Virus record (IMG/VR): IMGVR_UViG_3300044712_001509
Span: 1,279 to 65,278 of that record
From: a virus
Lineage: Duplodnaviria; Caudoviricetes
Reading direction: 5' to 3' (one strand)
Length of the DNA: 64,000 nt
Of the stretch, positions 1 to 64,000 are shown piece by piece. The notes beneath the pieces are model-generated. The model was given only the letters and a program-made list of their open reading frames with translations, did no database searches and was not told the DNA's origin. The number at the start of each line of letters is the position of its first letter. Position 1 is the first letter of the stretch. The translations under genes and the position numbers were made by a program.

Positions 1-1
1 C

Positions 2-772
2 TCGCCCGGGGACCGCGAGCGGGGCGGCGCAGCGTGGGGCAATGGAAGCGGCGGAGGGGTCATGCGCGGCGCCGCGGGAAACTTCTCGCAGCCCTCCGGC
101 CGCTGGCCCCCGAACGTCCTCATGAGCCATGACCCGGGGTGCAACGGGACGTGCGCCCCCGGGTGCCCCGTCGCCGAGCTCGACCGGCAGAGCGGGGAGG
201 CGGGCGGCGGGTTCGGCGTCCGCGGTTCCGGCCCGCTCGACGGGCGCACCTCGTTCGCGCTTCCCGGGCAGGGGCAGGTCGTTGGGTTCGGGGACGCGGG
301 CGGCGCCTCGCGGTTCTTTCCGATCTTCCGCTACGTCGCGAAGCCGGCCCGCTCGGAGCGGGACGCCGGCCTCCACGACCTCGAGGCGAAGTCCGGCGGC
401 GACGCGACCGACCGCGAGGACGGGTCCGCGGGCCTGCGCTCCCCCCGCGCCGGGGCCGGCCGCAACGGCGGCGCCCGCAACCACCACCCCACCGTCAAGC
501 CGGTGGAGCTCATGGAGTGGCTCTGCCGCCTCGTCACGCCGAAGGGCGGCACCGTCCTCGACCCCTTCCTCGGCTCCGGGACGACCGGGATGGCCGCTGT
601 CCGGATGGGCTTCGACTTCATCGGGATCGAGCGCGAGGCCGAGTACGTCGAGCTCGCGACCCGGCGCATCGCCCTCGCCGCCAACGCGCCCAGGTCCAAG
701 CCCGTCGGCGCCCTCGAGCGGGCCGAGGCGGCCGACCCTCGCCAGCCCTCGCTGTTCGGAGACGCCGCATGA
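2..772 (+). CDS. Site-specific DNA methyltransferase (N4/N6 type), 5'-truncated by the window
   Basis: HPTVKP, VLDPFLGSGTTG SAM-binding motif, FIGIERE; frame open from position 2. Confidence 0.9.
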   Translation, partial: SPGDRERGGAAWGNGSGGGVMRGAAGNFSQPSGRWPPNVLMSHDPGCNGTCAPGCPVAELDRQSGEAGGGFGVRGSGPLDGRTSFALPGQGQVVGFGDAGGASRFFPIFRYVAKPARSERDAGLHDLEAKSGGDATDREDGSAGLRSPRAGAGRNGGARNHHPTVKPVELMEWLCRLVTPKGGTVLDPFLGSGTTGMAAVRMGFDFIGIEREAEYVELATRRIALAANAPRSKPVGALERAEAADPRQPSLFGDAA

Positions 773-966
773 CCCCCAAGGAAGTCGAGAAGGTCCTCAA
801 CCTGGCGGCGACGTGCGCGTCGGAGGGGTACCCGGCCATCGCGCTCCGGTACCTCGCCACGGCGGAGCGGGCCCTCTGGGCGCAGCTCGGCCGCCAGATG
901 GAGGCGAGGGAGGCGGCGCGCGGGCGCCCGGGGCTGCGGCTCGTGGCTGGCGGAGGGGAGGGGTAG
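769..966 (+). CDS. Small helical hypothetical protein
   Basis: ATGA overlap with MTase stop; MTPKEVEKVLNLAA. Confidence 0.6.
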   Translation: MTPKEVEKVLNLAATCASEGYPAIALRYLATAERALWAQLGRQMEAREAARGRPGLRLVAGGGEG

Positions 967-1446
967 ATGGGACGCAGGGACCCCGACCTGTGCCAGTGGG
1001 CCGACTGCGCCGTCTCTCGCATGTGGGGCCGGGACTGCTGCCGAGCGCACCTACGCGAGTGGGAAGACGCGGTGTTCCGGGCCCAGGTGGCGGCGCTGGA
1101 GCACGGAGACGCCATCCCCGGGCACTGGGACTCCGTCGATGCGGACCCTGCCTGGCGTAAGCGGTGGTGGGAGCCGAAGCCGCTCGGGCGGCGCCCTCTG
1201 CCCGCAGAGACGCGACGCGACCTCGCCGCCAGGTACGGCGGGCGAGAGGGATCGGTCACGACCATCGTATGCGCGCGCTGTGGGGCGGTCGGCGAACTCC
1301 AGTGGACCTCGGCGCGCCCTCGCTTCTCCGGGCTGCACATCGACCACGTCTACCCCGTGCTTCATGGCGGCGGAAACGAGGTCGCGAACCTCCAGCTTCT
1401 CTGTCCGACCTGCAACCTCAAGAAGCACGCGAAGGTCGGGGGGTAA
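967..1446 (+). CDS. HNH endonuclease
   Basis: CARCG...HIDHVYPVLHGGGNEVANLQLLCPTCNLKK. Confidence 0.9.
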   Translation: MGRRDPDLCQWADCAVSRMWGRDCCRAHLREWEDAVFRAQVAALEHGDAIPGHWDSVDADPAWRKRWWEPKPLGRRPLPAETRRDLAARYGGREGSVTTIVCARCGAVGELQWTSARPRFSGLHIDHVYPVLHGGGNEVANLQLLCPTCNLKKHAKVGG

Positions 1447-1450
1447 GGCG

Positions 1451-2527
1451 ATGGGCTTCTCGATGCCGTTCTTCCCCATCTACGCCGCCGAGATGCTTGC
1501 GGACGGCCGGTTCCAGGGGTGGTCGCTCGAGGAGCGCGGCGCGTGGGTGACGCTCCTCGCGTACGCCTGGAACGACGGCTCGATCCCTGCCGCGCACACC
1601 CAGCTCGCCAGGCTCCTCCGCGTCGAGAGCGGGGAGATGGCTCGCATTTGGTCTGCCATCGGCGACCGCTTCGCGGCGCACCCGACGGAGCAGGGCCGGC
1701 TCATCTCTCCGCGCCTGGAGGACGAGCGAGACAAGGCGGTCCAGATCGGCCGCAAGAGGGCGGCGGCAGGACGGGAGGGGGCTAAGGCCCGGTGGGGAGA
1801 GAAGAATCGGCGCCGTGGCAAGCGCATGCGTTTGCCATCCGAGACGCATAGCGGAGCCGATGGGTCGGCCACTGCGGTCGCAGTGGCAAAAAATAGCACT
1901 CCACCTTCACCACCACCTCCACCTCCACAAGAAGCAGCAGCAGCGGTCGCGCCGGCTCGGGTCGCTGCCGGTGCCCCCGATGATGACCTGCCCCCTCGGA
2001 GCCTCGGGGTCGTCGACGAGGGCGGAGGCGCGCCGCCCCCGGAGCGGTGGCCGAAGGCGCGGTCGTTCCGGGAGGCGCTCACCGCGTCGATGGCCCGGAC
2101 CGCGCTCTACCCGATCGGCGGGAACGAGCCGACGGTCCTGACGTCGCTTGAGGCCTCCCTCGGCGTCATCCCCGAGGCCGACGCGGTCGCCATCTGCCGG
2201 CAGCGGATCCTCGACGCCATCGCCGCTCGGAAGCCGCAGCCCGGTTCCCTGGCCTACTTCGCCCAGGTCCTCGCGGACGAGGCGGTCCGCCGACGCGCGG
2301 TCGCCGCGGCGGCGCCCCCGCCCGCGCCGGTGGTGGAGCTCGATGCCGGGTGGCTGGCGCACCTCGGGCCGCGGCGCGCGGCCGCCGAGGAGGCGTGGGA
2401 CGAGCTCCGCGAGCGCGTGGCTCGCAGCGCCTACCCGGACGCCCTGCCTCGGCTCCTCGGTGAGGCGCGGGCTCAGCTCATGGCCGAGTTCTCGGAGGCG
2501 CCCGTCGGCGCCGCAGGGGGTGCGTGA
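1451..2527 (+). CDS. DUF1376/YdaU-like replication initiator
   Basis: PFFPIYAAEMLAD...SLEERGAWVTLLAYAW; RAAAGREGAKARW; poly-Pro linker. Confidence 0.75.
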   Translation: MGFSMPFFPIYAAEMLADGRFQGWSLEERGAWVTLLAYAWNDGSIPAAHTQLARLLRVESGEMARIWSAIGDRFAAHPTEQGRLISPRLEDERDKAVQIGRKRAAAGREGAKARWGEKNRRRGKRMRLPSETHSGADGSATAVAVAKNSTPPSPPPPPPQEAAAAVAPARVAAGAPDDDLPPRSLGVVDEGGGAPPPERWPKARSFREALTASMARTALYPIGGNEPTVLTSLEASLGVIPEADAVAICRQRILDAIAARKPQPGSLAYFAQVLADEAVRRRAVAAAAPPPAPVVELDAGWLAHLGPRRAAAEEAWDELRERVARSAYPDALPRLLGEARAQLMAEFSEAPVGAAGGA

Positions 2528-2730
2528 TGCTCGAGACGTTCGAGGCGGTGTTGCGGTTCGGCGGCCTGTGGTTCCTCGTGGCCCTGGGTGTCGCCGCGCC
2601 GTTCGCGGTCGCGTCCTGGTGGCGGGACGAGGATCCCGACTACCACCTCCCGGCGCCCGAGGAGCCGCTCGACTGGCGGGCGCGGCGCTACCACCGCGGG
2701 AACGTGATCTTCCTCGGGAGGCGGCCGTGA
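2524..2730 (+). CDS. Small membrane protein
   Basis: GTGA overlap; one hydrophobic segment. Confidence 0.55.
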   Translation: MMLETFEAVLRFGGLWFLVALGVAAPFAVASWWRDEDPDYHLPAPEEPLDWRARRYHRGNVIFLGRRP

Positions 2731-2933
2731 ACGGTCTCGGCGGGAAGGTGAAGCTCTGCCAGCACGTCCTCACCGACGGGCCGCGCGCGGGCCAGGTCTG
2801 CGGGCGGCGGTATCAGGCCGGAACGCGGCCGGACGGGACGGAGCGCGACGCCTGCCAGAACCACCGGCCGCCGCCCCCGTCGCGGCCGGTCCACCCCTCG
2901 GCGCCCCGCGGGCCGCGGCTGGGGGCGCCGTGA
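2727..2933 (+). CDS. Small Zn-finger-like protein
   Basis: CQHVLTDGPRAGQVCGR...ACQNH; GTGA overlaps at both ends. Confidence 0.55.
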   Translation: MNGLGGKVKLCQHVLTDGPRAGQVCGRRYQAGTRPDGTERDACQNHRPPPPSRPVHPSAPRGPRLGAP

Positions 2934-3760
2934 CCGTCTCGTTCACTGTCCCCGGCCCGTCGGACCTCCGCGCTGTCGCCGCTCTCCTCGCTCCGGACTT
3001 CACCGAGGTTGCGTTTGTCGACGTCCCTGGCGAGCCGCCATCGAAGCGCCGTCCCCGGTTCGGAGCCGGTCGCGGCTATGCGGATGCGGAGCAGTCGACC
3101 GCGGAGACGCGGACCGCCGCCTACTTGCGCCAGAAGATCCGCGGGACGCTGGATGGTTCAGTGGTGCTCGTGTGCCGGTTCGTTCGGGGGTCGTACCAGC
3201 GAATCGACGTCGACAACCTCCTCAAGCACGTCTGCGATTCGGCGAACCTTGCACGGATCTGGCGCGACGACTCACAGGTGAAGGTGATCGTCGGGACCCT
3301 ATCGTTCGCGCCCGGGCAAGCCAAGACCGAGATCCTGGTGGGACGTACTGCCGCTGCGACGCGACCCGCGGAGGCGCCCAAGACCTGCGGACACTGCGGG
3401 AAGGCGTTCCGGTCCTTCATGCCGAACGCCAAGCACTGCTCAGTGGAGTGCGCGAACAAGCACCGGGGGACCGACCTCACGCAGCCGCGGACGTGTTTCA
3501 CCTGCGGGATCGCGTTCCGGGCCCGAAACGGAGGGCAAAGATACTGCGGTGATGCATGCAGACTGGTGGGCCTGCACAAGCATATCCGCCGCAACACACG
3601 TGCGAATCCCCGCCCCGCTTCCCGCTGTGCGCTGTGCGGTAGTCCCGTGAGCCGGCCCGAGTATCGCCGGTGCCGCGCGTGCTGGAAGAAGAACGCAGGT
3701 CGTCCCCGCACCGAGATCACGCTCACGCCGCTGCCCAACCCCTCACCGCCGGAGGTCTGA
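2930..3760 (+). CDS. rusA: RusA-family Holliday junction resolvase with C-terminal CxxC zinc fingers
   Basis: VPGEPPSKRRPR, DVDNLLKHVCDS, WRDDSQV; then CGHC/CSVEC/CFTC/CGDAC/CALC motifs. Confidence 0.8.
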   Translation: MTVSFTVPGPSDLRAVAALLAPDFTEVAFVDVPGEPPSKRRPRFGAGRGYADAEQSTAETRTAAYLRQKIRGTLDGSVVLVCRFVRGSYQRIDVDNLLKHVCDSANLARIWRDDSQVKVIVGTLSFAPGQAKTEILVGRTAAATRPAEAPKTCGHCGKAFRSFMPNAKHCSVECANKHRGTDLTQPRTCFTCGIAFRARNGGQRYCGDACRLVGLHKHIRRNTRANPRPASRCALCGSPVSRPEYRRCRACWKKNAGRPRTEITLTPLPNPSPPEV

Positions 3761-3762
3761 CC

Positions 3763-4197
3763 TTGCGCCTCGTCATCCTCGAGTCGCCGTTCGCCGGGCG
3801 CCCGAAGGGCTGGATCGCTCGGGTCCCCGGCCTCCGCCGCCTCGCCGCCGCCGTGCTCCGGTGGCGCAACATCCGGTACGCCCGCGCCGCGGTGCGGGAC
3901 TCCATCCTCCGGGGCGAGTCGCCGATCGCGAGCCATCTGCTCTTCACCCAGCCCGGGATCCTGCGGGACGACCGCGTCGGCGAGCGCGCCCTCGGCATCG
4001 CGGCGGGCCTGATCTGGGGGGAGACGGCGCTCTACTTCAGCCGGCACGACGCCCCCCTCTCGGCCTTCTACATCGACCTCGGGATCACCGAGGGGATGCT
4101 CCTCGGCGCGGAGCGCGCGGCGCGGCAGGGCCGGGCCGTCGATCACCGCCGGGTGAGGGGCTGGCGGACCCCGTGGTGGGCGAGGTGGGCGGCGTAG
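3763..4197 (+). CDS. Conserved phage protein, nucleoside 2-deoxyribosyltransferase-like fold
   Basis: RLVILESPFAG...YARAAVRDSILRGESPIASHLLFTQPGILRDD...YIDLGITEGM. Confidence 0.7.
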   Translation: MRLVILESPFAGRPKGWIARVPGLRRLAAAVLRWRNIRYARAAVRDSILRGESPIASHLLFTQPGILRDDRVGERALGIAAGLIWGETALYFSRHDAPLSAFYIDLGITEGMLLGAERAARQGRAVDHRRVRGWRTPWWARWAA

Positions 4198-4211
4198 CCC
4201 CGGAGGCGGCG

Positions 4212-4472
4212 ATGCGCGATCACGCGGTGCAGCGACTCGCAGAGCGGCACGGGATCCGGCGGAACCCCGAGGGCATCATCGCGGCGGCGCGGGCCCGCAT
4301 CCTCGCCGGCGAGGCGAAGTTCATCGGCCCGGCGAAGGCCGGCCGCTCCCTCTGGTCCGTCTACGTCGCCGGGCGCCGCATCCGGGTGATCTGGGAGGAG
4401 GCCGCCCTGACCATCGTCACGGTCCTGCCCGCGCGCCGCCGCGGCCGGGCCAGCGATGCGGAGGCCGCCTGA
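4212..4472 (+). CDS. Small protein, possible BECR/DUF4258-like RNase fold
   Basis: GGAGG RBS; DHAVQRLAER...IRVIW...TIVTVLP. Confidence 0.55.
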   Translation: MRDHAVQRLAERHGIRRNPEGIIAAARARILAGEAKFIGPAKAGRSLWSVYVAGRRIRVIWEEAALTIVTVLPARRRGRASDAEAA

Positions 4473-4834
4473 TGTTCTCCGAGGCCCAGCTCGTGCTCGT
4501 GCTCGCCCACCTCGCGGCGACGCTCCCCCGCCACGTCTTCCGGTGCCCCCGGTGCTGGCAGGAGTTCATCGACTGGGCACCCGACGCGGTGGCCTGCCAC
4601 GAGTGCCGCGGCCGGGACCGGCGCGCCGCCGCCGCGGCCTTCGACCGGGCCCACACGGCGGAGCCGGAGCGCCGGGCCGGCCACTTCCCGGACCTCGGCT
4701 CGCCCCTCGCCTCGTGCTGGAGCGTCGTCCCGCTCCCGCCGAGCGGCCGCGTCCGGCCTCACCCGACCCTCGACCAGCTCGACCGGATGCCCGCGCCGCG
4801 GCGCGTCCGCGTCGAGTGCGCCTGGGAGGCCTGA
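4472..4834 (+). CDS. Hypothetical Zn-binding protein
   Basis: CPRC...CHEC; TGATG coupling. Confidence 0.55.
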   Translation: MFSEAQLVLVLAHLAATLPRHVFRCPRCWQEFIDWAPDAVACHECRGRDRRAAAAAFDRAHTAEPERRAGHFPDLGSPLASCWSVVPLPPSGRVRPHPTLDQLDRMPAPRRVRVECAWEA

Positions 4835-5385
4835 TGTACGTCCCCGCCGCCGCCGAGTCCGCCCTCTGGGCCCTGGTCCGCCTCGGGATCCGCCGCGGCG
4901 GGCCGGACCAGCGCATCGCCGAGGCCGCCGCCGACGTCCTGCGCCCGCCGCCGCCCCCTCTCGCCCACGGCAGCGCTCAGCGGGTCTTCTGGGGGGTGGA
5001 CGCGGACGGCCTCCCGGTCCGCCCGTGGCGGGTGGACCCCGCCGACATCGTCCAGTGCGTCGCGCTGCACGGGGACGTCCCCGCTCATATCTGCGTCGCC
5101 CGCCAGGTCGCCTCGGACGCCCAGCGCACCACCGACCTAGAGCGCGGCCAGGCCTCCGACTACCCCCACTGCGTCACCGCGCGGTGCGCCCAGGGTCGCG
5201 GCATCCGCGAGGCCCTCGACCCGACCTGTCGGCCCACCTGGCGCGGCGCCGGGCCCAACGGCCGGTTCGACCGCGGGAGGCACGACGCCCCCGAGCAGCG
5301 CGAGGCCTACCAGCGCAAGGCCGCCGTCGGTCTGGTCGACGCCGTGCCATCCATCGATGAGGAGCCCCCCGAGGAGGGGGAATAG
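4834..5385 (+). CDS. Hypothetical Cys-containing protein immediately upstream of the terminases
   Basis: TGATG coupling after GGAGG; CVAL...CVARQ...CVTARCAQG. Confidence 0.6.
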   Translation: MYVPAAAESALWALVRLGIRRGGPDQRIAEAAADVLRPPPPPLAHGSAQRVFWGVDADGLPVRPWRVDPADIVQCVALHGDVPAHICVARQVASDAQRTTDLERGQASDYPHCVTARCAQGRGIREALDPTCRPTWRGAGPNGRFDRGRHDAPEQREAYQRKAAVGLVDAVPSIDEEPPEEGE

Positions 5386-5388
5386 GTC

Positions 5389-5802
5389 ATGGCGAAGCGA
5401 AGCAAGGACAAGGCCAAGTCCCGACCGCCTGAGAACAGGGGGTCTGAGGGTACCCGCAACGCGGCGGGCCAGTTCGTCAAGGGCGTCTCCGGGAATCCCG
5501 GCGGCCGCCCTCGAGGCCAGCGAGAGTTCGCCGAGCTCCTCCGGTCGATGACCGGCGACATGCAGCTCCAGGCGAAGTTCTGCGTCGACCTCGTCGACGG
5601 GAAGGTCAAGAAGGCGCCGGCGATGGTGCGGCTCATGGCGGCGCAGTGGCTCACCGACCGGACCATCGGCAAGGCGCCCGACAAGCTCGAGCTCACCGGG
5701 AAGGACGGCGGCCCGGTCGAGGTGAACGACGCCCGCGAGCGCCTGGCGCAGCGCATCGCCGCGCTCCTAAAGGCCACGGGCGAGAAGCCTCCGACCGGAT
5801 GA
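5389..5802 (+). CDS. terS: Terminase small subunit (DUF5681-like)
   Basis: GQFVKGVSGNPGGRP; ELTGKDGGPVE; directly upstream of TerL. Confidence 0.85.
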   Translation: MAKRSKDKAKSRPPENRGSEGTRNAAGQFVKGVSGNPGGRPRGQREFAELLRSMTGDMQLQAKFCVDLVDGKVKKAPAMVRLMAAQWLTDRTIGKAPDKLELTGKDGGPVEVNDARERLAQRIAALLKATGEKPPTG

Positions 5803-7268
5803 CGGACCGCCTCGCCGAGCTCGCCGCGGAGGTGGCGCGCCTGCGCCGCGCACCGCCGGCGGCGCCGCCCCGCGCGGTCGTGCCCCCGCCCCCGCCGCCC
5901 CCGGTCGAGGAGCCGGACGACCCCGGGCCACCGACGCGGCCGCACGCTCTCGCCTCGGGGTTCGTCGAGGGTCTCCGGGGCGCGCCGCCGTCCGTTGTCG
6001 CCTCCGCCATCGCGGACCTTTCGGACAAGGAGGCCGAGGCCCTGCTCTACGACTGGCGGGGGATCTGGGCCCGCCCGGATCAGGTCACGCCCCCCGGCGA
6101 GTGGCTGACCTGGCTCATCCTCTCCGGCCGCGGGTGGGGCAAGACGCGGACCGGCGCGCAGTGGGTGATCGAGAACGCCCGCGCGCACCCGGGGTGGCGG
6201 TGGTCCCTGATCGCCCGCACCGCGGCCGACGTGCGCGACACCATGGTCGAGGGGGAGTCGGGGCTCATCGCGTGCTCGCCGCCGGACTTCACGCCCGAGT
6301 ACGAGCCGTCGAAGCGCCGCCTCACATGGCCGAACGGGTTCATCGCGACGACGTTCACGGCCGAGGAGCCCGACGCCCTCCGCGGCCCCCAGCATCACGG
6401 CGCCTGGGCCGACGAGCTCGCCTCGTGGAAGTACCTCGAGGACACCTGGGACAACATGCAGTTTGGCCTCCGCCTCGGCGAGCGGCCGCGCGTCCTCGTG
6501 ACGACGACGCCGCGTCCGGTGAAGGTCCTCCGGGAGCTCATGGCGGACCCGACGACGGTCATCACCCGGGGCTCCACCTTCGACAACGCGGCGAACCTCG
6601 CCGCGCCGCAACTCGCCAAACTCCGCGCCAAGTATGAGGGGACGCGCCTCGGCCGCCAGGAGCTCAACGGCGAGGTCCTCGACGACGTGCCCGGCGCGCT
6701 CTGGACGCGGGCCATCATCGACGCGGCCCGGGTCAAGAAGGCGCCCGAGCTCGTGCGGATCGTCGTCGCGATCGACCCGGCGGTGACCAGCGGCGAGGAG
6801 TCCGACGACACCGGCATCATCGTGATCGGGAAGGGGACGGACGGGCACCTCTACGTCCTCGCCGACCGGACGTGCCACCTGTCGCCCGATGCCTGGGCGC
6901 GCCGCGCCGTCGTCGCCTATGACGAGTTCCGGGCGGACCGCATCGTCGGCGAGGTCAACAACGGCGGGGACCTCGTCGAGCACACGATCCGCACCGTGCG
7001 GAAGACGCTCCCCTTCAACGCGGTCCGGGCGAGCCGCGGCAAGCGGGTGCGCGCCGAGCCGGTGTCGGCTCTCTACGAGCAGGGGAAGGTCCACCACGTC
7101 GGCTCGTTCGCCGAGCTCGAGGACCAGATGTGCACCTTCCTCCCCGAGGGGAACGAGAAGAGTCCGGACCGCGTGGACGCCCTGGTCTGGGGCGCGGCCG
7201 AACTGATCGAGGGTCTCATCCCCACGTTCGGTGACGTCGAGAAGCCGAAAATGCCGCGCCGGTGGTGA
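5799..7268 (+). CDS. terL: Terminase large subunit
   Basis: Walker A GRGWGKT, Walker B WADE, TTTP, nuclease VAIDPA, SPDRVDA. Confidence 0.95.
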   Translation: MTDRLAELAAEVARLRRAPPAAPPRAVVPPPPPPPVEEPDDPGPPTRPHALASGFVEGLRGAPPSVVASAIADLSDKEAEALLYDWRGIWARPDQVTPPGEWLTWLILSGRGWGKTRTGAQWVIENARAHPGWRWSLIARTAADVRDTMVEGESGLIACSPPDFTPEYEPSKRRLTWPNGFIATTFTAEEPDALRGPQHHGAWADELASWKYLEDTWDNMQFGLRLGERPRVLVTTTPRPVKVLRELMADPTTVITRGSTFDNAANLAAPQLAKLRAKYEGTRLGRQELNGEVLDDVPGALWTRAIIDAARVKKAPELVRIVVAIDPAVTSGEESDDTGIIVIGKGTDGHLYVLADRTCHLSPDAWARRAVVAYDEFRADRIVGEVNNGGDLVEHTIRTVRKTLPFNAVRASRGKRVRAEPVSALYEQGKVHHVGSFAELEDQMCTFLPEGNEKSPDRVDALVWGAAELIEGLIPTFGDVEKPKMPRRW

Positions 7269-7286
7269 GGGTGCAACCGCGCAGGG

Positions 7287-7321
7287 TTGTGCAACGCGCG
7301 CAAGCGTGCAACCCGCACCCG
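7287..7321 (+). promoter_or_regulatory. Putative late promoter, copy 1
   Basis: TTGTGC-N12-CGTGCAACCCGC-N4-GTG; same geometry at 15614, 32627 and 33246. Confidence 0.65.
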
Positions 7322-9300
7322 TGAGCGACGACATCCGGGGACTGAGGGAGCGGGCGGGGCTGACGCAGGCCGCGCTCGCCGAGCGCGCGGGCGTCTCCCG
7401 CCGCACGGTGGCGACGGTCGAGGCGGGCGGGGCTATCTCCCGCCGCAGCGAGGGCCGGCTCCTCGCCGCGCTCGCCGCCAAGGGCCCGCCGCCCGCGCTC
7501 CGGAACGACGCCATCGTCGCCCCCGCCGCGGCCGCCGCGCCGGCGCTCCCCGAGCCCCCGCCCGAGCAGACCGTCAAGGTCGAGGGCCGCACCATCCGGA
7601 TCCAGGTCCAGCGGTACCAGGACCTCCCCGTCGTCTCCGCGGAGACCCAGTACGACACCGTCGTCGCCGTCCGCGCCGCGCTGACGCAGCTCATGCAGGG
7701 GAGCTTCGCGGGCGCCTCCGAGATGATCGAGGCGATGATCGCCGACGACCGGATCGCCGGCGTCACCTCCCAGCGCATCGACGGGCTCTTCGGCCTCCCG
7801 TTCGAGCTCGCGCCCGCCCTCGAGGACGACGCCTTCGCCTCCGCCCTCGCCGAGCAGGTCGGGACGCTCTGGCCCCGCATCGCCCCCGACGCCGTCCTCC
7901 GGGATCTCTGGCTGTGGGGTCGCTTCCTCGGGTACGGCGTCGCGGAGAAGCTCTACGACACCGAGTCGCCCGATGGCTGGGTGCCGACGCTCAAGTTCTG
8001 GCACCCGCGCTACATGTACTGGCGGTGGCCCGCCGGCGACGAGCGCGAGGGGCGCCTCGTCATCAACACGCGCACGGGCCCGGTCGAGGTGTGGATCAGC
8101 GAGTCCGACGGCCTCGTCCACTCCAAGGGGCCCGACGGCCTCGAGCAGATCGGCCACTGGGTCATCTACGCGCCGTTCGGATGGTCGCGCGGGTGGGTCA
8201 AGGCGATGGTGCGGTCGCTCGCGATCCCCTGGCTCTTCCGCCAGTTCGGATACCGCGACTGGGGCCGCTACAACGAGGTCCACGGCCTTCCGATCCGCGG
8301 CATCATCGAGCCCGCCGAATGGGACGACGCCGAGAAGAAGAAGGCGCTCCGCGAGGTCGCCTCCCTCGCCGGCGAGTCGGTGGTGCGGCTCCCGCAGCGC
8401 GCCGACGGGAAGGGCTTCGACCTCAAGTTGATCGAGGCCTCGGCGCAGACCTACGACTCGTTCAAACTCGCGCTCGAGCAGGCCAACTCCTCCGTCGCGA
8501 TCGTCATCCTCGGCCAGAACCTCACCACCGAGGTGAAGGGCGGCGCCTACTCCGCCGCCCAGGTGCACGAGCGGGTCGCCGCGGCGATCCTCCGCTCCGA
8601 CGCGACCACGCTCTCCGCCACCCTGCGCGCCCAGGTCCTCGTCGAGTGGGCCGCGCTCAACCACGGGCCGAAGGCCGACGGGAAGGCGCCGCGGCCGGCC
8701 TGGGACACCGAGCCGCCCGAGGACAAGAAGGCGGCCGCCGAGGCGCTCAACACGACGGCGACGGGCCTCGCCACCCTCCGGAAGACGCGGCTCCCGGTCG
8801 ACTACGCGAAGCTCTGCGAGCAGCGCGGGATCCCCGTCCTCGCCGGCGCGCCGTTCCCCGAGCCGGACGACGTCGACGGCGGCGGGGACGCCGGAGGCGC
8901 GGGCGAGGACGACGACCCCAAGGCGAAGAAGGGCAAGGCGGCGCTCTCGGCGGTCCGCCGCCACGCGAAGGCGATCCGGGTGGCGCTGGGCGCCGGCGGG
9001 CTGAGCCGCCGGGACCGGGCGCCGCTGCAGGGGCAGGCCTACGTCGACGAGCTCGCCGAGGCCGGGCGGGACGAGGCGGCCAAGGTCCTCCGCGGGGACG
9101 TGAAGGCGCTCCGGGCGGTGGTGATGGCGGCGAAGGCCGGGCCGGACGGGAAGGTCGACGCCGCCGCCCTGCGCGCCGAGCTCGCCCGCGTCCTGGGCGA
9201 GATGGAGCCGGCCGCCCTCGCCGCGGTGCTGGGGCGGTGCATGGTCCTGGCGAACCTATCCGGGCGCTACGCGGTGACCAAGGAGGTCATCTCCGAGTGA
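7321..9300 (+). CDS. Mu gp29-like (DUF935) portal protein with N-terminal XRE helix-turn-helix
   Basis: IRGLRERAGLTQAALAERAGVSRRTVATVE, then LGYGVAE, HGLP, ILGQNLTTE, AAQVHERV. Confidence 0.88.
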   Translation: MSDDIRGLRERAGLTQAALAERAGVSRRTVATVEAGGAISRRSEGRLLAALAAKGPPPALRNDAIVAPAAAAAPALPEPPPEQTVKVEGRTIRIQVQRYQDLPVVSAETQYDTVVAVRAALTQLMQGSFAGASEMIEAMIADDRIAGVTSQRIDGLFGLPFELAPALEDDAFASALAEQVGTLWPRIAPDAVLRDLWLWGRFLGYGVAEKLYDTESPDGWVPTLKFWHPRYMYWRWPAGDEREGRLVINTRTGPVEVWISESDGLVHSKGPDGLEQIGHWVIYAPFGWSRGWVKAMVRSLAIPWLFRQFGYRDWGRYNEVHGLPIRGIIEPAEWDDAEKKKALREVASLAGESVVRLPQRADGKGFDLKLIEASAQTYDSFKLALEQANSSVAIVILGQNLTTEVKGGAYSAAQVHERVAAAILRSDATTLSATLRAQVLVEWAALNHGPKADGKAPRPAWDTEPPEDKKAAAEALNTTATGLATLRKTRLPVDYAKLCEQRGIPVLAGAPFPEPDDVDGGGDAGGAGEDDDPKAKKGKAALSAVRRHAKAIRVALGAGGLSRRDRAPLQGQAYVDELAEAGRDEAAKVLRGDVKALRAVVMAAKAGPDGKVDAAALRAELARVLGEMEPAALAAVLGRCMVLANLSGRYAVTKEVISE

Positions 9301-9491
9301 CCACCATCCCCGTCCGGTTCGCGGTCTGCTCCCCCGACGGCGATGTCCGCGAGGAGCTGCGGGAGATCGAGGTCACCACCGACGGCGACCTCCGGTTCCC
9401 GCCGATCGCCGTGCGGCCCGGGGACCGGGTGTACTGGATCACGGCGCTGCCGGGCGTGTTCGGCGGCTTCACCGTGCAGCCGATGGCGTGA
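9297..9491 (+). CDS. Small hypothetical protein
   Basis: GTGA overlap; fills the gap before gpF. Confidence 0.5.
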   Translation: MTTIPVRFAVCSPDGDVREELREIEVTTDGDLRFPPIAVRPGDRVYWITALPGVFGGFTVQPMA

Positions 9492-9497
9492 GGACCG

Positions 9498-10181
9498 ATG
9501 GCCCGCAAGACGCCCGACCGCCCCGCCGCCGACCCCCGCGCCCTCGACGAGGCCGTCCAGTGGTTCCGTGACCGCCTCATCATGGACGACGAGGAGTTCC
9601 AGGTCCTCGAGGACGTCACCCACGACCAGGCCTTCACCCTCGCCGGCGTCGCCCAGCTCGACCTCGTGACCGAGGTCTGGGAGGCGCTCGACCGCGCCGT
9701 CGCCCACGGCGAGACGTTGCGGGACTTCCAGGCGCGGGTCTCCGACCGCCTCGCCGCGGCGTGGGGCATGGAGCGCCCCTGGCGCGTGGAAACGATCTAC
9801 CGGAACAACGTGCAGCGCGCCTACAGCGCCGGCCGGTGGCAGCAGATGAACGAGCCCGCGATCAAGGCGGCGCGCCCCTTCCGCCGCTTCTCCGCGATCC
9901 TCGACCTCCGCACCACCACCCTGTGCCGCGGCCTCGACGGGACGGTCCGCCCGGCCGATGACCCGTGGTGGGACACGCACTGCCCACCTCTCCATCACCA
10001 ATGTCGCAGCGCGGTGGTGACCCTGTCGAAGAGCGAGGCCGGGGACGCGCCGCTGCCGCCGCCGCCCGACATCCCGCCGGCGGAGGGGTTCGGGTCGGCG
10101 CCCGCGCTCGAGGGCTGGGAGCCTGACCTCGGCGAGTACCCCGCCGAGCTCGCGCAGCGGTTCCGGAGGACCGGCACATGA
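9498..10181 (+). CDS. Mu gpF-like head morphogenesis protein
   Basis: AFTLAG, ETIYRNN, DLRTTTLC, PPLHHQCRS. Confidence 0.9.
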   Translation: MARKTPDRPAADPRALDEAVQWFRDRLIMDDEEFQVLEDVTHDQAFTLAGVAQLDLVTEVWEALDRAVAHGETLRDFQARVSDRLAAAWGMERPWRVETIYRNNVQRAYSAGRWQQMNEPAIKAARPFRRFSAILDLRTTTLCRGLDGTVRPADDPWWDTHCPPLHHQCRSAVVTLSKSEAGDAPLPPPPDIPPAEGFGSAPALEGWEPDLGEYPAELAQRFRRTGT

Positions 10182-10510
10182 GCACGACCCAGGAGCAGAC
10201 CGCCGCGGCGAACGCCCGCGGCGAGGGGTTCAAGGCCGACATGGGGAAGCTCGACTGGACGCTCTTCCCCTTCGACGGCGCCGAGGAGATCGTCCGCGTC
10301 CTCGAGGACGGCGCGCGCAAGTACGCCCGCGACAACTGGCGCAAGGTCCCGGAGGCGACGACGCGCTACCGCGCCGCGGCCCTCCGGCACTTGATCGCCG
10401 ACGCGCGCGGCGAGCGCCTCGACCCCGAGACGGGCCGGCCGCACCTCGCGCACGCCGGGTGCTGCCTGCTCTTCGTCCTCGCCCTCGAGCGCGCGGGGCG
10501 CGTGCCATGA
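10178..10510 (+). CDS. dATP/dGTP diphosphohydrolase (DUF5664)
   Basis: KADMGK...GARKYARDNWRK...AALRHL...DPETGRPHLAHAGCCLLF. Confidence 0.85.
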   Translation: MSTTQEQTAAANARGEGFKADMGKLDWTLFPFDGAEEIVRVLEDGARKYARDNWRKVPEATTRYRAAALRHLIADARGERLDPETGRPHLAHAGCCLLFVLALERAGRVP

Positions 10511-10626
10511 GCGCCTTCCTCCAGCCGGATTCGGACTACATCCCCGACGGCGATCCGGACGAGGAGGACCCGGCCCCCGAGGGCGTGCTCGGAGACCTGG
10601 GTCTCCCCGACGGGCGGGGCAACTGA
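10507..10626 (+). CDS. 39-aa acidic micro-ORF
   Basis: ATGA and TGATG couplings at both ends; D/E/P-rich. Confidence 0.45.
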   Translation: MSAFLQPDSDYIPDGDPDEEDPAPEGVLGDLGLPDGRGN

Positions 10627-10934
10627 TGCCGAAGGGCTCACCCCGCGAGCTCGCGCGCCGGCGCCGCTGGAACCACTCGCCGCGCGGCCGCGCCGCGCAA
10701 CGCCGGTATGACCGCAGCGCCCGGGGGCGCGCCCGGGCCAACCGCTACAGCCGCAGCGCCAAGGGAGCGGCGCGGGCAGCGCGCTACGACCGGACCGCGA
10801 AGGCCCGACTCAGGTACCAGCGCTACGAGGCGACCCCGGCCGCGAAGCTCAGGTCCCGGCGCTACCGGGAGTCGGCGCAGGGCCGCGCGACGCGCCAGAA
10901 GACCCGAGCCCGCAAGGGCAGGAGGACCCCGTGA
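10626..10934 (+). CDS. Arg-rich protein with six 13-aa repeats
   Basis: RYDRSARGRARA-type period; coupled to both neighbours. Confidence 0.6.
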   Translation: MPKGSPRELARRRRWNHSPRGRAAQRRYDRSARGRARANRYSRSAKGAARAARYDRTAKARLRYQRYEATPAAKLRSRRYRESAQGRATRQKTRARKGRRTP

Positions 10935-12109
10935 AGCCCGACCCCACGATCGCAACGCTCCTCGAGGAGAACAAGGCGCTGCGCGCCGAGATGCGCAAGC
11001 CGAAGGACGACGCGACCGCCCGGGCGCTGTTCGAGGAGGCGAAGACCCTCCGCGCCAAAGTGAAGGGCCTCGAGCGCGAGCTCGCGCCGCTCAGGGCCGA
11101 CGCGGAGGCTCGCGCGGCGGTGCAGCACGTCGTCACGGAGATGGACGTCCCGCGCTGGGCGGTCGAGCCCTCGACGCGCGCCGGGGAGCACGGCGTCCCG
11201 AGCATCCTCGCGACCGACTGGCACACGGGCGAGACCATCAACGAGCGCCTGATCGGCGGCGTGAACCGCTACAGCCGCGCGATCCAAGAGGAGCGCGTCC
11301 GCCTCCTCGCCGCGAACGGGATCGAGATGCTCACCCGCCACACAACGAACCCCCGGTACCCCGGCCTCGTCCTCGCCGTCGGCGGCGACATGGTCTCCGG
11401 CGGGATCCACGAGGAGCTCGAGGTCACCAACTGGTGCGACATCCGCGACGCCGTCCGCATCACCGCCCGGCTCCTCTGCGGCGTGATCCGGGCGTTCGCT
11501 GAGAAGGTGACGCCCAACATCCTCGTCCCGATGGTCACCGGGAACCACGGGCGCCTGACGAAGTTCACGCAGCACAAGCGCCGCGTCGGGACGAGCGCCG
11601 ATGCGATGGTCTACGACTCGGTCGCGGAGTACTTCCACCGGGACCGCTCGATCACCGTCGCCATCGCCGAGGGCGTCTCGTTGCGCTATCGGATCTTCGA
11701 TCACCGCTACCTGCTCCTCCACGGCGACAAGGACTCGATCGGCCAGAAGGGCGGGGACGGGATCATCGGCGCGATCGGGCCGCTCATGCGCGGCAAGAAG
11801 AATCTGCGCGCCCGCAACGCCGAGATCGGGCAGGACTTCGACACGCTGATCACGGGGCACTGGCACACCCGGTATCCGATCCCGGGGCTCATCGTCGGCC
11901 AGGCGCTCAAGGGGTACGACGAGCTGGCATGGGGGTGGGGGTTCCCCTTCGGCGAACCGACGCAGGAACTCTGGTTCACGCACCCCGACCGCGGGGTGAC
12001 GAGCCACCACCCGATCTACCTCGAGCCGAAGCGCGCCCGGAAGAAGGGCGAGCCCTGGGCGACCATCGACCCGCGCGGCGTTTCCACCCGCGGCGAGGAG
12101 GCCGCCTAG
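10931..12109 (+). CDS. Calcineurin-like metallophosphoesterase with N-terminal coiled coil
   Basis: TDWHTGE, GGDMVSG, GNHG, LLHGD, GHWH. Confidence 0.85.
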   Translation: MKPDPTIATLLEENKALRAEMRKPKDDATARALFEEAKTLRAKVKGLERELAPLRADAEARAAVQHVVTEMDVPRWAVEPSTRAGEHGVPSILATDWHTGETINERLIGGVNRYSRAIQEERVRLLAANGIEMLTRHTTNPRYPGLVLAVGGDMVSGGIHEELEVTNWCDIRDAVRITARLLCGVIRAFAEKVTPNILVPMVTGNHGRLTKFTQHKRRVGTSADAMVYDSVAEYFHRDRSITVAIAEGVSLRYRIFDHRYLLLHGDKDSIGQKGGDGIIGAIGPLMRGKKNLRARNAEIGQDFDTLITGHWHTRYPIPGLIVGQALKGYDELAWGWGFPFGEPTQELWFTHPDRGVTSHHPIYLEPKRARKKGEPWATIDPRGVSTRGEEAA

Positions 12110-12408
12110 CACGCGCCTGCGCGGGCGAGCGCGGCCATCAGCGGCGCGTACAGGTGGGCGGGGAGGAGGTTCCCCTCTCCGTCCCGCTTCTGGATCTCGC
12201 GGACGAGCGCCGCCGCCGCGGAGGCGATGGCGGGCGCCTCGGAGATCAGCGCGGCGTTCGCGGCCCTCTCCTCGCTGGACGTGTCGCCGAACGAGAGGTC
12301 CGCGATCTCCCGGTACCCGCCGCGAGGGCTCGACACGACCACGCGCACCTCCTCGCCGTTGTGCCGCGGCTCCCACTTCCCCGCCGTCCACCTCGTCTCG
12401 TTCGTCAT
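12106..12408 (-). CDS. Hypothetical phage protein (TxGxW...ANAxLI family)
   Basis: WTAGKW...AANAALISEAP; GGAG RBS. Confidence 0.7.
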   Translation of the reverse strand: MTNETRWTAGKWEPRHNGEEVRVVVSSPRGGYREIADLSFGDTSSEERAANAALISEAPAIASAAAALVREIQKRDGEGNLLPAHLYAPLMAALARAGAC

Positions 12409-12421
12409 GGCGGGCTCCATG

Positions 12422-13039
12422 CTACGCGGTGGCGGGGCGCATCGGGAAGGAGGCGGGGACCACGAGCGGCGCGGACTCCTGCGTCTCCCGCTCGATCACG
12501 TACCGGACGAAGTTGCGGGCGCGGTCCGCGTAGTCGAGGGCGGGGGCGGCGGGCCGCTTGTGGCAGCCGGTGCGGGAGCCGTCGCACTCGGAGACGCGGC
12601 GACCGCAGGCGCAGAACGGCTCGCCCGAGTGCTCGGCGGCGTCGACCGGGTCCGCGGAGGGGAGCGGCGCCTCGGCGCACTCCGGCGCGGCGGCGCGGCG
12701 CTCCTGCTCCTCGCGCTCCACCTCCCACGCGCGGCGGGACTCGAAGTCCTCGTCCTTGAAGAGCCCGAGGGCGCGGGAGACCATCACCTCGCGGGCCTCG
12801 GGGGAGACGCTCTCGCCCTGGAAGTGGACGGAGCGGGAGAGGCCGAGGAGGTCGGCGAGTTCGCGGCACTCGGCGGGGGTCATGTAGCCGTCGGGGCCGA
12901 GGCGGGCCGCGGGGCTGGCGATGGTGAACCAGCCGTAGGCGGTACCGGTGTGCCCGTAGACCCGCCACGCCTTCCCGGACCGCGCCTTGAGAGCCTGCCG
13001 GATCGCCTTCGTCGCCTCGTTCCGGTTCATGTAGGCCAT
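12422..13039 (-). CDS. Hypothetical protein, first gene of a leftward accessory operon
   Basis: RBS and promoter upstream; RNEATKAIRQALK...GTAYGW; CACG..CDGS..GC. Confidence 0.7.
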   Translation of the reverse strand: MAYMNRNEATKAIRQALKARSGKAWRVYGHTGTAYGWFTIASPAARLGPDGYMTPAECRELADLLGLSRSVHFQGESVSPEAREVMVSRALGLFKDEDFESRRAWEVEREEQERRAAAPECAEAPLPSADPVDAAEHSGEPFCACGRRVSECDGSRTGCHKRPAAPALDYADRARNFVRYVIERETQESAPLVVPASFPMRPATA

Positions 13040-13062
13040 CGCTCTTCCCCTCGTTGGCGTCC

Positions 13063-13118
13063 GGCTCCATGCCGTCCGTCGATGATTAGAAGGTACGTCA
13101 ACACGCGGCGCACGTCAA
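13063..13118 (-). promoter_or_regulatory. Sigma70-like promoter plus conserved 24-nt leader
   Basis: Minus strand TTGACG-N17-TACCTT, then ATCATCGACGGACGGCATGGAGCC, identical to 47234-47257. Confidence 0.75.
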
Positions 13119-13193
13119 CAGACGGCGCATATCCCAGATGGGTACGCTGCGACGCCTATTGACGCCGACAACAGACGGCGGTAATGGTGAGCC

Positions 13194-13436
13194 ATGCCCA
13201 AGAAGGCGAAGGCCCCCCGAGGGGACTACAGGCAGGCGATCCGGGCGATGAGGCTGCTTCGGGAGGCGCCCCGGCGCCCCGGGGACCTCGCCGAGGCGCT
13301 GGGGTGCTCGCGGCGGACCGCGGAACGGTTCCTGCGGGTGCTGGAGGACGAGGGGGAGCCGCTCGAGCGAGAGGAGCGGGGCCGGGAGGCCTGGTACTCG
13401 CTCCCGGAGGCCCGCCGCGCGAAGGCGGGGAGGTGA
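13194..13436 (+). CDS. Winged-HTH (HTH_11-like) regulator
   Basis: DLAEALGCSRRTAERFLRVLEDEGEPLE...WYSL; TTGACG at 13159. Confidence 0.75.
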   Translation: MPKKAKAPRGDYRQAIRAMRLLREAPRRPGDLAEALGCSRRTAERFLRVLEDEGEPLEREERGREAWYSLPEARRAKAGR

Positions 13437-13439
13437 CCC

Positions 13440-13661
13440 GTGGCCGCCGTCTGCCCGTTCTGCAGCATCGCGCACGACCATCCGCCCGGGGTGACGGCCC
13501 ACATGGCGTGCATCATGGCGGTGAGCGCCCGGGTCGCGCTCCACGGCGAGCTCATCCCGAAGATCGCCGCCGACCTCGGGATGACGGCCGATCACTTCAA
13601 CGGTCTGGTGAACGAGGCCTACGCGCGGATCCTCGAGGTCCGCGAAAAGCGGGGAGAGTGA
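13440..13661 (+). CDS. Hypothetical protein
   Basis: GGAGGT RBS; CPFC...H. Confidence 0.6.
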   Translation: MAAVCPFCSIAHDHPPGVTAHMACIMAVSARVALHGELIPKIAADLGMTADHFNGLVNEAYARILEVREKRGE

Positions 13662-13663
13662 CC

Positions 13664-13933
13664 ATGGCCGAGTACGAGTGGATCCGCAACCTGCCGCCCC
13701 TGCGCGAGTGGATCGGACTGGCCTTCGCGGTCGCCGCCCCCGAGCCGCAGCGGTTCCGCGTCTTCTCCCGGCGCGACGAGCACGGGCGGACGGTGATCGA
13801 ACTCCACGTCCCTGCCGGCGAGTCGCTGGAGCAGGTCGCGGCCAGCGCGGCGATGGCGGTCGCCATGGAGCGGGACGGGTTCGGGATCGGCGAGGGCGCC
13901 CGCGCGCTCGTTCGCCGGATCCTCGGGGGGTGA
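13664..13933 (+). CDS. Hypothetical protein
   Basis: GGAG RBS; operonic spacing. Confidence 0.6.
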   Translation: MAEYEWIRNLPPLREWIGLAFAVAAPEPQRFRVFSRRDEHGRTVIELHVPAGESLEQVAASAAMAVAMERDGFGIGEGARALVRRILGG

Positions 13934-13935
13934 CC

Positions 13936-14898
13936 ATGGTCACGATGGCGCAGATCGACGAGGCGCGGGGAAGGGCGAACGAAGCGCTGGAGGCGTACCG
14001 GGCCGCTCTCCGCGCCGCGGCGGCCGAGTGGTCGTGGCCGAGGGAGGCGGGCCGCATCGCTTCCGAGCAGCGCCTCGCGGAAGCCCGCGCGGAGGTCGAG
14101 ACGCTCCTCGCCGCCTGGTGGGCGCAGGGGTGCCGGGAGGCGTTCGTGCCCTACGACCAGACGATCAGGGTGGCGCTGCGCGAGCCGGTGGAGTTCGGCG
14201 ACCTCGTCACGGTGGATGGGCGCCGCGCCGCGGGACCGCTCCGGGAGGACGGGACCGTCCGGACGCATGACCCGCGCTGCGCCCGGTACCCAGTGCACGC
14301 CCCGCCGTGCCGCGACGCGGCGGGAGCCGACCTCCCGGGAGCGCCGGTGGAGCGAACCGAGGTCCAGACCTGGGGCGATGAAGAGGCGTGGAAGCCGGCG
14401 AGCGGCGAGGCCTTGGACCGGATCGCCCTGGACCTCGGCGTGCGCCGGCGGGGCTGGCGCTGGCTGCCCGCCTGGCTCCGGCGGTGGCTGGAGCCCGACC
14501 AGAAGTTCCGCCGCCGCGTGATGGACGTCTTCCGCAAGGGGGGCAGCGTGATGCCGACCATCGACCCGAAGACGATCGCCAAGGCCGAGGCGAGGGCGCT
14601 CTTTGTTGCGACGCTCGCGATCTCGCGCGAGGCGGGGACGTTCGTCCGCATGAAGGCCGACGCCCGCACGCTCCAAGCCCTGCAGGCAATGGGTCGCGCG
14701 AGACTGGCCGAGCACGCGCGCACGTTCGACCCGATCGACCCGCCGCGCTGGGAGGACGACCTCGACTTCGAGGTGCTGGGCCCGGAGAAGCGCGACCCGC
14801 TGCTCGCGCAGGATCACAGCTACGTGCTGAACCTCGTCCCGATGACCCCGCGCGGCGAGGCGCTGCTCGCCGCGATCAACCCGCTGGGGGCACGATGA
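13936..14898 (+). CDS. Hypothetical, apparently composite protein
   Basis: RBS; second internal RBS and ATG at 14551. Confidence 0.55.
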   Translation: MVTMAQIDEARGRANEALEAYRAALRAAAAEWSWPREAGRIASEQRLAEARAEVETLLAAWWAQGCREAFVPYDQTIRVALREPVEFGDLVTVDGRRAAGPLREDGTVRTHDPRCARYPVHAPPCRDAAGADLPGAPVERTEVQTWGDEEAWKPASGEALDRIALDLGVRRRGWRWLPAWLRRWLEPDQKFRRRVMDVFRKGGSVMPTIDPKTIAKAEARALFVATLAISREAGTFVRMKADARTLQALQAMGRARLAEHARTFDPIDPPRWEDDLDFEVLGPEKRDPLLAQDHSYVLNLVPMTPRGEALLAAINPLGAR

Positions 14899-15404
14899 TC
14901 GACCCGAAGAAGATCGAGGAGTGGGACCGGCTCGCGAAGGCGGCCTCGCCCGGCCCCTGGGAGGCGGGAGACGGATACGAGCAGGAAGACGGCGCCTGGT
15001 GGGTGGCGGACGCGAACGGGCTGATGGTCGCATGCCCCGACCAGGGCCCCGAGGAGAATGACGCCCGCTTCATTGCCGCCGCCCGCGTGGCGGTCCCCGC
15101 CCTCCTCGACGAGGTGGAGCGCCTGCGCGGCGCCGCCGCCGCCGAGGAGGCCGAGGTGGTCCGGCTCGCCGAGCTCGCCCAGGTCCGCCAGGGCGAGCTC
15201 GACCTCGCCCGGTCCGCGCTCTCCGCCATGGGCACCGAGGTCCAGACCCTCCGGTGGGAGGCCAGGCAGGCGCGCCGCCTCGCCGCGGTCCTCCTGCAGC
15301 GCCTCGGGGGCGAGGTGTCGATCTCCCTCGACGAGGCCCGCGCCGCCGAGGCCCTGGAGCTGCACCAGGACGGCGACCGGGTGTCGGTGAGGGCCGCCAA
15401 GTGA
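14895..15404 (+). CDS. Ead/Ea22-like protein
   Basis: LAKAASPGPW...DARFIAAA...PALLDEVERLR. Confidence 0.7.
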   Translation: MIDPKKIEEWDRLAKAASPGPWEAGDGYEQEDGAWWVADANGLMVACPDQGPEENDARFIAAARVAVPALLDEVERLRGAAAAEEAEVVRLAELAQVRQGELDLARSALSAMGTEVQTLRWEARQARRLAAVLLQRLGGEVSISLDEARAAEALELHQDGDRVSVRAAK

Positions 15405-15443
15405 GCGGGGGCGGGCGTCAGGCGTGACGGGTAGTATGGGGCC

Positions 15444-15593
15444 GTGGTCGCAAGGCTCCTGATCTACGCCCTCACGGAACCGGACACGGGGTCGGTCCGC
15501 TACGGTGCTCTCGGATTGGGCATGGGGACGGTCAGCCGGGTCGTGAGCGGGGAGCGGCCGGCCGCGAAGGGCCACCGTTTCGTCCGCGTCTAG
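15444..15593 (+). pseudogene. Internally deleted GIY-YIG/NUMOD1 homing endonuclease remnant
   Basis: IYALTEPDTGSVRY joined directly to ALGLGMGTVSRVVSGERPAAKGHRF. Confidence 0.55.
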
Positions 15594-15613
15594 GCGGTTC
15601 CCGGCGGTCCCTC

Positions 15614-15648
15614 TTGCGCTCGTCCGGCGGGCGTGCCAACCGCCGGTG
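15614..15648 (+). promoter_or_regulatory. Putative late promoter, copy 2
   Basis: TTGCGC-N12-CGTGCCAACCGC-N4-GTG. Confidence 0.7.
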
Positions 15649-16766
15649 TGAGCGGATCCCGCGTCGACGTCGACACCCGCATCGCCTGCCTCTCCGCGTC
15701 CCCGCTCGAGGAGCGACCGGATGTCGCGATGCTCGCGCACCCCGTCGCCCTCCTCGCCGAGGGCGCGACGGAGGCGCCGAAGGAGCTCCGCCTGTTCGCG
15801 GCAGGGCTCATCGAGACGACGAAGGGCATCTTCAAGTTCGACGATGACTCGGGCGCCAGCGTTCTCCGGTGCTGGGCGGACGTCGCGCACGACTACCCGT
15901 TCGACTACGAGCACGCCTCCGCCTTCGCGATGTTCGCGCCGGACCCCGCCGAGGCAGGCAAGGCCGCCGGGTGGTTCAAGCCCGCGATCCGCAACGGCGA
16001 GTGCTGGGCGACCGAGATCGAGTGGACCCCCAAGGCGCGCGAGAAGATCCTCGCCAAGGAGTTCCGCTACACGTCGCCGACCTTCCGGCACGACGACGAG
16101 GGCCGCGTGCTCGAGCTGTACGCCTGCGCCCTCACGAACATCCCCGCCACCAAGGGCGCGAAGCCCGTCATCAACAGCCGCGGCGAGCCCGCGGCGAAGG
16201 AGCCGACCATGCTGAAGCTGCTCGCCGCCCGCCTGGGCCTGCCCGGTACCGCCACCGAGGACGAGATCATCGCCGCCCTCTCTCGCCACCAGGACGAGTC
16301 CAAGGCGACCGCGTCCGCCCTCGCCGGCCTCATCGCGCTGTCGGGCAAGCCCACCGCGAACGAGGCCTCCGGCGTGTTCCAGGCGTGGAAGTCCGGCGCG
16401 GAGCAGGTCCCCGCCCTCTCCGCCAAGGTGACCGACCTCTCCGGTCGGCTCGACGAGGTCGAGAAGGCCAAGGCCGCGGTCGAGATCGACACGATCGTCA
16501 AGGCCGCGATGGCGGCCGGCAAGATCGCCCCGGCGAGCGAGAAGCTGGCCCGCGAGATGGGCGCGAAGGACCTCGCGATGCTCAAGGCGTGGGTCGAGAC
16601 GCTCCCCGTCATCGTCACCCCGGCCGCCGGCGCCGCCGCGCCGCCCCCGGGCGCCCCGCCCCCGGTGGTCCAGCTCACCGCCGACCAGGCCAAGATCGCG
16701 GCGACCCTGGGCGTGAAGCCCGAGGACGTCCTCAAGCACATGCCGGGCGCCGCGCCGGCGAAGTGA
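15648..16766 (+). CDS. Mu gpI-like prohead protease/scaffold
   Basis: PFDYEH, AAGW, EWTP, FRYTSPTF, ALTNIPA; start uncertain (15633/15648/15729). Confidence 0.9.
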   Translation: MSGSRVDVDTRIACLSASPLEERPDVAMLAHPVALLAEGATEAPKELRLFAAGLIETTKGIFKFDDDSGASVLRCWADVAHDYPFDYEHASAFAMFAPDPAEAGKAAGWFKPAIRNGECWATEIEWTPKAREKILAKEFRYTSPTFRHDDEGRVLELYACALTNIPATKGAKPVINSRGEPAAKEPTMLKLLAARLGLPGTATEDEIIAALSRHQDESKATASALAGLIALSGKPTANEASGVFQAWKSGAEQVPALSAKVTDLSGRLDEVEKAKAAVEIDTIVKAAMAAGKIAPASEKLAREMGAKDLAMLKAWVETLPVIVTPAAGAAAPPPGAPPPVVQLTADQAKIAATLGVKPEDVLKHMPGAAPAK

Positions 16767-16794
16767 TCCACCCCTCGTCGAAGGAGAACCATCC

Positions 16795-17232
16795 ATGGCC
16801 GCCCTCTCTGCAGCCCGCAACACCGTCCGCCGGGGCGATCACGCCTACGGCGCCCTCGTCGAGTTCAAGGTCGCGACGAACACCACCATCTATCAGGGCG
16901 GCATGGTCGCCCTGAACTCCAGCGGCTACGCGAAGGCCGCGGCCGCCGGGGACAACATCGTCGTCGGGGTCGCGACCGAGACCGTCGCCAACACCGGCGC
17001 GGACGGCGCGGTCAGCATCATGGTCCGCCGCGGCGCCTTCTGGCTCGCCAACAAGGGCACCGACCTCGTCACCCAGGCCGACATCGCGGTGAAGGCGGCC
17101 GCGGGTCTGCCCGCGGGCCCCTGCTACGTCGAGGACGACCAGACCGTCCGTCACACCTCGACGTCGTCCATCCTCGCCGGTCGCGCGCTCGCCGTGGACA
17201 GCACCCTCGGCGTCCTCGTGGAGATCGTCTAG
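16795..17232 (+). CDS. Capsid decoration/cement protein
   Basis: TIYQGGMVAL, CYVEDDQTV; between protease and capsid. Confidence 0.75.
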   Translation: MAALSAARNTVRRGDHAYGALVEFKVATNTTIYQGGMVALNSSGYAKAAAAGDNIVVGVATETVANTGADGAVSIMVRRGAFWLANKGTDLVTQADIAVKAAAGLPAGPCYVEDDQTVRHTSTSSILAGRALAVDSTLGVLVEIV

Positions 17233-17261
17233 CGCGCCCGCGCTGACGCAAGGAGAACGTC

Positions 17262-18197
17262 ATGCTGATCACGCCCGCCAACCTCGCCTTCGCCTTCTAC
17301 GGCATGAAGCAGCTCTTCCAGGCTGCCATGGCCGAGTCCCCCGTCCACTGGCCCGACCTCGCCACCGAGATCAAGTCGGAGACGGAGGAGGAGTTCTACC
17401 CCTGGCTCAAGCGGATCCCCGAGCTCCGCGAGTGGATCGGGGAGCGCCAGGTCAACAACCTGTCCGCGAACGTCCAGCGCCTCAAGAACCGGCTTTTCGA
17501 GGACACCTTCGGCGTCAAGCGCACGAAGTTCGAGGACGACAAGTACGGCATCTTCACCGGCCCCGCGGTGAGCGAGCTCGGCCGCGCCGCGAAGCTCTGG
17601 CCCGACAAGATCCTCGCCGAGGCGATCATCGCCGGCGGGACCGCGCTCGCCCACGACGGCCAGGCCTACTTCTCCGCGTCGCACCCGGTCAACCCGGACG
17701 ACGCGAGCCTCGGCACCCAGGCGAACCTCCAGACCTCGAAGGCCCTCTCCTTCGAGAACCTCCGCCTGGTCCGCGCCGCCGGCCGCAACTTCAAGGCTGA
17801 GAACGGCGTGCCGATGGAACTCGTCCACGACACGCTCATCGTGCCGCCGGCGCTCGAGACCGTCGCCGAGCAGCTCTGCAACACGAAGCAGATCGCCCCC
17901 GGCGCGACGTTCGGCGCGGGTTCGACCTACACCCAGGAGAACCCGTTCTACGGGAAGCTGAAGTACAAGGTCTTCCCCCGCCTCACCGCCGACAGCGAGA
18001 CCTCCTGGTACCTCGCCTGCACGAACCGCGCGGTGAAGCCGTTCGTCTTCCAGAACCGCGAGGCCGCCGAGTTCTCGTGGCTCAACAAGCCGGACGACGA
18101 GAACGTGTTCATGCGGGACGAGTACCTCTACGGCGTCCGCGCCCGCGGCGCTGCCGGGTACGGCCCGTACTTCCTCTGCATCAAGTGCACGGCGTAG
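17262..18197 (+). CDS. Mu gpT-like major capsid protein
   Basis: YPWL..IPELREWIGER, DGQAYFSASHPV, LIVPPALE, KPFVFQ, YGVRAR. Confidence 0.95.
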   Translation: MLITPANLAFAFYGMKQLFQAAMAESPVHWPDLATEIKSETEEEFYPWLKRIPELREWIGERQVNNLSANVQRLKNRLFEDTFGVKRTKFEDDKYGIFTGPAVSELGRAAKLWPDKILAEAIIAGGTALAHDGQAYFSASHPVNPDDASLGTQANLQTSKALSFENLRLVRAAGRNFKAENGVPMELVHDTLIVPPALETVAEQLCNTKQIAPGATFGAGSTYTQENPFYGKLKYKVFPRLTADSETSWYLACTNRAVKPFVFQNREAAEFSWLNKPDDENVFMRDEYLYGVRARGAAGYGPYFLCIKCTA

Positions 18198-18222
18198 TCG
18201 CCGCCGCCTGACGCACCCATCG

Positions 18223-18255
18223 GCGCCGGGCGGTTCCTCGTGAGCCGCCCGGCGC
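18223..18255 (+). terminator. GC-rich hairpin after the capsid gene (stabiliser or attenuator; no U tract)
   Basis: GCGCCGGGCGGTTC / GAGCCGCCCGGCGC inverted repeat. Confidence 0.4.
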
Positions 18256-18295
18256 TCGCCCCTCGCCGCCCCTCAACGTGAAGGAGATGGACCCC

Positions 18296-18703
18296 ATGAC
18301 CGAGCCCGCCGAGAAGATCCCCGTCACCGTCGTCGTCCCCAAGCGCGAGGAGTTCAAGGGGTACTGGTCCCTCGGCCGCTCGCGCCCGGGCCGCGGCGTC
18401 TTCTTCGAGACCGGCCGCACCGACATTGAGGTGACCGCCGCCGAGCTCGCCGAGCTCAAGGAGGACGAGGCGGCGAAGCACCTCGTCGTCGTCGAGTACA
18501 GCCCCGCGGAGCGCGCCGCACGCCTCGCCGCCCAGGCCGAGGACGACGCGAAGAAGGCCGAGGACGCCGCGGCCTCCGCCCTCGAGGAGGCCCAGCGCAA
18601 GGCCGACGCCGCCGCGAAGGCGAAGGCGGACGCGAAGGCCGCCGCCGACGCTGCCGCCGCGAAGGCCGGCAAGGGCAAGAAGTCCGACAAGCCGGCCGAG
18701 TAG
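18296..18703 (+). CDS. HI1506-like head accessory protein with Ala/Lys tail
   Basis: Follows Mu-like capsid; AELAELKED motif; AAGGAG RBS. Confidence 0.6.
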   Translation: MTEPAEKIPVTVVVPKREEFKGYWSLGRSRPGRGVFFETGRTDIEVTAAELAELKEDEAAKHLVVVEYSPAERAARLAAQAEDDAKKAEDAAASALEEAQRKADAAAKAKADAKAAADAAAAKAGKGKKSDKPAE

Positions 18704-18718
18704 CCCCCGGGACGGGCC

Positions 18719-19189
18719 GTGTCGAGCTACGCCACCCCCGCGGACCTCTACGCCTACGGCGCGCCCGAGAGCGCGTTCGGGGACGTCGATCCGACCGCGG
18801 TGCAGGCGGCGCTCGACGCGGCGTCCACCCAGGCCGACGGGTACCTGGCGAACCGCTTCACCCTCCCGGTCGTCACCCCGAGCCAGGACCTCAAGGCGGC
18901 GGTCTGCCAGATCGCCGCATGGAACCTCCTGCGCCGGCGGGGCTTCAACCCCGAGGACCTCGGCGCCCAGGCGATCCGCACCGGGTACGAGGACGCGGAG
19001 CGGTGGCTCCGGGGCGTCTCCAAGGGCGAGATCACCCCCCAGCTCACCGACTCGAGCGCCGGTGTGGCGCCGCCGGGCGGCTCCGGGGGTGGCGCGTTCG
19101 TGGTGCAGCCCCAGGCGACCGGCCAGACCGACTCGGCCGGGTACCCCGTCTACACCGCGGGCGTCCCGCGCCACCGCGGGTGGAGGTAG
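18719..19189 (+). CDS. Mu gp36-like (DUF1320) head-tail connector
   Basis: YATPADL, DGYLANRFTLP, YEDAERWL. Confidence 0.85.
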   Translation: MSSYATPADLYAYGAPESAFGDVDPTAVQAALDAASTQADGYLANRFTLPVVTPSQDLKAAVCQIAAWNLLRRRGFNPEDLGAQAIRTGYEDAERWLRGVSKGEITPQLTDSSAGVAPPGGSGGGAFVVQPQATGQTDSAGYPVYTAGVPRHRGWR

Positions 19190-19192
19190 GCC

Positions 19193-19726
19193 GTGCTCGT
19201 CGGTGGCGACGGGATGCGCGGCCTCGAGGACCTGCGGCGCCGCATGAACGCGGTCGCGACGGGGGGCCTGCGCGAGCTCGTGAAGCGCAACTGCGCCGAG
19301 GCCTCGGTGAAGATCCTCGACGACGAGTTCCGCACCAGCACGGACCCCTACGGGAACCGGTGGCCGGCGCTCACCTCGCGGCAGGGGATGCCGCTCCTCG
19401 ACACCGGGACGCACCTCCGGGCGACGCTGACGCCCAAGGTCACGCCCGCCGGGTTCGAGGTCTCGACGCACTTCATCGGCGCCGCGGTCCACCAGTACGG
19501 CGCCACGATCCGGCCGGTCCGGGCGAAGAAGCTCGCGTTCAAGGTCCGCGGCGCGCCGACGAAGCGGAGCCCGCGCGGCAAGCTCTCGGGGACCATCTTC
19601 GCGGACGAGGTCACCATCCCGCGGCGCCAGTACATGCCCGAGGGCGACGCCGGCCCGCGCTGGACGCGCGGCCTCAACGACGCCGCCACGGACATGCTCA
19701 TGCTCGTGATGGGGGGGGACTTCTAG
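19193..19726 (+). CDS. Virion morphogenesis/tail completion protein (Mu gpG-like)
   Basis: DPYGNRW, PLLDTG, AAVHQYG, TIPRRQYM. Confidence 0.85.
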   Translation: MLVGGDGMRGLEDLRRRMNAVATGGLRELVKRNCAEASVKILDDEFRTSTDPYGNRWPALTSRQGMPLLDTGTHLRATLTPKVTPAGFEVSTHFIGAAVHQYGATIRPVRAKKLAFKVRGAPTKRSPRGKLSGTIFADEVTIPRRQYMPEGDAGPRWTRGLNDAATDMLMLVMGGDF

Positions 19727-20227
19727 GTGGCCCTCTCCGCGATCTTCGCCGACGTGAAGGCCCAGTACCTCCGGATCCGTCCCGGCGAGGAGTGGCTCGA
19801 CGGCGGCGAGCACCTCGCCGCGAACCACGCCCCGCCGCGCGTCGTCTGGGTCCCGAACCTCGACGGCGAGGACACTTACGGGCCGCCCGAGGTCCACGAC
19901 CTGACGCCCGGCGCCCCGCGCACGCTCCTCGAGTGCACCGCCCAGGTCGCGATCCACCTCTGGGGCAAGGACCCGGACACCGTCGAGGCGATGCGGAACG
20001 CCGTCATCGTCGCCCTGCGCCGCTCCGCCGCGGCGGCCCACAAGGTCGTTCGGGGGTGGTGGCTCGGGCCCGCGCGCACGGTGATGCAGGCCGGCCGCGT
20101 CTACGTCCTGATCGTCACGTTCCCCATCCCGATCCGCGACGTCGAGACGTTCGCGACCGTCACCGACGTCCCGGGCACCGCGACGGACCCCATCGACCTC
20201 GGCTTCGACCCGCCCCCCGCACCGTGA
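19727..20227 (+). CDS. Putative tail terminator
   Basis: Position before sheath; PRVVWVP; beta-rich. Confidence 0.55.
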   Translation: MALSAIFADVKAQYLRIRPGEEWLDGGEHLAANHAPPRVVWVPNLDGEDTYGPPEVHDLTPGAPRTLLECTAQVAIHLWGKDPDTVEAMRNAVIVALRRSAAAAHKVVRGWWLGPARTVMQAGRVYVLIVTFPIPIRDVETFATVTDVPGTATDPIDLGFDPPPAP

Positions 20228-20234
20228 GGACCCC

Positions 20235-20435
20235 ATGAGCGAGTTCGCCGCCGAGGAGATCCAGACCCCCGCCGACCCGCGGCGCCCGTTCGAGGAGTGG
20301 GTCGCTGCCAAGAAGCCCGCGGCGTGGCTCGCCGCCGCCGCCCGTGCCATGCAGGGGTGGGCCATCGGGCGCGAGGTCACGGAGCACCAGTTCGACAAGG
20401 CGCTCGAGGCCGCCGGCGCCGTCACGATGAGGTGA
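20235..20435 (+). CDS. Small pre-sheath protein
   Basis: GAGG RBS; W..GREVTEHQFDKAL. Confidence 0.6.
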   Translation: MSEFAAEEIQTPADPRRPFEEWVAAKKPAAWLAAAARAMQGWAIGREVTEHQFDKALEAAGAVTMR

Positions 20436-20439
20436 GACC

Positions 20440-21867
20440 ATGTCCATCCCCGACGTCAAGACGACCATCCTCGACGGCGCCCTCGGCCTCTCCCCGGGCT
20501 CGTCCTCCCGCATCCAGGTCAAGCTCGGCACGTCCTCCATCGGGACGGTGAACGAGCTCGTCTCGATCTCGGACATCTCGACCCTCGTCTCGACCTTCGG
20601 CCAGGGGCCGCTCGTCGAGGCCGCGGCGCGGGTGCTCTCGATCGCCGGCGGGCCGGTGCTGTGCATGCGGGTCACCGGGTCGACCGCCGGCGCGGTCGGG
20701 ACGCCCACGGCGTCGAAGACCGGCACCGCCACCCTCGCCATCGCGGGCGCCGCCTACGACGCCTACGAGATCGTCCTCCAGATCATCCAGGGCGGCGCCA
20801 CCCTCGCCGCCGGCACCGCGACGTTCAAGTACAGCCTCGACGGCGGGAACACCTACTCCGCCGAGCTGGCGGTCCCGACCTCCGGCGTCTACGCGATCCC
20901 GAACAGCAACGTCACGCTGACCTGGACGTACTCCACCGGGACGGCGTTCGTCGCGGCCGACTCCTGGACGGCGACCTGCACCGCGCCGGCCTACACGACC
21001 TCGGACCTCGCCAACGCGGTGACGGCGCTCCTCGCCGACCCGCGGACGTGGTTCATGCTGCACGCCGTGGGCGTCCCGGCGGACCTCGCGGGCGCGCGCG
21101 CCCTCTACGCCGCCCTCGCGACCCACATGGCGTCGGCCGCCAGCGGGTACCGCTACGCCTTCGCCCTCATGGAGGCGCCGTCGGGCACCGATGCGGCCCT
21201 CCTCGCCAGCACGACCGGGTTCGGGGACCTGGGCGACACCCGCGTCGCCGTCGGCGCCGGGTTCCTCGACGTGATCTCCCCCGTCTCGGGCCGGTCCTAC
21301 ACCCGGAACGTGGCGTGGGAGGCGGCGGCGCGCGCCTCCAAGGTCCAGCCGTCCCAGGACCTCGGCGCCGTCGAGGACGGGCCGCTCTCCGGCGTCGTGA
21401 GCCTCGCCCGCGACGAGCGCGCGACCGAGGGGCTCGACGCGGGCCGGTTCACGACCGCGCGCACGATCGTCGGGCGCCAGGGCTACTACCTGACCCGCGG
21501 CCGCATCCTCGCGCCGGCGGGCTCCGACTACTCCCTGATCCAGAACCGCCGCGTGATGGACATCGCGAGCGCCGTCGCGCGCGACCGCGCGCTCCGGTTC
21601 CTCAACGCGAAGGTCCCCGTCAACGCCGACGGGACCATCCAGGAGAAGGCCGCGAAGGCGATCGAGGCCTACATCGAGGCCGGCCTCCGCGGCGAGCTCA
21701 CGCAGAAGGACGACGCGGTGGACGTCTCCGTCACCGTCGACCGCACCGTCAACATCCTCTCGACCGGCCGCCTGGTGGTTCGCGTCCGCGTGCGCCCCTT
21801 CGGCTACGCGAGCGACATCGAGGTCGAGCTCGGGTTCACCTCGCCCGCCATCGCGGCGGCCGCGTAA
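20440..21867 (+). CDS. Contractile tail sheath (DUF2586-like)
   Basis: PDVKTTILDGALG, GSDYSLIQNRRVMD, VRPFGYASDIEVELGF. Confidence 0.9.
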   Translation: MSIPDVKTTILDGALGLSPGSSSRIQVKLGTSSIGTVNELVSISDISTLVSTFGQGPLVEAAARVLSIAGGPVLCMRVTGSTAGAVGTPTASKTGTATLAIAGAAYDAYEIVLQIIQGGATLAAGTATFKYSLDGGNTYSAELAVPTSGVYAIPNSNVTLTWTYSTGTAFVAADSWTATCTAPAYTTSDLANAVTALLADPRTWFMLHAVGVPADLAGARALYAALATHMASAASGYRYAFALMEAPSGTDAALLASTTGFGDLGDTRVAVGAGFLDVISPVSGRSYTRNVAWEAAARASKVQPSQDLGAVEDGPLSGVVSLARDERATEGLDAGRFTTARTIVGRQGYYLTRGRILAPAGSDYSLIQNRRVMDIASAVARDRALRFLNAKVPVNADGTIQEKAAKAIEAYIEAGLRGELTQKDDAVDVSVTVDRTVNILSTGRLVVRVRVRPFGYASDIEVELGFTSPAIAAAA

Positions 21868-21879
21868 GGAGGGCACGCC

Positions 21880-22368
21880 ATGGGTCTCGCAGTCCCGATC
21901 ATCAACGGCCGCCGGTACGACTACACCGCGATCGACATCCTGATCGACGGCCTCCCGGTCCTCGGCCGCGCTCCGTCGTCCATCAGCTACGACCACTCCC
22001 TCAAGCCCGGGATCGTGAAGGGCGGGAGCCCGCTCCCCCTCGGCCTCACCCGCGGCGACTACGAGGCCTCGGCGACGATCGAGATGCCGAAGGAGGAGGC
22101 CGACACCTTCCGCACCCTCCTCGCCGCGACCTCCGCCGGCGCCGGCTCGGCTGGCGGCTACATGGAGGCGCGCTTCGAGATGACGGTCGCCTTCGCCGAG
22201 CTCGGCGGCCCGATGCAGATCGACCACCTCAACGGCTGCCGCGTGACCCACGACTCCGAGTCGCACAGCAAGGGCGGCGACGGCCTCACCGTGAAGTTCG
22301 AGCTCTTCGTCCAGTACATCATCAAGAACGGCAAGATGCCGCTGGGCGTGGACGCGATGATCAAGTAG
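21880..22368 (+). CDS. Tail tube protein
   Basis: INGRRYDY, TRGDYEAS; follows sheath. Confidence 0.8.
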   Translation: MGLAVPIINGRRYDYTAIDILIDGLPVLGRAPSSISYDHSLKPGIVKGGSPLPLGLTRGDYEASATIEMPKEEADTFRTLLAATSAGAGSAGGYMEARFEMTVAFAELGGPMQIDHLNGCRVTHDSESHSKGGDGLTVKFELFVQYIIKNGKMPLGVDAMIK

Positions 22369-22399
22369 CAGCCCACCCGCAACGGAGACCCCGACCCCC

Positions 22400-22759
22400 A
22401 TGTCCGACCCCGTCCAGAGCACCCCCGACCTCGACCCCGAGGTCGAGGCCCGTCTCGTCGAGCTCGCGGCGAAGCACAACGTCCCCCGCGAGAAGGTCCA
22501 CCAGCTCACCGCCGGCAAGTTCGTGATCGTCGTGCGCGAGCCCGCGCGCATGGTCTGGCGCCGCTTCATCGAGTCCGTCTCGGCGGACCCGAAGAACCGG
22601 CCCACCGCGCTCGAGACCATGGTCCGCGACTGCCTCCTCGACCCCGACCGGAAGGCGTTCGAGGCGATGCTCGACGACAAGCCGGCGCTGGGGATGATCT
22701 TCGGGGGCGAGGTCGCCGATCTCGCGGGCGACGGCCTGGTGGCTGCAAAAAACGGCTGA
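22400..22759 (+). CDS. Tail assembly chaperone (G); -1 frameshift form extends to 22914
   Basis: Between tube and tape measure; A_AAA_AAC at 22747-22753 with an open -1 frame. Confidence 0.75.
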   Translation: MSDPVQSTPDLDPEVEARLVELAAKHNVPREKVHQLTAGKFVIVVREPARMVWRRFIESVSADPKNRPTALETMVRDCLLDPDRKAFEAMLDDKPALGMIFGGEVADLAGDGLVAAKNG

Positions 22760-22918
22760 TGGGGCGGTTCGAGCAGGCGTGCTCGAGCCTCCCCCTCGCC
22801 GGCGACGCGGTGCATGCGCTGTTCCGCGGAGAGGAGTCGGAGGACGCAGAACTCGGGGCGATGATCCTGGCGGCCGGTGCGCTCGTCTGGTTCGCGCCCG
22901 CGAAGAAGGGGTAGCGAC

Positions 22919-24523
22919 GTGGCCGGCAAGAAGCTGTCTTGGATCTTCGAGCTGATCGATAAGATGACCGGCCCCGGCCGGCGCATCAACGACACGCTCA
23001 AGAAGACCGACGAGACGCTCGAACGCGTCACCGGCAAGGCGAAGAAGCACACCGACGCGCTCGGGCGCGCGGCGGGCGCGACCCGCAAGCTCGGGGACGC
23101 GCACCGTCACGCCGGCATCGAGGGCGACCACTTCTTCCGCAAGCTCACCGCCTGGTACCTCGGGGTCCAGGCGTTCCAGGGCACGGTCGTGGGGATCGCG
23201 GAGTCCCTGCTCCGGCTCCCCTACGCGTTCGCGAAGGCGGGCGTCGCCGCGGCATCGTTCAAAGAGAACACGATGCTGGGGCTCAACATGATGCTGCGCG
23301 ACCCCAAGAAGTCGAAGGCCCTGTACGAGGAGGCCGTCAACTTCGCGGACATCTCGCCCTTCGAGACCCAGGAGACGCTCCAGTGGTACCGGCAACTCCT
23401 CGGAGCCATGGGGCCGAGCGGGCTCACGGGGATCGGCACGCCCGGCGGTACGCGGATCCTCAAGATTCTGGCCGGCCTCGGCGACATTGCGTCCACGCAG
23501 CCCTCCCCGTCCCTCGCGATGGGGCGGATCCTGATGCAGGTCACGCAGATGCTCAACAAGCCGCACGCGCTGATGTCGGACTTGCGCGTGATGGCTGAGT
23601 CGGGCCTTCCCCTGAACGCGATGTACGGGAAGCTCGCGCAGCGGCACGGCATCACGCTGGCGGAAGCGCAGTCGTCCAAGTGGGAGGGCAAGTTCGGGTC
23701 GGCGGAGGCGCTCCAGGCGATCCTCGAGGTCTCCGCGGAGCGGTTCGGGGGCGGCGTGCTGGGCGGCGGCATGGGCCCGGCGTCGCACACCCTCACCGGC
23801 CTGTGGTCGACCCTTGTCTCGCGGCCGTACCGCATGATGGAGGACCTCGGGAACACCGCCGGCTTCAAGTCGATGAAGGCGGCGCTCGAGAACCTCGTCG
23901 CCGTCCTCGACCCGGCGTCGCCCTCGGGCAAGCGGATCAAGGCCAACGTCGAGCTTCTCTTCGACAAGATCCTGGGCGGCGTCTTCAACCGGTTCCAGGA
24001 CCCCAAGTCGGTCGAGGCGTGGGTCAACAGCGTGCTCGACGGCCTCACCAAGATCATCCCGCGCATGGAGGCGCTGGCGAAGGCGGTCGGGTCGATCGCG
24101 GAGAACCTCGGGAAGATCGGCACGGCGAGCAAAATCTGGTCGGAGGAGGGGCCGTTCACGGGGCTGTGGAACGCCATCGTCGCAGAGCGCCGAGCGAAGG
24201 GCGGCGCCGTGAGCGGCGGCGAGATCCCCGAGACGATCGCGAACCTGCGCCGGCTCTACGGCCAGAAGTCCCTCACGCCGTGGGATCGCGTGATGCTGCA
24301 GCAGTACGAGGCCCGCGCGCGCGAGCTCGGGATCCCGATGCAGAATTTCGGCTTCCCCGCGCCGACTTCCACTCCCGCGGAGAAGAAGCCCACCGGGTTC
24401 AACAACGAGGGCGGGATCCACATCCACATCGACGGGGCGCAGGACCCGCGCGCCGTCGCTGACGAGCTCGAGGACCGCCTCGCCTCGCTCACCGAGCGTT
24501 GGGCGATCGGGGCGGGTGCGTGA
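22919..24523 (+). CDS. Tape measure protein (short, about 534 aa)
   Basis: FELIDKMTGP, FADISPFE, TLTGLWSTL; position. Confidence 0.85.
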   Translation: MAGKKLSWIFELIDKMTGPGRRINDTLKKTDETLERVTGKAKKHTDALGRAAGATRKLGDAHRHAGIEGDHFFRKLTAWYLGVQAFQGTVVGIAESLLRLPYAFAKAGVAAASFKENTMLGLNMMLRDPKKSKALYEEAVNFADISPFETQETLQWYRQLLGAMGPSGLTGIGTPGGTRILKILAGLGDIASTQPSPSLAMGRILMQVTQMLNKPHALMSDLRVMAESGLPLNAMYGKLAQRHGITLAEAQSSKWEGKFGSAEALQAILEVSAERFGGGVLGGGMGPASHTLTGLWSTLVSRPYRMMEDLGNTAGFKSMKAALENLVAVLDPASPSGKRIKANVELLFDKILGGVFNRFQDPKSVEAWVNSVLDGLTKIIPRMEALAKAVGSIAENLGKIGTASKIWSEEGPFTGLWNAIVAERRAKGGAVSGGEIPETIANLRRLYGQKSLTPWDRVMLQQYEARARELGIPMQNFGFPAPTSTPAEKKPTGFNNEGGIHIHIDGAQDPRAVADELEDRLASLTERWAIGAGA

Positions 24524-25212
24524 TGGCGGACGACGCGAGCATCACCTCCCCGACCGCCGGCGCCTCGCCGCGCACGCCGTTCTGGGACCACGCCCCGGTC
24601 CGGCCCGACGAGACCGGCGACCAAGACGTCTACGTCGAGTTCAACCCGCTGCGCCTCACCGACTGGGAGCGCGTGACGCTGGGCGGGATCGAACTCCCCG
24701 GCGTGTGCCGCGTCCGCACGCCCGGGCGCCAGCGCCGGGTCGACGTGGCGAACGCGCCCGGCGAGGACGTCTCGGCGCTCATCGACGTCGGGGCAATGGC
24801 GGCCGAGGTGGTCATCTCCTGCACCATGTGGACCCCGTCGCACCTGGCGCGGTGGGAGAATTTCTGCGAGGTCGCCCGCGAGTGGTTCGGCGCGGCCTCC
24901 GCGGCGGTGGCGGCCACGGCGGCGGGCGAGAAGACGCCGCCCCCGGCGATGGACGTCTACCACCCCGGGCTCGCGCTGGTGGGCGTGACTTCGCTCTACC
25001 TGCGGCAGGTCAGCCCCCCGGAGCCGGGCGCCGTCACCGGGACGATGACGGCGACGATCACGGCCGTGGAGTGGCGCCACCGCCCGAAGCCGAAGAAGAA
25101 CCAGGCGGTGAAGACGGTCGACATCTCGCTCGACGGCCTCGACAAGAAGAGCATCGCGAAGGAGCTCCAGCCGAAGGCGTCCACGCCCTCGCAGACCGAG
25201 GTCAAGCCGTGA
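24523..25212 (+). CDS. Tail tube initiator/baseplate protein
   Basis: Follows tape measure; VTLGGIELPGVC; VYHPGL. Confidence 0.6.
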   Translation: MADDASITSPTAGASPRTPFWDHAPVRPDETGDQDVYVEFNPLRLTDWERVTLGGIELPGVCRVRTPGRQRRVDVANAPGEDVSALIDVGAMAAEVVISCTMWTPSHLARWENFCEVAREWFGAASAAVAATAAGEKTPPPAMDVYHPGLALVGVTSLYLRQVSPPEPGAVTGTMTATITAVEWRHRPKPKKNQAVKTVDISLDGLDKKSIAKELQPKASTPSQTEVKP

Positions 25213-26366
25213 GCGCCGTCACCGTCAACGGCCGGGCCGCCCTCTGGGGCGAGTTCCACCTGCCGCGCATCGGCGTGTGGTACGGGGACTTCGGCCTCGC
25301 CCGCGACACCGAGGCCCTGGCGCTCACCGGCGCCGTCGAGGTGCAGATCGGCTCCCTGATCTGGCGGGGGACGGTCCGCCGCTCGGGCGAGAACAAGGGC
25401 GCGATCGTCGCGCGGGTGGTCGGCGGCGGCGACGGCCTCCGCACCACGGTCCCGGCGAAGGCGTACCAGGGCGTCCCGATCCGGATCCCGCTCGAGGAAC
25501 TCCTCGCCGAGGTCGGCGAGACTCTGGCGCCGACGACCGACCCGACGTTCCTCGCGACCGTCCTGCCTCAGTGGACGCGCACCGAGGGCCCAGCGAGCGC
25601 CGCGCTGACCGACCTCCTCGACGCCGGCAACGCGGCGGCCTGGCGCATCCTGCGGGACGGGACCCTCTGGATCGGCTCCGAGACGTGGCGGCCGAGCGAG
25701 ATCATCGCCTACACCTACCTGCAGAACAGCCCCGGAGCCGGGTTCATCGACATCAGCCCCCAGGGCGATCCCGCGATCTTCCCCGGGGAGGTCTTCCGGG
25801 ACAGGCCCGTCTCCACGGTCATCCACCGCCTGTCCGGCCGCAGGTTCCGGACGCGGATCTGGGTCGAGGACTACCTCGACGCCACCACGGACCGGATCCG
25901 GGCCGGGATCTCCGCGTTCGTGAAGTCGCAGCTCCCCAACTTCGACTTCCTCGCGGCGCACTGGGCGCGCGTCGTGGCGCAGAACGCGGACGGCACCCTC
26001 GAGCTCGTGCCGGACGACAGCCGGATCCCGGGCCGCTCCAACGTGCCGATCCGCTACGGCGTCCCCGGGGTGAAGGCGACCGTCGCGCCGGGCGCGCGCG
26101 TCCTCCTCGAGTTCGCCGGCGGCGATCCCTCCAAGCCGTTCGCGACGGTGTGGGAGTCGGCCGCCGTGACGAAGATGGAGATCACCGCGACCGAGGTGGA
26201 CGTCACCGCGACGACCGTGAAGGTGGACGCCACCCAGGTCACCATCAACAGCGGCGTGCTGCCGGTGGCGAAGGAGGGGAGCGCGCTGGCGGGGACCGCC
26301 GGCCCCTTCGCCATCGTCGGAACCGTCGCCGTGGGCGCCGGGTCTCCCACCGTGAGGGTGCCCTAA
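25209..26366 (+). CDS. Fused baseplate hub and spike (VgrG-like architecture)
   Basis: WRILRDGTLWIG hub region; OB-fold ARVVAQNADGT...GARVLLEFAGGDPSKP; beta-helix TEVDVTATTVKVD. Confidence 0.7.
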   Translation: MSAVTVNGRAALWGEFHLPRIGVWYGDFGLARDTEALALTGAVEVQIGSLIWRGTVRRSGENKGAIVARVVGGGDGLRTTVPAKAYQGVPIRIPLEELLAEVGETLAPTTDPTFLATVLPQWTRTEGPASAALTDLLDAGNAAAWRILRDGTLWIGSETWRPSEIIAYTYLQNSPGAGFIDISPQGDPAIFPGEVFRDRPVSTVIHRLSGRRFRTRIWVEDYLDATTDRIRAGISAFVKSQLPNFDFLAAHWARVVAQNADGTLELVPDDSRIPGRSNVPIRYGVPGVKATVAPGARVLLEFAGGDPSKPFATVWESAAVTKMEITATEVDVTATTVKVDATQVTINSGVLPVAKEGSALAGTAGPFAIVGTVAVGAGSPTVRVP

Positions 26367-26367
26367 G

Positions 26368-26889
26368 ATGCCCCTCGTCCTCGCCGGCGCTTCCGACTGC
26401 TCCACCGGGCTTGCGAAGCGGGTCTATGACCAGCTCCTCGGCGACACCGCGCGGAACGGGCTCCAGGGGAACACGCCGCCGGCCGACTGGCACGACATCA
26501 TCCGGGCGATCTGCTACGCCGCGGCGAAGGGCGTCGCCGACGAGGTGAACGCGCGGAGTTCGCGCGCCACCGCCGCGGTGACCGGAGGCGCGCCCGGCAG
26601 CGTCGCCCTCGCCGGCGCCGCCGAGGGGATCTCGGGCGTCTCCCTCGAGACCGTCAACGCCTTCCGCTGCGTCCGGTTCACGTTCGCGACGGCGATGACG
26701 GACACCGACTACGTCGCGGTGCCCTGCGAGGACTTCTCGGCGGGGCTCCCGGGCAACTCGTCCCGCGCGCTCTACATCGCCGAGAAGGCGGAGGGCTACG
26801 TCTCGATCGGCTGGTACGCGACGGGCTCCGAGGCATTCGACCACATCGACGGATGGTCGCACCGCGTCGCCGTCCTGGTGGTGAGGTGA
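26368..26889 (+). CDS. Baseplate/tail accessory protein
   Basis: Position after spike; FTFATAMTDTDY fibre-like C-terminus. Confidence 0.5.
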   Translation: MPLVLAGASDCSTGLAKRVYDQLLGDTARNGLQGNTPPADWHDIIRAICYAAAKGVADEVNARSSRATAAVTGGAPGSVALAGAAEGISGVSLETVNAFRCVRFTFATAMTDTDYVAVPCEDFSAGLPGNSSRALYIAEKAEGYVSIGWYATGSEAFDHIDGWSHRVAVLVVR

Positions 26890-26891
26890 CC

Positions 26892-27362
26892 ATGGACTCC
26901 GACTACGGCGTCGACATCTCCGCGACCTCGGGACTGGACCCCAACTTCACGCTCGTGAGCGGGACGCGCGTCGTGTGCGAGGCGCTGTTCCGCCGGCTCA
27001 CCACCCCCCGCGGCGAACTCTTCTACGCCCCGAGCTACGGGAAGGACGTCCGCGAGTTCCTCAACGGTCGGGTCGACCAGCGCCGGCTCGACGCCGCGCG
27101 CGCGTCCATCGAGGCCGAGTGCCGGAAGGATGACCGGGTCGACACGGTGAAGGCGGCGCTCGCCTTCGACCCACGGACGGAGAAGCTCCGGATCCGGATC
27201 GAGGGCACCACGGCGGCCGGCCCGTTCACGCTCACCATGTCCGTCACCGCGTTCGCGGCGACGATCGAAGTGGCGCCGCTCGAGGTCGCCGCCCCCGCCG
27301 CCGCGGCCGCCACCACCGAGCCCAACACCACGATCATCTACGCGGAGGGGGGGCTCTACTGA
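26892..27362 (+). CDS. gp25/gpW-like baseplate wedge (sheath initiator)
   Basis: RRLTTPRGELFYAPSYG, ECRKDDRV. Confidence 0.85.
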   Translation: MDSDYGVDISATSGLDPNFTLVSGTRVVCEALFRRLTTPRGELFYAPSYGKDVREFLNGRVDQRRLDAARASIEAECRKDDRVDTVKAALAFDPRTEKLRIRIEGTTAAGPFTLTMSVTAFAATIEVAPLEVAAPAAAAATTEPNTTIIYAEGGLY

Positions 27363-29137
27363 TGGGCATCTTCGCGCGAAAGGTGCGGCTGCGGACGCTG
27401 GGCGCCGGCGACAACCCGGACCAGTTTCCGCTCGCCTCCGACTTCAACGCCATCCTCGACCACACCGAGGGATGGGCGAACGCGAGGCGACACGCCGCGG
27501 GCGATGGCGTCGCCGACGACACGCAGGGCCTCCGGGACGCGAACACGGAGGCCGCGGGGCGCCACCTGATGATCCCGGCGGGGACGCACGTCGTGTCCGA
27601 CGACGTCACGTTCACGTGCCACGTGCAGATGCTCAAGGGCGCCGTGCTGCAGATCGCGAGCGGCAAGACGGTGACCTTCAACGGCGGGTTCTCGGCCGGG
27701 GTCGACCCCGTCTTTTCTGGCGGCGGGACGGTCGTCTTCGCGAGAGCCCACACCACCGTCGGGCACCCGGAGTGGTGGGGGGCGGTTGCTGGCCCGGGCG
27801 ATACCACCACCGCCGAGGCGAACCTTGTCGCGTTCCAGAAGGCGGTCGCGGCCCTTCCCGTGGTGCAACTCCAGGCGGCGGACTACTTCATCAGCAACAC
27901 GCTCGCGATTCCGGTCTCGCACCGAGTGCTGCGCGGCCACTCGCGTCGGTGGGCGCCCACGCTTCCCGCGACGCGACTCATCGTCAAGGGAGGGACCGCC
28001 GACGTGCTGCTCGTGGGCACCGCGGCGGATCCGGGCAGCATCAACGGGTACGTGACGTGTGTCGAGGTCCGCGACCTCGACCTGGCGCGCGATGCCGCCC
28101 CCACGCCGCCACCGATCGGTCAGGACACCTCCGGGCCCGCCGGCATGCGGATCCAGCACGCCCTCCTCACCGTCGTCGAGCGCGTCCAGAGCACGGATAG
28201 CTACCTGGGGTTCATCGCCTACGCGACCGTGAGGACGGCCTTTCGCTACGCGCACGCGAAGCGAGACTCCGCGGGATCCTCGCCGACAAACGACAAGTTC
28301 TATGGCTTCTTCCTCGACGGCACGGCGCCGAACAACGGCGCGGCCGGGGGGAACGCCTCGACGTACCTGACCGACTGCTCGGTCGAGTTGACCATCGGAT
28401 CGCTGAGCGACTCGTACGGTTTCGCGCTCTCGGGCAAGCCGGTGGACACGTTCGTTCTGCGCCCCGAGACGCTGGGCGTCAGCACCGGGATCATCATCAC
28501 CGGGGACTCGAGTCCGTCCGGGAACGTCGACGTGCACATCACGGACGCGATCGTCGACGGGTTCGGATCTCACGGTCTGTACATCTCGGGCGTGGGGAAC
28601 TGGGGCGCCATCGATGTGAAGGGCGGGTACTTCGCGCCATCGGGCGGCGCCTCGACCACGTACGGGATCAGGGTGGTCGGCACGACCGGGATGATCGCGC
28701 TCACGAACAACCAGACGGCCTGCTCGCCGAACAGCCTGTGCATGGGGCTGTACATCGAAGACTCGCAGGGGGTCGTCGCGCGCTCGAACATGCACATGGG
28801 GTCGAACCGCCCGATCATCCTCGACGCCTCCTCGAGTTGCGTGGTCGAGGACATCATCGCGAACCCGGGCCAGACCCCGACCCAGGCCGCCGTGTGCCTC
28901 ATCAACGCGAGCACCAGGAACAGGATCGCCCCCGTGGTCAAGGGCCAGAGCGCCAACAAGTTCCCGCAGGGCGTCAACCTGATGAGCACCGGTAACGAGT
29001 ACAACGAGATCAACTGCACCGGCATCGACCCCGCGGCCATCACCGGGGGCGCCACGGACAAGTTGCACATCAACGGGAGCGCGGTCACCACGACCGGGCT
29101 TTCCGGAACGAACCTCGTCTCCGGGGTGATGGCGTGA
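27362..29137 (+). CDS. Tailspike/depolymerase, pectate-lyase-like beta-helix
   Basis: AAGDGVADDT, PEWWGA, parallel beta-helix pattern; no signal peptide. Confidence 0.75.
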   Translation: MGIFARKVRLRTLGAGDNPDQFPLASDFNAILDHTEGWANARRHAAGDGVADDTQGLRDANTEAAGRHLMIPAGTHVVSDDVTFTCHVQMLKGAVLQIASGKTVTFNGGFSAGVDPVFSGGGTVVFARAHTTVGHPEWWGAVAGPGDTTTAEANLVAFQKAVAALPVVQLQAADYFISNTLAIPVSHRVLRGHSRRWAPTLPATRLIVKGGTADVLLVGTAADPGSINGYVTCVEVRDLDLARDAAPTPPPIGQDTSGPAGMRIQHALLTVVERVQSTDSYLGFIAYATVRTAFRYAHAKRDSAGSSPTNDKFYGFFLDGTAPNNGAAGGNASTYLTDCSVELTIGSLSDSYGFALSGKPVDTFVLRPETLGVSTGIIITGDSSPSGNVDVHITDAIVDGFGSHGLYISGVGNWGAIDVKGGYFAPSGGASTTYGIRVVGTTGMIALTNNQTACSPNSLCMGLYIEDSQGVVARSNMHMGSNRPIILDASSSCVVEDIIANPGQTPTQAAVCLINASTRNRIAPVVKGQSANKFPQGVNLMSTGNEYNEINCTGIDPAAITGGATDKLHINGSAVTTTGLSGTNLVSGVMA

Positions 29138-29195
29138 GGCGCCGCCTCGCCACGCCCCGCTCCTCCGTGCCACGGTTGGTGGTTGGGGATCTGAC

Positions 29196-30317
29196 ATGAC
29201 CACGCTCGCGGAACTGACCACGCCGACCACCGAGGACGCCGAGTTCGCGTCGCTCCTCGCCGTCTTCGCCGCGCGCAACTTCCCGGTCACGACCTGGCGC
29301 GACGGCGATGTCGCGTACACGCTCGCCCGCGCCGACGCGAAGGCGCTCGCCGAGTTCACGACGCTGCGCCAGGCCATCGCCGCGGGGACGCTGCTGCGGT
29401 CTGCACTCGATCTGGGCCTCTCGGACTGGCTCACGCTCCGTGCCGCCGAGGGATTCAACGTGACCCGCAACGCGGCCGTGGCGACGAAGGGCACCGTCCA
29501 CCTCGTTGCCGCGGCCGACGCCGGGCCCTACACGATCACCCCGGGCCAGCTCCGTTTCGCCTCCACGGGGGGGCTCCGGTTCCAGAGCGCGAATACCGCG
29601 AACGTGACGCTGGCGAAGGGCGGGACCCTCGACGTTGCGGTCCAGGCGGAGAGCCCGGGCGCGGCCTACAACGTCGCGAACGGCACGATCGCGACCATGC
29701 TGACGCCGCTCGCCGGCGTGACCTGCTCGAACCCCGACGCGGGGAGCGGGACCTGGATCACGACCTCCGGCGTCGATCAGGAGTCGGACGCCTCGTTGGT
29801 CTCGAGGTGCGAGGCGCGGTGGCCGGAGTCCGGGTTCGGTTCGCCTGGCGCCTCCTACGACCTCTGGGCGCGCACCGCGGACCCGACCATCACCCGGACC
29901 AAGGTGGCCGCCTCGGGCACGGTCGCGGGCCAGGTGGACGTCTTCGTCGCCGGCGTGGCGGGCCCGGTGGGCGCCGGCGCCGTCACGAACGCCCAGGACT
30001 ACATCACGCCGCGGGCGCCTCTCGGGATCGTCCCCGTCGTCTCGAACGTCACCGCGACCGCGCTCTCGATCACCGCGACCCTCTACGGGAAGGCGCAGTA
30101 CCAGGCTGCCGCCACGGCTGCGGCGACCTCGGCGATCCAGGCGCTCGTCGCCGCGACGGCGATCGAGGGGACCGTCTACGGCGCCGCCAAGATCGAGGCC
30201 CTGATGAGCCCAGAGGGCGTCGAGAACGCGGTTATTTCGGTGGGCGGCGGCGACACGGTCCTGACCGCCGGGCACGTCGCCACGCTCACGCTGAGCCTGT
30301 CGTGGAGCAACACCTAG
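29196..30317 (+). CDS. Baseplate J-like wedge protein
   Basis: AESPGAAYNV, GVDQESDASL. Confidence 0.9.
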   Translation: MTTLAELTTPTTEDAEFASLLAVFAARNFPVTTWRDGDVAYTLARADAKALAEFTTLRQAIAAGTLLRSALDLGLSDWLTLRAAEGFNVTRNAAVATKGTVHLVAAADAGPYTITPGQLRFASTGGLRFQSANTANVTLAKGGTLDVAVQAESPGAAYNVANGTIATMLTPLAGVTCSNPDAGSGTWITTSGVDQESDASLVSRCEARWPESGFGSPGASYDLWARTADPTITRTKVAASGTVAGQVDVFVAGVAGPVGAGAVTNAQDYITPRAPLGIVPVVSNVTATALSITATLYGKAQYQAAATAAATSAIQALVAATAIEGTVYGAAKIEALMSPEGVENAVISVGGGDTVLTAGHVATLTLSLSWSNT

Positions 30318-30320
30318 CCC

Positions 30321-31055
30321 ATGCCAAACTTCGAGACGTACCAGAGCGTCGACCTTGCCCCGGGGTGGCTCCGGGACGAGTGGGGAACCGCCCTGCTCGG
30401 CGGACTCGGAGCCCGCAAGGACGCTCACGTCGCGCTGCTCAAGGAGGCGGCGAAGTGCGGGGCCCCGAGCCTATGCCCCGCCGACGCCCTGGGACTGCTC
30501 GGCGCGGAGCGCGGCATCGACCGGGGCCTGACGGAGAGCGAGGCGTCCTACCGGGTCCGCGTGAAGGCAGCCTGGGACATCTGGCGATGGGCGGGAACGC
30601 CCTACGGCCTCCTCGCCGCGTTCTACTGGGCGGGATACCGCCCGACCTCGGGCAAGGTGATCCTGCAGACGCAGGGCGACTCGGTCGCGGGCGGGCACCA
30701 GTACGAGCTCCGCGCCGACTTCGATCCGGCGGTCCACGCGCCCGAGGATGCGGTGGTGGTCACGAGCCTGGGCGTGGTCCACCTCGGCGGAGCGCCGGCT
30801 GAGCTCTGGCAAGACTTCGGCGTCTTCTTCGTGCCACCCCTTCCGACCGCCTGGGACCCGAGCCCGCCCGCCGACGGATCGCTCGAGGTGAACGGCATCC
30901 GCTCGCTCATCACCCGGTGGAAGCCGGGGCACGAGCGGTGCGTGGTGCTCAAGGCGCTGCCCGGCCTCGCATGGGGGATCGGGTCCCACACCTGGGGCGA
31001 CGGCTCGACGTGGGGGCAGGGCGCCTCCGAAACCGTCTGGACCCCGCCCACCTGA
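30321..31055 (+). CDS. Baseplate wedge protein (gpI-like)
   Basis: LGLLGAERGIDR..ESEASYRVRV, GTPYG, WKPGH. Confidence 0.75.
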   Translation: MPNFETYQSVDLAPGWLRDEWGTALLGGLGARKDAHVALLKEAAKCGAPSLCPADALGLLGAERGIDRGLTESEASYRVRVKAAWDIWRWAGTPYGLLAAFYWAGYRPTSGKVILQTQGDSVAGGHQYELRADFDPAVHAPEDAVVVTSLGVVHLGGAPAELWQDFGVFFVPPLPTAWDPSPPADGSLEVNGIRSLITRWKPGHERCVVLKALPGLAWGIGSHTWGDGSTWGQGASETVWTPPT

Positions 31056-31068
31056 TAGGAGCACGACC

Positions 31069-31863
31069 ATGTCGACGACCTACAGCGGCAACCCGGCGAG
31101 CGGCGCGCAGAGCCCCGCGATCCAGATCACGCGCCCCTCGGACGGGGATGCGCTCAACGCGGCCAGCATCAACGCGACGCTGCAGAAGATCGCCGACTAC
31201 ATCGCGTTTCTCCAGGCGCACGTGGCTCTGATCGACGTCGGTCAGAGTTTCACGGCCGCCCAGGCGTTCCTCGACGCCATCCAGCTCAGCAAGTCGGGCG
31301 ACCAGTCGATCTTCAAGTATGGCAGCGGCGCGCTGGAGATCGGTACCCTCATCAACTCGGATCTCGGCTTCAAGACGAACGGCGTCACCAGGGCAGTCCT
31401 TCGCGCGTCGGATGGGCGGATCGGGTCGCTCGCCGATCCGGTTCAGAACCAGGACGCCGACACGATGGCGGCGCGGAACGCGGCGATCACGGCCGGGTTC
31501 AACATCTCGACCGCAGCGATCACCCCGGGATCGAACTGGTCCGGGGCGCAGTCGATCGTCAAGAAGAGCGGTAGGACCGTCACGGTCATCATCTCCGCGA
31601 TGGGAGGCGTCGGCGCCTCGTGGGGTTCCGTCGCCAACGTCCCGGCGGGCTTCCGACCCGGCGCGGACTGGGGATGGCGGTTCCGGGGTGCCATCATCAA
31701 TTACACTGGGCCCGGGCATTCCTACGACGCAGACATCTCGATCGAGTCGAACGGAAACGTTTCCGTGGTGGGGTACGACAGCGGAACCGAGTACGCCCCT
31801 CCGTTCACCATCGCGAACAGCGTCGGCGTCCTCGCCTTCGCGACCTATCTGGCCGAGAACTAG
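31069..31863 (+). CDS. Short tail fibre
   Basis: PSDGDALNAASIN, LADPVQNQDA, ANVPAGFRP. Confidence 0.7.
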   Translation: MSTTYSGNPASGAQSPAIQITRPSDGDALNAASINATLQKIADYIAFLQAHVALIDVGQSFTAAQAFLDAIQLSKSGDQSIFKYGSGALEIGTLINSDLGFKTNGVTRAVLRASDGRIGSLADPVQNQDADTMAARNAAITAGFNISTAAITPGSNWSGAQSIVKKSGRTVTVIISAMGGVGASWGSVANVPAGFRPGADWGWRFRGAIINYTGPGHSYDADISIESNGNVSVVGYDSGTEYAPPFTIANSVGVLAFATYLAEN

Positions 31864-32195
31864 TCCGCGATCGACGCGCACTGCTCCGTCCGGCTGTACT
31901 CGACGGAGATGTCCGGTCCCGTCCACGGGTCGGCTGCGCTGACGCGCGCGTAGTGCACGTAGAACCACCGCGCCGCCTGGCCGTCCACGCGCAGGCACTC
32001 CCAACCGCAGGTCACCTCGACCGCCGGCCCGCCCGGCGGGGCCTCATCGCGGACCGACGGCGCGTCGCACACGACCACTCCGCCGGTGACGCGCGAGACG
32101 GCGGCGGCCTTCGCGGAGAGCCCGCCGTGGACGTACTCGGTGCCACCGCACGCCACCATCGCCATCGCAGCCAGGGTCACGAGCGCCGTCTTCAT
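31860..32195 (-). CDS. Lipoprotein, antisense moron
   Basis: Lipobox-type signal MKTALVTLAAMAMVA-CGG. Confidence 0.65.
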   Translation of the reverse strand: MKTALVTLAAMAMVACGGTEYVHGGLSAKAAAVSRVTGGVVVCDAPSVRDEAPPGGPAVEVTCGWECLRVDGQAARWFYVHYARVSAADPWTGPDISVEYSRTEQCASIAD

Positions 32196-32258
32196 GTACC
32201 CACGCTAGCAGTACACGCGCGGCGCGTGAACCGCACATCCGTCCACGCCGCCCCCGAT

Positions 32259-32582
32259 CTAACCCTTCGGGCGTATCCGCTCTCGTAGGAGGCGGAGTTC
32301 GGCGAGGAGGTGGTCGACGCGGTCGCGGCGGTCAGGGCGGACATCCGGGCGGGGCCCGCGGGCGTCGCCGGGTAGGGCGAGCCACCGCGCCACCGCCGGC
32401 GCGAGCTCGCGCAGTTCATCGAGGAGCGCCAGCGCGCGGGCCTGGGGCTGGGTGAGGACGTTCTCGATGGGGATGGTCGCGCGGGCCTCCGCCGGCGCGC
32501 CGCGAGCGTCGGAGCCGCAGAACCGGCACCGGAGGGCGCCCGCGGCGAGGTCGCGGCCGCAGCAGGGGCACCGGCATGGCAC
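32259..32582 (-). CDS. Zinc-ribbon protein
   Basis: CPCCG...CRFCG; start uncertain. Confidence 0.45.
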   Translation of the reverse strand: MPCRCPCCGRDLAAGALRCRFCGSDARGAPAEARATIPIENVLTQPQARALALLDELRELAPAVARWLALPGDARGPRPDVRPDRRDRVDHLLAELRLLRERIRPKG

Positions 32583-32626
32583 GGGCCCACGGTAGCGAGG
32601 CGGGGGAGTCCGGGCAAGCCCCCGCC

Positions 32627-32661
32627 TTGCCGCGGTCCCCCGACCGTGCAAACCGCGGACG
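32627..32661 (+). promoter_or_regulatory. Putative late promoter, copy 3
   Basis: TTGCCG-N12-CGTGCAAACCGC-N4-G. Confidence 0.65.
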
Positions 32662-32698
32662 TTGGGGCACGTCCTCCGTGCGCCCCGAAAGGAACGCC

Positions 32699-33211
32699 AT
32701 GCGCCGCTTCCCTGGTCTCCTCGCATTCGCGGTCGCCGCCGGCCTCTTCGCGGCCGCCTCGCTCGCCTCCCCTGCCTTCGCCGCCAGCGCGGCCGTCCCC
32801 TCGTCCACGGCGCAGTCCTCCTCGTGGAACCCGAGCCCCTCCGCTGCGACGTTCGCGCCGGACGCGATCACCACCGGCGCGCTGACCTCGGGGAACCTCG
32901 ACACGGGCACGGCCCGCGCGGTCGACTGCGAGGTCCAGAACGGCCCCTCCGCCGGCGCGCGCACCGTCCAGGCGCAGTGCTGGGATCCGACCTTCACCTC
33001 GACCGTGGGCCAGTACCCGACGACCCTCGCCGTCGCGACCGGCCAGACCGGATTCCTGCTCTTCGACCCCGCCGCGCCGGGCACGTCGCAGACGAACGTC
33101 TACGGCTCGTCGATGCTGGTGTACCCGGTCCGGCCGTGCCGCTACCTCACCGTCGGCGCGGCGGCGGCCGCCGGGCCCGCTCGCATCCTCTGCACGCTCC
33201 GGTCGCACTGA
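32699..33211 (+). CDS. Secreted beta-rich protein
   Basis: Signal peptide MRRFPGLLAFAV...SPAFA; 4 Cys; AGGA RBS. Confidence 0.7.
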   Translation: MRRFPGLLAFAVAAGLFAAASLASPAFAASAAVPSSTAQSSSWNPSPSAATFAPDAITTGALTSGNLDTGTARAVDCEVQNGPSAGARTVQAQCWDPTFTSTVGQYPTTLAVATGQTGFLLFDPAAPGTSQTNVYGSSMLVYPVRPCRYLTVGAAAAAGPARILCTLRSH

Positions 33212-33245
33212 GCGGCAAGGGCTGACGCCCGCGCGCCCGGTGGAC

Positions 33246-33280
33246 TTGCCCGGGCGCGCGCGGCGTGCCAACCGCTGACG
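33246..33280 (+). promoter_or_regulatory. Putative late promoter, copy 4 (lysis/fibre operon)
   Basis: TTGCCC-N12-CGTGCCAACCGC-N4-GTG. Confidence 0.7.
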
Positions 33281-33867
33281 TGGACGCCCCGGCCCGCACG
33301 TATCTGCCGATCGAGACGAACCCGGCGAAGCCCGGCGACTACGCGTCCGGGCGGAAGCTGACGCCCGTCGACACGATCGTCCTGCACACGACCGAGGGCG
33401 GGTCGATCGAGGGTGCAACGGAGTGGTGGGACCGCGAGGACGTCGTCGCGTCCGCGCACTTCGTCATCGACGGCAAGCGGATCGTGCAGCGGGTGGCGGA
33501 GGGCGACCGCGCCTACCACTGCGGGAACGCCGCTATGCACCTCCGGTCCATCGGGATCGAGGTCGTCGGGCACTGCGCCGATCCGCGGATGTGGACCCCG
33601 GCGGTGATGGCCCAGCTCGTCGAGCTCTGCGCCTACCTCATCGGGAACCACCCTCGCATCCCGATCCTGCACCAGGCCGGGCCCGGCATCTGCGGGCACT
33701 GCGACGTCCCCGACCCCAAGCACCAAGGGCTCTACGGCGGCGCCTCGCACCACACCGACCCCGGGCGCGGCTTTCCCTGGGACCCGTTCCTCCACGCCCT
33801 GCGCGTCGCGGTGACGCGCACCACCCCGCCCGCGGCCGGGGAGTCCGCCGCGAAGGAGACCCCATGA
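33280..33867 (+). CDS. Endolysin, N-acetylmuramoyl-L-alanine amidase (Amidase_2)
   Basis: IVLHTTEG, SAHFVI, AYHCG, SIGIE, GHCDV, HTDPG..FPW. Confidence 0.92.
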   Translation: MDAPARTYLPIETNPAKPGDYASGRKLTPVDTIVLHTTEGGSIEGATEWWDREDVVASAHFVIDGKRIVQRVAEGDRAYHCGNAAMHLRSIGIEVVGHCADPRMWTPAVMAQLVELCAYLIGNHPRIPILHQAGPGICGHCDVPDPKHQGLYGGASHHTDPGRGFPWDPFLHALRVAVTRTTPPAAGESAAKETP

Positions 33868-34736
33868 CCCCCCTCGTCGCAGTCCTGTTCGGCCCCTCGT
33901 GGAAGACCTCCCTCGCCGGCCTCCTGAGCGGCGCCGCCGTGGCGGCGGTCGCCTTCGCCCAGAAGACGGGCGGCCTCGCCTGGTACGCCATCGCTGGCGC
34001 CCTCGTCCTCGCCGGTCGCCTCCTCGGGGACTCATCGCCGGGACTGAAGGGCGGCGTCCTCGAGCTCCTCCTCGGCTCGGCGCCCACGAGTTCCGCCGTC
34101 GGCGCCCTCACGGCCATCGGGACCGCCGTCTACGGCTTCGCGCAGACCCAGAACGGCCTCGGGTGGGCGGCCGTCGCCGCCGGCGTCGCCGCGGTGCTCC
34201 GCTTCGCCAAGGTTCCGGGCGTGGACCGGCCGCAGCTCGCGGCGGTGCCGAGCGACCCGCCCAAGGGGTTCATCCTCCCCCGCGTCGAGCTCGCGGTCGC
34301 GGTCCTCATCCTCGCCCTCATGGCCGCCGCGTTCCTCGTCCTCCCGAGCCGCGCGCGCGGGCAGGAGACGCAGCCGGCCGCCGCGCCCACCGCGCCCCTC
34401 GCCATCCAGGTCACGCCGGACCTCTCGCTCCGCCTCAACGTCTCCGTGGTCGCGGGGTCCTACGACCTGACCCACCGGGCGTGGCTGGGCCAGGCGCCGA
34501 TCACGGGCCTGTACGCCCTGACGTCGAAGCGGCTCCTCGACGCGGGCGTCGCCGTCGGCGGGTCGCTCGCGTTCGACACCTCCTCGAGGCCGTCCGGCGA
34601 GCTCAACGGCGGCCTCGTCAGCCCCAAGCTCGTGATCTCGCCGGCGCTCGCGCTCCACGGCGCGGTGCTCTACGCGAGGCGGTTCGGCCCCGACGCGGCG
34701 AACCTGCTCCGCATCGCGCCCACGCTCGAGTTCTAG
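33864..34736 (+). CDS. Holin-like protein fused via an internal signal sequence to a predicted outer-membrane beta-domain
   Basis: SWKTSLAG holin-type start, four TM segments, KGFILPRVELAVAVLILAL, C-terminal LRIAPTLEF. Confidence 0.65.
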   Translation: MTPLVAVLFGPSWKTSLAGLLSGAAVAAVAFAQKTGGLAWYAIAGALVLAGRLLGDSSPGLKGGVLELLLGSAPTSSAVGALTAIGTAVYGFAQTQNGLGWAAVAAGVAAVLRFAKVPGVDRPQLAAVPSDPPKGFILPRVELAVAVLILALMAAAFLVLPSRARGQETQPAAAPTAPLAIQVTPDLSLRLNVSVVAGSYDLTHRAWLGQAPITGLYALTSKRLLDAGVAVGGSLAFDTSSRPSGELNGGLVSPKLVISPALALHGAVLYARRFGPDAANLLRIAPTLEF

Positions 34737-34739
34737 GCC

Positions 34740-35072
34740 GTGGACGCCGCCGTCGTCACCACCATCGCCAGCTCGGTTCCGGACTCCGGGGCCGCGGTCG
34801 CCATCGTCTTCGGCGTGCTGGCGGTGCTGGGCGGCGCGTTCGGCTTCCCGTGGTGGTGGGGCCCGGCGTGCAGCCTCGCCCGGGCCGCCTGGCAGGGCCG
34901 GCGTGCGCTTGCGGACGTGAAGGTCGAGCAGGCCCCGGAGCCGATCTCCGACGGCGGCGCCGCCGAGGATCGCCTCATCCGGCCCGCGCCCGCGCCGGCG
35001 CCCCACTACGAGGTGACCGACCCGCTGCGGCCGATCGAGCCCGGCGGCGGGTCGACCGGGGGGATGAGCTGA
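34740..35072 (+). CDS. Single-pass membrane protein in the lysis cassette
   Basis: AVAIVFGVLAVLGGAFGFPWWW. Confidence 0.5.
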   Translation: MDAAVVTTIASSVPDSGAAVAIVFGVLAVLGGAFGFPWWWGPACSLARAAWQGRRALADVKVEQAPEPISDGGAAEDRLIRPAPAPAPHYEVTDPLRPIEPGGGSTGGMS

Positions 35073-35470
35073 TGCCCCGCCTCCTCGCCGCCATCGTCCT
35101 GCTCGCCGGGTGCTCGAGCGCGCGCGTCGCGAGCAGGTCCGAGCTCGACCGCTCGCCGGTCGGGCAGTTCGGGATCGTGCGGCCGCCGCCCATCGGGTGC
35201 TCGGAGACGTCCGGCTCGCCCTGGAACGCCGCGCGGTGGGTCTCGATCTGGGACGGCGACCACGGCTGGGGCTACTGCTCCGTCAACGCCGTCACCCCCG
35301 ACCGCGTGCGGTGCGTCTTCGACCACTGCGAGCGCCTCGAGTCCGGCGCGTGGCGCTGCGGCGCGCCGTCCACCTTCCCCGCCTGGGCGGCGGCGGCTCC
35401 AGGGTCTCACCCCGGGGTCGGTGCGGCGAGTGGGTCGCCGCCGCCCTCTTCCTCCGCGAGGAGCCCATGA
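35072..35470 (+). CDS. Cys-rich lipoprotein
   Basis: MPRLLAAIVLLAG-C lipobox; TGATG coupling. Confidence 0.65.
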   Translation: MPRLLAAIVLLAGCSSARVASRSELDRSPVGQFGIVRPPPIGCSETSGSPWNAARWVSIWDGDHGWGYCSVNAVTPDRVRCVFDHCERLESGAWRCGAPSTFPAWAAAAPGSHPGVGAASGSPPPSSSARSP

Positions 35471-35733
35471 AGTTCAACCCGCGCTCGTTCCTGTTCGGTG
35501 TCCTCGCCGCGATCGTCCCCACCGTCGGCGCGGCCTGGGCGTTCGCCACCCTCGCCGCCGATCACGTCCTGCAGCCCCACCTCGAGGGCGCGAAGGCGCG
35601 CATCGGCGTCATGTGCACGCTCGCGGACGTCCAGAACCGGAAGCTGAAGGCGATCTGCGATCGAACCCAGGCCGCCTGCGACACGTCGATGGACGAGGCG
35701 CTGGTGGCCGCCTGCCACGAGGCCACGAAGTAG
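35467..35733 (+). CDS. Membrane-anchored protein (i-spanin or antiholin candidate)
   Basis: N-terminal TM, helical C-terminus with 4 Cys. Confidence 0.55.
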   Translation: MKFNPRSFLFGVLAAIVPTVGAAWAFATLAADHVLQPHLEGAKARIGVMCTLADVQNRKLKAICDRTQAACDTSMDEALVAACHEATK

Positions 35734-35742
35734 GAGGACACC

Positions 35743-36081
35743 ATGGGCGCAGTCGATCTCCAGGAACTCCACGTCCGCGCGATGCGCGGCACCGCCCAGC
35801 GGCTAGGGCCTCCCGTCGCCGGCAAGGGCTTCACGCTCACGATGGGCGCCGGCGACGCCACCCAGGACCTCGAGGCCGGCGCCGTCTACCGGATCGCCAC
35901 CGGCGCGCAGCCCGCCTTCATCGGCGTCGCCGACCAGGCGACCGCGTCGAATCGCGAGTACCTCGCCGCCAACTCCGAGACGTTCTGGCAGACCCCGGCC
36001 GCCGGGACCGTGACCCTCCACTACCTGCAGGCCGGCACCGCCGGCTCGCTCTACGTCTCGAAGCACGACGACGTCGGCTGA
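35743..36081 (+). CDS. Small beta-sandwich virion protein (spike-base-like), no signal peptide
   Basis: AGGAGG RBS; VYRIAT..PAFIG...YLAANSE...GSLYVS. Confidence 0.55.
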   Translation: MGAVDLQELHVRAMRGTAQRLGPPVAGKGFTLTMGAGDATQDLEAGAVYRIATGAQPAFIGVADQATASNREYLAANSETFWQTPAAGTVTLHYLQAGTAGSLYVSKHDDVG

Positions 36082-36144
36082 CCGCTCACCCGGGCCCACG
36101 GCCCATCCCGCAGGGCGCAAGCCCGGAAGCGAAAGGAGCAGCAC

Positions 36145-36792
36145 ATGAAGCGCATCGCCCTCATCGCCATCGCCGCCGCGGCCCTCATCGGGCCCGGCCT
36201 GTCCGTCCACTTCCTCCCCGAGCCGACCGCGGACCAGCTCGTGGCTCCCTTCGCGACCATCAGCGCCAGCTTCGACGCCTACGCGGTTCCGACCGCGGGC
36301 ATGACCGACCAGGGCAAGAAGGACTACCTGGACGGCATGAACGTCACGACCAACGCCTTCGCCGTGATGTTCCTGACGAGCGCCTCGACGGCCTGGTCGG
36401 GGTCCACCACGATCGCCAGCATCTCCGGGGCGGAGGTCGCGTCCTTCGGGTCGAACGCGTCCTGCACTGGGAGCGGCTCCCCGATCGCGTGCTGCACCGG
36501 CACCGGCACCGGCAACTGCGTGTACACCGCGGGCGGCACCGGGTATCCGCTCTCCGGCCGGTCGTCCTCGATCTCGGCGAACCACGCCTGCGTGACCTGG
36601 AACAACCTCCTGTTCAGCGCGACTCCTTCCCAGGTCCGGGCCATGGCGCTCGTCAATCCGGCCACGAGTCACGTCCTGAGCATCCACTGCACGGACGGCA
36701 CGGCGAGCGGCTCGCCCTGCGCGGCGGACACCACGAACCAGGGCGGCACCCTCGGCATCACGATGCCCAGCGGCCTCAACTGCGTGAACTGA
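36145..36792 (+). CDS. Phage fibre subunit-like protein with signal peptide and Cys-rich inserts
   Basis: KKDYLDG, FAVMFLTS, EV..., YTAGG, VRAMALVN, GTLGITMPSG; MKRIALIAIAAAAL. Confidence 0.7.
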   Translation: MKRIALIAIAAAALIGPGLSVHFLPEPTADQLVAPFATISASFDAYAVPTAGMTDQGKKDYLDGMNVTTNAFAVMFLTSASTAWSGSTTIASISGAEVASFGSNASCTGSGSPIACCTGTGTGNCVYTAGGTGYPLSGRSSSISANHACVTWNNLLFSATPSQVRAMALVNPATSHVLSIHCTDGTASGSPCAADTTNQGGTLGITMPSGLNCVN

Positions 36793-36802
36793 GGCGGCCC
36801 CA

Positions 36803-36988
36803 GTGCTCAGGACCGCGCTCGTCGCGGTGGCGCTCCTCGCCGGGTGCGCCACCGCGAAGCCGCAGCATCAGGTCGCCACCATCGCCCCGGCGAGGGCAGA
36901 GGCGGTCGCGGGGCAGGTCTTCGGGCCGCCCCGCGACGTGGTGGTCAGGATTCAGCCGGCCTACGCTACCGGCGCCCAGAACCGCTGA
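36803..36988 (+). CDS. Small lipoprotein
   Basis: LRTALVAVALLAG-C lipobox; GAGG RBS. Confidence 0.55.
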   Translation: MLRTALVAVALLAGCATAKPQHQVATIAPARAEAVAGQVFGPPRDVVVRIQPAYATGAQNR

Positions 36989-36999
36989 CGGAGGACACG

Positions 37000-39852
37000 A
37001 TGCGCCGCCTCGCCCTTCTCGCGCTGGCCGCAGGGGCGGCCATCGTCGCCCTCTCGACCTCGGCGCTCCAGCCCTACAAGGCGCCGGTCGACTACCACGA
37101 CCCGACCGCCGTCTCGAACGAGCCCATCACCGTCACGACCGAGGACGGCGTGCCGGTGGCCTATCTCGCCGAGGCGCCGCTCGACCCGGCGCAGGGCGGG
37201 ACCATCTCGGTCACGCTCGGCGGCGCGGGATTCACGCGCGTCACCGGGACGCCGGCCGCGGGCCAGTACCGGATCCGAACCCAGGTGCTCCCGGGCGGTG
37301 CCTTGGAGTACATGCCGGTCCTGGTTCTCAACGCGGCCGACCTCGGCAAGACCGGGACGGCCTCGTACTGGGGCACCGGTTCCATCGTTCACCGCGGCAC
37401 GTTCCGCTCGCTCATCGGCAACGCGTGGGACCTGATGGGCGTGGCGGTGCAAACCGCCGACTGCACGACCTCGCCGCCAGCCGACCAGATCACCTACGAC
37501 CAGTGGAAGTCGGGGGTCTCCGGCCACTGGGCGTGCTGGCAGATCCCGTCCTCGAGCGGCTCCTCGACCTCCACGGTGACGGTGGCCTACGGCGCCGGGT
37601 ACGCCGGGGTCATCTCGGTCCAGGCCAACGACGCCGTGACGCTGCTCCAGGCAGCCGGGACGGGCGTGGCGGGCGCTATCACGGCGACCGCCAGCTCCGC
37701 CGGAGGTTCGAACGCGACCATCCTCGTGAGCTACGCCGCCGGCGCTGCCGGGATCGTCACGGCGGTCGTGTCGGCGTCTCGCGCGATGCCGGCGGCGACC
37801 GGAACGGGGGCCGCGGGGGTGCTCTCGACCTCGCTGGGGTTGGCGCGCACGCTCGTGGGCGCCACGGGGGCGGGGGCCGCGGGCACCATCACGGCCACGG
37901 CGAACAGCAGCGGAACCGCGCTCGCGATCCGCTCGGGCTTCCCGGTGGTCGTGAGCCAGGACACGCGGTCGGTCCCGTACACGATCACCACGGCGAGTTT
38001 CAACGCCAACGCGGGAGACACCCTCGTCGCGTTCGGCACGGCGTACACGCTCCCGGTCCTGACCGGCTCCTCGCTGCGCTGGGTGCCCCGTGCGCTCGCG
38101 CGTGCGCAGAACGACCAGGCGCGCCAGGTGGCGGTCTACACGGCGGTCGTCCCGGCCGGCGGCGTGACCGGCGAGACCATCTCATTGACGGTGCCCACCG
38201 TGCAGGAGTGGGACACCTCGCCCATCACGTCCACGACCGCGTCGGCCTCGCAGATCCAGGTCTTCGCGTTCGACAACTCGGCGGGCGTCGGGAGCGTGAA
38301 GTGGCGCGGGGACGTGGTGGCCGGCGACACGCCCGCGCTCACGATGAAGGCGAACGCTACGGGGTCGATGTTCCTCGTGGGCGGCGGGATCTGGGACATC
38401 GCGTGGACGCCAGACGCGAACACGACGCTGGTGGGGTCCGCGTTCAACGGGCACCTAGGTGTGATGCGGCGGACCGCTGCGGCGCCCGGAAACGTCACCA
38501 TCGGAGCCACTGGCACGGCCGCCTACTGGGCGCTGGCCGGCATCGAGGTTCTCCCGTCCACGGCGACGGCACCGACAAAGAAACTCCTCGTGTTGGGCGA
38601 CTCGGGGGTGGAGTCGAACAACTCCACGACCCCGTGGCCCCCGCTGGTGCAGGAGTCCCTCGGCGCAGACTGGGCGCTCTACGATGGCGGCGTGTGGTGG
38701 GCTGTCTCCCCGCACGTCCGCACGCGCTGGGCGAGCACCTGGAGCAAGGAGACGTGGGATATGGTGGTGCTGCACGTCGGTTCGAACGACGTGACCAACC
38801 ACGGCGTGCTCTACACGACCGACTGGGCAGCGGTCGCCTCGTCCATTGCGACCGCGGTCGGTCAGAACCGCTACATCGTGCAGACGATCCAGGCAACGCA
38901 GTGGTACGGGATGTCGGGGGCGGGGGCCTACGACACGGCCGACGCCGCGCAGCGCTCCAACGCGCCCTCCGGCGCGCACTTCTTCGACTGGGCGGCTGCG
39001 CTCGGGACGAGCGGCCCCACGGTGATGTCCACGTACATGTCTTCGGACGGCCAGCACTGGAACGACTCGGGCAACGCGCACATCGCGGACGAGTTTGTCA
39101 CGGAGATCAACTCGCTGATGGCGCTGCCCGCGAACCCAGTTCAGCCGGCATGGGGTGCAGCCGGTGCCGTTGCCAACGTGGACGGCTCGGGGAGCATCAG
39201 TCTGGCCAGTCCCACCGGCGTGACTGCCGGGGACATCCTCATCGCGGCCATCGGTGGGGGTTACACGTCGCTACCGCCATCCACGATCACGGACGGAAAC
39301 GGCAAGGCGTGGGCGCGCAAGGGCGCCATCAGTGGAGATGCGGGCGCCGGGATGGTCGTGTACTCGCGGCGCGCGGACGGCGGGGAAGCGTCCAGCACCA
39401 CGTTCACGGGGCTCAGCACCGCGGGTCTGGAGGGGGTGGCGTTCCGGGTCAGCGGTGTCACGGCAACAGGTGACGGGTTTGATCCTGGGTTCAACTCCAC
39501 GGGCGCCGCCCCGGGCCTCGGCTCGTTCTCGGACAAGCTGGATTTCTCTGCCTCTGCCGCAGGCGCGGTCGCGGCGGACAAGGATCTCATCGTCGTGGCC
39601 TGCGCGGTGCGGGCGACCGACAGCGGTGCTACCGGTTCCATCACCAGCGTCACCCCGCCGACGGGACCAGCGACGACCCTTGGCGCGAGCGGGTGGACTG
39701 GGAGCGCTGTCTCAGGCTTCGGCATGATCGGAATTGGCGTCTGGTATGGCACGAAGTCGGGCTCGGGCAACTCGCTGAACGCCCCGTTCTCGTGGGTGGG
39801 CCAGGGGGACGGGCCAGGTACAACCTGCGTGCAGATGGCGTTGAAGCAGTGA
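37000..39852 (+). CDS. Secreted multidomain protein with 22-aa repeats and an SGNH/GDSL hydrolase
   Basis: Signal MRRLALLALAAG; LGDS, HVGSND, DGQHWN. Confidence 0.8.
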   Translation: MRRLALLALAAGAAIVALSTSALQPYKAPVDYHDPTAVSNEPITVTTEDGVPVAYLAEAPLDPAQGGTISVTLGGAGFTRVTGTPAAGQYRIRTQVLPGGALEYMPVLVLNAADLGKTGTASYWGTGSIVHRGTFRSLIGNAWDLMGVAVQTADCTTSPPADQITYDQWKSGVSGHWACWQIPSSSGSSTSTVTVAYGAGYAGVISVQANDAVTLLQAAGTGVAGAITATASSAGGSNATILVSYAAGAAGIVTAVVSASRAMPAATGTGAAGVLSTSLGLARTLVGATGAGAAGTITATANSSGTALAIRSGFPVVVSQDTRSVPYTITTASFNANAGDTLVAFGTAYTLPVLTGSSLRWVPRALARAQNDQARQVAVYTAVVPAGGVTGETISLTVPTVQEWDTSPITSTTASASQIQVFAFDNSAGVGSVKWRGDVVAGDTPALTMKANATGSMFLVGGGIWDIAWTPDANTTLVGSAFNGHLGVMRRTAAAPGNVTIGATGTAAYWALAGIEVLPSTATAPTKKLLVLGDSGVESNNSTTPWPPLVQESLGADWALYDGGVWWAVSPHVRTRWASTWSKETWDMVVLHVGSNDVTNHGVLYTTDWAAVASSIATAVGQNRYIVQTIQATQWYGMSGAGAYDTADAAQRSNAPSGAHFFDWAAALGTSGPTVMSTYMSSDGQHWNDSGNAHIADEFVTEINSLMALPANPVQPAWGAAGAVANVDGSGSISLASPTGVTAGDILIAAIGGGYTSLPPSTITDGNGKAWARKGAISGDAGAGMVVYSRRADGGEASSTTFTGLSTAGLEGVAFRVSGVTATGDGFDPGFNSTGAAPGLGSFSDKLDFSASAAGAVAADKDLIVVACAVRATDSGATGSITSVTPPTGPATTLGASGWTGSAVSGFGMIGIGVWYGTKSGSGNSLNAPFSWVGQGDGPGTTCVQMALKQ

Positions 39853-39860
39853 GGGACGCG

Positions 39861-41336
39861 ATGCGCGCGCTCGCCACGGCTCTCCTGATCTCGTTCGCCA
39901 CGGTCGCGTCCGCCGCGCCCGCCACGGCGCACGACGAGATATGGCAGGGGTACGTCCCGGCCTTCGACGACACCACGACCGCCGTCCGGCTGGGGATGGA
40001 CCCGGCTCCGGCCGGGACCTGGGCTGGCGGCGCCTACAAGGACTCGCGCACAGTCTGGGGCACGATCGCCGGGCGGGGCCCGATGTACGTCGTGAGCCGG
40101 AAGCGCGGGTTCACGAACATGGCGCCGGCCATCGCGACGGTCGGGCCTCTCGACGCCAACGGCTACGGGCGTTCCGTGGCGCCGTTCTACGGCGCGAACA
40201 AGTGGATCGGGTCCACCTTCGCGCCTGACCAGATCAGTGAGGTGACCTACAACCCGATGTTCGACGCCGACTCGGGGAACGCTGTCCGCATGAGCGACGC
40301 CGGGTTCTACGGGTCGGCCATGTGGTACTCGAACACGAACGGCCCCTACGACCCTGGCGCCCTGGGGCAGCTTGAGTCCGGGTGGGTGGTCTGCCAGGTC
40401 TTCCGCTACAACGGCTCGACCAAGACCGTCCTCGCGCAGTTCCTCGTCAACGGCTGGCTCTACGCCTCGGACTGGACATCGTTCCTGTCGCTTCAGGTGT
40501 GGGGCCACAACCCGGTCCACCTCCGGCTCGTGCTGAAGCAGGCGAACGAGCTGGCTCTCGCCGGCGCCGGCCTCGACGATGGCACGAGCCACGGAACGCT
40601 GCCGGGGCCGGGGACGCTGCTGCCCTACGCCCCGTGGGGCTCGGGCGGCGTCTACTTTACCTATGCCGGCTCGAATCATGCGTGGGCGACGGGGGACTAC
40701 ACCACCGGCGGCGGCGGGACGGTCGGAGGCGACGGGACGCACTGGACTGGCTGGGCGAACGCGCAGGCCCCGATCACCATGCGCGACGGGTACGTGATCG
40801 TGCCCTACGGCGACCCGCAGACGATCCTCCCGCAGATCGCCTCCCCGCCCGACGACTCCGCGATCATCCCGATCGGCGACCCACTGTGGAACATCAACGG
40901 CCAACGCAGCCTCGTGGTCTGGGAGGGGACCGACTCGTCGGCCGGCGCCCTGCTCTCGGGGCAGCCCGGCATCTGGGGCGACCCGTTGACCACGAGTTCC
41001 GGACCCAACGGCGGCGTGATGAAGTTCTGGGCGCGCGACATAGCGGACCGCCTCACGGCGAGGTACGTCTCGACCGTCGGCAGCACGAAGACCATCGGCG
41101 GCTACCGCGCGCCGGGCGACACGATCACGGTCTCGGGCTGGACGGTCTCCTACCCCGACTCGATCTCCTGGCAGGCGACGACCACGGCTACCGTCTCCTC
41201 GGCCACAGCTACCGACGCTGCCACGAGCGAGTCGGCCACGGTGAGCATCCCATCGGCCTCGGGCATCACCGGAGTGCAGGACTCGCGTGTGTTCGACGGC
41301 TCCTCGTGGGCGCCGTCCTGGCCCAAGGCGCTCTGA
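39861..41336 (+). CDS. Secreted Gly/Trp/Tyr-rich beta protein of unknown function
   Basis: Signal MRALATALLISFATVASA; GAGGG RBS. Confidence 0.75.
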   Translation: MRALATALLISFATVASAAPATAHDEIWQGYVPAFDDTTTAVRLGMDPAPAGTWAGGAYKDSRTVWGTIAGRGPMYVVSRKRGFTNMAPAIATVGPLDANGYGRSVAPFYGANKWIGSTFAPDQISEVTYNPMFDADSGNAVRMSDAGFYGSAMWYSNTNGPYDPGALGQLESGWVVCQVFRYNGSTKTVLAQFLVNGWLYASDWTSFLSLQVWGHNPVHLRLVLKQANELALAGAGLDDGTSHGTLPGPGTLLPYAPWGSGGVYFTYAGSNHAWATGDYTTGGGGTVGGDGTHWTGWANAQAPITMRDGYVIVPYGDPQTILPQIASPPDDSAIIPIGDPLWNINGQRSLVVWEGTDSSAGALLSGQPGIWGDPLTTSSGPNGGVMKFWARDIADRLTARYVSTVGSTKTIGGYRAPGDTITVSGWTVSYPDSISWQATTTATVSSATATDAATSESATVSIPSASGITGVQDSRVFDGSSWAPSWPKAL

Positions 41337-41347
41337 TCGGAGGATGC

Positions 41348-44300
41348 GTGAAGCGGCTCCTCATCGCCCTGCTCCTCCTGGCTCCGGCCGCGGCGTCGGC
41401 GCAGACGACCACGCACGGGATCACGATCCCCTCGGGGCACCCGCGCATCCTGTTCTCGGACCCGACGCGGCTCGCGGCAGCGCGCGCGTGGTACGCCGCG
41501 CACCCGTTCACCCGCGACGGCGACCCGGTGTGGAAAGGCCCCTACGTCTACGGGCAGATGGCGCTTCGCTCCCTTCTCAGCCAGAACGCCGCGGACGGAT
41601 GCACCGAGGCGATCGTCTGGCTCAAGGCGTACGACATCACGAACCCGCAGCACCTCACCGCCTACAACTACCTCGGCGGACAGGACTACGTGCGGTGGGC
41701 GCTGCCCTACGGCCCGATGGTCTACGATTGGTGCTACCAGTGGATGACCCCGGCGGACCGCGCCGCCGCGATCACGATGTGGAACGCGAACCAGACCGCC
41801 GCGGAGGCGTACGACCAGCCGCTCTTTGACCTTGGCGGGATCGACTTCAACAACGGCTCCCGCGCCGGCCCGTTCGGCAACTACTACACCGGCATGGAGG
41901 CGGCGCATTGGTACTGGGCGCTGGCGTCCTACGATCCCGACCTGAACGCGACGGTGGCCGAGTCGTGGCTCCACAACGCCGCAGACCTCCGCATGGTCGG
42001 GGAGTTCGAGCCCTACGCGAACACGAGCATGGCGGGCGGCATCAACTCCGAGAGCGGCCATTACGGGCAGTACGCCCGCGACTACCGGTTGATCCCGCTG
42101 GAGTCCGCGCGGCAGATGGGGCGCGATGTCTTTGCGGAGACGCCTTGGTGGCTCGCGTCGGTGTACGCGATGGTCTACGCGGCCCCACCCGCGCAGAGCA
42201 CCCAGTACCACGGGCCGTGGGGGACCACGCCAGCATCCACGACCGCTTCATGGGACTACTTCCCGTTCGGAGACGAGGAGTTCTGGAACACGAACGACGG
42301 TGGCGGCGATCAGGCGAAGTACGCCTCGCTCGGCAACTTCATGACGTGGGCAGCGACGCGCTGGAACGGCACGAACGCGGGCGGCTTCGCTGCGCAGTTC
42401 CTCGCGTCCGTCGCGCCCAGCGCGGACTACTATCACCAAGCGTACGCCAACCTCCCGGCGGCACGCTCGTTCACGAACCTACCGCTCGACTACTACGCGA
42501 AGGGCCCGGGATTCTTCTACGGGCACTCGCACAGACCGTGGACGAGCGGCACCTCATTCGCGATCCAGATGGGATGGGGCTGGGTTGAGTCGGGGCACGG
42601 TCACGCCGACTATGGGACGTGGCAGCTCTGGCGCGGCGGTCGCTGGGTCAGCCGCGAGACGACCTACTTCGCGGGTACTGGGCTCGCGGGCTACGGCGGG
42701 TCGGGCACGGCGACGACCTTTGACACGGTCATGCACAACGGTTTGCTCGTCGGGGGCCAGGGGAGCAGCACGAGCCAGCCCGGCCGCAACCGACAGTTCC
42801 CGGTCCCGACGCGCGTCGAGTCTCAGCCGGGCTACGCCTTCGCCTCGGTGAACATCGGGCCGACCTATACGAACGTCACGAGCGCGGTTCGCGATTTCGT
42901 CTTCGTCCGCGATCTGGAGGCACTGATCATCCTCGACCGCGTGAACGCCTCGTCAGCCCTGACGCGCGCCTCGACGGTCCACTGCGAGCAGCAGTGGGCA
43001 TCCACGAGTTCCTCGCGTCGGACGTGTTCGCTCACGACCGGGACTGCCCAGACTCTCGTGGTGGACTCCCTCCTCCCGGCGGCGCCGACCTTCCGCTCCA
43101 TCTACGAGAACGGCGGCAGCGAGTCGAACCATATCGGGCAGTACCGCCTGGAGATCGAGGACAGCCCCGGCACCGCACAGTCCTACCTGCTGACCGTGGT
43201 GCAGGCCAACGGAGCGTCGCCGTTCACGCCGACGATCACCACCAACGACACGACGACCATCGTCGTCGACCTCAAGAGCGACGGCACACACCTCGTCACG
43301 TTCGCCAAGGGCATGACGAGCACGGGCGGCAGCGTCACGATCTCGGGCACGACAACGAACCTCCGCTCCGACGTCCAGGGGATGACGGTCTCGACCGACG
43401 GCGTGGTCTGGGACGGCCAGGCGCCCACCACCACGAACGTCACCGTGTCCATCGTCGGCGCCTCCGGGGCGGGCGTGGCGGGGCAGATCGTGACGCCGAA
43501 CCGCACCGCGACGCTCGTGGGCGCGACTGGCACGGGCGTGGCCGGAACGGTGACGGCGACGGCCTCCGGCAGCGGGACCGGGACGACGTGGTACGTGGGG
43601 CCCGGCCGGACCTACACCACCGTCGCCGCAGTGCAGGGTCTCGTCCAGCCCGGGGACCTCGTCCTCATCGACGGCGGGAACACCTACGGCTCGACCACGA
43701 TCACCGGCGGCGGCACGGCCGGCAACCCGGTGACCTACCGCGGCACAGGCAGTGGAGCCGGGCGCCCCACCTTCTCGGGCGGCACGAACACGATCCAGAT
43801 CGACGCCGATCACGTCGTGGTGGACAACGTCATCGTGACCGGCGGATCCTCGCGCTGCATCTTCTACACGAGCGACGACGTCACGGTGCGCAACTCGCAC
43901 ATCACCGCCTGCCCGCAGCACGGCATCCTGTCCTCGGACCTCGGCTCGGGCTCGGCCGTGGTCGAGTACAACGAGATCGACCACTGCGGCTCGGGCTCGA
44001 CGCGCCACCCCGTGTACGTCACCTCCGACCAGTCGGCGCACCCGGGCGCGGTCTTCACCTTCAGGTACAACTACACGCACGATCAGAACGGCGGCCACAC
44101 GCTCAAGACGCGCGCCCAGCGCACCGAGATCCTCTACAACTGGATGGAGGGCTCGTTCTACCGCGACCTCGAGTGCGTCGGCGCCGACACCCAAGGCACG
44201 GGGGCGGTGAAGCTCTACCCCCAGCACTGCGAGCTCATCGGCAACGTGATCCGCAAGACGACGGCGAACGTGCAGGCGGGGCTCCGCTTCGGCACCGACG

Positions 44301-45895
44301 GCACGAGCGGCAGCAACGGCCAGGTCCGCCTCGTGAACAACACGATCCTACGGGAAGCCGGGACGGGGCCGACCATCTACCTGATGGGCGACACCACGGG
44401 CGGGCTGGAGTCCATCGAGCTGCACAACAACGTCTTCTACGCGACGAACGGCACGCCCGACGTGCTCTCCGACGTCGACCTCGGCGCGTACTGGGTCGCG
44501 GGTCGTCAGGTCGCCGGGTCGAACAACTGGACGGAGACGGGGAGCACCGAGGTCCCGAGCGAGTGGACCGGCACGGTCACGGGTGCCGACCCCGGGTTCA
44601 CGACCTACCTGTCGAACATGACGCCGACCTCGGGGAGCGCGCTGCGCGACGCGGGCGGCTCCGCCACATCCTACCCGGCGGGCCACCAGTTCCCCTCGCC
44701 GCTCACGACGCTGCCGCAGTACATGCCCGCTACGCAGACCGTCGTCGCCTCCGCCGCGGCGCGGCCGACGAGCGGGACCATCGACATCGGCGCGTTCGAG
44801 TACAACGCCGGCGGCGGCACGAACGTGACCGCGAGCCCGGCCGGCGCAACGGGGACGGGCGTCGCTGGCGTCCTATCGTCCGCGGGCGGCGCGACGCGCA
44901 CCCTGGCCGTCGCCGCGGGGGCGGGGGCTTCGGGGACGCTCGTCACCGCGGCGGGTGCGACGAGCGCCATCGCCTCGGCCGCCGGGGACGGCACCGCGGG
45001 CCAACTCTCCGTCGTGGCCCAGGGCACCGCCGCCTGGTCGGGCCCTGTGATCCCGCGCGGGGCCCGCGTCGGGCTGTCCTACCTCGCCGGTCCCTGGTCC
45101 GCCCCGATCCCGGTCAGCTCGAGCCCCGCCGGCGCGGTCGGCACCGCGGTGGCGGGCGTCATCACCAGCTCCGCCGGCGCCGTCTCGGCGCTCGCGGGCG
45201 CGAGCTCCACGGGCGCGGCGGGCGTCATCGTCGCCGCCGTCTCGGCGCTCGCCCCCCTCGTGGCCGCGGCGGGCGTCGGCACGGCGGGCGCCCTCTCCAC
45301 CTCCGTCGGGATCGTCGCGACGCCGGCCGGGGCTTCCGCGGCGGGGCTCGCCGGCATCATCACGGCGGTCGGCAACACGGTCGGCGGATCCACCGCTGTT
45401 CTCTCCGGTGCGTCGGCGACCGGGGCGGCGGCGTCGGTGCTCTCGGCGGCCGGGGCGCTCAACTCTGTGGCGGGCGCCTCTACGACCGGGGCGGCATCAA
45501 CGATTGCCTCGGTGGCCAGTGCTGTTGCCCCGATCGCCGGCGCAGGTGGAGTCGGCTCGGCGGGGGTCCTGACCAGCATCAGCTCGGCCGTCGCCACCGT
45601 GGTTGGAGCGTCCGCTCCGGGCTACGCTGGAACGGTGACGACCACCGCGAGTGGCCCGACCGGCGCAGTGACGGTCAGCATCGCCGCCGCGATCTCCGTG
45701 GGGGTCGCTGGACAGGCGGTAACCGCCGCCGGAGCCGTCGTGACCCTGGCTGGCGCCGCCGGAACCGGGTATGCCGCAGCGCTGCCCAGCCCTTGGGGCG
45801 ACCTCGACCACGCGCCGAGGTTCATCGTCAAGACGCCGCGCCCGGGCATCACCGTGCCGGTCCCGCGCCCGGCCATCACCGTCGAAGGGAGGTAG
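41348..45895 (+). CDS. Secreted 1515-aa fibre scaffold with heparinase II/III-like lyase and beta-helix domains
   Basis: Signal (M)KRLLIALLLLAPAAASA; HPRILF, GHGHAD, HNGLL; WYVGPGRTY, DIGAFEY; about 15 repeats of 22 aa. Confidence 0.85.
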   Translation: MKRLLIALLLLAPAAASAQTTTHGITIPSGHPRILFSDPTRLAAARAWYAAHPFTRDGDPVWKGPYVYGQMALRSLLSQNAADGCTEAIVWLKAYDITNPQHLTAYNYLGGQDYVRWALPYGPMVYDWCYQWMTPADRAAAITMWNANQTAAEAYDQPLFDLGGIDFNNGSRAGPFGNYYTGMEAAHWYWALASYDPDLNATVAESWLHNAADLRMVGEFEPYANTSMAGGINSESGHYGQYARDYRLIPLESARQMGRDVFAETPWWLASVYAMVYAAPPAQSTQYHGPWGTTPASTTASWDYFPFGDEEFWNTNDGGGDQAKYASLGNFMTWAATRWNGTNAGGFAAQFLASVAPSADYYHQAYANLPAARSFTNLPLDYYAKGPGFFYGHSHRPWTSGTSFAIQMGWGWVESGHGHADYGTWQLWRGGRWVSRETTYFAGTGLAGYGGSGTATTFDTVMHNGLLVGGQGSSTSQPGRNRQFPVPTRVESQPGYAFASVNIGPTYTNVTSAVRDFVFVRDLEALIILDRVNASSALTRASTVHCEQQWASTSSSRRTCSLTTGTAQTLVVDSLLPAAPTFRSIYENGGSESNHIGQYRLEIEDSPGTAQSYLLTVVQANGASPFTPTITTNDTTTIVVDLKSDGTHLVTFAKGMTSTGGSVTISGTTTNLRSDVQGMTVSTDGVVWDGQAPTTTNVTVSIVGASGAGVAGQIVTPNRTATLVGATGTGVAGTVTATASGSGTGTTWYVGPGRTYTTVAAVQGLVQPGDLVLIDGGNTYGSTTITGGGTAGNPVTYRGTGSGAGRPTFSGGTNTIQIDADHVVVDNVIVTGGSSRCIFYTSDDVTVRNSHITACPQHGILSSDLGSGSAVVEYNEIDHCGSGSTRHPVYVTSDQSAHPGAVFTFRYNYTHDQNGGHTLKTRAQRTEILYNWMEGSFYRDLECVGADTQGTGAVKLYPQHCELIGNVIRKTTANVQAGLRFGTDGTSGSNGQVRLVNNTILREAGTGPTIYLMGDTTGGLESIELHNNVFYATNGTPDVLSDVDLGAYWVAGRQVAGSNNWTETGSTEVPSEWTGTVTGADPGFTTYLSNMTPTSGSALRDAGGSATSYPAGHQFPSPLTTLPQYMPATQTVVASAAARPTSGTIDIGAFEYNAGGGTNVTASPAGATGTGVAGVLSSAGGATRTLAVAAGAGASGTLVTAAGATSAIASAAGDGTAGQLSVVAQGTAAWSGPVIPRGARVGLSYLAGPWSAPIPVSSSPAGAVGTAVAGVITSSAGAVSALAGASSTGAAGVIVAAVSALAPLVAAAGVGTAGALSTSVGIVATPAGASAAGLAGIITAVGNTVGGSTAVLSGASATGAAASVLSAAGALNSVAGASTTGAASTIASVASAVAPIAGAGGVGSAGVLTSISSAVATVVGASAPGYAGTVTTTASGPTGAVTVSIAAAISVGVAGQAVTAAGAVVTLAGAAGTGYAAALPSPWGDLDHAPRFIVKTPRPGITVPVPRPAITVEGR

Positions 45896-45900
45896 CCTCC

Positions 45901-46416
45901 ATGCGCCGTCTCGTCATCGCCGCCGTGCTCGCCCTCGCCGCCAACGCGGCCCGGGCCGACACCTACGTCTTCCCGACCCTTCGCATCGCCCGGGGCTACC
46001 AGGGGCCGGTCGTCGTCGACGTCCAGTGGTCGGACGGCACCCCGCGGCCGGCCGCCGCCATCGTCGGGGTCCTGAACGTCTACCGCTCGAGTTCGACGTC
46101 GGGGGCGACCGGGGCCCTGCTCCTGACCAAGGACATCGACCCCGCCGGCGGGTCCAACCCCACGAACCGGATGGTGATCTCCATCGCCTCGACCGACCTG
46201 ACGGCGCCCGGGACCTACTACGCCGAGATCCAGCTCGCGGAGGCGCTCGTCACCGACGTCCTGCACGGTCTCGTGACGGTGGAAGGGCAGCGGGTACCGG
46301 CGGGCGTCGGGCTCCTCGATGATCCGGGGCCGGTGCGCGAGGCGGTAGCGTTCGCGACCCCGCCCGAGGTTGAGCGGCGGTGGCGCGGCGGAGGTCCCAC
46401 CGGCGGGATGGGGTGA
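45901..46416 (+). CDS. BppU-like adaptor domain with signal peptide
   Basis: MRRLVIAAVLALAANAARA; DLTAPGTYYAEIQL...HGLVTV; GGAGG RBS. Confidence 0.65.
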   Translation: MRRLVIAAVLALAANAARADTYVFPTLRIARGYQGPVVVDVQWSDGTPRPAAAIVGVLNVYRSSSTSGATGALLLTKDIDPAGGSNPTNRMVISIASTDLTAPGTYYAEIQLAEALVTDVLHGLVTVEGQRVPAGVGLLDDPGPVREAVAFATPPEVERRWRGGGPTGGMG

Positions 46417-46419
46417 CGC

Positions 46420-46596
46420 TCAGGTCGTCGGCGCGCGGGCGGCGAGGAGGAGGATCCGGCGCGCCCACGCCGCGAGCGGTCGGTCGTCACGCTGGGCGGC
46501 GGCTCGGAGCTCCTCCCGCTCCTCGGGGGTGAGGGCGAGGAGGATCGCCCCGGCGCGGCGGGGGCCGCGGGCGGGCTTCATCTTGGGCCGGGCCAC
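46420..46596 (-). CDS. Ribbon-helix-helix DNA-binding protein (Aca-like position)
   Basis: ILLALTPEEREELRAAAQRDDRPLAAWARRILL; GAGGAG RBS. Confidence 0.7.
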   Translation of the reverse strand: MARPKMKPARGPRRAGAILLALTPEEREELRAAAQRDDRPLAAWARRILLLAARAPTT

Positions 46597-46878
46597 CTAC
46601 TCCTCCTCGCGCAGCGAGACGCCGCGGCGGGAGACGGAGAGATCCGAGGAGGGGGCGCCGCCGTAGGTCTCGACGTAGCGGGCGGCGTCGGCGGTGCACG
46701 GGACGGTCTGGAAGTGGTCCTCGGGCCGGTGGCTCGGATCGCGCTCCTCATGCGACACGCAGGGGTCTCCGCCGCGCAGGGCCTCGGCGAGGGCGGCGGC
46801 CGGCGTCGTGCCGACGCCGTAGATGCAGCCGGTGAGGTTCGTCGCGTCGATCGCTGCGTAGTGGGTCGTGGTCGTCAT
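46597..46878 (-). CDS. Small hypothetical protein (anti-defence candidate)
   Basis: AGGAG RBS; IYGVGTTPAAALAEA. Confidence 0.7.
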   Translation of the reverse strand: MTTTTHYAAIDATNLTGCIYGVGTTPAAALAEALRGGDPCVSHEERDPSHRPEDHFQTVPCTADAARYVETYGGAPSSDLSVSRRGVSLREEE

Positions 46879-47210
46879 GGCGGGGGTTCTCCTATGGCGG
46901 CGATGCGGGCGATCTCGGCGCGCAGCGTGACGGCGCGCGGGTCTTCGTTGCGGGCGAGGGCGTCGACGAGGTTGGCCGGCGTCCAGCGGGACGAGGGGCA
47001 GCCGTTGACCGGCCACGAATCGTCCGGGCGGAGATCGCGCACGTCGCGGATCGCGTCCGGCGGGAACGGTCCCCACGATCCCGAGCCCCAGGGCGTCGGG
47101 CCGGTGGCGATGGCGAACGGCCTGCCGGGCTCGTAGAGGAACACGAGCGAGGTGCCGCCGCAGTTGGCGTGCTTCCAGGTGATCACCTTCCAGGGTCCAG
47201 GGGTCGTCAT
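46875..47210 (-). CDS. Small hypothetical protein (anti-defence candidate)
   Basis: GAGGAG RBS; first gene after the promoter. Confidence 0.7.
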   Translation of the reverse strand: MTTPGPWKVITWKHANCGGTSLVFLYEPGRPFAIATGPTPWGSGSWGPFPPDAIRDVRDLRPDDSWPVNGCPSSRWTPANLVDALARNEDPRAVTLRAEIARIAAIGEPPP

Positions 47211-47233
47211 GGCGTCTCTCCTCGTGTCGGCGG

Positions 47234-47289
47234 GGCTCCATGCCGTCCGTCGATGATGAGAGTATATGCGCGGCATATGCGGCGCGCAA
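47234..47289 (-). promoter_or_regulatory. Sigma70-like promoter plus conserved 24-nt leader
   Basis: Minus strand TTGCGC-N17-TATACT; leader identical to 13063-13086; GCATAT repeats in the spacer. Confidence 0.8.
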
Positions 47290-47319
47290 GGGGACGGTCC
47301 GTCCCTGGTGGGGCGCACC

Positions 47320-47521
47320 CCGTACTCGCGCCGTACTCGCGCTGCTCGGCGAGCCTCGCCACCAGCGGTTTCAGAGTGAGGCGCCTGGGAATCGAACCCA
47401 GAACCACAGACCCTATAGGGGCCATGAGCGTCAGAAAAGGCCAATGATTCCGCGGTGGCCTGTCCCTCGTGTCCGTACCTGGGACGCCCGTGGGATCGGA
47501 GCGCGAGCAGCCGTACTCGCG
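47320..47521. other. attP: tRNA 3'-half core (47377-47405) with arm-type repeats
   Basis: Minus strand GGTTCTGGGTTCGATTCCCAGGCGCCTCA (T-arm plus acceptor strand); CCGTACTCGCG at 47320, 47331 and 47511; directly downstream of the integrase. Confidence 0.85.
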
Positions 47522-47522
47522 C

Positions 47523-48704
47523 TCAGCGCCGGCGCGGCTTCAGCGCCACCACCGCGGCGCGCGCGGCGCGGGCGCTCAGCTTCCCGACCTCGGCGCAGAG
47601 CTTCGCCCACTCCATCTCCGTGTACGCGCCCAGGACGTCGCCCGGGCGGCCGTGGCTGGCCCACCGGAGCGTCTCCCGGTCCGCGCCGTCGCTCAGGCAG
47701 AGGGAGATCCACGTCCGGCGGAGGTCGTGGACCCGACGCGGCCGCAGGCCCAGCGCGGCAAGGGCGCGGTGCAGCCGGCGCAGCGTGTGCCCCTTGGAGC
47801 GCATCCTGGGCTCCGGGGAGCCCCGCAGGCCGCGGAGGGGTAGCACGAGGTCGTCCGGGCCCGGCGCGCGCCCCAGGAACCGCTCCCAGCCGGTCAGGCG
47901 CCACGCCGCGAGCACCGCCGCGAGGGCGGGGAGCACGGGGACCTGGCGCGTCTGGCCGGTCTTGGTGCGCCCGCGCCGGTTCGACCGGGCGATGAGGAGC
48001 GACCCGAGGGGCTCCCGCTCGGCGTCGTAGTGCCGCCACCGCAGCGCGGCGAGCTCGCCGTGACGGAGGCCGGCGAGGGCGAGGAGGTGCCAGGCCACCC
48101 GGGAATCGGCCGGCCCGCCGGCGCCGAGGAGCCGCTCGACCTCGGCCCGCTGGAGCACCGCCGAGGCGCGCCACTCCGGGTCCACGTCCTCGATCGCGGG
48201 GAGGTGCGCCGGACGGGACAGGATCGCCGGGCTCTGGGGGATGAGGCCCCGCACCGCGGCGTCCCGGCACATGGCGTGGACGGTGGCGTACCTGTTGCGG
48301 ATCGTCCGCGCGGCCGCGCCCGCCGCGCGCCAGGCGTCCACCAGCTCGAGGAGGTGGCGCGGCTCGAGCCGGCGCAGGGGCATGGACCCGATGACCGGCA
48401 GGACGTGGAGGGTGAGGTGGATCCGGTCGTAGGTGGGGTCCCGGCGCGTCTCGAGCCAGGTCTCCGCCCACCGCTCCACCGTCAGGGGGGCGTCGGCGGC
48501 TCCGGCGGCCTCTTCCGCCTGGAGCTGGGAGCGGAGCGCGGCGAGCATCCGGCCGGCGAGCTCTCGGCCCTCGGGCGTGTCGGGGTAGGGGGTCGCCTTG
48601 GAGCGCCAGCGACCGGCGACGCGGACGGAGAGGTGCAGGCGCGTTCGGCCGGCCGGGAGGTAGACCGACCCGGACCACTCAGCGCGGGGCATGTCGGGAC
48701 CCAT
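47523..48704 (-). CDS. int: Tyrosine integrase
   Basis: GLRHGE, TKTG, HDLRRT, SHG...AY. Confidence 0.95.
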   Translation of the reverse strand: MGPDMPRAEWSGSVYLPAGRTRLHLSVRVAGRWRSKATPYPDTPEGRELAGRMLAALRSQLQAEEAAGAADAPLTVERWAETWLETRRDPTYDRIHLTLHVLPVIGSMPLRRLEPRHLLELVDAWRAAGAAARTIRNRYATVHAMCRDAAVRGLIPQSPAILSRPAHLPAIEDVDPEWRASAVLQRAEVERLLGAGGPADSRVAWHLLALAGLRHGELAALRWRHYDAEREPLGSLLIARSNRRGRTKTGQTRQVPVLPALAAVLAAWRLTGWERFLGRAPGPDDLVLPLRGLRGSPEPRMRSKGHTLRRLHRALAALGLRPRRVHDLRRTWISLCLSDGADRETLRWASHGRPGDVLGAYTEMEWAKLCAEVGKLSARAARAAVVALKPRRR

Positions 48705-48711
48705 AGCAGGA

Positions 48712-49014
48712 TCAGCCGCCGCGGTGGAGCGCCAGGACGGCGACGCGGGCGTGCTCCTCGGGGGACGCGGGTTTAGGAGCCGGAAGGCCCGCCCGGTCGA
48801 TGCGCCACGTCCGGCCGTGGCGGGTGGCGCGCAGACGGCCCGCGGCGGCCCAGCGCCCCACCGTCTTGGGGGTGACGCCGAGCAGTTCCGCGGCCTGCTC
48901 CGTCGTGGCCCACCCCTCGCCGGCGGCGGGCGGGCGGACCTCGGCGAGGGCGCGCGCGAGCTCCTCGCGAACCATGGCGCGGATCTCCTCGAGGCTGGGG
49001 ACCACGGCGCCCAC
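48712..49014 (-). CDS. xis: Excisionase (HTH_17/MerR-like)
   Basis: TTEQAAELLGVTPKTVGRWAAAGRL...WRI; adjacent to int. Confidence 0.85.
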   Translation of the reverse strand: MGAVVPSLEEIRAMVREELARALAEVRPPAAGEGWATTEQAAELLGVTPKTVGRWAAAGRLRATRHGRTWRIDRAGLPAPKPASPEEHARVAVLALHRGG

Positions 49015-49016
49015 GG

Positions 49017-49184
49017 CTAGTCAGACCCTCCGGGGCGCGCGGCGCGCCAGTCGTTGTAGAGGTCGGTCGCGATCCAGGCGGTGAGACCGAGTTGGAGCAC
49101 GCACAGCCGCCACGACCCCTCCGCCGCGGCGACGACGGCGGAACCGGCGGCGAGGATGAGCATGAACAGGCCGAACCCGCTCAC
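49017..49184 (-). CDS. Small two-TM membrane protein
   Basis: Two hydrophobic segments; GTGA coupling. Confidence 0.5.
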   Translation of the reverse strand: MSGFGLFMLILAAGSAVVAAAEGSWRLCVLQLGLTAWIATDLYNDWRAARPGGSD

Positions 49185-49423
49185 CGCCCCTCCCGTTTGC
49201 GAGAGGCGCGGCGCAGGCGGGCGAGGGCGCGGCACATCGGGCAGCGCTCGCGCATCGGCTTCGCCTGACAGCCGCGGTCGCTGGCCGTCTCGTCCTCGCA
49301 GGCGCGCGCCACGGCCTTGAGGTCGCGGAGCTGGCGGCGCACCGCTCGCGCTCCCTTGCCGTCCATGTAGAGCGCCCCCTCCACGAAGGCGGTCAGATCC
49401 GGCGCGATCGTCCTACGTCCCAT
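49181..49423 (-). CDS. Hypothetical protein, paralog of 49413-49664
   Basis: IAPDL...ALARLRRASR. Confidence 0.6.
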   Translation of the reverse strand: MGRRTIAPDLTAFVEGALYMDGKGARAVRRQLRDLKAVARACEDETASDRGCQAKPMRERCPMCRALARLRRASRKREGR

Positions 49424-49664
49424 CGCTCCCCTCCTGCCGGCTGGCTCGCACGAGTCGACCGAGGGCCTTCCCCAGCCGCTCCTCCGACTTGTTCTGGTGC
49501 CGCGTCCACTGCCGCAGGTAGCGGGCGTGGACGGCCTGTGCCGCCTCAACCACCCGACACATTGCTGAGAACTGCTCCCGCTCCGCGGCCGACAGCATGA
49601 GCGCCGACGCCCGCTCGCGTAGCAGGGCCTCAAGATCGGGCGCGATCTTCGCCTTGGTCTTCAT
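49413..49664 (-). CDS. Hypothetical protein, paralog of 49181-49423
   Basis: IAPDL...ALGRLVRASR. Confidence 0.6.
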   Translation of the reverse strand: MKTKAKIAPDLEALLRERASALMLSAAEREQFSAMCRVVEAAQAVHARYLRQWTRHQNKSEERLGKALGRLVRASRQEGSDGT

Positions 49665-50104
49665 CGCTGCCCCCCGAGGTCCCAGTCCTGACCGTCCTCG
49701 CGCCAGAAGGCTCCGCACACGTCGCAACGCACGCCGTCAGGACCGCCGAGGAGTCTGCCGACGTGCCTGCACTCCGGGGCCGCGGGGGACGAGGGGCGCG
49801 GCCAGCGGTCCACCTCCTCGCCGTTCGCCCCGTTGATCGCGATGTGGTCGCAGAGGTGGCCCCGTGGCAGCGAGCACGCGAAGTCGGCCTCGCTGAGCAC
49901 CGAGCACACCCGCAGGTGATGCTCCGTGGTCGCGGAGCGGTCCGCCGCCAGCAGGTCCGCGAGCCGGATCGAGTCCAGCGTCTCGGTGATGTCCCGCGCG
50001 AGGCCCGGGTAGTCCTTCGCGATGTCGCCTGCCACGTCGCGCATGAGGGCGACGCAGCGGATCAGCGAGTTCCGCATCGAGCGGGGCGCCTCGGTCCTCG
50101 TCAT
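49661..50104 (-). CDS. Hypothetical Cys/His protein
   Basis: ATGA coupling; CSLPRGH..DH; CDVCG. Confidence 0.55.
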   Translation of the reverse strand: MTRTEAPRSMRNSLIRCVALMRDVAGDIAKDYPGLARDITETLDSIRLADLLAADRSATTEHHLRVCSVLSEADFACSLPRGHLCDHIAINGANGEEVDRWPRPSSPAAPECRHVGRLLGGPDGVRCDVCGAFWREDGQDWDLGGQR

Positions 50105-50304
50105 GGCGTCGCTCCTCGCGGCACCCAGCCGCGGATCTCCACCGGACCGACGAACGCCTGCCACCGCCACACGTCCGCCATCGGGTTCGATTGGGGGATC
50201 CAGTAGAACGCGCCGAACGGGACCCACTTCCGCCAGCCCATCCAGACGATCTCCACGTTCTCGCCCAGCCACAGCGCCGGTCGGCCGAAGGCGTCGCGCC
50301 TCAC
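50101..50304 (-). CDS. Trp-rich hypothetical protein
   Basis: GGAGG RBS; GTGA coupling. Confidence 0.5.
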   Translation of the reverse strand: MRRDAFGRPALWLGENVEIVWMGWRKWVPFGAFYWIPQSNPMADVWRWQAFVGPVEIRGWVPRGATP

Positions 50305-50534
50305 GTCCCACCTCCCGTGCTGGGGTCGCGCAGCCAGTAGTGCGCGTGACCGTCGGAGCGAACGTCGCTGCGTCCGTGCAGTATCGCCTGCACCGCGTAG
50401 CCGTCGAGCCCCGACTCCAGGCCGGTGATCTGCTTCCATGCCCACGAGAAGCCGGCGGCGTTGAACAGCCCGTCGCTGCCGCCGAACCGGCGCGCCGCCC
50501 GGATGCACACGTAGTGGATCAGGTCCACGCTCAC
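50301..50534 (-). CDS. Hypothetical protein
   Basis: RBS lies in the junction repeat; GTGA coupling. Confidence 0.55.
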   Translation of the reverse strand: MSVDLIHYVCIRAARRFGGSDGLFNAAGFSWAWKQITGLESGLDGYAVQAILHGRSDVRSDGHAHYWLRDPSTGGGT

Positions 50535-50785
50535 GTCCCCTCCCTCTCTCCGCCGTGGTCCCCGGGGGCGGGGGCGCGCTCCGGGAACAGCATCGCGTTC
50601 TGGATGGCGAGCAGTTCGTGCATCCGCCGCGAGTCGATGACCCCCGCCGTGTAGCCCTCGCCGATCACGCGGTCGCAGACCCGCAGGACATGACGCCGGA
50701 ACACCCGCACCACGAGCCAATGCCACAGCGGGGCGCGCTGGAGGTACCCCGCCGCCCACCGCTTCACCTCGACCATCTCACCCAC
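50531..50785 (-). CDS. Hypothetical protein
   Basis: AAGGAGG RBS; ends PGDHGGEREGT. Confidence 0.55.
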   Translation of the reverse strand: MGEMVEVKRWAAGYLQRAPLWHWLVVRVFRRHVLRVCDRVIGEGYTAGVIDSRRMHELLAIQNAMLFPERAPAPGDHGGEREGT

Positions 50786-50975
50786 GTCCGTCCTCCTTGT
50801 CGCTGGGGTCGCGCGCAGCGTCGTCGTCGCTGTCGTAGTCGTCGTCGCGGTGCTCGTCATCGAAAGGGTCGCAGTGCATGCACGCGTCCTGCTCGGGCGT
50901 GTCATCGAAGCAGCAGTCGTCGATGTCTCCGCCGCAGTGGCACAGCATCCAGCAGTGGGGGCACGAGTGGGCCAT
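50778..50975 (-). CDS. Cys/Asp-rich microprotein
   Basis: MAHSCPHCWMLCHCGGDIDDCC...CMHC; acidic tail. Confidence 0.6.
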   Translation of the reverse strand: MAHSCPHCWMLCHCGGDIDDCCFDDTPEQDACMHCDPFDDEHRDDDYDSDDDAARDPSDKEDGRG

Positions 50976-51604
50976 CACGTCCCCTCCCTCTCTCCGCCGT
51001 GGTCCCCGGGGGAGGGGGCGGAATCGACGGCGAGTTGTGCAGCCTCGATGACATGCGGAGCGGCGTGGAGGTCGCGGAGCGTCTGGACGAACCCGGCGCC
51101 CACCGACTCCCGCATCCGCTCGTCCTGCCACTCCTTCCATGTCGCGCCGACGATCCCGGTCCCTGGGAACAGGTCGACGAGGGAATCGCCGAGCTGCGCG
51201 CCGACCATCTCGAACGCCCATCGGACGACCTTCGGCGGCTTCGCCCCGGTGAGCCCCTTCTTCAGCGTGATGGACTCCGCGATCCAGTCGCGCATGACGA
51301 CGCGCTTGGTCACCACCGGCTTGCGGCACGCCTTCACGATCACCGGCTCCCAGGCGTAGGCCACGGAGACGTTGCGCTTGAAGGCGGCGAACGGCTTAAC
51401 CCACGCCATGACGCGCTCCCCCCCCAGCAGCTTCGGTGCCAACTGCACGAGTCCGGGAACGTGGGTGTGCAGCACGAAGCCGTCGAAGTCGGAACGGAGC
51501 CGCGCCAGGAGCGCGTCGTGGTCCACCTCGCCCGCATAGTCCGGGTGGCCCTCGTAGTAGTGCGCGCACCCGGGATAGGGCGGGTCGGCGTAGGCGATCC
51601 TCAC
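50975..51604 (-). CDS. DNA methyltransferase (N6-adenine-like, compact)
   Basis: YADPPY, AWVKP, YAWEPVI, GAKP, DLFPGTG. Confidence 0.85.
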   Translation of the reverse strand: MRIAYADPPYPGCAHYYEGHPDYAGEVDHDALLARLRSDFDGFVLHTHVPGLVQLAPKLLGGERVMAWVKPFAAFKRNVSVAYAWEPVIVKACRKPVVTKRVVMRDWIAESITLKKGLTGAKPPKVVRWAFEMVGAQLGDSLVDLFPGTGIVGATWKEWQDERMRESVGAGFVQTLRDLHAAPHVIEAAQLAVDSAPSPGDHGGEREGT

Positions 51605-52674
51605 CGTCCATCCTCCTTGTCCTGGTCCCCGATCCCCGGGGTGGGGGCGGCGAGGGCGTCGAGTGCCTCGGCGAGGGCCCAGAGGCCGGGGAAGAACACG
51701 CAGCCCTCGTTCGCGCGCCTGAGCGTTCGTGCGGCGTCCAGCACCTTCGCCGCGAGCTTGCGGCGCCGCTCCACCTCCTCGGCCGGGAGCATCACCGTGG
51801 AGCCGTCCGCCTCGTACCAGGGCGCCAGCGCGGGGGCCGGGGTGGGGGCGGCGAGGGACCGCACGTGGCGAACCTCGTTGTCGATCCAGTCCAGCCACGG
51901 GGAACGTGTACCGTTGTCCCGCTCGCGCTTGACCCTGGCCTCGAAGTGGTCCGCTACCTCCCTGCGTCCCTCCTCGCGGCCCTTGGCGCGCGCCTGGTCG
52001 TAGAGGTTCACCACCGTCTCGCCGGGCGCGTACTCGACGGAATCGAGGTCGAGGTCGGCGTCCGGCGCCCCCGTGTTCTCCCTGGCGCGGGCGGAGCGAC
52101 GCTTCGACGGGTAGAACTTCTCCAGCGGGACGCACCACCCGTCCTCGTTGCCGTGGCCGCAGCAGTCGTCGCACATGACGGCGAGGGTCTCGATCCGGCC
52201 CTCGCCCCACCCTACGCACACCGCGTCCTTGCCGCACTCGCAGGTCGGGAGATCACCGAAGGCCAGCACGCAGATCACCTCGCGGATGATCTGCTCCACC
52301 CGCTCTCGCTCCTCATCGGGGTCCGGCGCCGCGGTCGCGTGGGTCCCGGTGGAGGAGAGGGCGCGAAGCTTCGCGGCGTGGTCGCGGATGATGTGCCGCC
52401 TGGAGCGGCCGTGCGAGTTGCTCGCTGTGATCGAATCGGCGTGAGCCTCCCACTCCTTCGCCAGCGCCTCGACGGCCTCCCTGAGCCCCGGCGACGAGGG
52501 GGAGGAACGGGAGGCCCGGACCTCGGCAAGCAGAGACGGGAACAGGCGGATGGCGGCGTCGTAAAAGACCGTGGCCTGGAGCACGGCGGCCCCTTCCTCC
52601 ACCTCTATGTGGTTGGGCGCGTAGCCGTAGACCTCGGTCAGCTCGTCGAGTTGGTTCTGCGTCAGCCTCGTCAT
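51601..52674 (-). CDS. Mosaic hypothetical protein
   Basis: ATGA coupling; segments separated by LAAPTP linkers; CECG, CDDCC. Confidence 0.55.
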   Translation of the reverse strand: MTRLTQNQLDELTEVYGYAPNHIEVEEGAAVLQATVFYDAAIRLFPSLLAEVRASRSSPSSPGLREAVEALAKEWEAHADSITASNSHGRSRRHIIRDHAAKLRALSSTGTHATAAPDPDEERERVEQIIREVICVLAFGDLPTCECGKDAVCVGWGEGRIETLAVMCDDCCGHGNEDGWCVPLEKFYPSKRRSARARENTGAPDADLDLDSVEYAPGETVVNLYDQARAKGREEGRREVADHFEARVKRERDNGTRSPWLDWIDNEVRHVRSLAAPTPAPALAPWYEADGSTVMLPAEEVERRRKLAAKVLDAARTLRRANEGCVFFPGLWALAEALDALAAPTPGIGDQDKEDGR

Positions 52675-52880
52675 CGCGTCCTCGTGGGCTTCTCGTTGTA
52701 GAAGGGGCACAGGTTCTCGGGGCAGGTTCCGTCCTTCGCGAGCTTCGTCCCGCACTTTCCGCAGTAGACCGGCTCGGGCGCGGGGCTCGGGGGGAATGGG
52801 GGCGTCTTCCCGCAGCTCGGGCAGCGCGTCGTGTCGATGAAGGGGAACGCGGCGCGGCAGTGGGGGCAGGTCAGCGTCAT
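52671..52880 (-). CDS. Multi-zinc-ribbon protein
   Basis: CPHC, CPSCG, CGKCG, CPENLC. Confidence 0.6.
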   Translation of the reverse strand: MTLTCPHCRAAFPFIDTTRCPSCGKTPPFPPSPAPEPVYCGKCGTKLAKDGTCPENLCPFYNEKPTRTR

Positions 52881-53068
52881 CGTTCCCCCTTGGAGGCACG
52901 GTCACCGTCACTCGGTCCCACGATGCGCAGAAACGCGGTCCGGGGTCCCTTCGGCGCCAGCGCAGAGCACTCGTCGCACGGAAAGACGCGCGTTCGCCCG
53001 TCCACGCCCGTCACCCGGATGACCCTGCTCCCGCCGCAGAGGCCGCACTGGGGCTCCGTCATCGTCAT
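52877..53068 (-). CDS. Small zinc-ribbon protein
   Basis: CGLCGG...CDEC. Confidence 0.55.
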   Translation of the reverse strand: MTMTEPQCGLCGGSRVIRVTGVDGRTRVFPCDECSALAPKGPRTAFLRIVGPSDGDRASKGER

Positions 53069-53448
53069 GGCGTGCTCCCCCTCTCTCCCTTGGCGCGCGC
53101 CTCGTCCCAGGAGCGGAGGGCCCCGGCCACGGGCTGCGCGACGTGCGCGAGAGCGAGCCGCACGCACTCAGCGATGGCGGAGGCGGCCGTCTCCTCCGTC
53201 TCCGGGAGGCCGTTCACCTTCGGGGTCACGGGCAGCGAGGCGCGGCGCCCCACCTCCCGCAGCGCATCCGCCAGCCCGGAGGCTGCGGCCTCGGCGGACC
53301 TGCACCGCTGGCAGAGCGCCATGATCACGTCGGCGTACTCCTGCTCTCGGCTCGACGGGTCGTCGCGCTGATCCGCCGTCCGCTCGTAGACGGCGCGGTG
53401 CAGCTCGTCGAGGTCGCCCTTCAAGACCGCTTCCCAGTTCGTGCTCAT
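53065..53448 (-). CDS. Hypothetical protein
   Basis: ATGA couplings. Confidence 0.55.
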   Translation of the reverse strand: MSTNWEAVLKGDLDELHRAVYERTADQRDDPSSREQEYADVIMALCQRCRSAEAAASGLADALREVGRRASLPVTPKVNGLPETEETAASAIAECVRLALAHVAQPVAGALRSWDEARAKGERGSTP

Positions 53449-53804
53449 CGCGCACCCCCTGCCCTGCGAGACCAGGCGTCGGGCACGGCCACGGTTTTGG
53501 AGTCGCCGCACTCGCACTCGCGGACGATGACGACCCGCTGACGGTCCCCGTGGCCGCACTTGAGCGGTCCCGGTAGCGCGAGGTCCGGCCCCCGCAGGGC
53601 ATCGAGGAGCGCGGCGAAGGCGTCCTTGGCCGGGAGGTTGATGTAGCTCCGCTCCTCGCCGGTTCCGCGTCGGTCATTGATGAATCGGACGTGCTCGTCG
53701 CGGAAGTTCCCCGCGCCGACTCGGGCCTCGATGTACCAAGTCCGCTTCCCATCCAGCGGTCCCAGCGCGTCCACCAGCCCCTCGAACGCCTTGAGGTCGC
53801 TCAC
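53445..53804 (-). CDS. Hypothetical protein
   Basis: GGAGG RBS; GTGA coupling; CGH...CECG. Confidence 0.55.
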   Translation of the reverse strand: MSDLKAFEGLVDALGPLDGKRTWYIEARVGAGNFRDEHVRFINDRRGTGEERSYINLPAKDAFAALLDALRGPDLALPGPLKCGHGDRQRVVIVRECECGDSKTVAVPDAWSRRAGGAR

Positions 53805-54349
53805 GGTGCCTCCCCGGGCTTGAGTGTGGGGCTCGATCCGGGCGTGGGCTGCGGCCCCCTCGGCGGCATCCCGCTGGCGATCAAGGCGATGTCGCCCATG
53901 GTCTGGGCGAGGTACCGCCACGCCTCGGGCCCGATCCGGTCCACCTGCGCCGGCCACGGGGCAAGCGCAGCGATGGAGGAGAGGGCTCGGCGGAGGTTCT
54001 GAGGCGTCTTGTAGAACGTCCCGGCGAGACGGCTCACGGGCGGGGACGGGGGAGAGGAGGGGGCGGCGAGTTCTCTGGCGATGCCGTCGTGGAGGGCGAT
54101 GCCTACCTCCCGTCGCACGAGCGCGAGCACCTCGCGGCGCCCCTCCTCGATGCCCTGGGTGTAGGCTGCCTGCGCGGCCTCCAGCGGGACCCGGAGGCTG
54201 ATACCGGCTCCGGGCGCGTCCTGCGGGGTCGCCGCGGGGGCAGAGTCCGGGGAGGGCTTGCACGGGAATCGCAGCCACGCCTCCACGGTGGCCCGCCTGT
54301 CGCCGCCGCGGTCCAGCGCGGCGAGCAGCTCGTCGATGCGGTCGATCAT
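53801..54349 (-). CDS. Hypothetical protein
   Basis: GAGGG RBS; ATGA coupling. Confidence 0.5.
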   Translation of the reverse strand: MIDRIDELLAALDRGGDRRATVEAWLRFPCKPSPDSAPAATPQDAPGAGISLRVPLEAAQAAYTQGIEEGRREVLALVRREVGIALHDGIARELAAPSSPPSPPVSRLAGTFYKTPQNLRRALSSIAALAPWPAQVDRIGPEAWRYLAQTMGDIALIASGMPPRGPQPTPGSSPTLKPGEAP

Positions 54350-54528
54350 GGCGTCCGTCCCTCTGCCGGCTCGGGCCGGCGCTCGTACTCGGTGCAGGCC
54401 GTCCCCCACCAGGTGGTGCCCACCCAGGCGACGACGTCCTTGGCGCAGGTGAGCTCCTCGTCCTTGCGGCAGAGGTGGGCGCAGGTGCCGCAGCACCGCT
54501 GGTCGGGGGCCGGGGTCCAGCTAGCCAC
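54346..54528 (-). CDS. Small Cys-rich protein
   Basis: CCGTCAH...C...C. Confidence 0.55.
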   Translation of the reverse strand: MASWTPAPDQRCCGTCAHLCRKDEELTCAKDVVAWVGTTWWGTACTEYERRPEPAEGRTP

Positions 54529-55057
54529 GGGGCGCCTCCGGGTCGTTTCGCCAATTCCGCCCGTTGTGGATCCACTGGACGGTGGTCCTCGCGACCCTAA
54601 ATCGAGCGGCGATCCGGCGCTGTCCGACCTTGCCCTTCAGCGCCCGGATCTCCGCTACCTGTTCGGCGGTGAGCTTCGCGCGGCCGTTCTCCTCGCCACT
54701 CAATGCGGGAACGAGGCCGAGGCTCCGGGCGTGAGCGTTGTTCTGCGGGACGGTGAGCCACTCGAGGTTCGCCACCGAGTTGTTCGTCTTGTCGGCGTCG
54801 ATGTGGTTCGGGTGGTGCTCAGCGGACGGCCGCGCGGGAAGGAACGCCTCCGCGACGAGCTGATGGACGAGGCGACGGATCTTCCGGTCGTCGCGGGAGA
54901 GATCGGCGTACTGGTAACCCTTCTTGTTGCGCTTCGCCGTGATGATGCGGCCTGCGACCGCTCCACGGCCTCCGGCGTCGCGCCGGATGCGACCGAGGTC
55001 AGACACGGAGTAGACGCCCTCCCAGCCCACGACGGGCCTCCATCGCTCACCGGCCAT
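54521..55057 (-). CDS. NUMOD4-HNH homing endonuclease
   Basis: ERWRPVVGWEGVYSVSDLGR; VHQLVAEAFL; NHIDADKTNNSVANLEW. Confidence 0.92.
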   Translation of the reverse strand: MAGERWRPVVGWEGVYSVSDLGRIRRDAGGRGAVAGRIITAKRNKKGYQYADLSRDDRKIRRLVHQLVAEAFLPARPSAEHHPNHIDADKTNNSVANLEWLTVPQNNAHARSLGLVPALSGEENGRAKLTAEQVAEIRALKGKVGQRRIAARFRVARTTVQWIHNGRNWRNDPEAPRG

Positions 55058-55979
55058 TGGGGAGCTCCCGCACGCGGAGGTCCGATGGCCATTCCTGTGG
55101 ATCAGCCCCCTTCCGGTCGCGCAGGGCGAGGCGGACCAGCCCGGCGGGCGCGCCGGGGCCGATGAGGGGCGCCGGGCCGCGAGCGCTCATCTCGCGCCAC
55201 GTCAGCTCGGGCATGACGGGCATCGCCCCGAGCTGCTTCACGAACGCATGCGCGCCGAACGTCCGGCAGCGGGCGACGAGAGAGCGGATCCACGCCACGT
55301 CGCAGGGTCGAGCTCCCGGCCCGCTCTCCCCGCCGATCGCCGCCACGTCGATGCCGCGGAGGTCGACGTCGCCCAGGTCCTCGAGGAGCGGCTCGAACGA
55401 GACCATCCGGCCGGCCGCCGGCGTCGCGCGCAGGTCGTCGATGTCGCCGCGCCGGTCGAGGGTGCCGACCGAGACGCCCACGGTGAGGTTCGTCAGGGAG
55501 CGGGCGAGCGCGTAGCCGTCGCCGCGAGGGGCGAAGCCGGCCGGCGTCGCGTGGCGGTCGCTGAGCCAGAGGCGGCCCTCGCCGTCGCTGTCCCATCTGA
55601 GCCGGGCGAGGAAGTCCCGCATCCTCGCCGCCCGCTTCGTCAGGAGGATGAACCGGTGGCCGCGCAGGCTCAGGCACGACCGGATGACGTCGATCACCTG
55701 GAGCACGTAGGCGTCCGGGAACGCCTCATGGAAGAGGTCGGACATCGAGTTGACGAAGATGGTCCGGGGCTTCGTCCACCGGAGGGGCAGGTCGAGGGCG
55801 TCCGGCACGGTGCGCGGGTCGAAGCCCTGCTCGTAGGCGTGGCCGGGGATGCCCCGCCACCGCTCGGCGAAGGTGCGCGCGTAGCACCTGGCGCACTCCG
55901 GCGCGCAGGGGGTACAGCCCCGCGTCGGATTCCAGGTCGCGCCGCCGTCGAGCCACTCGATCGAGCTCTTGTCACCCAC
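55047..55979 (-). CDS. DUF5131 (Gp37/Gp68-family) protein
   Basis: SSIEW, TWNPTRGC...CARCYA, FVNSMSDLFH, LLTKR, SFEPLL, GGESGPGAR. Confidence 0.92.
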   Translation of the reverse strand: MGDKSSIEWLDGGATWNPTRGCTPCAPECARCYARTFAERWRGIPGHAYEQGFDPRTVPDALDLPLRWTKPRTIFVNSMSDLFHEAFPDAYVLQVIDVIRSCLSLRGHRFILLTKRAARMRDFLARLRWDSDGEGRLWLSDRHATPAGFAPRGDGYALARSLTNLTVGVSVGTLDRRGDIDDLRATPAAGRMVSFEPLLEDLGDVDLRGIDVAAIGGESGPGARPCDVAWIRSLVARCRTFGAHAFVKQLGAMPVMPELTWREMSARGPAPLIGPGAPAGLVRLALRDRKGADPQEWPSDLRVRELPNGR

Positions 55980-56445
55980 GGTCGCCTCCCTTCAACGCCT
56001 CGAGCTTCCGGAACCGCTCCGGGACGGGGTATCCGTGCCGCTCCGCCCACGCCTTCACCTCCGCGAGCCACGCGAGCGGCTTGTTGTCGAACCCGAGTGG
56101 CCCCTGGTGGTGCTCGGGGTGCTCCATGACGCAGTTCTCGACGGACTGGAGTTGGCGGCGCTTTCCGCTCCCGCCGTCCAGGTGGCAGAGCTGCGCCTCC
56201 TCGGGGTGGAGGGGATGGCCGCAGAGCTCGCCGACGCCGGCCGCCCGCCTCTCGCAGTAGGCGCGGATCCGGGCGGTGTCGGCGGCGTGGCGCGCGGCCT
56301 TCGCCGCCTTCGCCTTGAGCCGGTCGGCGCGCCGCGGGGCGGTCCGGCGCTTGCGGGCCTGAGCCGCCGCGAGGACGCGAGCCGCTTCCGCCCTCACCCG
56401 TGGGTCGATGCTGTGCTGGTGGCGCTTCGCCTCGGCCGTTGTCAT
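55972..56445 (-). CDS. Degenerate HNH-like protein
   Basis: RAAGVGELCG...CHLDGG...ENCVMEHPEHH. Confidence 0.55.
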   Translation of the reverse strand: MTTAEAKRHQHSIDPRVRAEAARVLAAAQARKRRTAPRRADRLKAKAAKAARHAADTARIRAYCERRAAGVGELCGHPLHPEEAQLCHLDGGSGKRRQLQSVENCVMEHPEHHQGPLGFDNKPLAWLAEVKAWAERHGYPVPERFRKLEALKGGDRG

Positions 56446-56993
56446 GCGGCCCTCCCGGGCTCGGCGAGGCGGTTCACGGGCCACCCGAGCTTGATGCGCT
56501 GCCGGATCGCGTTCAGGGAGACGCCGGCGACCTCGGCCCACTCCGACACGAGGCGCCCGCCGTACCGGGGCGCCCGGCCCTGCTCGCGCTCGCGCCGGGT
56601 GCAGGCCCCGCACTTCTCGCCGCGGTCGTGGAGTTTGTCGCAGGGCACCACCCGTGGCGTCCCGCAGGAGCAGCGGAGCACCCAGCACCGGAGGGCGCGG
56701 CCGTTGCGGCGCTGGCGGTAGGTGACGCCCGTGACCGTCCACCGTCCGACCCGGGTCCCGATGAGGTTCGGGAGGCGCTTCTGGTAGCGCGGCTCGAAGG
56801 CGTCGCCGGCGACGGGGAGGGGCGGGATCCCCGCCGCCATGAGCATCCGCCGCTCGTCCTCTGCGTCGGCGGCATCGAAGCACGCGCGGCACGCGGTGAG
56901 CTCGGTCTGGGTCCCGTCGTCCTCCACGCGCCAGAGGGAGCGGGGAGGGATCGGGTTCACCGGGGTCCCGTGGCAGTAGTGGCAGCGCGTCAC
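56442..56993 (-). CDS. Hypothetical protein with endonuclease-associated domains
   Basis: GTRVGRWTV, WVLRCSCG, SEWAEVAGVS..IRQRIKLGW. Confidence 0.6.
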   Translation of the reverse strand: MTRCHYCHGTPVNPIPPRSLWRVEDDGTQTELTACRACFDAADAEDERRMLMAAGIPPLPVAGDAFEPRYQKRLPNLIGTRVGRWTVTGVTYRQRRNGRALRCWVLRCSCGTPRVVPCDKLHDRGEKCGACTRREREQGRAPRYGGRLVSEWAEVAGVSLNAIRQRIKLGWPVNRLAEPGRAA

Positions 56994-57223
56994 CGACGGA
57001 CCTCCTTGAGAGCGGCGGCGCGCGCCTCGCGCTCCGTGGCGCGGAACAGGAAGCAGACCTTCCCGGTGGACCGGAGGACCATCGCCTCGAACCCGTCCCG
57101 GATTGGCGGCCACTCGTCGCGGACCGTCTTAACGTGGACGATCCGAGCGGGCGGCGGCTTGGCGCGGGCTGGCGCGTGCGAGTACCCGAGATCCTCTCGG
57201 ACGGAAGTCCCGTCGGTCGTCAC
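56990..57223 (-). CDS. Hypothetical protein
   Basis: GGAGG RBS; GTGA coupling. Confidence 0.5.
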   Translation of the reverse strand: MTTDGTSVREDLGYSHAPARAKPPPARIVHVKTVRDEWPPIRDGFEAMVLRSTGKVCFLFRATEREARAAALKEVRR

Positions 57224-57432
57224 AGCGGATCCTCCGGGTCCCGGGTGACGAGGCGCGGGGTCAGCCCGCACGCGGCGCGCTCCAGAGCCGACGCGATGGA
57301 GCCCCCGAAGAAATGCCGCGGCCCCGCCGACGTGTGCACGGTCACGCACGTCGGCGACTCCAGGTCGTCGATCAGCACGCGGCGGCCGTGGGCGACGGCG
57401 AGCACGAGGTCGGTGGGGGTGGGGTCAGGCAC
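57220..57432 (-). CDS. Hypothetical protein
   Basis: GGAG RBS; overlap coupling. Confidence 0.5.
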   Translation of the reverse strand: MPDPTPTDLVLAVAHGRRVLIDDLESPTCVTVHTSAGPRHFFGGSIASALERAACGLTPRLVTRDPEDPL

Positions 57433-58699
57433 GAGCGGTCTCCGCCGGCGCGGCCGCGCCCTCGACCTGGCCGTCCTCGATCACCACCGCGTCGCCGGCC
57501 GGCCCGACCATCTCGAGCCAGACCTGGGCGCCCGCCGCCTCCGCCATCTCGCCCACCAGCGCGAGGGCGTCACCGTCGAGGAGGGAGGCGTCCCGGATCA
57601 GCGCGATCGGAAGCTTCGGGTGGGTCGCGAGCGCCACCGCCATCGACACCCGGAGCTGCTCCGACGCCGCGGCCTGCTCGAACGGCAGATCGTTGAGGAG
57701 CACCCCGTCGGCGGTGAACGAGAGCCCCGGGACTGGGAGCTTCGCTGCGGCGAGGGCGGCGGCCTTCTCGGCGTCCACCTGCTCGATCGCCTCGGTGAGC
57801 TGCGCGGCCTGCTCGTCGAGATCCAGGGCCTTTCCGGCGAGGGCGGCTCGCTCCTTCTTCGCCCGGACGGTGCGGTTCGTCGCCTCGATCTCCCGGAGCT
57901 TCCCGGGGATCTCGGTCATGTCCGGGTCGGTGAGGGCCTCGACCTCGGCCTTCGCCGCCTTCCCGGTGGTCCGCAGGTCCTCGAGGCGCGACCGCGCGGT
58001 GGCGAGGGCGGCCTCGAGCCGCTCGACCTCGGCCGCGGCCGCGTTGAAGTCGCCACCGAGCTTCCGGAGCCGGGCGCGGGCCTGGTCGTTCGCGGCGAGC
58101 GCGGCGGCGCGCCGGTTCTGCTCATCGAGGAGGTCGGCCGCGCTGACCTCGGCGTCGGGCGCCTCGACGGCGGGGAGGGTGGCGAGGCGGGCCTTCGCCG
58201 CGGCGAGCTCGCGGTTGACCTCGGTCCGCCGGTCATAGGCGGCCTGGCGCCGCGCGTCGAAGGGGGAGAGGTCCACCCCGGCGATCTCGCGGATGGTCTC
58301 CGCCTGCTTCTTCGGCTCGTACCGGAGGAACGCGAGGGGGTCGAAGGCGATCTTCCCGACGAGGGCGTCGAGGGTCGCCTGGGGCTTCTTGACGTTGAAG
58401 CCGTCCTTCCGGGTGAGCTTGAGGGTGGAGGTCACCGCGCCGTCGGCGGCGACGCGGAAGCGCCGCTCGACCACGAGGTCCTCGTCCATCTCGGCGCGAA
58501 GCAGGGCCTCCGTCTCGCCGCGGCGGATCGGCTCCCTCGGGCAGAGGCGCTCGCCGCCGAGGAGGGCGGCGATCCCGTCGAGGGTGGAACTCTTCCCCTG
58601 CCTGTTCCGGCCGGAGATCCGGACGATGGAGCCGTCGGGGGCGATGGAAACGGCGCGCAGCCGCTTGAAGTTCTGGGCCTCGAACCTGACGATACGCAT
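57425..58699 (-). CDS. SMC/Rad50-like AAA ATPase
   Basis: AQNFKRL, GRNRQGKSS, coiled coil, LIRDASLLD. Confidence 0.85.
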   Translation of the reverse strand: MRIVRFEAQNFKRLRAVSIAPDGSIVRISGRNRQGKSSTLDGIAALLGGERLCPREPIRRGETEALLRAEMDEDLVVERRFRVAADGAVTSTLKLTRKDGFNVKKPQATLDALVGKIAFDPLAFLRYEPKKQAETIREIAGVDLSPFDARRQAAYDRRTEVNRELAAAKARLATLPAVEAPDAEVSAADLLDEQNRRAAALAANDQARARLRKLGGDFNAAAAEVERLEAALATARSRLEDLRTTGKAAKAEVEALTDPDMTEIPGKLREIEATNRTVRAKKERAALAGKALDLDEQAAQLTEAIEQVDAEKAAALAAAKLPVPGLSFTADGVLLNDLPFEQAAASEQLRVSMAVALATHPKLPIALIRDASLLDGDALALVGEMAEAAGAQVWLEMVGPAGDAVVIEDGQVEGAAAPAETARA

Positions 58700-58710
58700 G
58701 GGGGTCTCCT

Positions 58711-60141
58711 CTACCGGTCGAAGTCGAAGGTCTCGGTGGTGGGCGGGCCGGCGCGGCGCGCCGCGGTGTCGTCGGGGGCCTTCCGCTCGCCGGCGGCGGG
58801 CGTCGGCGCGGCAGCGTCCCACCGCTGGGCGCGCATGGCGGCCTTCACCCCCTCGGCGCCGAGGGCGGACTTCGGCGGCGCCGAGGGGGTTGCGGCGGGC
58901 GGGGCGGGCGGGGGCGTCTGGTTCGCGGGCGGCGCGGCCGCGGCGCGGCGCTGGGCGGCGTCGGGCGAGTCGCAGTCGGCGGCGTGGGGCGGGTTGGCGT
59001 CGGCGCGCGTCCCGCAGCTCGGGCAGAAGGTGACCCGCTTCGCCGGCGCGGCGGCGGGGGGCTGCGCCGCCTGGGGCTGGGCGCCGGGCTGCGCCGGCGC
59101 GGCGGGCTCGCCCTGCGCGGGCGCCTGGGCCGCGGCGGGGGCCTGCGCGGGCGCGGGCGCGGGCGCGGCCGCCTGGGCGCCAGGGTTCCGCGCCGCGACC
59201 TCCTCGATCTTCTTCTGGACCTCGGGCTTGCCCTCGAGGATCTCGTCCCAGGTCGCGAGCCCCTCGCGCAGGGCAACGAACGTCCCGCGGAGCCGCTGGA
59301 TCTCCTTCGGCGTCCACTCGGCGCGGTCGTGGCCCAGGAGCTCGGCGACCATGTCGGCGTCCACGCCGATCGCGAAGAAGTTGTCGAGGATCTTCCGGCG
59401 CGCAGCGGAGGGCGAGACCGCCTGGTCCTGCTTCGCGAGCGTCGCGCGGATGGTCCGCTCCGCCTCGGCGCGGATGTCGGCGGGGATCAGCCGCTTCCCG
59501 GCCTCGCGGATCGCCTTCGAGGTGAGGGCGTTGACCTTGTCGAGGATCTCCTCGTCGGTCGCCCACCGGATATAGACGGGCTTCCCCCAGGAGTTCGTCC
59601 GCTGGCGGATGACGAGGTCCTCCTCGCCGCGCCGCAGGGACCGCCGCTCGACCGTCTTCTTGATCGTGACGTCGGTCGAGAACGCGACGTTCTCCTCCAT
59701 GTCCGCCACGGTGATCCGGACGATCCGCTTCTCGTGGTCGTCGTAGATGGCGGTAGAGGAGGTGTCGACGTTGCGGAGGATCTGCAGCGCGGCCTCGACG
59801 AAGCGGATCGAGAGCCCCTCGACGCCGCCGCCACGCCGCTCGTCGCCGTCCTCCTCATCGTCGCGCTTGCCGCCCATCGGCTTGCAGTACAGGGCCTCCT
59901 CGGAGAAGCCCGGGTCCTTGCAGAGGTTGAGGAGCCGCTGGCGGACCGACTCCAGGTTGCGCGGCTTGTGGTGCGCGATCGTGAACCGCGCCTCGACCAG
60001 GGCCTTCGCCTGGGCGGCGAGGACCATAGCGGAGGTCTCGTTCGTCGCGGCGACCGCGAGCGGAGCGCCGGGCGCCGCCGTCGCGAGGGCGGTCGTGGGG
60101 GTGTAGCTGCCGGCCTGGTTCGAGCCGTTGGTCTGGGCCAT
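58711..60141 (-). CDS. Putative recombination/ssDNA-annealing partner of YqaJ
   Basis: Adjacent to YqaJ; HKPRN...YCKPMGG...GLSIRFVE; Ala/Pro tail with a Zn ribbon. Confidence 0.6.
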   Translation of the reverse strand: MAQTNGSNQAGSYTPTTALATAAPGAPLAVAATNETSAMVLAAQAKALVEARFTIAHHKPRNLESVRQRLLNLCKDPGFSEEALYCKPMGGKRDDEEDGDERRGGGVEGLSIRFVEAALQILRNVDTSSTAIYDDHEKRIVRITVADMEENVAFSTDVTIKKTVERRSLRRGEEDLVIRQRTNSWGKPVYIRWATDEEILDKVNALTSKAIREAGKRLIPADIRAEAERTIRATLAKQDQAVSPSAARRKILDNFFAIGVDADMVAELLGHDRAEWTPKEIQRLRGTFVALREGLATWDEILEGKPEVQKKIEEVAARNPGAQAAAPAPAPAQAPAAAQAPAQGEPAAPAQPGAQPQAAQPPAAAPAKRVTFCPSCGTRADANPPHAADCDSPDAAQRRAAAAPPANQTPPPAPPAATPSAPPKSALGAEGVKAAMRAQRWDAAAPTPAAGERKAPDDTAARRAGPPTTETFDFDR

Positions 60142-60144
60142 GGG

Positions 60145-61155
60145 TTACTCCTCTCCCTTCGGGAGCAGCAGGGGCCGGTTGCCCGGCTTCGTGGTCTGGT
60201 ACGCCTTGCGGAAGGTGGCGAGGTCGACGCCTGCGCGGCGCGCGAGCTCGGCGAGCTCGGCGTCGAGGTCCTCCTGGACGCCGTCCTTGTTCGGCTTGAA
60301 GTGGACCTTCTTCCCGTTCGGGAGGATGAGCCCGTGGTGCTCGCCGATGGCGGCGCGGAGGTGGTTCCCCCAGAGCGCCTCGGCCTCCTTCCCGCGCTTG
60401 CCGACCGCCTTCGCCGCCTTGAGCTTCCGGTAGGCGCGGAGGATCGCCGCCTGGTCGGCCTCGGCGAGCTTCGAGACCTCGATGTAGTCGGAGAACCGCG
60501 GCTTCCGGGAGGCGAGGAACCGGGTCCACTCGTCCGAGCCGTCCACCGGCGGCGGGACGTCGGCGAGGACGTACCGCTCCATGAAGACGGTCGCGGCCTC
60601 GCGGGCGCCGGCGATGATCTCCTCGTCGCGCTCGGTCCGGAAGATCCCCTGCTCGCGCCCGCCGAAGAGGACCGCGAGGTCGGCGACCTGGGTCTCGGTC
60701 ACGTCCATCTGGACGTGGAGCTGGACGATGTAGCGGCCCGGCATCTCGTCCGTGAGGTCCTCGCCCCACTGGTCGTCGCGGAAGCCGATGTTCTTCGCGT
60801 CGACCGGGCGGCGGTCCCCGAGGCTCCACCGCGCGTCGAGGGAGGCGCCGAGGTACCGGCACGCCGGCGAGACGTAGAAGTCGAACTCGTCGACGAAGTC
60901 GATCGGCGCGCCGACCCGCTCCGAGTAGCCGATGAGGATCGGCCCCTGCAGGCGCTTGCCCCACTCCATCCACTCGGGGGTCTCGCCCTCCTCGACGGCG
61001 TTCTTCGCGTGGAGCCAGGCGGCCATCGGGGAGCCGTAGGCGCCCGGGAGGCCCATCACGGCCGGGAGCAGGGTGGAGGGGATGACACCGCGGCGCCTCT
61101 CGCGCCACTCGAGTTCGCGACGCTTCCTCTCGACGTCCAGAGAGACGACGGACAT
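60145..61155 (-). CDS. YqaJ/lambda-exonuclease family recombinase
   Basis: WRERRRGVI, MEWGKRLQ, GASLD, DAK, YIVQLHVQM. Confidence 0.88.
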   Translation of the reverse strand: MSVVSLDVERKRRELEWRERRRGVIPSTLLPAVMGLPGAYGSPMAAWLHAKNAVEEGETPEWMEWGKRLQGPILIGYSERVGAPIDFVDEFDFYVSPACRYLGASLDARWSLGDRRPVDAKNIGFRDDQWGEDLTDEMPGRYIVQLHVQMDVTETQVADLAVLFGGREQGIFRTERDEEIIAGAREAATVFMERYVLADVPPPVDGSDEWTRFLASRKPRFSDYIEVSKLAEADQAAILRAYRKLKAAKAVGKRGKEAEALWGNHLRAAIGEHHGLILPNGKKVHFKPNKDGVQEDLDAELAELARRAGVDLATFRKAYQTTKPGNRPLLLPKGEE

Positions 61156-61157
61156 GG

Positions 61158-61334
61158 TCAGTTCCTCGCCCGGCGGTCCTGCTTCACGCCGTCCCAGAAG
61201 TCCTCGGACATCGCCGACAGGCACTCGCGGCAGTAGTCGCTCCCGGGCTCCGCGGGCTTCGTGCAGCGGGTCGTCTCGCAGGCGCGGACCGCGTCGTCCT
61301 CGGCCTGCTCCCGGGTCTCCGCCTCGGAGTTCAC
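61158..61334 (-). CDS. Small acidic Zn-binding protein
   Basis: C....C...YCREC; GGAGG RBS. Confidence 0.55.
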   Translation of the reverse strand: MNSEAETREQAEDDAVRACETTRCTKPAEPGSDYCRECLSAMSEDFWDGVKQDRRARN

Positions 61335-61606
61335 GGCCGGGCCTCCCCGTAGAACGCGGCGAGCCCCGCCTCGACCTCGGCGGTGTCGCGCTCCATGTCG
61401 CCCAGTGCCTCGGCGTACTCGGACTCGATCGCCTCGGCGCGGCACGCGGGGCAGTCGTCCGCCGCCCGCTTCTCCTCGAGCAGCCGCGTGATCTCGGTCT
61501 CGATGCAGAGGACCGATGCGTACTCGTGCGCGGCGGCGACGGTCTGGCCGCAGCCGCACTCGCACAGGAACTCCTCCGGGACCACCACCAGCATCGCGCT
61601 CGCCAT
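61331..61606 (-). CDS. First gene of the PL operon, acidic Cys protein
   Basis: CECGCG, CPAC; GGGG RBS. Confidence 0.6.
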   Translation of the reverse strand: MASAMLVVVPEEFLCECGCGQTVAAAHEYASVLCIETEITRLLEEKRAADDCPACRAEAIESEYAEALGDMERDTAEVEAGLAAFYGEARP

Positions 61607-61754
61607 CGCTTCCCCCTGTTTCTGTTCGCGCTGCTCCGCGTCAGCCCGCCGCCGCGCTGCGCCCGGCGTCCACCGGGCTTCGCTTCCGGCTCGCTCGGCG
61701 GGTTGGGTGCTGGCGTCCGAAGACCGTCTCCCGTGCCGCTCCGCGATGCTGATA

Positions 61755-61789
61755 ATGTGCAGTATGCACATCGTCCGGACACTTTGCAA
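61755..61789 (-). promoter_or_regulatory. PL-like promoter with overlapping operator
   Basis: Minus strand TTGCAA-N17-CATACT; palindrome ATGTGCAGTATGCACAT at 61755-61771. Confidence 0.8.
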
Positions 61790-61886
61790 GAAGAAAAGCG
61801 GCTGGACAGGAACGGACGGTGCGTCGCCGGGCCCGAGTGGGGCCCGGGACGTCCGGTGACGCCCGGGGTGGTGAGACCTGCGGGGG

Positions 61887-62108
61887 CTAGTCGGAGACCA
61901 GCGCCCGGAGCGTCGTCAGCTCGGGCGCCAGGTCCTCCATCGCGGCAAGCAGGTAGCCTGCGGCCGTTCGCGCGTCGCCGCGCTCGGCATGGAGGTCAGC
62001 GAGGGCAAGGCAGCGGCGGAGTCCGTCCGCGGCGGTCCGGTAGTCCTTCAGGCCCTCCGCCGCGCGCTCCGGATGCGCAGTGGCGCAGGTCTCCCCCGTG
62101 ATCGACAT
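61887..62108 (-). CDS. Small helical protein downstream of the repressor
   Basis: LALADLHAERGDARTAAGYLLAA resembles 769-966. Confidence 0.5.
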   Translation of the reverse strand: MSITGETCATAHPERAAEGLKDYRTAADGLRRCLALADLHAERGDARTAAGYLLAAMEDLAPELTTLRALVSD

Positions 62109-62172
62109 GCGCGGCAGTCTACCGCACACCCCGGGCGGGATCGGAATGGGTCAAATCGCGTCACACCGCGCG

Positions 62173-62505
62173 TCAAGGCCGCCAGCCGCCTACTTTCCGG
62201 TCGCAGCTTTCCATAAGGGTCCAGTCCAAGTGAGGAAATCCAATGAGGGGTCGACCGGTCCTCTTTCTGAACCAGGCGGCCAGTTTCTCGAACTCGTCCT
62301 CGTAGAAGTGGGACCGGACGCCACGCATTTTCTGGGAGAACACGCTTTCGCTCAGCCCGACGCCGAAGGCGATCTCCTTCTGCTGGAGCTCGCTCCCTTC
62401 GCGGTCGCCAACCTCGAGGCGCATGCGTTCGATGTTCTCCACGGCGCGGGTGTAACCGGCCCCCGCGCGGGCCGTCTTTCCGGAAGGTGACACAGGTAGC
62501 GGCAT
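62173..62505 (-). CDS. CI-like HTH repressor without a peptidase domain
   Basis: LQQKEIAFGVGLSESVFSQKMRG; divergent from the Cro-like gene; start uncertain. Confidence 0.7.
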   Translation of the reverse strand: MPLPVSPSGKTARAGAGYTRAVENIERMRLEVGDREGSELQQKEIAFGVGLSESVFSQKMRGVRSHFYEDEFEKLAAWFRKRTGRPLIGFPHLDWTLMESCDRKVGGWRP

Positions 62506-62551
62506 CTTACGCACGCCTCGCCGCCGTCGTCGCCTGCGCCCGCTGTGCATG

Positions 62552-62585
62552 TTGAAAACCGTCTCCGGATGTGCATAATGCACAT
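62552..62585 (+). promoter_or_regulatory. PR-like promoter with overlapping operator
   Basis: TTGAAA-N16-CATAAT; palindrome ATGTGCATAATGCACAT at 62569-62585. Confidence 0.75.
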
Positions 62586-62587
62586 TC

Positions 62588-62869
62588 ATGGAGACCGGCG
62601 GCACCAACCTGTTCGGTACGACCATCAAGGCCGCGCGTGAGCGCAGGGGCCTCACCGGAGAGGACCTCCGGGAGCGCGCCGGCATCCACCCCACGTCCCT
62701 GTCGTTCCTTGAGCGCGGGCAGCAGGCGCCCACGTTCGAGCAGATCCGGCGGCTCTCCAAGGTGCTCGGGCTGAAGGTCGAGCGCCTCGCCGCCCTCGCG
62801 GCCCGCAGCCGGTTCGTTCGCCGCGGCGCCGGCCGTCCGGCGGGCCAGTCCTCCAAGCGCAGCGCTTAG
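62588..62869 (+). CDS. Cro-like XRE HTH regulator (probably leaderless)
   Basis: FGTTIKAARERRGLT..L.ERAGIHPTSLSFLERG. Confidence 0.85.
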   Translation: METGGTNLFGTTIKAARERRGLTGEDLRERAGIHPTSLSFLERGQQAPTFEQIRRLSKVLGLKVERLAALAARSRFVRRGAGRPAGQSSKRSA

Positions 62870-62888
62870 GCAGTCCGCGAGGCTCCTC

Positions 62889-63362
62889 ATGGTGCCGATT
62901 CATGCCTCAACCTCGACCGTCAGCGACCGGCAGGAGTTGACGCCGAACGCTCCGGGGCGCGCACCGCCGGTGCAGCGACGCCTCCGCGGCGTCATCGGCG
63001 AGAGCTACGAGGACGCCGGAGCCTACATCCACGCGGCCCTGTGGGAGGACATCGACTCGACCGGCTTCTCCGACGACGACCTCGCCGACCGGACCGGCAT
63101 CAGCGGCGCGCAACTCTCCCGGATCCGCACCCGCCAGGCCCACGCCCCCGACAAGCTCGTCACCTGGGCGATCGACAACAGCCGCCACCGACCCCCGCGC
63201 TACGTGGTCGCCGTCTGCACCGTCGCCGAGGGTGAGTTCAAGCCGAAGCCGCCGCCGTCCGTCGAGGACCGGCACGCGGCGACGCTCGAGGTGCTCCACG
63301 ACATGGGCATCGAAGAGGTCGTCCGGGAGCGCGTCACGAAGATGCTCGGGAGGAACCGATGA
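62889..63362 (+). CDS. CII-like HTH regulator
   Basis: DDLADRTGISGAQLSRIR; follows the Cro-like gene. Confidence 0.65.
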   Translation: MVPIHASTSTVSDRQELTPNAPGRAPPVQRRLRGVIGESYEDAGAYIHAALWEDIDSTGFSDDDLADRTGISGAQLSRIRTRQAHAPDKLVTWAIDNSRHRPPRYVVAVCTVAEGEFKPKPPPSVEDRHAATLEVLHDMGIEEVVRERVTKMLGRNR

Positions 63363-63634
63363 GAGCCCTCCGCCTCGCCGTCGCTCTCGCGCTGTCCATG
63401 GTCGGTCTACGGCTCCTGACGTGGGGCGAGCGCCTCTCCCGGGCGCTGGTTCGCGAACCGCGAACGGAGGTCCGGCGGTACACCGTGAATGGGGTCCGGC
63501 TCGATGAGTTCACGCTCGAGTACGAGGCGCACCTGACCGTGGAGCAGAAGGCCGCCGCCGACTTCGCCGTCGAGTTCCGGAACCGGATGCACTCCCTCCG
63601 TCGCCCGACCCTCATCCCGGAGGCGCGGGCGTGA
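63359..63634 (+). CDS. Hypothetical protein
   Basis: GGAGG RBS; ATGA coupling. Confidence 0.55.
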   Translation: MRALRLAVALALSMVGLRLLTWGERLSRALVREPRTEVRRYTVNGVRLDEFTLEYEAHLTVEQKAAADFAVEFRNRMHSLRRPTLIPEARA

Positions 63635-63806
63635 GCGACTTCTTCGACTGCGTCCCCGAGTTCGCGCGCGCCGAGTTCGCACAGGAGCACGCACGCCCCC
63701 GGCGAGAGGATGCGCCCGCGGTGCGCGCGTCGGTAGTCCCGCGGGCGGGTGATTACCCGTGCTGGCCGCCGTTCGCCTCCCTCGCCGCCGCATCCCTTCT
63801 CAGCAT

Positions 63807-63891
63807 GGTGTCGCCGCGGATCCCCCCCGCGGCGATCACCCGGGCAGAGCCGTCGCCGCGCCCCCCCCTCCCAGCGGCGACGGCTCGCCCG
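63807..63891 (+). other. Two adjacent GC-rich hairpins with C-rich loops
   Basis: GGTG-TCGCCGCGG / CCGCGGCGA-T-CACC and CGGGC-A-GAGCCGTCGCCGC / GCGGCGACGGCTC-GCCCG. Confidence 0.55.
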
Positions 63892-64000
63892 TCTTCTCTC
63901 GCGCCACCCGACACCGGCTCGCCTCCGGGTCTGTCGTCTCCCCGTCGGGGTGGAACCGCGACACCGGCCCGCGGGGCGCGGGATGGCCGGCTCTCTTCGC

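Follow-up and report, generated by a model that had tools for sequence, protein, structure and literature searches.

The open reading frame at positions 33,864 to 34,736 (+ strand) of the window, the 64,000-nucleotide stretch of phage DNA analyzed here, appears on balance to encode a two-product precursor in a late lysis cassette, in which a holin-like inner-membrane part precedes an outer-membrane mini barrel. The 65-kb phage is complete and is a myophage with a Mu-like head, its capsid being nearest to that of Myxococcus phage Mx4. The frame (290 amino acids plus stop; hereafter P0001) is a genuine gene, since a strong ribosome-binding site (GAAGGAG) lies ahead of its ATG, GC at the third codon position (GC3) reaches 0.98 (0.74/0.55/0.98 at positions 1/2/3, high in all three sub-segments), and the ATG at 33,864 forms an ATGA overlap with the stop codon of an Amidase_2 endolysin gene. 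The single ORF overlapping the amidase stop that the first-pass annotation had described was thus recovered. P0001 matched no family in Pfam (to E ≤ 1), PHROGs or NCBIfam, no holin family being found in any of the three; tblastn of P0001, P0020 and P0015 against 50,697 GenBank phage records returned no match, and a PDB sequence profile search with P0001 returned nothing meaningful (a single row, E 7.5). A second weak match in the same phage genome (L002; E 6.5e-5; about 37,971 to 38,261 of the window) contained one TAG, lay antisense to a large ORF and was set aside as compositional.

The gene upstream (33,265 to 33,867, + strand) was assigned as an N-acetylmuramoyl-L-alanine amidase endolysin by Pfam (Amidase_2, PF01510; E 4.5e-21) and by the endolysin and amidase families of PHROGs. 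It lacks a signal peptide, and tblastn against the 50,697 GenBank phage records returned no match at E ≤ 1e-8. Three small genes follow P0001 on the + strand: a 110-residue protein with one membrane helix (..GFPWWW) and a basic, Pro-rich C-terminal part (34,740 to 35,072), which is a candidate holin or lysis accessory protein; a 132-residue lipoprotein (35,072 to 35,470; lipobox LLAGC and 7 Cys), a candidate outer-membrane lysis component; and an 88-residue protein (35,467 to 35,733), Rz-like in outline only, whose N-terminal membrane helix is followed by a Cys-containing C-terminal part of 55 residues, helical by eye only. None of the three matched a family in the libraries searched (NCBIfam for all; Pfam and PHROGs for the 110- and 88-residue proteins). 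The earlier statement that no clear Rz/Rz1 pair is visible was therefore incomplete, since a lipoprotein gene stands here between two single-helix genes with overlapping stops and starts. Complex prediction for the periplasmic part of the 88-residue protein with the mature lipoprotein scored 0.00, which gives no answer either way. The gene order was the same at a second locus (L004, which carries the homolog P0010): amidase, ATGA overlap, barrel gene, one-helix gene, lipoprotein, one-helix gene, with the three downstream products 69%, 80% and 90% identical to their counterparts in the window. At both loci the barrel gene occupies a holin-like position, its start overlapping the amidase gene.

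The N-terminal module of P0001 consists of two related units, each of two Ala/Gly-rich helices. Unit 1 (residues 4-54; 33,873 to 34,025, + strand) carries the motif FGPSWKTSLAG and was modeled by AlphaFold2 with helices at residues 13-32 and 38-54; unit 2 (residues 65-115; 34,056 to 34,208, + strand) is a diverged copy with helices at residues 78-95 and 99-114. The duplication proposed in the first-pass annotation was upheld by direct alignment of residues 4-40 with residues 65-101 (12/37 identical, 32%; E 1e-4 for that single comparison) and by the existence of one-unit and two-unit proteins as free-standing forms (76-133 residues; one-unit 77-81, two-unit 130-133), which end in charged tails and include P0011, a two-unit module, and P0030. 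A profile search with the N unit retrieved 5 proteins only, all stand-alone and without names. Since the four predicted helices are weakly hydrophobic (19-residue Kyte-Doolittle maxima of about 1.5), we infer their transmembrane character and treat the "TM" label as putative; they were modeled at pLDDT 46-75. By hand count, residues 1-140 contain 9 Lys and Arg, of which 8 would face the cytoplasm in the predicted topology. Holin-family clusters in the ESM Atlas came no closer than a language-model score of 0.83, a level often reached by chance.

A basic linker (residues 116-140; 34,209 to 34,283, + strand) containing PPKGF and the charges K116, R122, K134 and R140 is predicted to be cytoplasmic and to form the n-region of an internal signal. 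The internal signal or start-transfer helix (residues 141-166; 34,284 to 34,361, + strand) has its core at residues 143-160 (Kyte-Doolittle 2.8-3.1); P161-S-R-A-R-G166 comes next, with signal peptidase I predicted to cut ahead of Q167. The signal-peptidase-like site noted in the first reading is present as A164-R-G166/Q167-E, and a small-x-small site is kept across the family: by script, 17 of 22 family rows have [A/V]-x-[A/G] ahead of Q or D immediately behind the hydrophobic helix and 3 have another small-x-small site, while the remaining two rows (P0010 and P0014) were read by eye as SRAFG/QD and PALA/QA. A Sec signal with a signal peptidase I-type site thus precedes the barrel, as in outer-membrane barrel proteins. 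The predicted cut is separated from the first barrel strand by a Pro/Ala-rich linker (residues 167-186; 34,362 to 34,421, + strand; pLDDT 67-88 in AlphaFold2), which measures 20 residues in P0001 and 14-37 in 19 of the 20 members in which the barrel motif was found by script.

The C-terminal domain (residues 187-290; 34,422 to 34,733, + strand) was assigned as an eight-stranded beta-barrel from AlphaFold2, fold searches, composition and the ESM Atlas. Modeled alone (104 residues), it gave eight strands at pLDDT 92.2 and pTM 0.79, in agreement with the amphipathic strands seen in the first reading. Its best structural matches were small outer-membrane proteins at middling scores: in VIA-align, a designed transmembrane barrel (6x9z; Z 7.3, rmsd 3.3, 90 aligned), the OprF barrel (Z 6.3), NspA (Z 6.3, 103 aligned) and PagL (Z 5.9), followed by PcoB, Tsx, OmpA and OprH. 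All Z values were below 8, a range that according to the tool can reflect a common arrangement, and closure of the barrel is putative; the best rows (Z 5.9-7.3) were 8-stranded outer-membrane or designed transmembrane barrels. A Foldseek search against the PDB returned no match at E ≤ 1e-3; against BFVD, the best matches were phage proteins named outer-membrane or opacity proteins (probability 0.95-1.00), and structural neighbors in the ESM Atlas included OMP_b-brl clusters (TM 0.53-0.55 by query). The last strand, LLRIAPTLEF (34,704 to 34,733, + strand), resembles the C-terminal signal of outer-membrane proteins, and the terminal residue is F in 19 of 21 members, Y in one and L in one. P0001 has Pro at position -5 of this motif, which is unusual for a beta-signal. 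Across the family, charged residues make up 5-17% and G/A/S/T about 40% of the domain, one strand face being hydrophobic and the other small or polar with few charges. At 104 residues the barrel is smaller than the natural barrels that it matched (OprF-N, PagL and NspA chains, 135-155 residues) and about the size of designed transmembrane barrels (120 residues). The curated families OMP_b-brl (PF13505), Ail_Lom (PF06316) and Phage_OMP (PF24653) gave no match to P0001 at E ≤ 1 in Pfam and were absent among the 15 Pfam families matched by 23 scanned members; an NCBIfam scan of barrel-bearing proteins likewise returned no outer-membrane barrel family. A lipid A enzyme of the PagL/PagP type was considered and rejected, the 21-member alignment having no conserved His, Ser, Asp or Glu and only G, P, L, Y and F in its invariant or near-invariant columns.

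Only 21 barrel-bearing clusters make up this rare family, for which Pfam, PHROGs and NCBIfam gave no match. A membrane N module lies upstream of the barrel in 15 of the 21 clusters, and in 5 the barrel stands alone, its signal peptide being of the usual N-terminal kind; by eye, the signal's hydrophobic core spans about 16-21 residues in fused forms versus about 10-15 in stand-alone forms. Since homologs are mostly fused, the fusion is not a sequencing error, and the consistent splitting into two genes that the first-pass annotation had named as a refutation did not occur. Modules have been exchanged close to or at the signal peptide. Between P0019 and P0024 the sequence hardly differs through residue 115 and then drops to only about 30% identity, the break falling at the predicted cut, and between the window and L004 the flanking genes are 69-90% identical, the barrels 54% identical and the N modules unrelated. 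Genomic contexts were read for 4 of the approximately 21 clusters (beyond the window, loci from P0019, P0010 and P0018). At L003, a peptidoglycan enzyme with a Tlde1 domain (PF10908; E 4.3e-13) is encoded three genes ahead of the homolog, and at L005, a stand-alone barrel gene whose start has its own AAAGGAGG ribosome-binding site adjoins a Cro/CI-type regulator and not a lysis gene, so the barrel is not tied to lysis everywhere. Searches of genome, viral and metagenome contigs with the family alignment returned no confirmed relative, nor did single-protein searches with P0009 and P0011 (viral contigs), P0019 (genome contigs) or P0002 (metagenome contigs).

In the precursor reading that we favor, both two-helix hairpins of the N module would enter the inner membrane, leaving the N-terminus and the basic PPKGF linker in the cytoplasm, and the 18-residue hydrophobic helix would act as an internal Sec start-transfer signal that takes the C-terminal part across the membrane. 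Cleavage by signal peptidase I after A164-R-G166 would then yield a five-helix inner-membrane protein of about 17 kDa, with putative holin activity, and a product of about 124 residues (the 20-residue Pro/Ala linker and the 104-residue barrel), which periplasmic chaperones and BAM would place in the outer membrane as an 8-stranded barrel. Of the polyprotein acting on both membranes that the first-pass annotation had proposed, the holin-like inner-membrane part, the Sec-type signal and the barrel are retained here on the basis of structure prediction, family comparison and gene position, and its spanin, pore and prepilin components are not. As a role for the barrel, we place first a late-made surface protein that blocks phage adsorption to infected cells and debris, by analogy with lambda Lom, which we regard as a real possibility at somewhat under even chance; a lysis factor that weakens the outer membrane comes second and is put forward tentatively.

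Cleavage distinguishes this precursor from a protein whose central helix is retained permanently as a fifth membrane helix, so that the beta domain remains attached to the inner membrane on its periplasmic side, either as a holin periplasmic domain (T4 holin T in outline) or as a short link to the outer membrane after wall loss. The long hydrophobic core of the fused forms and the retention of the fusion in most clusters speak for such an anchor, as does P0010, in which about 100 residues, among them a long run of Pro/Ala and a Cys-containing stretch that looks helical by eye, separate the helix from the barrel in what is nearer a periplasm-spanning design. We nevertheless consider the anchor unlikely: small-x-small before Q or D in all members is hard to explain if the protein is never cut, the stand-alone forms have ordinary cleavable signal peptides, and the composition and C-terminal F suit a lipid-embedded barrel, which could not be built into the outer membrane as long as it is anchored in the inner one. 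The distance between inner and outer membrane is about 20 nm or more (a general envelope width, not a host-specific one), and the 20-residue linker of P0001 reaches at most about 7-9 nm when extended. Being too short for the periplasm, this linker counts against the anchor and equally makes an uncleaved reversed unimolecular spanin, as suggested by the first reading, unlikely. Its other suggestion, a holin with a released outer-membrane pore, survives as an exported barrel behind a holin-like part; the pore is unlikely, because the model falls in the 8-stranded class of OmpX, NspA and PagL, whose barrels have no open channel. An exit route for exported fibre parts is likewise unlikely, given the small size of an 8-stranded barrel.

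The remaining alternatives concern the nature of the C-terminal domain, the integrity of the gene and the identity of the processing enzyme. A soluble periplasmic beta-barrel, cleaved or not and serving as a regulator or binding module, would account for the soluble barrels mixed into the fold-search lists at similar scores (LpqH at Z 6.1, RanBP-type domains, PsbO) and for the absence of an outer-membrane HMM match; it is improbable given the low content of charged residues, the G/A/S/T-dominated non-hydrophobic strand faces (fraction 0.91 in strand 4), the aromatic terminal residue in 20 of 21 members, the phage outer-membrane names of the best BFVD rows, and the fact that about 13 of the best 20 VIA rows were outer-membrane barrels or barrels designed to be transmembrane (tally of titles). 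That two genes were read as one, with the barrel made from an internal start or the frame joined by an assembly error, has some precedent within the family, as gene callers over-extend ORFs in high-GC DNA, the start is ambiguous in the P0018/P0028/P0029 cluster (an internal TTG has a perfect ribosome-binding site), and in P0008 an internal Met lies directly ahead of the signal peptide, behind a soluble N extension. For P0001 we hold this to be very improbable: none of the in-frame ATG, GTG and TTG codons in residues 100-156 is preceded by a ribosome-binding site (AAGG alone stands ahead of GTG120), the N part has GC3 of 0.94 and free-standing homologs, the four-part layout recurs in P0002, which comes from a different sample and is 63-66% identical, and the frame is open in 15 diverged clusters. 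The motif at about 34,263 that the first-pass annotation had likened to a type IV prepilin site does contain K134-G135-F136 ahead of a hydrophobic helix, and PPKG precedes the helix also in P0002, P0005, P0006 and P0010 (PPGKGF in P0022), so that PPKG(F) occurs in at least 5 other members. The likeness ends there, and cleavage at G135/F136 by prepilin peptidase has next to no probability in our estimate. Glu stands at +7 from the putative cut and not at +5, and is at +5 in none of the four other KGF members read (P0002, P0005, P0006 and P0022); prepilin leaders are short and N-terminal, and this motif is internal, behind 135 residues with four helices; and in every member the helix is followed by a site of signal peptidase I type, distinct from this motif.

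Compared with known systems, P0001 resembles lambda Lom, OmpX and Ail in being a small phage barrel with a signal peptide, a C-terminal aromatic residue and structural matches to NspA, OmpA, PagL and OmpX-like proteins, and it shares with Lom a probable late expression and a fast-diverging barrel. It differs from them in having no sequence or HMM similarity and a shorter mature barrel (about 104 residues) with minimal loops, and from Lom in that its barrel is fused behind an inner-membrane module inside the lysis cassette and not in a moron position. One report (10.1101/2025.02.28.640651) credits small barrel outer-membrane proteins, Lom among them, with blocking phage infection or adsorption; Lom blocks infection by lambda itself, and its level rises late in infection. 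Another lists 1,603 barrel outer-membrane proteins in huge phages, the 8-stranded class being the commonest, and describes Phage_OMP (PF24653) as a 6-stranded half-barrel predicted to dimerise (10.64898/2026.10.24.761521). Like P0001, the cyanophage Phage_OMP is a phage mini barrel (about 109 residues), and it is a language-model neighbor cluster (score 0.91); unlike it, P0001 has no HMM match to it at E ≤ 1 and was modeled as a complete 8-stranded monomer.

The N module is similar to class II two-helix holins and T4 holin T in its predicted small membrane-helix hairpins, encoded directly after, and coupled to, an endolysin without a signal peptide, but has no family match and only weakly hydrophobic helices. 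Like the spanins (Rz/Rz1; T1 gp11), P0001 is one gene product for both membranes encoded in a lysis cassette; unlike them, it has no lipobox Cys and no C-terminal membrane helix, its membrane-signal order is reversed relative to a unimolecular spanin, and the conserved signal peptidase site points to two separate products. The topology has a parallel in unrelated biology: the cytochrome b/c1 protein FbcH of Bradyrhizobium has a multi-helix inner-membrane part, behind which an internal signal sequence directs export of the rest of the chain and is cut by signal peptidase, as predicted for P0001. We know of no holin with a following internal signal peptide and outer-membrane barrel, and a full-text literature search showed no such case among the titles and abstracts listed. 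The apparent pairing of an inner-membrane piece with a very small outer-membrane barrel in one gene is not known among phage lysis genes.

Of the steps in phage lysis, disruption of the outer membrane is the least understood. About 15% of phages have no recognisable spanin, according to one report (bioRxiv 10.1101/515445). A conserved fusion of a holin-like module with an exported mini-barrel, coupled to the endolysin gene, is a directly testable candidate that may turn out to act on the outer membrane as a new lysis component or, made late, to block adsorption. The barrel, 104 residues long, may also serve as a minimal BAM substrate, and an internal signal peptide behind a multi-helix domain would make this a rare bacterial-virus polyprotein processed by host signal peptidase. 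More speculatively, "holin-barrel" polyproteins processed by signal peptidase could form a new class of phage envelope gene that delivers, from a single translation event, an inner-membrane hole-former and a minimal outer-membrane barrel 1:1 at lysis time, with the barrel as the outer-membrane effector. If so, this effector would act in one of two ways: by weakening the outer membrane, for instance through loading or jamming of BAM, as a barrel-based counterpart to spanins and disruptin, or by hiding the phage's receptor on cells already dying, which would spare progeny. The exchangeable barrel cassette, with its signal-peptide junctions, would then be the unit of adaptation.

The virus record (65,278 bp with direct terminal repeats, completeness rated 100%, nearly all of it covered by the window) belongs to a phage whose structural genes in the window encode a T4-type large terminase, a Mu-type portal, a Mu gpI protease, a gpT capsid, a DUF2586 protein that we take to be the tail sheath, a baseplate J protein and a P2 gpI-like protein. 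The closest isolated phage by capsid was Myxococcus phage Mx4 (42.9% identity), which together with the ~72% GC of the window makes a Myxococcota-like host with two membranes plausible. The stop-to-stop frame of the portal gene (7207-9297) had an HTH_31/HTH_3 match at its start (residues 43-100); a small regulator gene of its own, in frame with the portal gene and 5' of its start, is the probable source.

The ORF at 33864-34736 (+) encodes a 290-aa protein, P0001, and has a GC3 of 0.94-1.00 throughout. Its ATG, preceded by GAAGGAG, overlaps as ATGA the stop of the upstream gene (33265-33867, +), which encodes an Amidase_2 endolysin (PF01510, E 4.5e-21; PHROG endolysin families). No signal peptide was seen in the endolysin by sequence reading, and a holin is therefore needed for it to reach the cell wall. 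Between residues 100 and 156 of P0001, no internal in-frame start with a ribosome-binding site was found, GTG120 being preceded by AAGG only. Just 5' of the amidase gene lies a gene for a secreted 170-aa protein (32699-33211, +), and the minus strand nearby carries a small lipoprotein-like gene and a Cys-rich (zinc-ribbon-like) gene (31860-32195 and 32259-32726), both with counterparts in a syntenic 66.5-kb relative, L004.

On the simplest reading, P0001 is the precursor of two products, an inner-membrane protein and an outer-membrane mini-barrel. The precursor would be inserted by Sec/YidC, its central helix would export the C-terminal part, signal peptidase I would cut at 166|167, the N-terminal product would stay behind as an inner-membrane protein, and BAM would place the mini-barrel in the outer membrane. 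A two-helix unit occurs in two diverged copies, residues 4-54 and 65-115 (12/37 identity; E 1e-4 in this single comparison). Its helices are Ala/Gly-rich and weakly hydrophobic (AlphaFold2 pLDDT 46-75). A S-W/N-K/R-T/S-S/T-L/I-x-G motif is common to many N-terminal modules of the family, and the unit also occurs free-standing, in one-unit (76-81 aa) and two-unit (130-133 aa) proteins. A basic linker (residues 116-140; K116, R122, K134, R140) ending in PPKGF leads into a helix of 18 residues (143-160) that is strongly hydrophobic (Kyte-Doolittle ~3) and is followed by P-S-R-A-R-G and Q167-E. In a five-helix model with the N-terminus inside and the C-terminus outside, the cytoplasmic side has eight of the nine Lys/Arg that precede residue 141 (counted by eye from the sequence). 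Every family member keeps a hydrophobic helix with a small-x-small site after it, in nearly all cases ahead of Q or D; the type IV prepilin motif proposed here in the first-pass annotation fails on the position of the Glu, on conservation and on location.

The exported part comprises a 20-residue Pro/Ala linker and 104 residues of beta strands ending in LLRIAPTLEF. AlphaFold2 gave a pLDDT of 92-96 for residues 180-290 (23-row alignment), and the C-terminal domain (residues 187-290) modelled alone formed eight strands (mean pLDDT 92.2, pTM 0.79; 21 rows). Fold-search scores were middling. Foldseek against the PDB returned no match at E ≤ 1e-3, PagP, TMB2.3, OmpG, Ail, OmpA and OmpT being among its rows of better probability, with soluble barrels interspersed. 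The top VIA-align row among 48,161 chains was the designed transmembrane barrel 6x9z (Z 7.3, rmsd 3.3 Å, 90 aligned), followed by the OprF barrel (Z 6.3), NspA (Z 6.3, 103 aligned), PagL (Z 5.9), PcoB, Tsx, OmpA and OprH; outer-membrane or designed transmembrane barrels made up ~13 of the top 20 rows (tallied from titles). Since every Z was below 8, a range that VIA-align itself warns may reflect a common arrangement, these rows support an outer-membrane barrel and do not prove it. In a search of predicted viral structures, the best matches were Mx8 p58 and phage proteins whose names call them opacity or outer-membrane barrel proteins (probability 0.95-1.00, E ~1e-2), and the ESM Atlas gave PagL and Phage_OMP clusters among the feature neighbours (0.91) and OMP_b-brl clusters among the structural neighbours (TM 0.53-0.55 by query). 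Mx8 p58 (Myxococcus phage Mx8, 141 aa; probability 0.95 as a structural look-alike) is encoded on the opposite strand directly past the virion structural genes (L006 8298-8723, -), a moron-like position. Across 21 members, charged residues make up 5-17% and G/A/S/T ~40% of the barrel, and the last residue is F in 19, Y in one and L in one; each strand has one hydrophobic face and an opposite face of small or polar residues with few charges. This composition is more in keeping with a mini-barrel embedded in lipid than with a soluble barrel. The barrel alignment shows no conserved His, Ser, Asp or Glu, which makes a PagL- or PagP-type enzyme unlikely.

Exhaustive phmmer over 1.84 billion representatives returned 20 proteins at E ≤ 1e-3; a few further relatives came from word-indexed searches and from cluster look-ups. 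Of the 21 clusters with a barrel, 15 carry a hydrophobic-helix module ahead of it, five have just a normal N-terminal signal peptide in front of the barrel, and one (P0008) has a soluble N-terminal extension. The barrel family matched no Pfam, PHROG or NCBIfam family or PDB sequence, and tblastn of P0001 and its relatives P0020 and P0015 found no relative in 50,697 GenBank phage records. A second, weak match of the family profile in the same genome (~37971-38261, -; E 6.5e-5), antisense to a large ORF and with one internal TAG, probably reflects Ala/Pro-rich composition.

Genomic contexts are known for four loci. L004 has the order amidase, ATGA overlap, barrel gene (P0010, 8001-9011), one-helix gene, lipoprotein and one-helix gene, with identities to the window of 80% for the amidase, 69% and 90% for the first and second one-helix genes, and 80% for the lipoprotein. 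P0010 keeps the PPKG-helix-SRAFG|QD element and a barrel 54% identical to that of P0001; its N-terminal module is unrelated (a signal peptide and one helix), and ~100 extra residues ahead of the barrel include a Cys-containing stretch and a ~45-residue Pro/Ala run. The chain would hold two signal peptidase sites. P0019 (L003 10001-10711), encoded three genes past a Tlde1-domain enzyme (PF10908, E 4.3e-13) and upstream of a one-helix protein that is coiled-coil by eye, is nearly identical to P0024 through the N-terminal module and signal peptide to residue 115, whereas their barrels are ~30% identical; this break has the appearance of a junction made by recombination where signal peptidase is predicted to cut. 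From the L004 and P0019/P0024 comparisons, the barrel is judged to be a cassette that diverges fast and can be exchanged; in some swaps the PPKG-helix-site element moves with it, and in others the junction lies past the element. The stand-alone barrel gene of L005 (7833-8498; flanking genes at 7452-7667, -, and 9462-10307, -) has a TTG start behind AAAGGAGG, lies between a divergent Cro/CI-type HTH gene, which it adjoins, and a nearby phage Ku gene (PF02735, E 8e-27), and has no lysis gene beside it. An in-frame Cys-rich (CxxC) stretch upstream of it is part of some gene calls (P0029).

The N-terminal product of P0001 is called holin-like because of the place of the gene, its size and helices, and an endolysin without a signal; it matched no holin family. 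Directly 3' lie three tightly overlapping genes (34740-35733), 69-90% conserved in L004. The first encodes a protein of 110 aa with one helix (..GFPWWW) and a Pro-rich tail, the second a lipoprotein of 132 aa (LLAGC) that is rich in Cys, and the third a protein of 88 aa with a helix at the N-terminus and a tail that contains Cys and is helical by eye. Together they may supply the holin and the spanins of this phage, and the one-helix proteins are alternative holin candidates. The three proteins matched no family. The first-pass annotation had seen no clear Rz/Rz1 pair, which is incomplete: a lipoprotein gene flanked by single-helix genes is there. Further downstream, the gene for a 61-aa lipoprotein (36803-36988; LLAGC), whose resemblance to Rz-like spanin PHROGs is at chance level (E 0.07), overlaps with the 5' end of a gene (36844-39852) for a ~1000-aa protein. 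That protein has a signal peptide and weakly matches a GDSL/SGNH hydrolase (E 2e-5, under the Pfam cut-off).

That P0001 itself acts uncleaved as a reversed spanin, as had also been suggested, conflicts with the length of its linker, although for some members a tether is still conceivable in view of the long linker of P0010; the barrel is likewise the wrong size for the suggested export pore. Weakening of the outer membrane by the barrel during lysis is possible given the tight coupling of the gene to the endolysin in two phages. Lom, whose level rises late, and other small barrel outer-membrane proteins are reported to block phage infection or adsorption (10.1101/2025.02.28.640651); a second report counts 1,603 barrel proteins in phages and cites the binding of Lom to LamB (10.64898/2026.10.24.761521). 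Our analysis leans towards a Lom-like block of adsorption as the role of the barrel; the fast divergence, the swapping of the cassette and the context in L005 are all consistent with it.

Follow-up and report, generated by a model that had tools for sequence, protein, structure and literature searches.

The six genes at 36145-46416 are best explained as an exported version of a chain-like, bead-and-rope phage fibre in which enzymes lie within the ropes. We further propose, tentatively and with a probability of roughly 47%, that their products assemble into a complex in the periplasm, are released at lysis and degrade envelope or matrix polysaccharide. Fibre ancestry and export are both supported by the evidence. 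What we observed directly is the order of the genes, their leaders, domains and repeats, the distribution of cysteines, and conservation in a single related phage.

The window, that is, the whole 64,000-nucleotide stretch analysed, was found to represent the complete 65-kb genome of an uncultured contractile-tail phage. All seven genes that a sequence-only reading had placed at 35743-46416 were found there, with intergenic gaps of 9, 63, 10, 11, 8, 11 and 5 nt in gene order, and six of them (36145-46416) form a tightly packed, co-oriented block 3' of the lysis genes. The lysis cassette (33265..35733, 54-90% identical to the related phage G001) contains an Amidase_2 endolysin (33265-33867), a 290-aa multi-TM/beta-rich ORF (33864-34736), a TM protein (34740-35072), a Cys-rich lipoprotein (35072-35470) and another TM protein (35467-35733), all on the plus strand. 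The final copy of the promoter-like motif CTTG-N15-CGTGCMAMCCGC (33245..33275, plus strand) lies 5' of both the lysis cassette and the module. This motif, already noted near 33246, occurs in the window three times in exact form (at 15613, 32626 and 33245) against none in 100 shuffles, and a variant at 7287 aligns with these copies; judged from its sequence, the motif may act as a promoter. A scan for sigma-70-type sites revealed no promoter-like site, and no plus-strand terminator-like site was found, between the lysis genes and the block, and the layout of the locus supports treating the leader-bearing genes as one block, arranged with the lysis genes in the manner of an operon. The integrase gene (47523-48704, minus strand) lies on the other side, so that lysis genes and integrase flank the block. 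The tail module of the phage has its own gene in the fibre position, and the identification of 27362 as a tailspike could not be sustained, its sole match being a PHROG of unknown function. The annotation table of the cultured Myxococcus phage Mx4 lists a comparable gene run 3' of the sheath, in which one product is labelled a putative baseplate assembly protein; the block itself is missing from that table. P0001 (35743..36081, plus strand, 112 aa) had neither a hydrophobic N-terminus nor a signal peptide and is not conserved as part of the module; it showed only a sub-threshold SU10_adaptor match (E 0.034, 15 bits versus a cut-off of 27) and had no homologue in G001. The docking role once suggested for it is not supported.

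All six genes of the block had predicted signal-peptide or lipoprotein N-termini, with GGAGG-like ribosome sites 5-9 nt 5' of the module starts. The co-oriented, leader-bearing genes with good ribosome sites that had been described after the lysis genes were thus present, as six consecutive genes including the lipoprotein. Leaders were called by our own heuristic, run on composition-supported ORFs; it flagged 10 of 86 in the window, five being module genes and two antisense artefacts, and 45901 and 32699, which were outside this ORF set, were inspected by hand. Clear AxA sites, reported earlier for three genes, were seen as ASA/A (39861), ASA/Q (41348) and ARA/D (45901). The lipoprotein gene said to lie among them encodes P0003 (36803..36988, plus strand, 61 aa), which has the lipobox LLAG/C and Ala at +2; the equivalent position in G001 is occupied by a non-homologous 98-aa lipoprotein. 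G001 was the only related phage found, and seven of its 82 ORFs were flagged: five counterpart module genes (a lipoprotein, the bead, a 760-aa lyase, a 1012-aa esterase and a 174-aa protein), a membrane protein from the lysis cassette and one antisense artefact. In this homologous locus, the leaders were kept on the counterparts although the mature parts were just 32-52% identical. The enzyme content differed between the two phages; the flanking lysis genes and P0007 were conserved. The leaders look Sec-type, with Tat also possible, and the block products are predicted to be exported.

P0002 (36145..36792, plus strand, 215 aa, 8 Cys) is a bead-like small fibre subunit whose N-terminus, MKRIALIAIAAAALIGPG..., is a predicted signal peptide or anchor and whose domain begins near residue 52. 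Since there is no AxA site, this segment may be a cleaved signal or a signal anchor. The proposed resemblance of P0002 to a small phage fibre subunit was upheld by two lines of evidence. Its phmmer relatives (E 3e-9 to 1e-4) matched phrog_644 (E 2.5e-17 to 1e-4), with no direct match of P0002 itself to phrog_644 or PF23140; this family adjoins tail or tail-fibre genes in the cultured phages CRP-902, ct7L0027 and CcrBL9, and its member in the cultured phage Sixama is annotated as a minor tail protein. Additionally, when the P0002 model was compared with 48,161 PDB chains, only five reached a Z-score of at least 5, all of them phage tail, neck or fibre virion parts, and the GP4 fibre I chain 8jou_a aligned over 111 residues (Z 6.5); both structure models were of low confidence, with pLDDT values of 58 (P0002) and 55. 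These results support P0002 as a probable member, via intermediates, of a phage tail-associated family with a GP4 fibre I-like predicted fold. The G001 bead, which is leader-bearing and in the same position, matched Pfam Gp80 (E 5.6e-14, 53 bits versus a cut-off of 27), and the match starts directly after the predicted cleavage site. Upon profile comparison of the P0002 family with this Gp80-like protein, the leaders alone aligned, so that the link between the two beads is one of fold and position only. We also observed that leader-bearing beads have 6-12 Cys, always an even number (six of six), versus 1-2 in leaderless beads (two of two), and that no bead was present among the leaderless virion genes of either phage.

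P0004 (37000..39852, plus strand, 950 aa) begins with a signal peptide (MRRLALLALAAGAAIVALSTSA) and an N-terminal domain, after which come rope repeats, an unassigned domain, the SGNH esterase and a further domain at the C-terminus; residues 310-710 of P0004 were 52% identical to the 1012-aa protein of G001. The SGNH/GDSL esterase domain (38593..39093, plus strand, aa 532-698) scored under the Pfam gathering cut-offs (25.7 versus 32.9 and 21.3 versus 23.6), and its catalytic motifs GDSG (533), GSND (594) and DGQH (683) were intact. P0005 (39861..41336, plus strand, 491 aa) is predicted to be exported; no family or PDB sequence matches were obtained, the Atlas provided leads only, and the counterpart was absent from G001. 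P0006 (41348..45895, plus strand, 1515 aa, GTG start) contains a signal peptide, a heparinase II/III-like lyase and two rope repeats, followed by a right-handed beta-helix, a second run of approximately 14 repeats and a C-terminal tail that is conserved; residues 1-695 were 32% identical to the 760-aa protein of G001. Its Hepar_II_III_C domain (42590..43063, plus strand, aa 415-572) matched PF07940 (E 4.6e-6, 26.8 bits versus a cut-off of 24), and the beta-helix (43772..44086, plus strand, aa 809-913) scored 23.5 bits with PF13229, just below the cut-off of 25.9, and weakly matched the alginate lyase 7o84 (E 0.0068). The tail, DLDHAPRFIVKTPRPGIT... (45788..45892, plus strand), aligned with the C-terminus of the 1012-aa G001 protein.

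The G/A/T/V repeats had been assigned to both 37000 and 41348, and only the latter assignment stood up to shuffling. In P0006, the first rope segment (43445..43582, plus strand, aa 700-745) has two units, with GATGTGVAG at 43520, and the second (44825..45787, plus strand, aa 1160-1480) has approximately 14 units of 22 residues; the lag-22 autocorrelation was 0.97 versus a shuffle maximum of 0.54 (windowed scan 2.0). The rope-like 22-residue repeats of P0004 (37612..37929, plus strand, approximately 4-5 units, aa 205-310) gave a peak of 0.72, inside the shuffle range (windowed scan 1.0). The period was 22 residues in P0006 and 20 in G001, both well over shuffles; among all composition-supported ORFs of both phages, the periodicity threshold was reached only by the large, predicted exported proteins, and no rope repeats were found in the leaderless virion genes of either phage. 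In Roseobacter phage CRP-902, the bead gene gp51 lies two genes from gp53, a 20-residue-repeat protein whose motif GVAGTGAIG resembles GATGTGVAG of P0006. Of six cultured-phage loci of our own choosing, only two have a clearly rope-like gene near the bead gene. These comparisons support a match of the repeats in period to the docking sites on the ropes of published chain-like fibres, and in motif as well to the repeats of one cultured phage with a bead gene.

P0007 (45901..46416, plus strand, 171 aa) consists of a signal peptide followed by an Ig-like (BppU_N-like) domain and a disordered tail that is conserved. Its fold matched the Douge baseplate (Z 9.2), TP901-1 BppU (Z 7.2 and 6.6) and GP4 8jou_D (Z 6.4), and entries named BppU appeared at ranks 31, 32 and 39 in BFVD. 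The suggested likeness to BppU is supported at the level of the Ig fold, a common one for which 315 PDB chains reached a Z-score of at least 5. P0007 was 74% identical to its G001 homologue, about as conserved as the baseplate proteins gpJ and gpI (81-82%), which would also fit docking on virions.

Phages use lyase or hydrolase beta-helices and SGNH deacetylases against surface glycans (P22 gp9, G7C gp63.1), as the block may do; unlike the block products, tailspikes of this type lack signal peptides, assemble in the cytoplasm and carry N-terminal virion-binding anchors. A chain-like fibre, consisting of gp80 and a rope protein (PDB 8JOU), was reportedly described in the podophage GP4 by Zheng et al. 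in 2023 (J Mol Biol 435:168258). The podophages VP1 (gp11) and A1002 (gp40/gp41 on the nozzle-rope gp39) have chain-like fibres, and in A1002 bead dimers bind tandem rope sites by beta-sheet augmentation, with 11 dimers on approximately 270 rope residues and an Ig-like domain ending the rope (PMC13730344). The block resembles the GP4, VP1 and A1002 systems in its small beads (approximately 140-170 aa there), a partner with tandem docking sites of approximately 20-24 residues, an Ig-like domain at the rope end and a bead gene adjoining a rope gene (PMC13730344). In contrast to those podophages, the present phage has a contractile tail, all parts have signal peptides, the bead is Cys-rich, the ropes are within large enzymes rather than a nozzle or dedicated rope protein, no virion anchor was recognised, and we infer the bead-rope binding. 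Pantoea stewartii WceF is a bacterial, Tat-exported, tailspike-like exopolysaccharide depolymerase, and thus a phage-fibre-type fold that leaves the cytoplasm and cuts the cell's own exopolysaccharide; unlike the block, it is encoded on the chromosome within a gene cluster for polysaccharide synthesis, is not phage-encoded and forms a single trimeric beta-helix without beads or ropes (PMC7949094).

If the hydrophobic N-termini were unused, with true starts downstream or some other role, the products would be ordinary side fibres assembled in the cytoplasm. This is highly improbable: P0002 lacks an AxA site, as would be expected, but five of the six leader starts have a good ribosome site and lie 5-11 nt from the preceding stop, the 22 leader codons are coding-type in composition (GC3 0.91-1.0), and G001 keeps its leaders despite the divergence of the mature parts. 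Furthermore, within the bead family a high Cys content goes together with the presence of a leader, and in the G001 bead the Gp80 domain starts where the leader is predicted to end. It is unlikely, too, that the bead-and-rope enzymes, once exported and disulfide-bonded, belong to the virion as appendages matured in the periplasm, which would join finished particles as holin and lysis mix the compartments, via P0007 and/or the P0006 C-terminal tail. A depolymerase aids adsorption only when it is on the particle, which speaks for such docking, as do the virion components among the best fold matches of P0002 and the baseplate and adaptor matches (Douge, TP901-1 BppU, GP4 8jou_D) and conservation of P0007. 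No virion-side partner was found, however, 35743 being unconserved and without a supported family; neither rope nor bead occurs in any leaderless gene of the two phages, the block lies 3' of the lysis genes and outside the tail module, Ig folds are common, and two-compartment assembly of a tailed phage was not found in the literature searched. In favour of docking, the beads and ropes known from published work are all virion parts (PMC13730344), and the virion ancestry of every recognisable non-enzymatic part counts against the reading that we prefer. Docking at or after lysis, the first proposal of the sequence-only reading, gained support from no result; its alternative, a filament that is independent of the capsid and degrades polysaccharide, agrees better with what was observed.

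The block could also be lysogenic-conversion cargo, in which enzymes, lipoprotein and Ig protein expressed from the prophage remodel host surface polysaccharide by deacetylation and trimming, with superinfection blocked or biofilm behaviour changed as the outcome. The interval between lysis genes and integrase is a usual site of such cargo, and the content varies between the window phage and G001. We nevertheless regard this as improbable, because conversion genes are not known to have a bead-and-rope architecture, and no promoter or terminator-like site in the sigma-70-type scan separates the block, with its gaps of 5-63 nt, from the lysis genes. On the other side, leader-bearing genes of Porphyromonas phages have been read as envelope modifiers (PMC10367356), and the tailspike-like WceF is exported by a bacterium to trim its own exopolysaccharide (PMC7949094).

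In the periplasmic reading that we prefer, the late promoter-like motif at 33245 would drive the module together with the lysis genes, and each product would cross the inner membrane via its signal peptide. The Cys-rich P0002 would fold in the oxidising periplasm, and its dimers, by analogy with GP4 and A1002, would dock on the 22-residue repeats of P0004 and P0006, forming bead arrays that may serve as multivalent glycan-binding scaffolds for the SGNH esterase of P0004 and the heparinase-like lyase and beta-helix of P0006. P0007 and the conserved P0006 tail might cap or tether the assembly, and P0003, the small lipoprotein, may either anchor the complex or block a receptor. Because the tail-fibre-derived parts bear export signals, they probably mature outside the cytoplasm, the compartment in which phage particles assemble. 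The complex would attack envelope or matrix polysaccharide from within the infected cell and, after lysis, would act as a free or debris-bound agent that destroys receptors and clears slime, so that progeny would not be trapped.

For the block of genes that follows the lysis genes (36145-46416), the best reading is that of a bead-and-rope fibre turned into an exported form, its ropes carrying built-in enzymes; here, a bead is a small fibre subunit and a rope is its tandem-repeat partner. Chain-like fibres of this kind have been described in phages GP4, VP1 and A1002; in the main text of that paper, they are built from dimers of 140-171-aa monomers that augment a β-sheet with successive rope sites (PMC13730344). 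GP4 makes its rope as a protein of its own, and in A1002 this part is the nozzle-rope protein gp39's fibre-dock domain, which carries 11 dimers and terminates in an Ig-like domain. In the A1002 fibre monomer gp41, the first ~30 residues lacked density, and the authors suggested that they are proteolytically removed; the term 'signal peptide' does not occur in the main text of that paper (PMC13730344). A fibre of the published type would have its rope anchored on the virion tail and leaderless parts made in the cytoplasm, whereas all the candidate beads and ropes of the window and of its relative G001 bear leaders, meaning a predicted signal peptide or lipoprotein N-terminus.

The seven ORFs between 35743 and 46416 were present as the sequence-only reading had described them. 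The first product, P0001 (35743-36081, 112 aa), had no hydrophobic N-terminus. Five others had been credited with signal peptides, and each of them, namely P0002 (36145-36792, 215 aa), P0004 (37000-39852, 950 aa), P0005 (39861-41336, 491 aa), P0006 (41348-45895, 1515 aa) and P0007 (45901-46416, 171 aa), indeed opens with basic residues and a hydrophobic core that is 9-14 residues long. We also recovered the clear small-x-small sites in three of the module proteins (ASA/A, ASA/Q and ARA/D, the slash marking cleavage) and the lipobox (LLAG/C) of the 61-aa lipoprotein encoded at 36803-36988; the P0002 leader had no clear cleavage site. The ribosome sites of the module genes were GGAGG-like, the intergenic gaps were 5-63 nt, and the leader codons had a coding-type composition, with GC3 values of 0.91-1.0. 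Our own leader heuristic, defined by a basic n-region, a core of 9-14 residues and small residues at -3/-1, or by a lipobox, picked out the genes at 37000, 39861, 41348 and 45901 together with the lipobox of 36803. Overall, it flagged 10 of the 86 composition-supported ORFs of the window, including five module genes and two antisense artefacts. Three of the six module leaders open with MRR or MLR; Arg is a favoured residue at this G+C, so such starts cannot tell a Sec leader from a Tat leader. The short and very hydrophobic cores make the module leaders look Sec-like. An alternative in-frame start lies 12 nt upstream of 39861 (39849-39861), where it overlaps the 950-aa gene's stop codon, and the signal peptide of the P0005 product is kept with either start.

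A survey of homologous loci, reached through P0007, revealed one relative, G001, a complete phage of 66,501 bases. The two phages were 69% identical in the sheath, 81% in gpJ, 82% in the N-terminal part of gpI and 80% in the endolysin, and the other lysis-cassette genes were 54-90% identical. Past its lysis genes, G001 encodes five products: a lipoprotein, proteins of 224 aa, 760 aa (heparinase-like) and 1012 aa, and a P0007 homologue of 174 aa. All five of these module counterparts bear leaders. The 174-aa protein was 74% identical to P0007, and the 760-aa protein was 32% identical to residues 1-695 of P0006. The 1012-aa protein was 52% identical to residues 310-710 of P0004, a segment that includes the candidate SGNH domain with the same catalytic blocks, and its C-terminal end consists of 20-residue repeats followed by a tail like that of P0006. 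The leaders have been kept in G001 despite diverged mature parts, which argues that they are in use.

The bead candidate P0002 showed no direct Pfam or PHROG match, with nothing for PF23140 at E≤0.1 and nothing for phrog_644. A phmmer search found 18 non-self proteins, of which we inspected six; the other 12 align mainly over a Cys/Gly/Thr-rich stretch. One of the six, P0014, proved to be a repeat protein of low complexity and was set aside. The phrog_644 profile matched P0020 (E 2.5e-17), P0011 (1.1e-12), P0013 (2.7e-5) and P0023 (1e-4). Among these, P0011, P0013 and P0023 are full-length relatives with leaders and P0020 is leaderless; P0021 has a leader and no PHROG match. The phrog_644 family consists of small proteins encoded within the tail modules of cultured phages: its genes adjoin 'tail fiber' genes in CRP-902 and ct7L0027 and a 'tail protein' gene in CcrBL9, and the annotation of the member in the Gordonia phage Sixama is that of a minor tail protein. 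The AlphaFold model of P0002 was built from an 8-row alignment and reached a pLDDT of 58. Foldseek found nothing at E≤0.001 for this model in the PDB, and an exhaustive VIA search gave only five chains with Z≥5, all of them phage virion parts: KP1 baseplate (9.0), HFTV1 tail (7.1), Bxb1 tail tip (6.6), Sf14 neck (6.0) and the GP4 fibre I chain 8jou_a (Z 6.5, rmsd 3.4, 111 residues aligned). The G001 bead, which occupies the same position, matched PF23140 ('Podophage GP4 fiber I protein gp80') with an E-value of 5.6e-14 and 53 bits (cut-off, 27), and this match begins directly after the predicted cleavage site. In a profile comparison of P0002 with the G001 bead, the leaders alone were aligned, so that their kinship rests on fold and position. 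Additionally, each of the six leader-bearing members of the bead family has an even number of cysteines, between 6 and 12, and the two leaderless members have 1 and 2. Proteins that form disulfides outside the cytoplasm would be expected to show such a pattern, which is independent of the leader heuristic. A word search with P0002 found no relative, viral-contig scans gave nothing with P0002, P0005 or P0013 and one short fragment with P0011, and tblastn of P0002 and the G001 bead against cultured phages gave no matches. PDB sequence searches with the bead family, P0020, P0004, P0005 and the G001 bead yielded nothing useful.

The clearest rope candidates were P0006 and the G001 1012-aa protein. 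Residues 1160-1480 of P0006 have a 22-residue period with an autocorrelation of 0.97 (shuffle maximum, 0.54), and the G001 1012-aa protein has a 20-residue period with a value of 1.18 (shuffle maximum, 0.43); the repeats of P0004 were weaker, at 0.72, inside the shuffle range. Among all composition-supported ORFs of the window and G001, the windowed periodicity threshold was passed solely by the large proteins with predicted export. The P0006 repeats fit the tandem sites of ~20-24 residues that characterize ropes, and they may act as docking sites; a predicted complex of a P0002 dimer with two P0006 repeats scored 0.07 against a mark of 0.32 and was left out of the weighing. We also compared six cultured bead loci, hand-chosen from 100 records with a match, and two of them had a clear periodic neighbour of the bead gene. 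In Sixama (locus L010), the neighbour of the phrog_644 gene gp104 is gp105 (6288-8039), whose product repeats every 24 residues (autocorrelation 0.70 vs a shuffle maximum of 0.14); this product is a candidate actinophage rope. In the Roseobacter phage CRP-902 (locus L011; gp53/gp51 region, 4452-5378 and 6001-6423), the hypothetical protein gp53 contains about eight 20-residue repeats with GVAGTGAIG, resembling GATGTGVAG of P0006, and the phrog_644 bead gene gp51 lies two genes away; this pair appears to be a bead-and-rope fibre that the annotation of a cultured phage has missed. The strict 9-residue pattern had three occurrences in gp53 and, across a six-frame translation of the window, two, both of them in P0006. 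The phage HTVC023P was doubtful, with a gp59 peak at lag 17 and a gp61 repeat region of Gly-rich low complexity, and the periodic neighbour was weak or absent in CcrBL9, MiniFlayer and ct7L0027.

Predicted enzyme domains were found in the same large proteins. Residues 415-572 of P0006 matched PF07940, the Heparinase II/III C-terminal domain (E 4.6e-6, 26.8 bits, cut-off 24), which places P0006 by family among the heparinase II/III-like polysaccharide lyases, with a predicted activity; a near-threshold Beta_helix match and a weak alginate-lyase match were also present. The GDSL Pfam scores of P0004 fell under the gathering cut-offs (25.7 vs 32.9 and 21.3 vs 23.6), and the SGNH catalytic blocks (GDS, GxND and DxxH) are intact in it (GDSG 533, GSND 594 and DGQH 683). 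For the N-terminal domain of P0004, the Atlas offered viral or 'minor tail protein' clusters at 0.84-0.85, below the trust level. P0005 had no family or fold match, and its Atlas leads were all under 0.9.

The last protein of the block, P0007, had no Pfam match and was modelled as an Ig-like sandwich (pLDDT 55). It had been likened to a BppU-like adaptor, and the modelled fold is consistent with this: matches included the Douge baseplate (Z 9.2), TP901-1 BppU (4v96_AA, 7.2; 3uh8_A, 6.6) and GP4 8jou_D (6.4). The likeness is not specific, since 315 chains reach Z≥5 and, among 158 BFVD matches at E≤0.001, which include minor tail proteins, the BppU-named rows rank 31, 32 and 39. The P0007 family had three members among 5.8 billion clusters and one viral locus, that of G001. 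A motif in the forms GGGSTGGMS and GGGPTGGMG is C-terminal both on a membrane-anchored lysis protein (34740-35072) and on P0007, and both copies are kept in G001 (58000-58335 and 65346-65870); the two proteins could possibly share a periplasmic partner. The motif of the 34740 protein overlaps the ribosome site of the next gene, and a mere ribosome site may explain that copy; no gene follows that of P0007 on the same strand, and the idea that the motif is nothing but a ribosome site was dropped.

The virus record has 65,278 bases with direct terminal repeats and is rated complete; the window covers bases 1279-65278 and has a G+C content of ~72%. Its late genes include a tail sheath gene, recognized by comparison with G001 and cultured-phage sheaths, and a gene at the tube position and a large one at the tape-measure position, both assigned by position only. 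A P2-type baseplate (gp25/W-like, 26853; Baseplate_J, 29196; Tail_P2_I, 30321), a 264-aa fibre-position gene in the tail module (31069), an Amidase_2 endolysin (33265) and an integrase-sized gene on the minus strand (47523-48704) were also found. A complete record with terminal repeats and this late-gene content indicates that the genes discussed are phage genes and not host flanks. The nearest sheaths in cultured phages were those of Meiothermus phages (46%), Myxococcus phage Mx4 (43%) and a Thermus phage (40%); gpJ and sheath searches of genome collections and a metagenome scan found no relatives. A plus-strand gene between the gp25/W-like and Baseplate_J genes (27362-29137) encodes a 591-aa protein with no assigned family; in its place, Mx4 has a 487-aa gene and G001 has none by BLAST.

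The sequence-only reading had noted that the promoter motif nearest to the block matches those of the head genes. Exact copies of the promoter-like motif, CTTG-N15-CGTGCMAMCCGC, lie at 15613, 32626 and 33245, ahead of late gene blocks, with none in 100 shuffles, and a variant at 7287 precedes the portal gene. From 33275 to 46416, there was no further motif copy and no plus-strand terminator-like site, and it is reasonable to suppose that the module would be co-expressed late with the lysis genes. The copy at 32626 belongs to a plus-strand gene upstream of the endolysin (32699-33211) whose 170-aa product is a further predicted exported protein (MRRFPGLL...AFA/A) with no family match. Two genes of the lysis cassette are unusual. 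One ORF (33864-34736) encodes a 290-aa protein that has several hydrophobic helices; its C-terminal half is beta-rich, ends in F and is 54% identical in G001. The other gene (35072-35470) encodes a Cys-rich lipoprotein of 133 aa, which is 77% identical in G001 and unlike short o-spanins.

Where the exported parts would act was judged by weighing the points for and against attachment to virions. All the recognisable non-enzymatic module parts are of virion ancestry, and the conservation of P0007 is similar to that of gpJ and gpI, both of which favour parts that are exported and then dock. Against docking, the beads and ropes of the window and G001 are confined to leader-bearing genes, the tail module has a fibre-position gene of its own, and the module is located after the lysis genes; moreover, the annotation table of Mx4 lists a similar gene run after the sheath without such a block. 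P0001, which had been put forward as a possible docking partner, was neither conserved nor assignable to a family, and that part of the proposal found no support. On balance, we favour a free or envelope-bound depolymerase complex that assembles in the periplasm, with a probability of about 0.47, and consider export followed by docking unlikely.

A specific form of docking, in which the fibres are disulfide-bonded in the periplasm and join finished virions at lysis via P0007 and the conserved C-terminal tail, is slightly less likely still. In the textbook view, tailed-phage assembly is wholly cytoplasmic, and this two-compartment assembly, if true, would be a route not described for tailed phages. 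The same weighing makes it improbable that the block is lysogenic-conversion cargo, and we give very little credence to the idea that the proteins are not exported at all, given the leaders kept in G001.

According to the published accounts, an exported tailspike-like enzyme, WceF, is known in bacteria (PMC7949094), and leader-bearing phage genes without an assigned role have been noted (PMC10367356). In the literature on exported phage fibres and depolymerases, we found no leader-bearing bead-and-rope fibre and no enzyme-carrying ropes. Every part of the recently described chain-like fibre that can be recognised in the present module, namely the bead, the rope repeats and the Ig cap, bears a predicted export signal. 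If export is real, fibre parts would have been turned into secreted multivalent scaffolds for polysaccharide-degrading enzymes, serving as a release or receptor-destroying device, or else virions would gain appendages matured outside the cytoplasm. Either option would alter the reading of depolymerase and fibre genes in metagenomic phages and would offer modular, extracellularly stable enzyme scaffolds.
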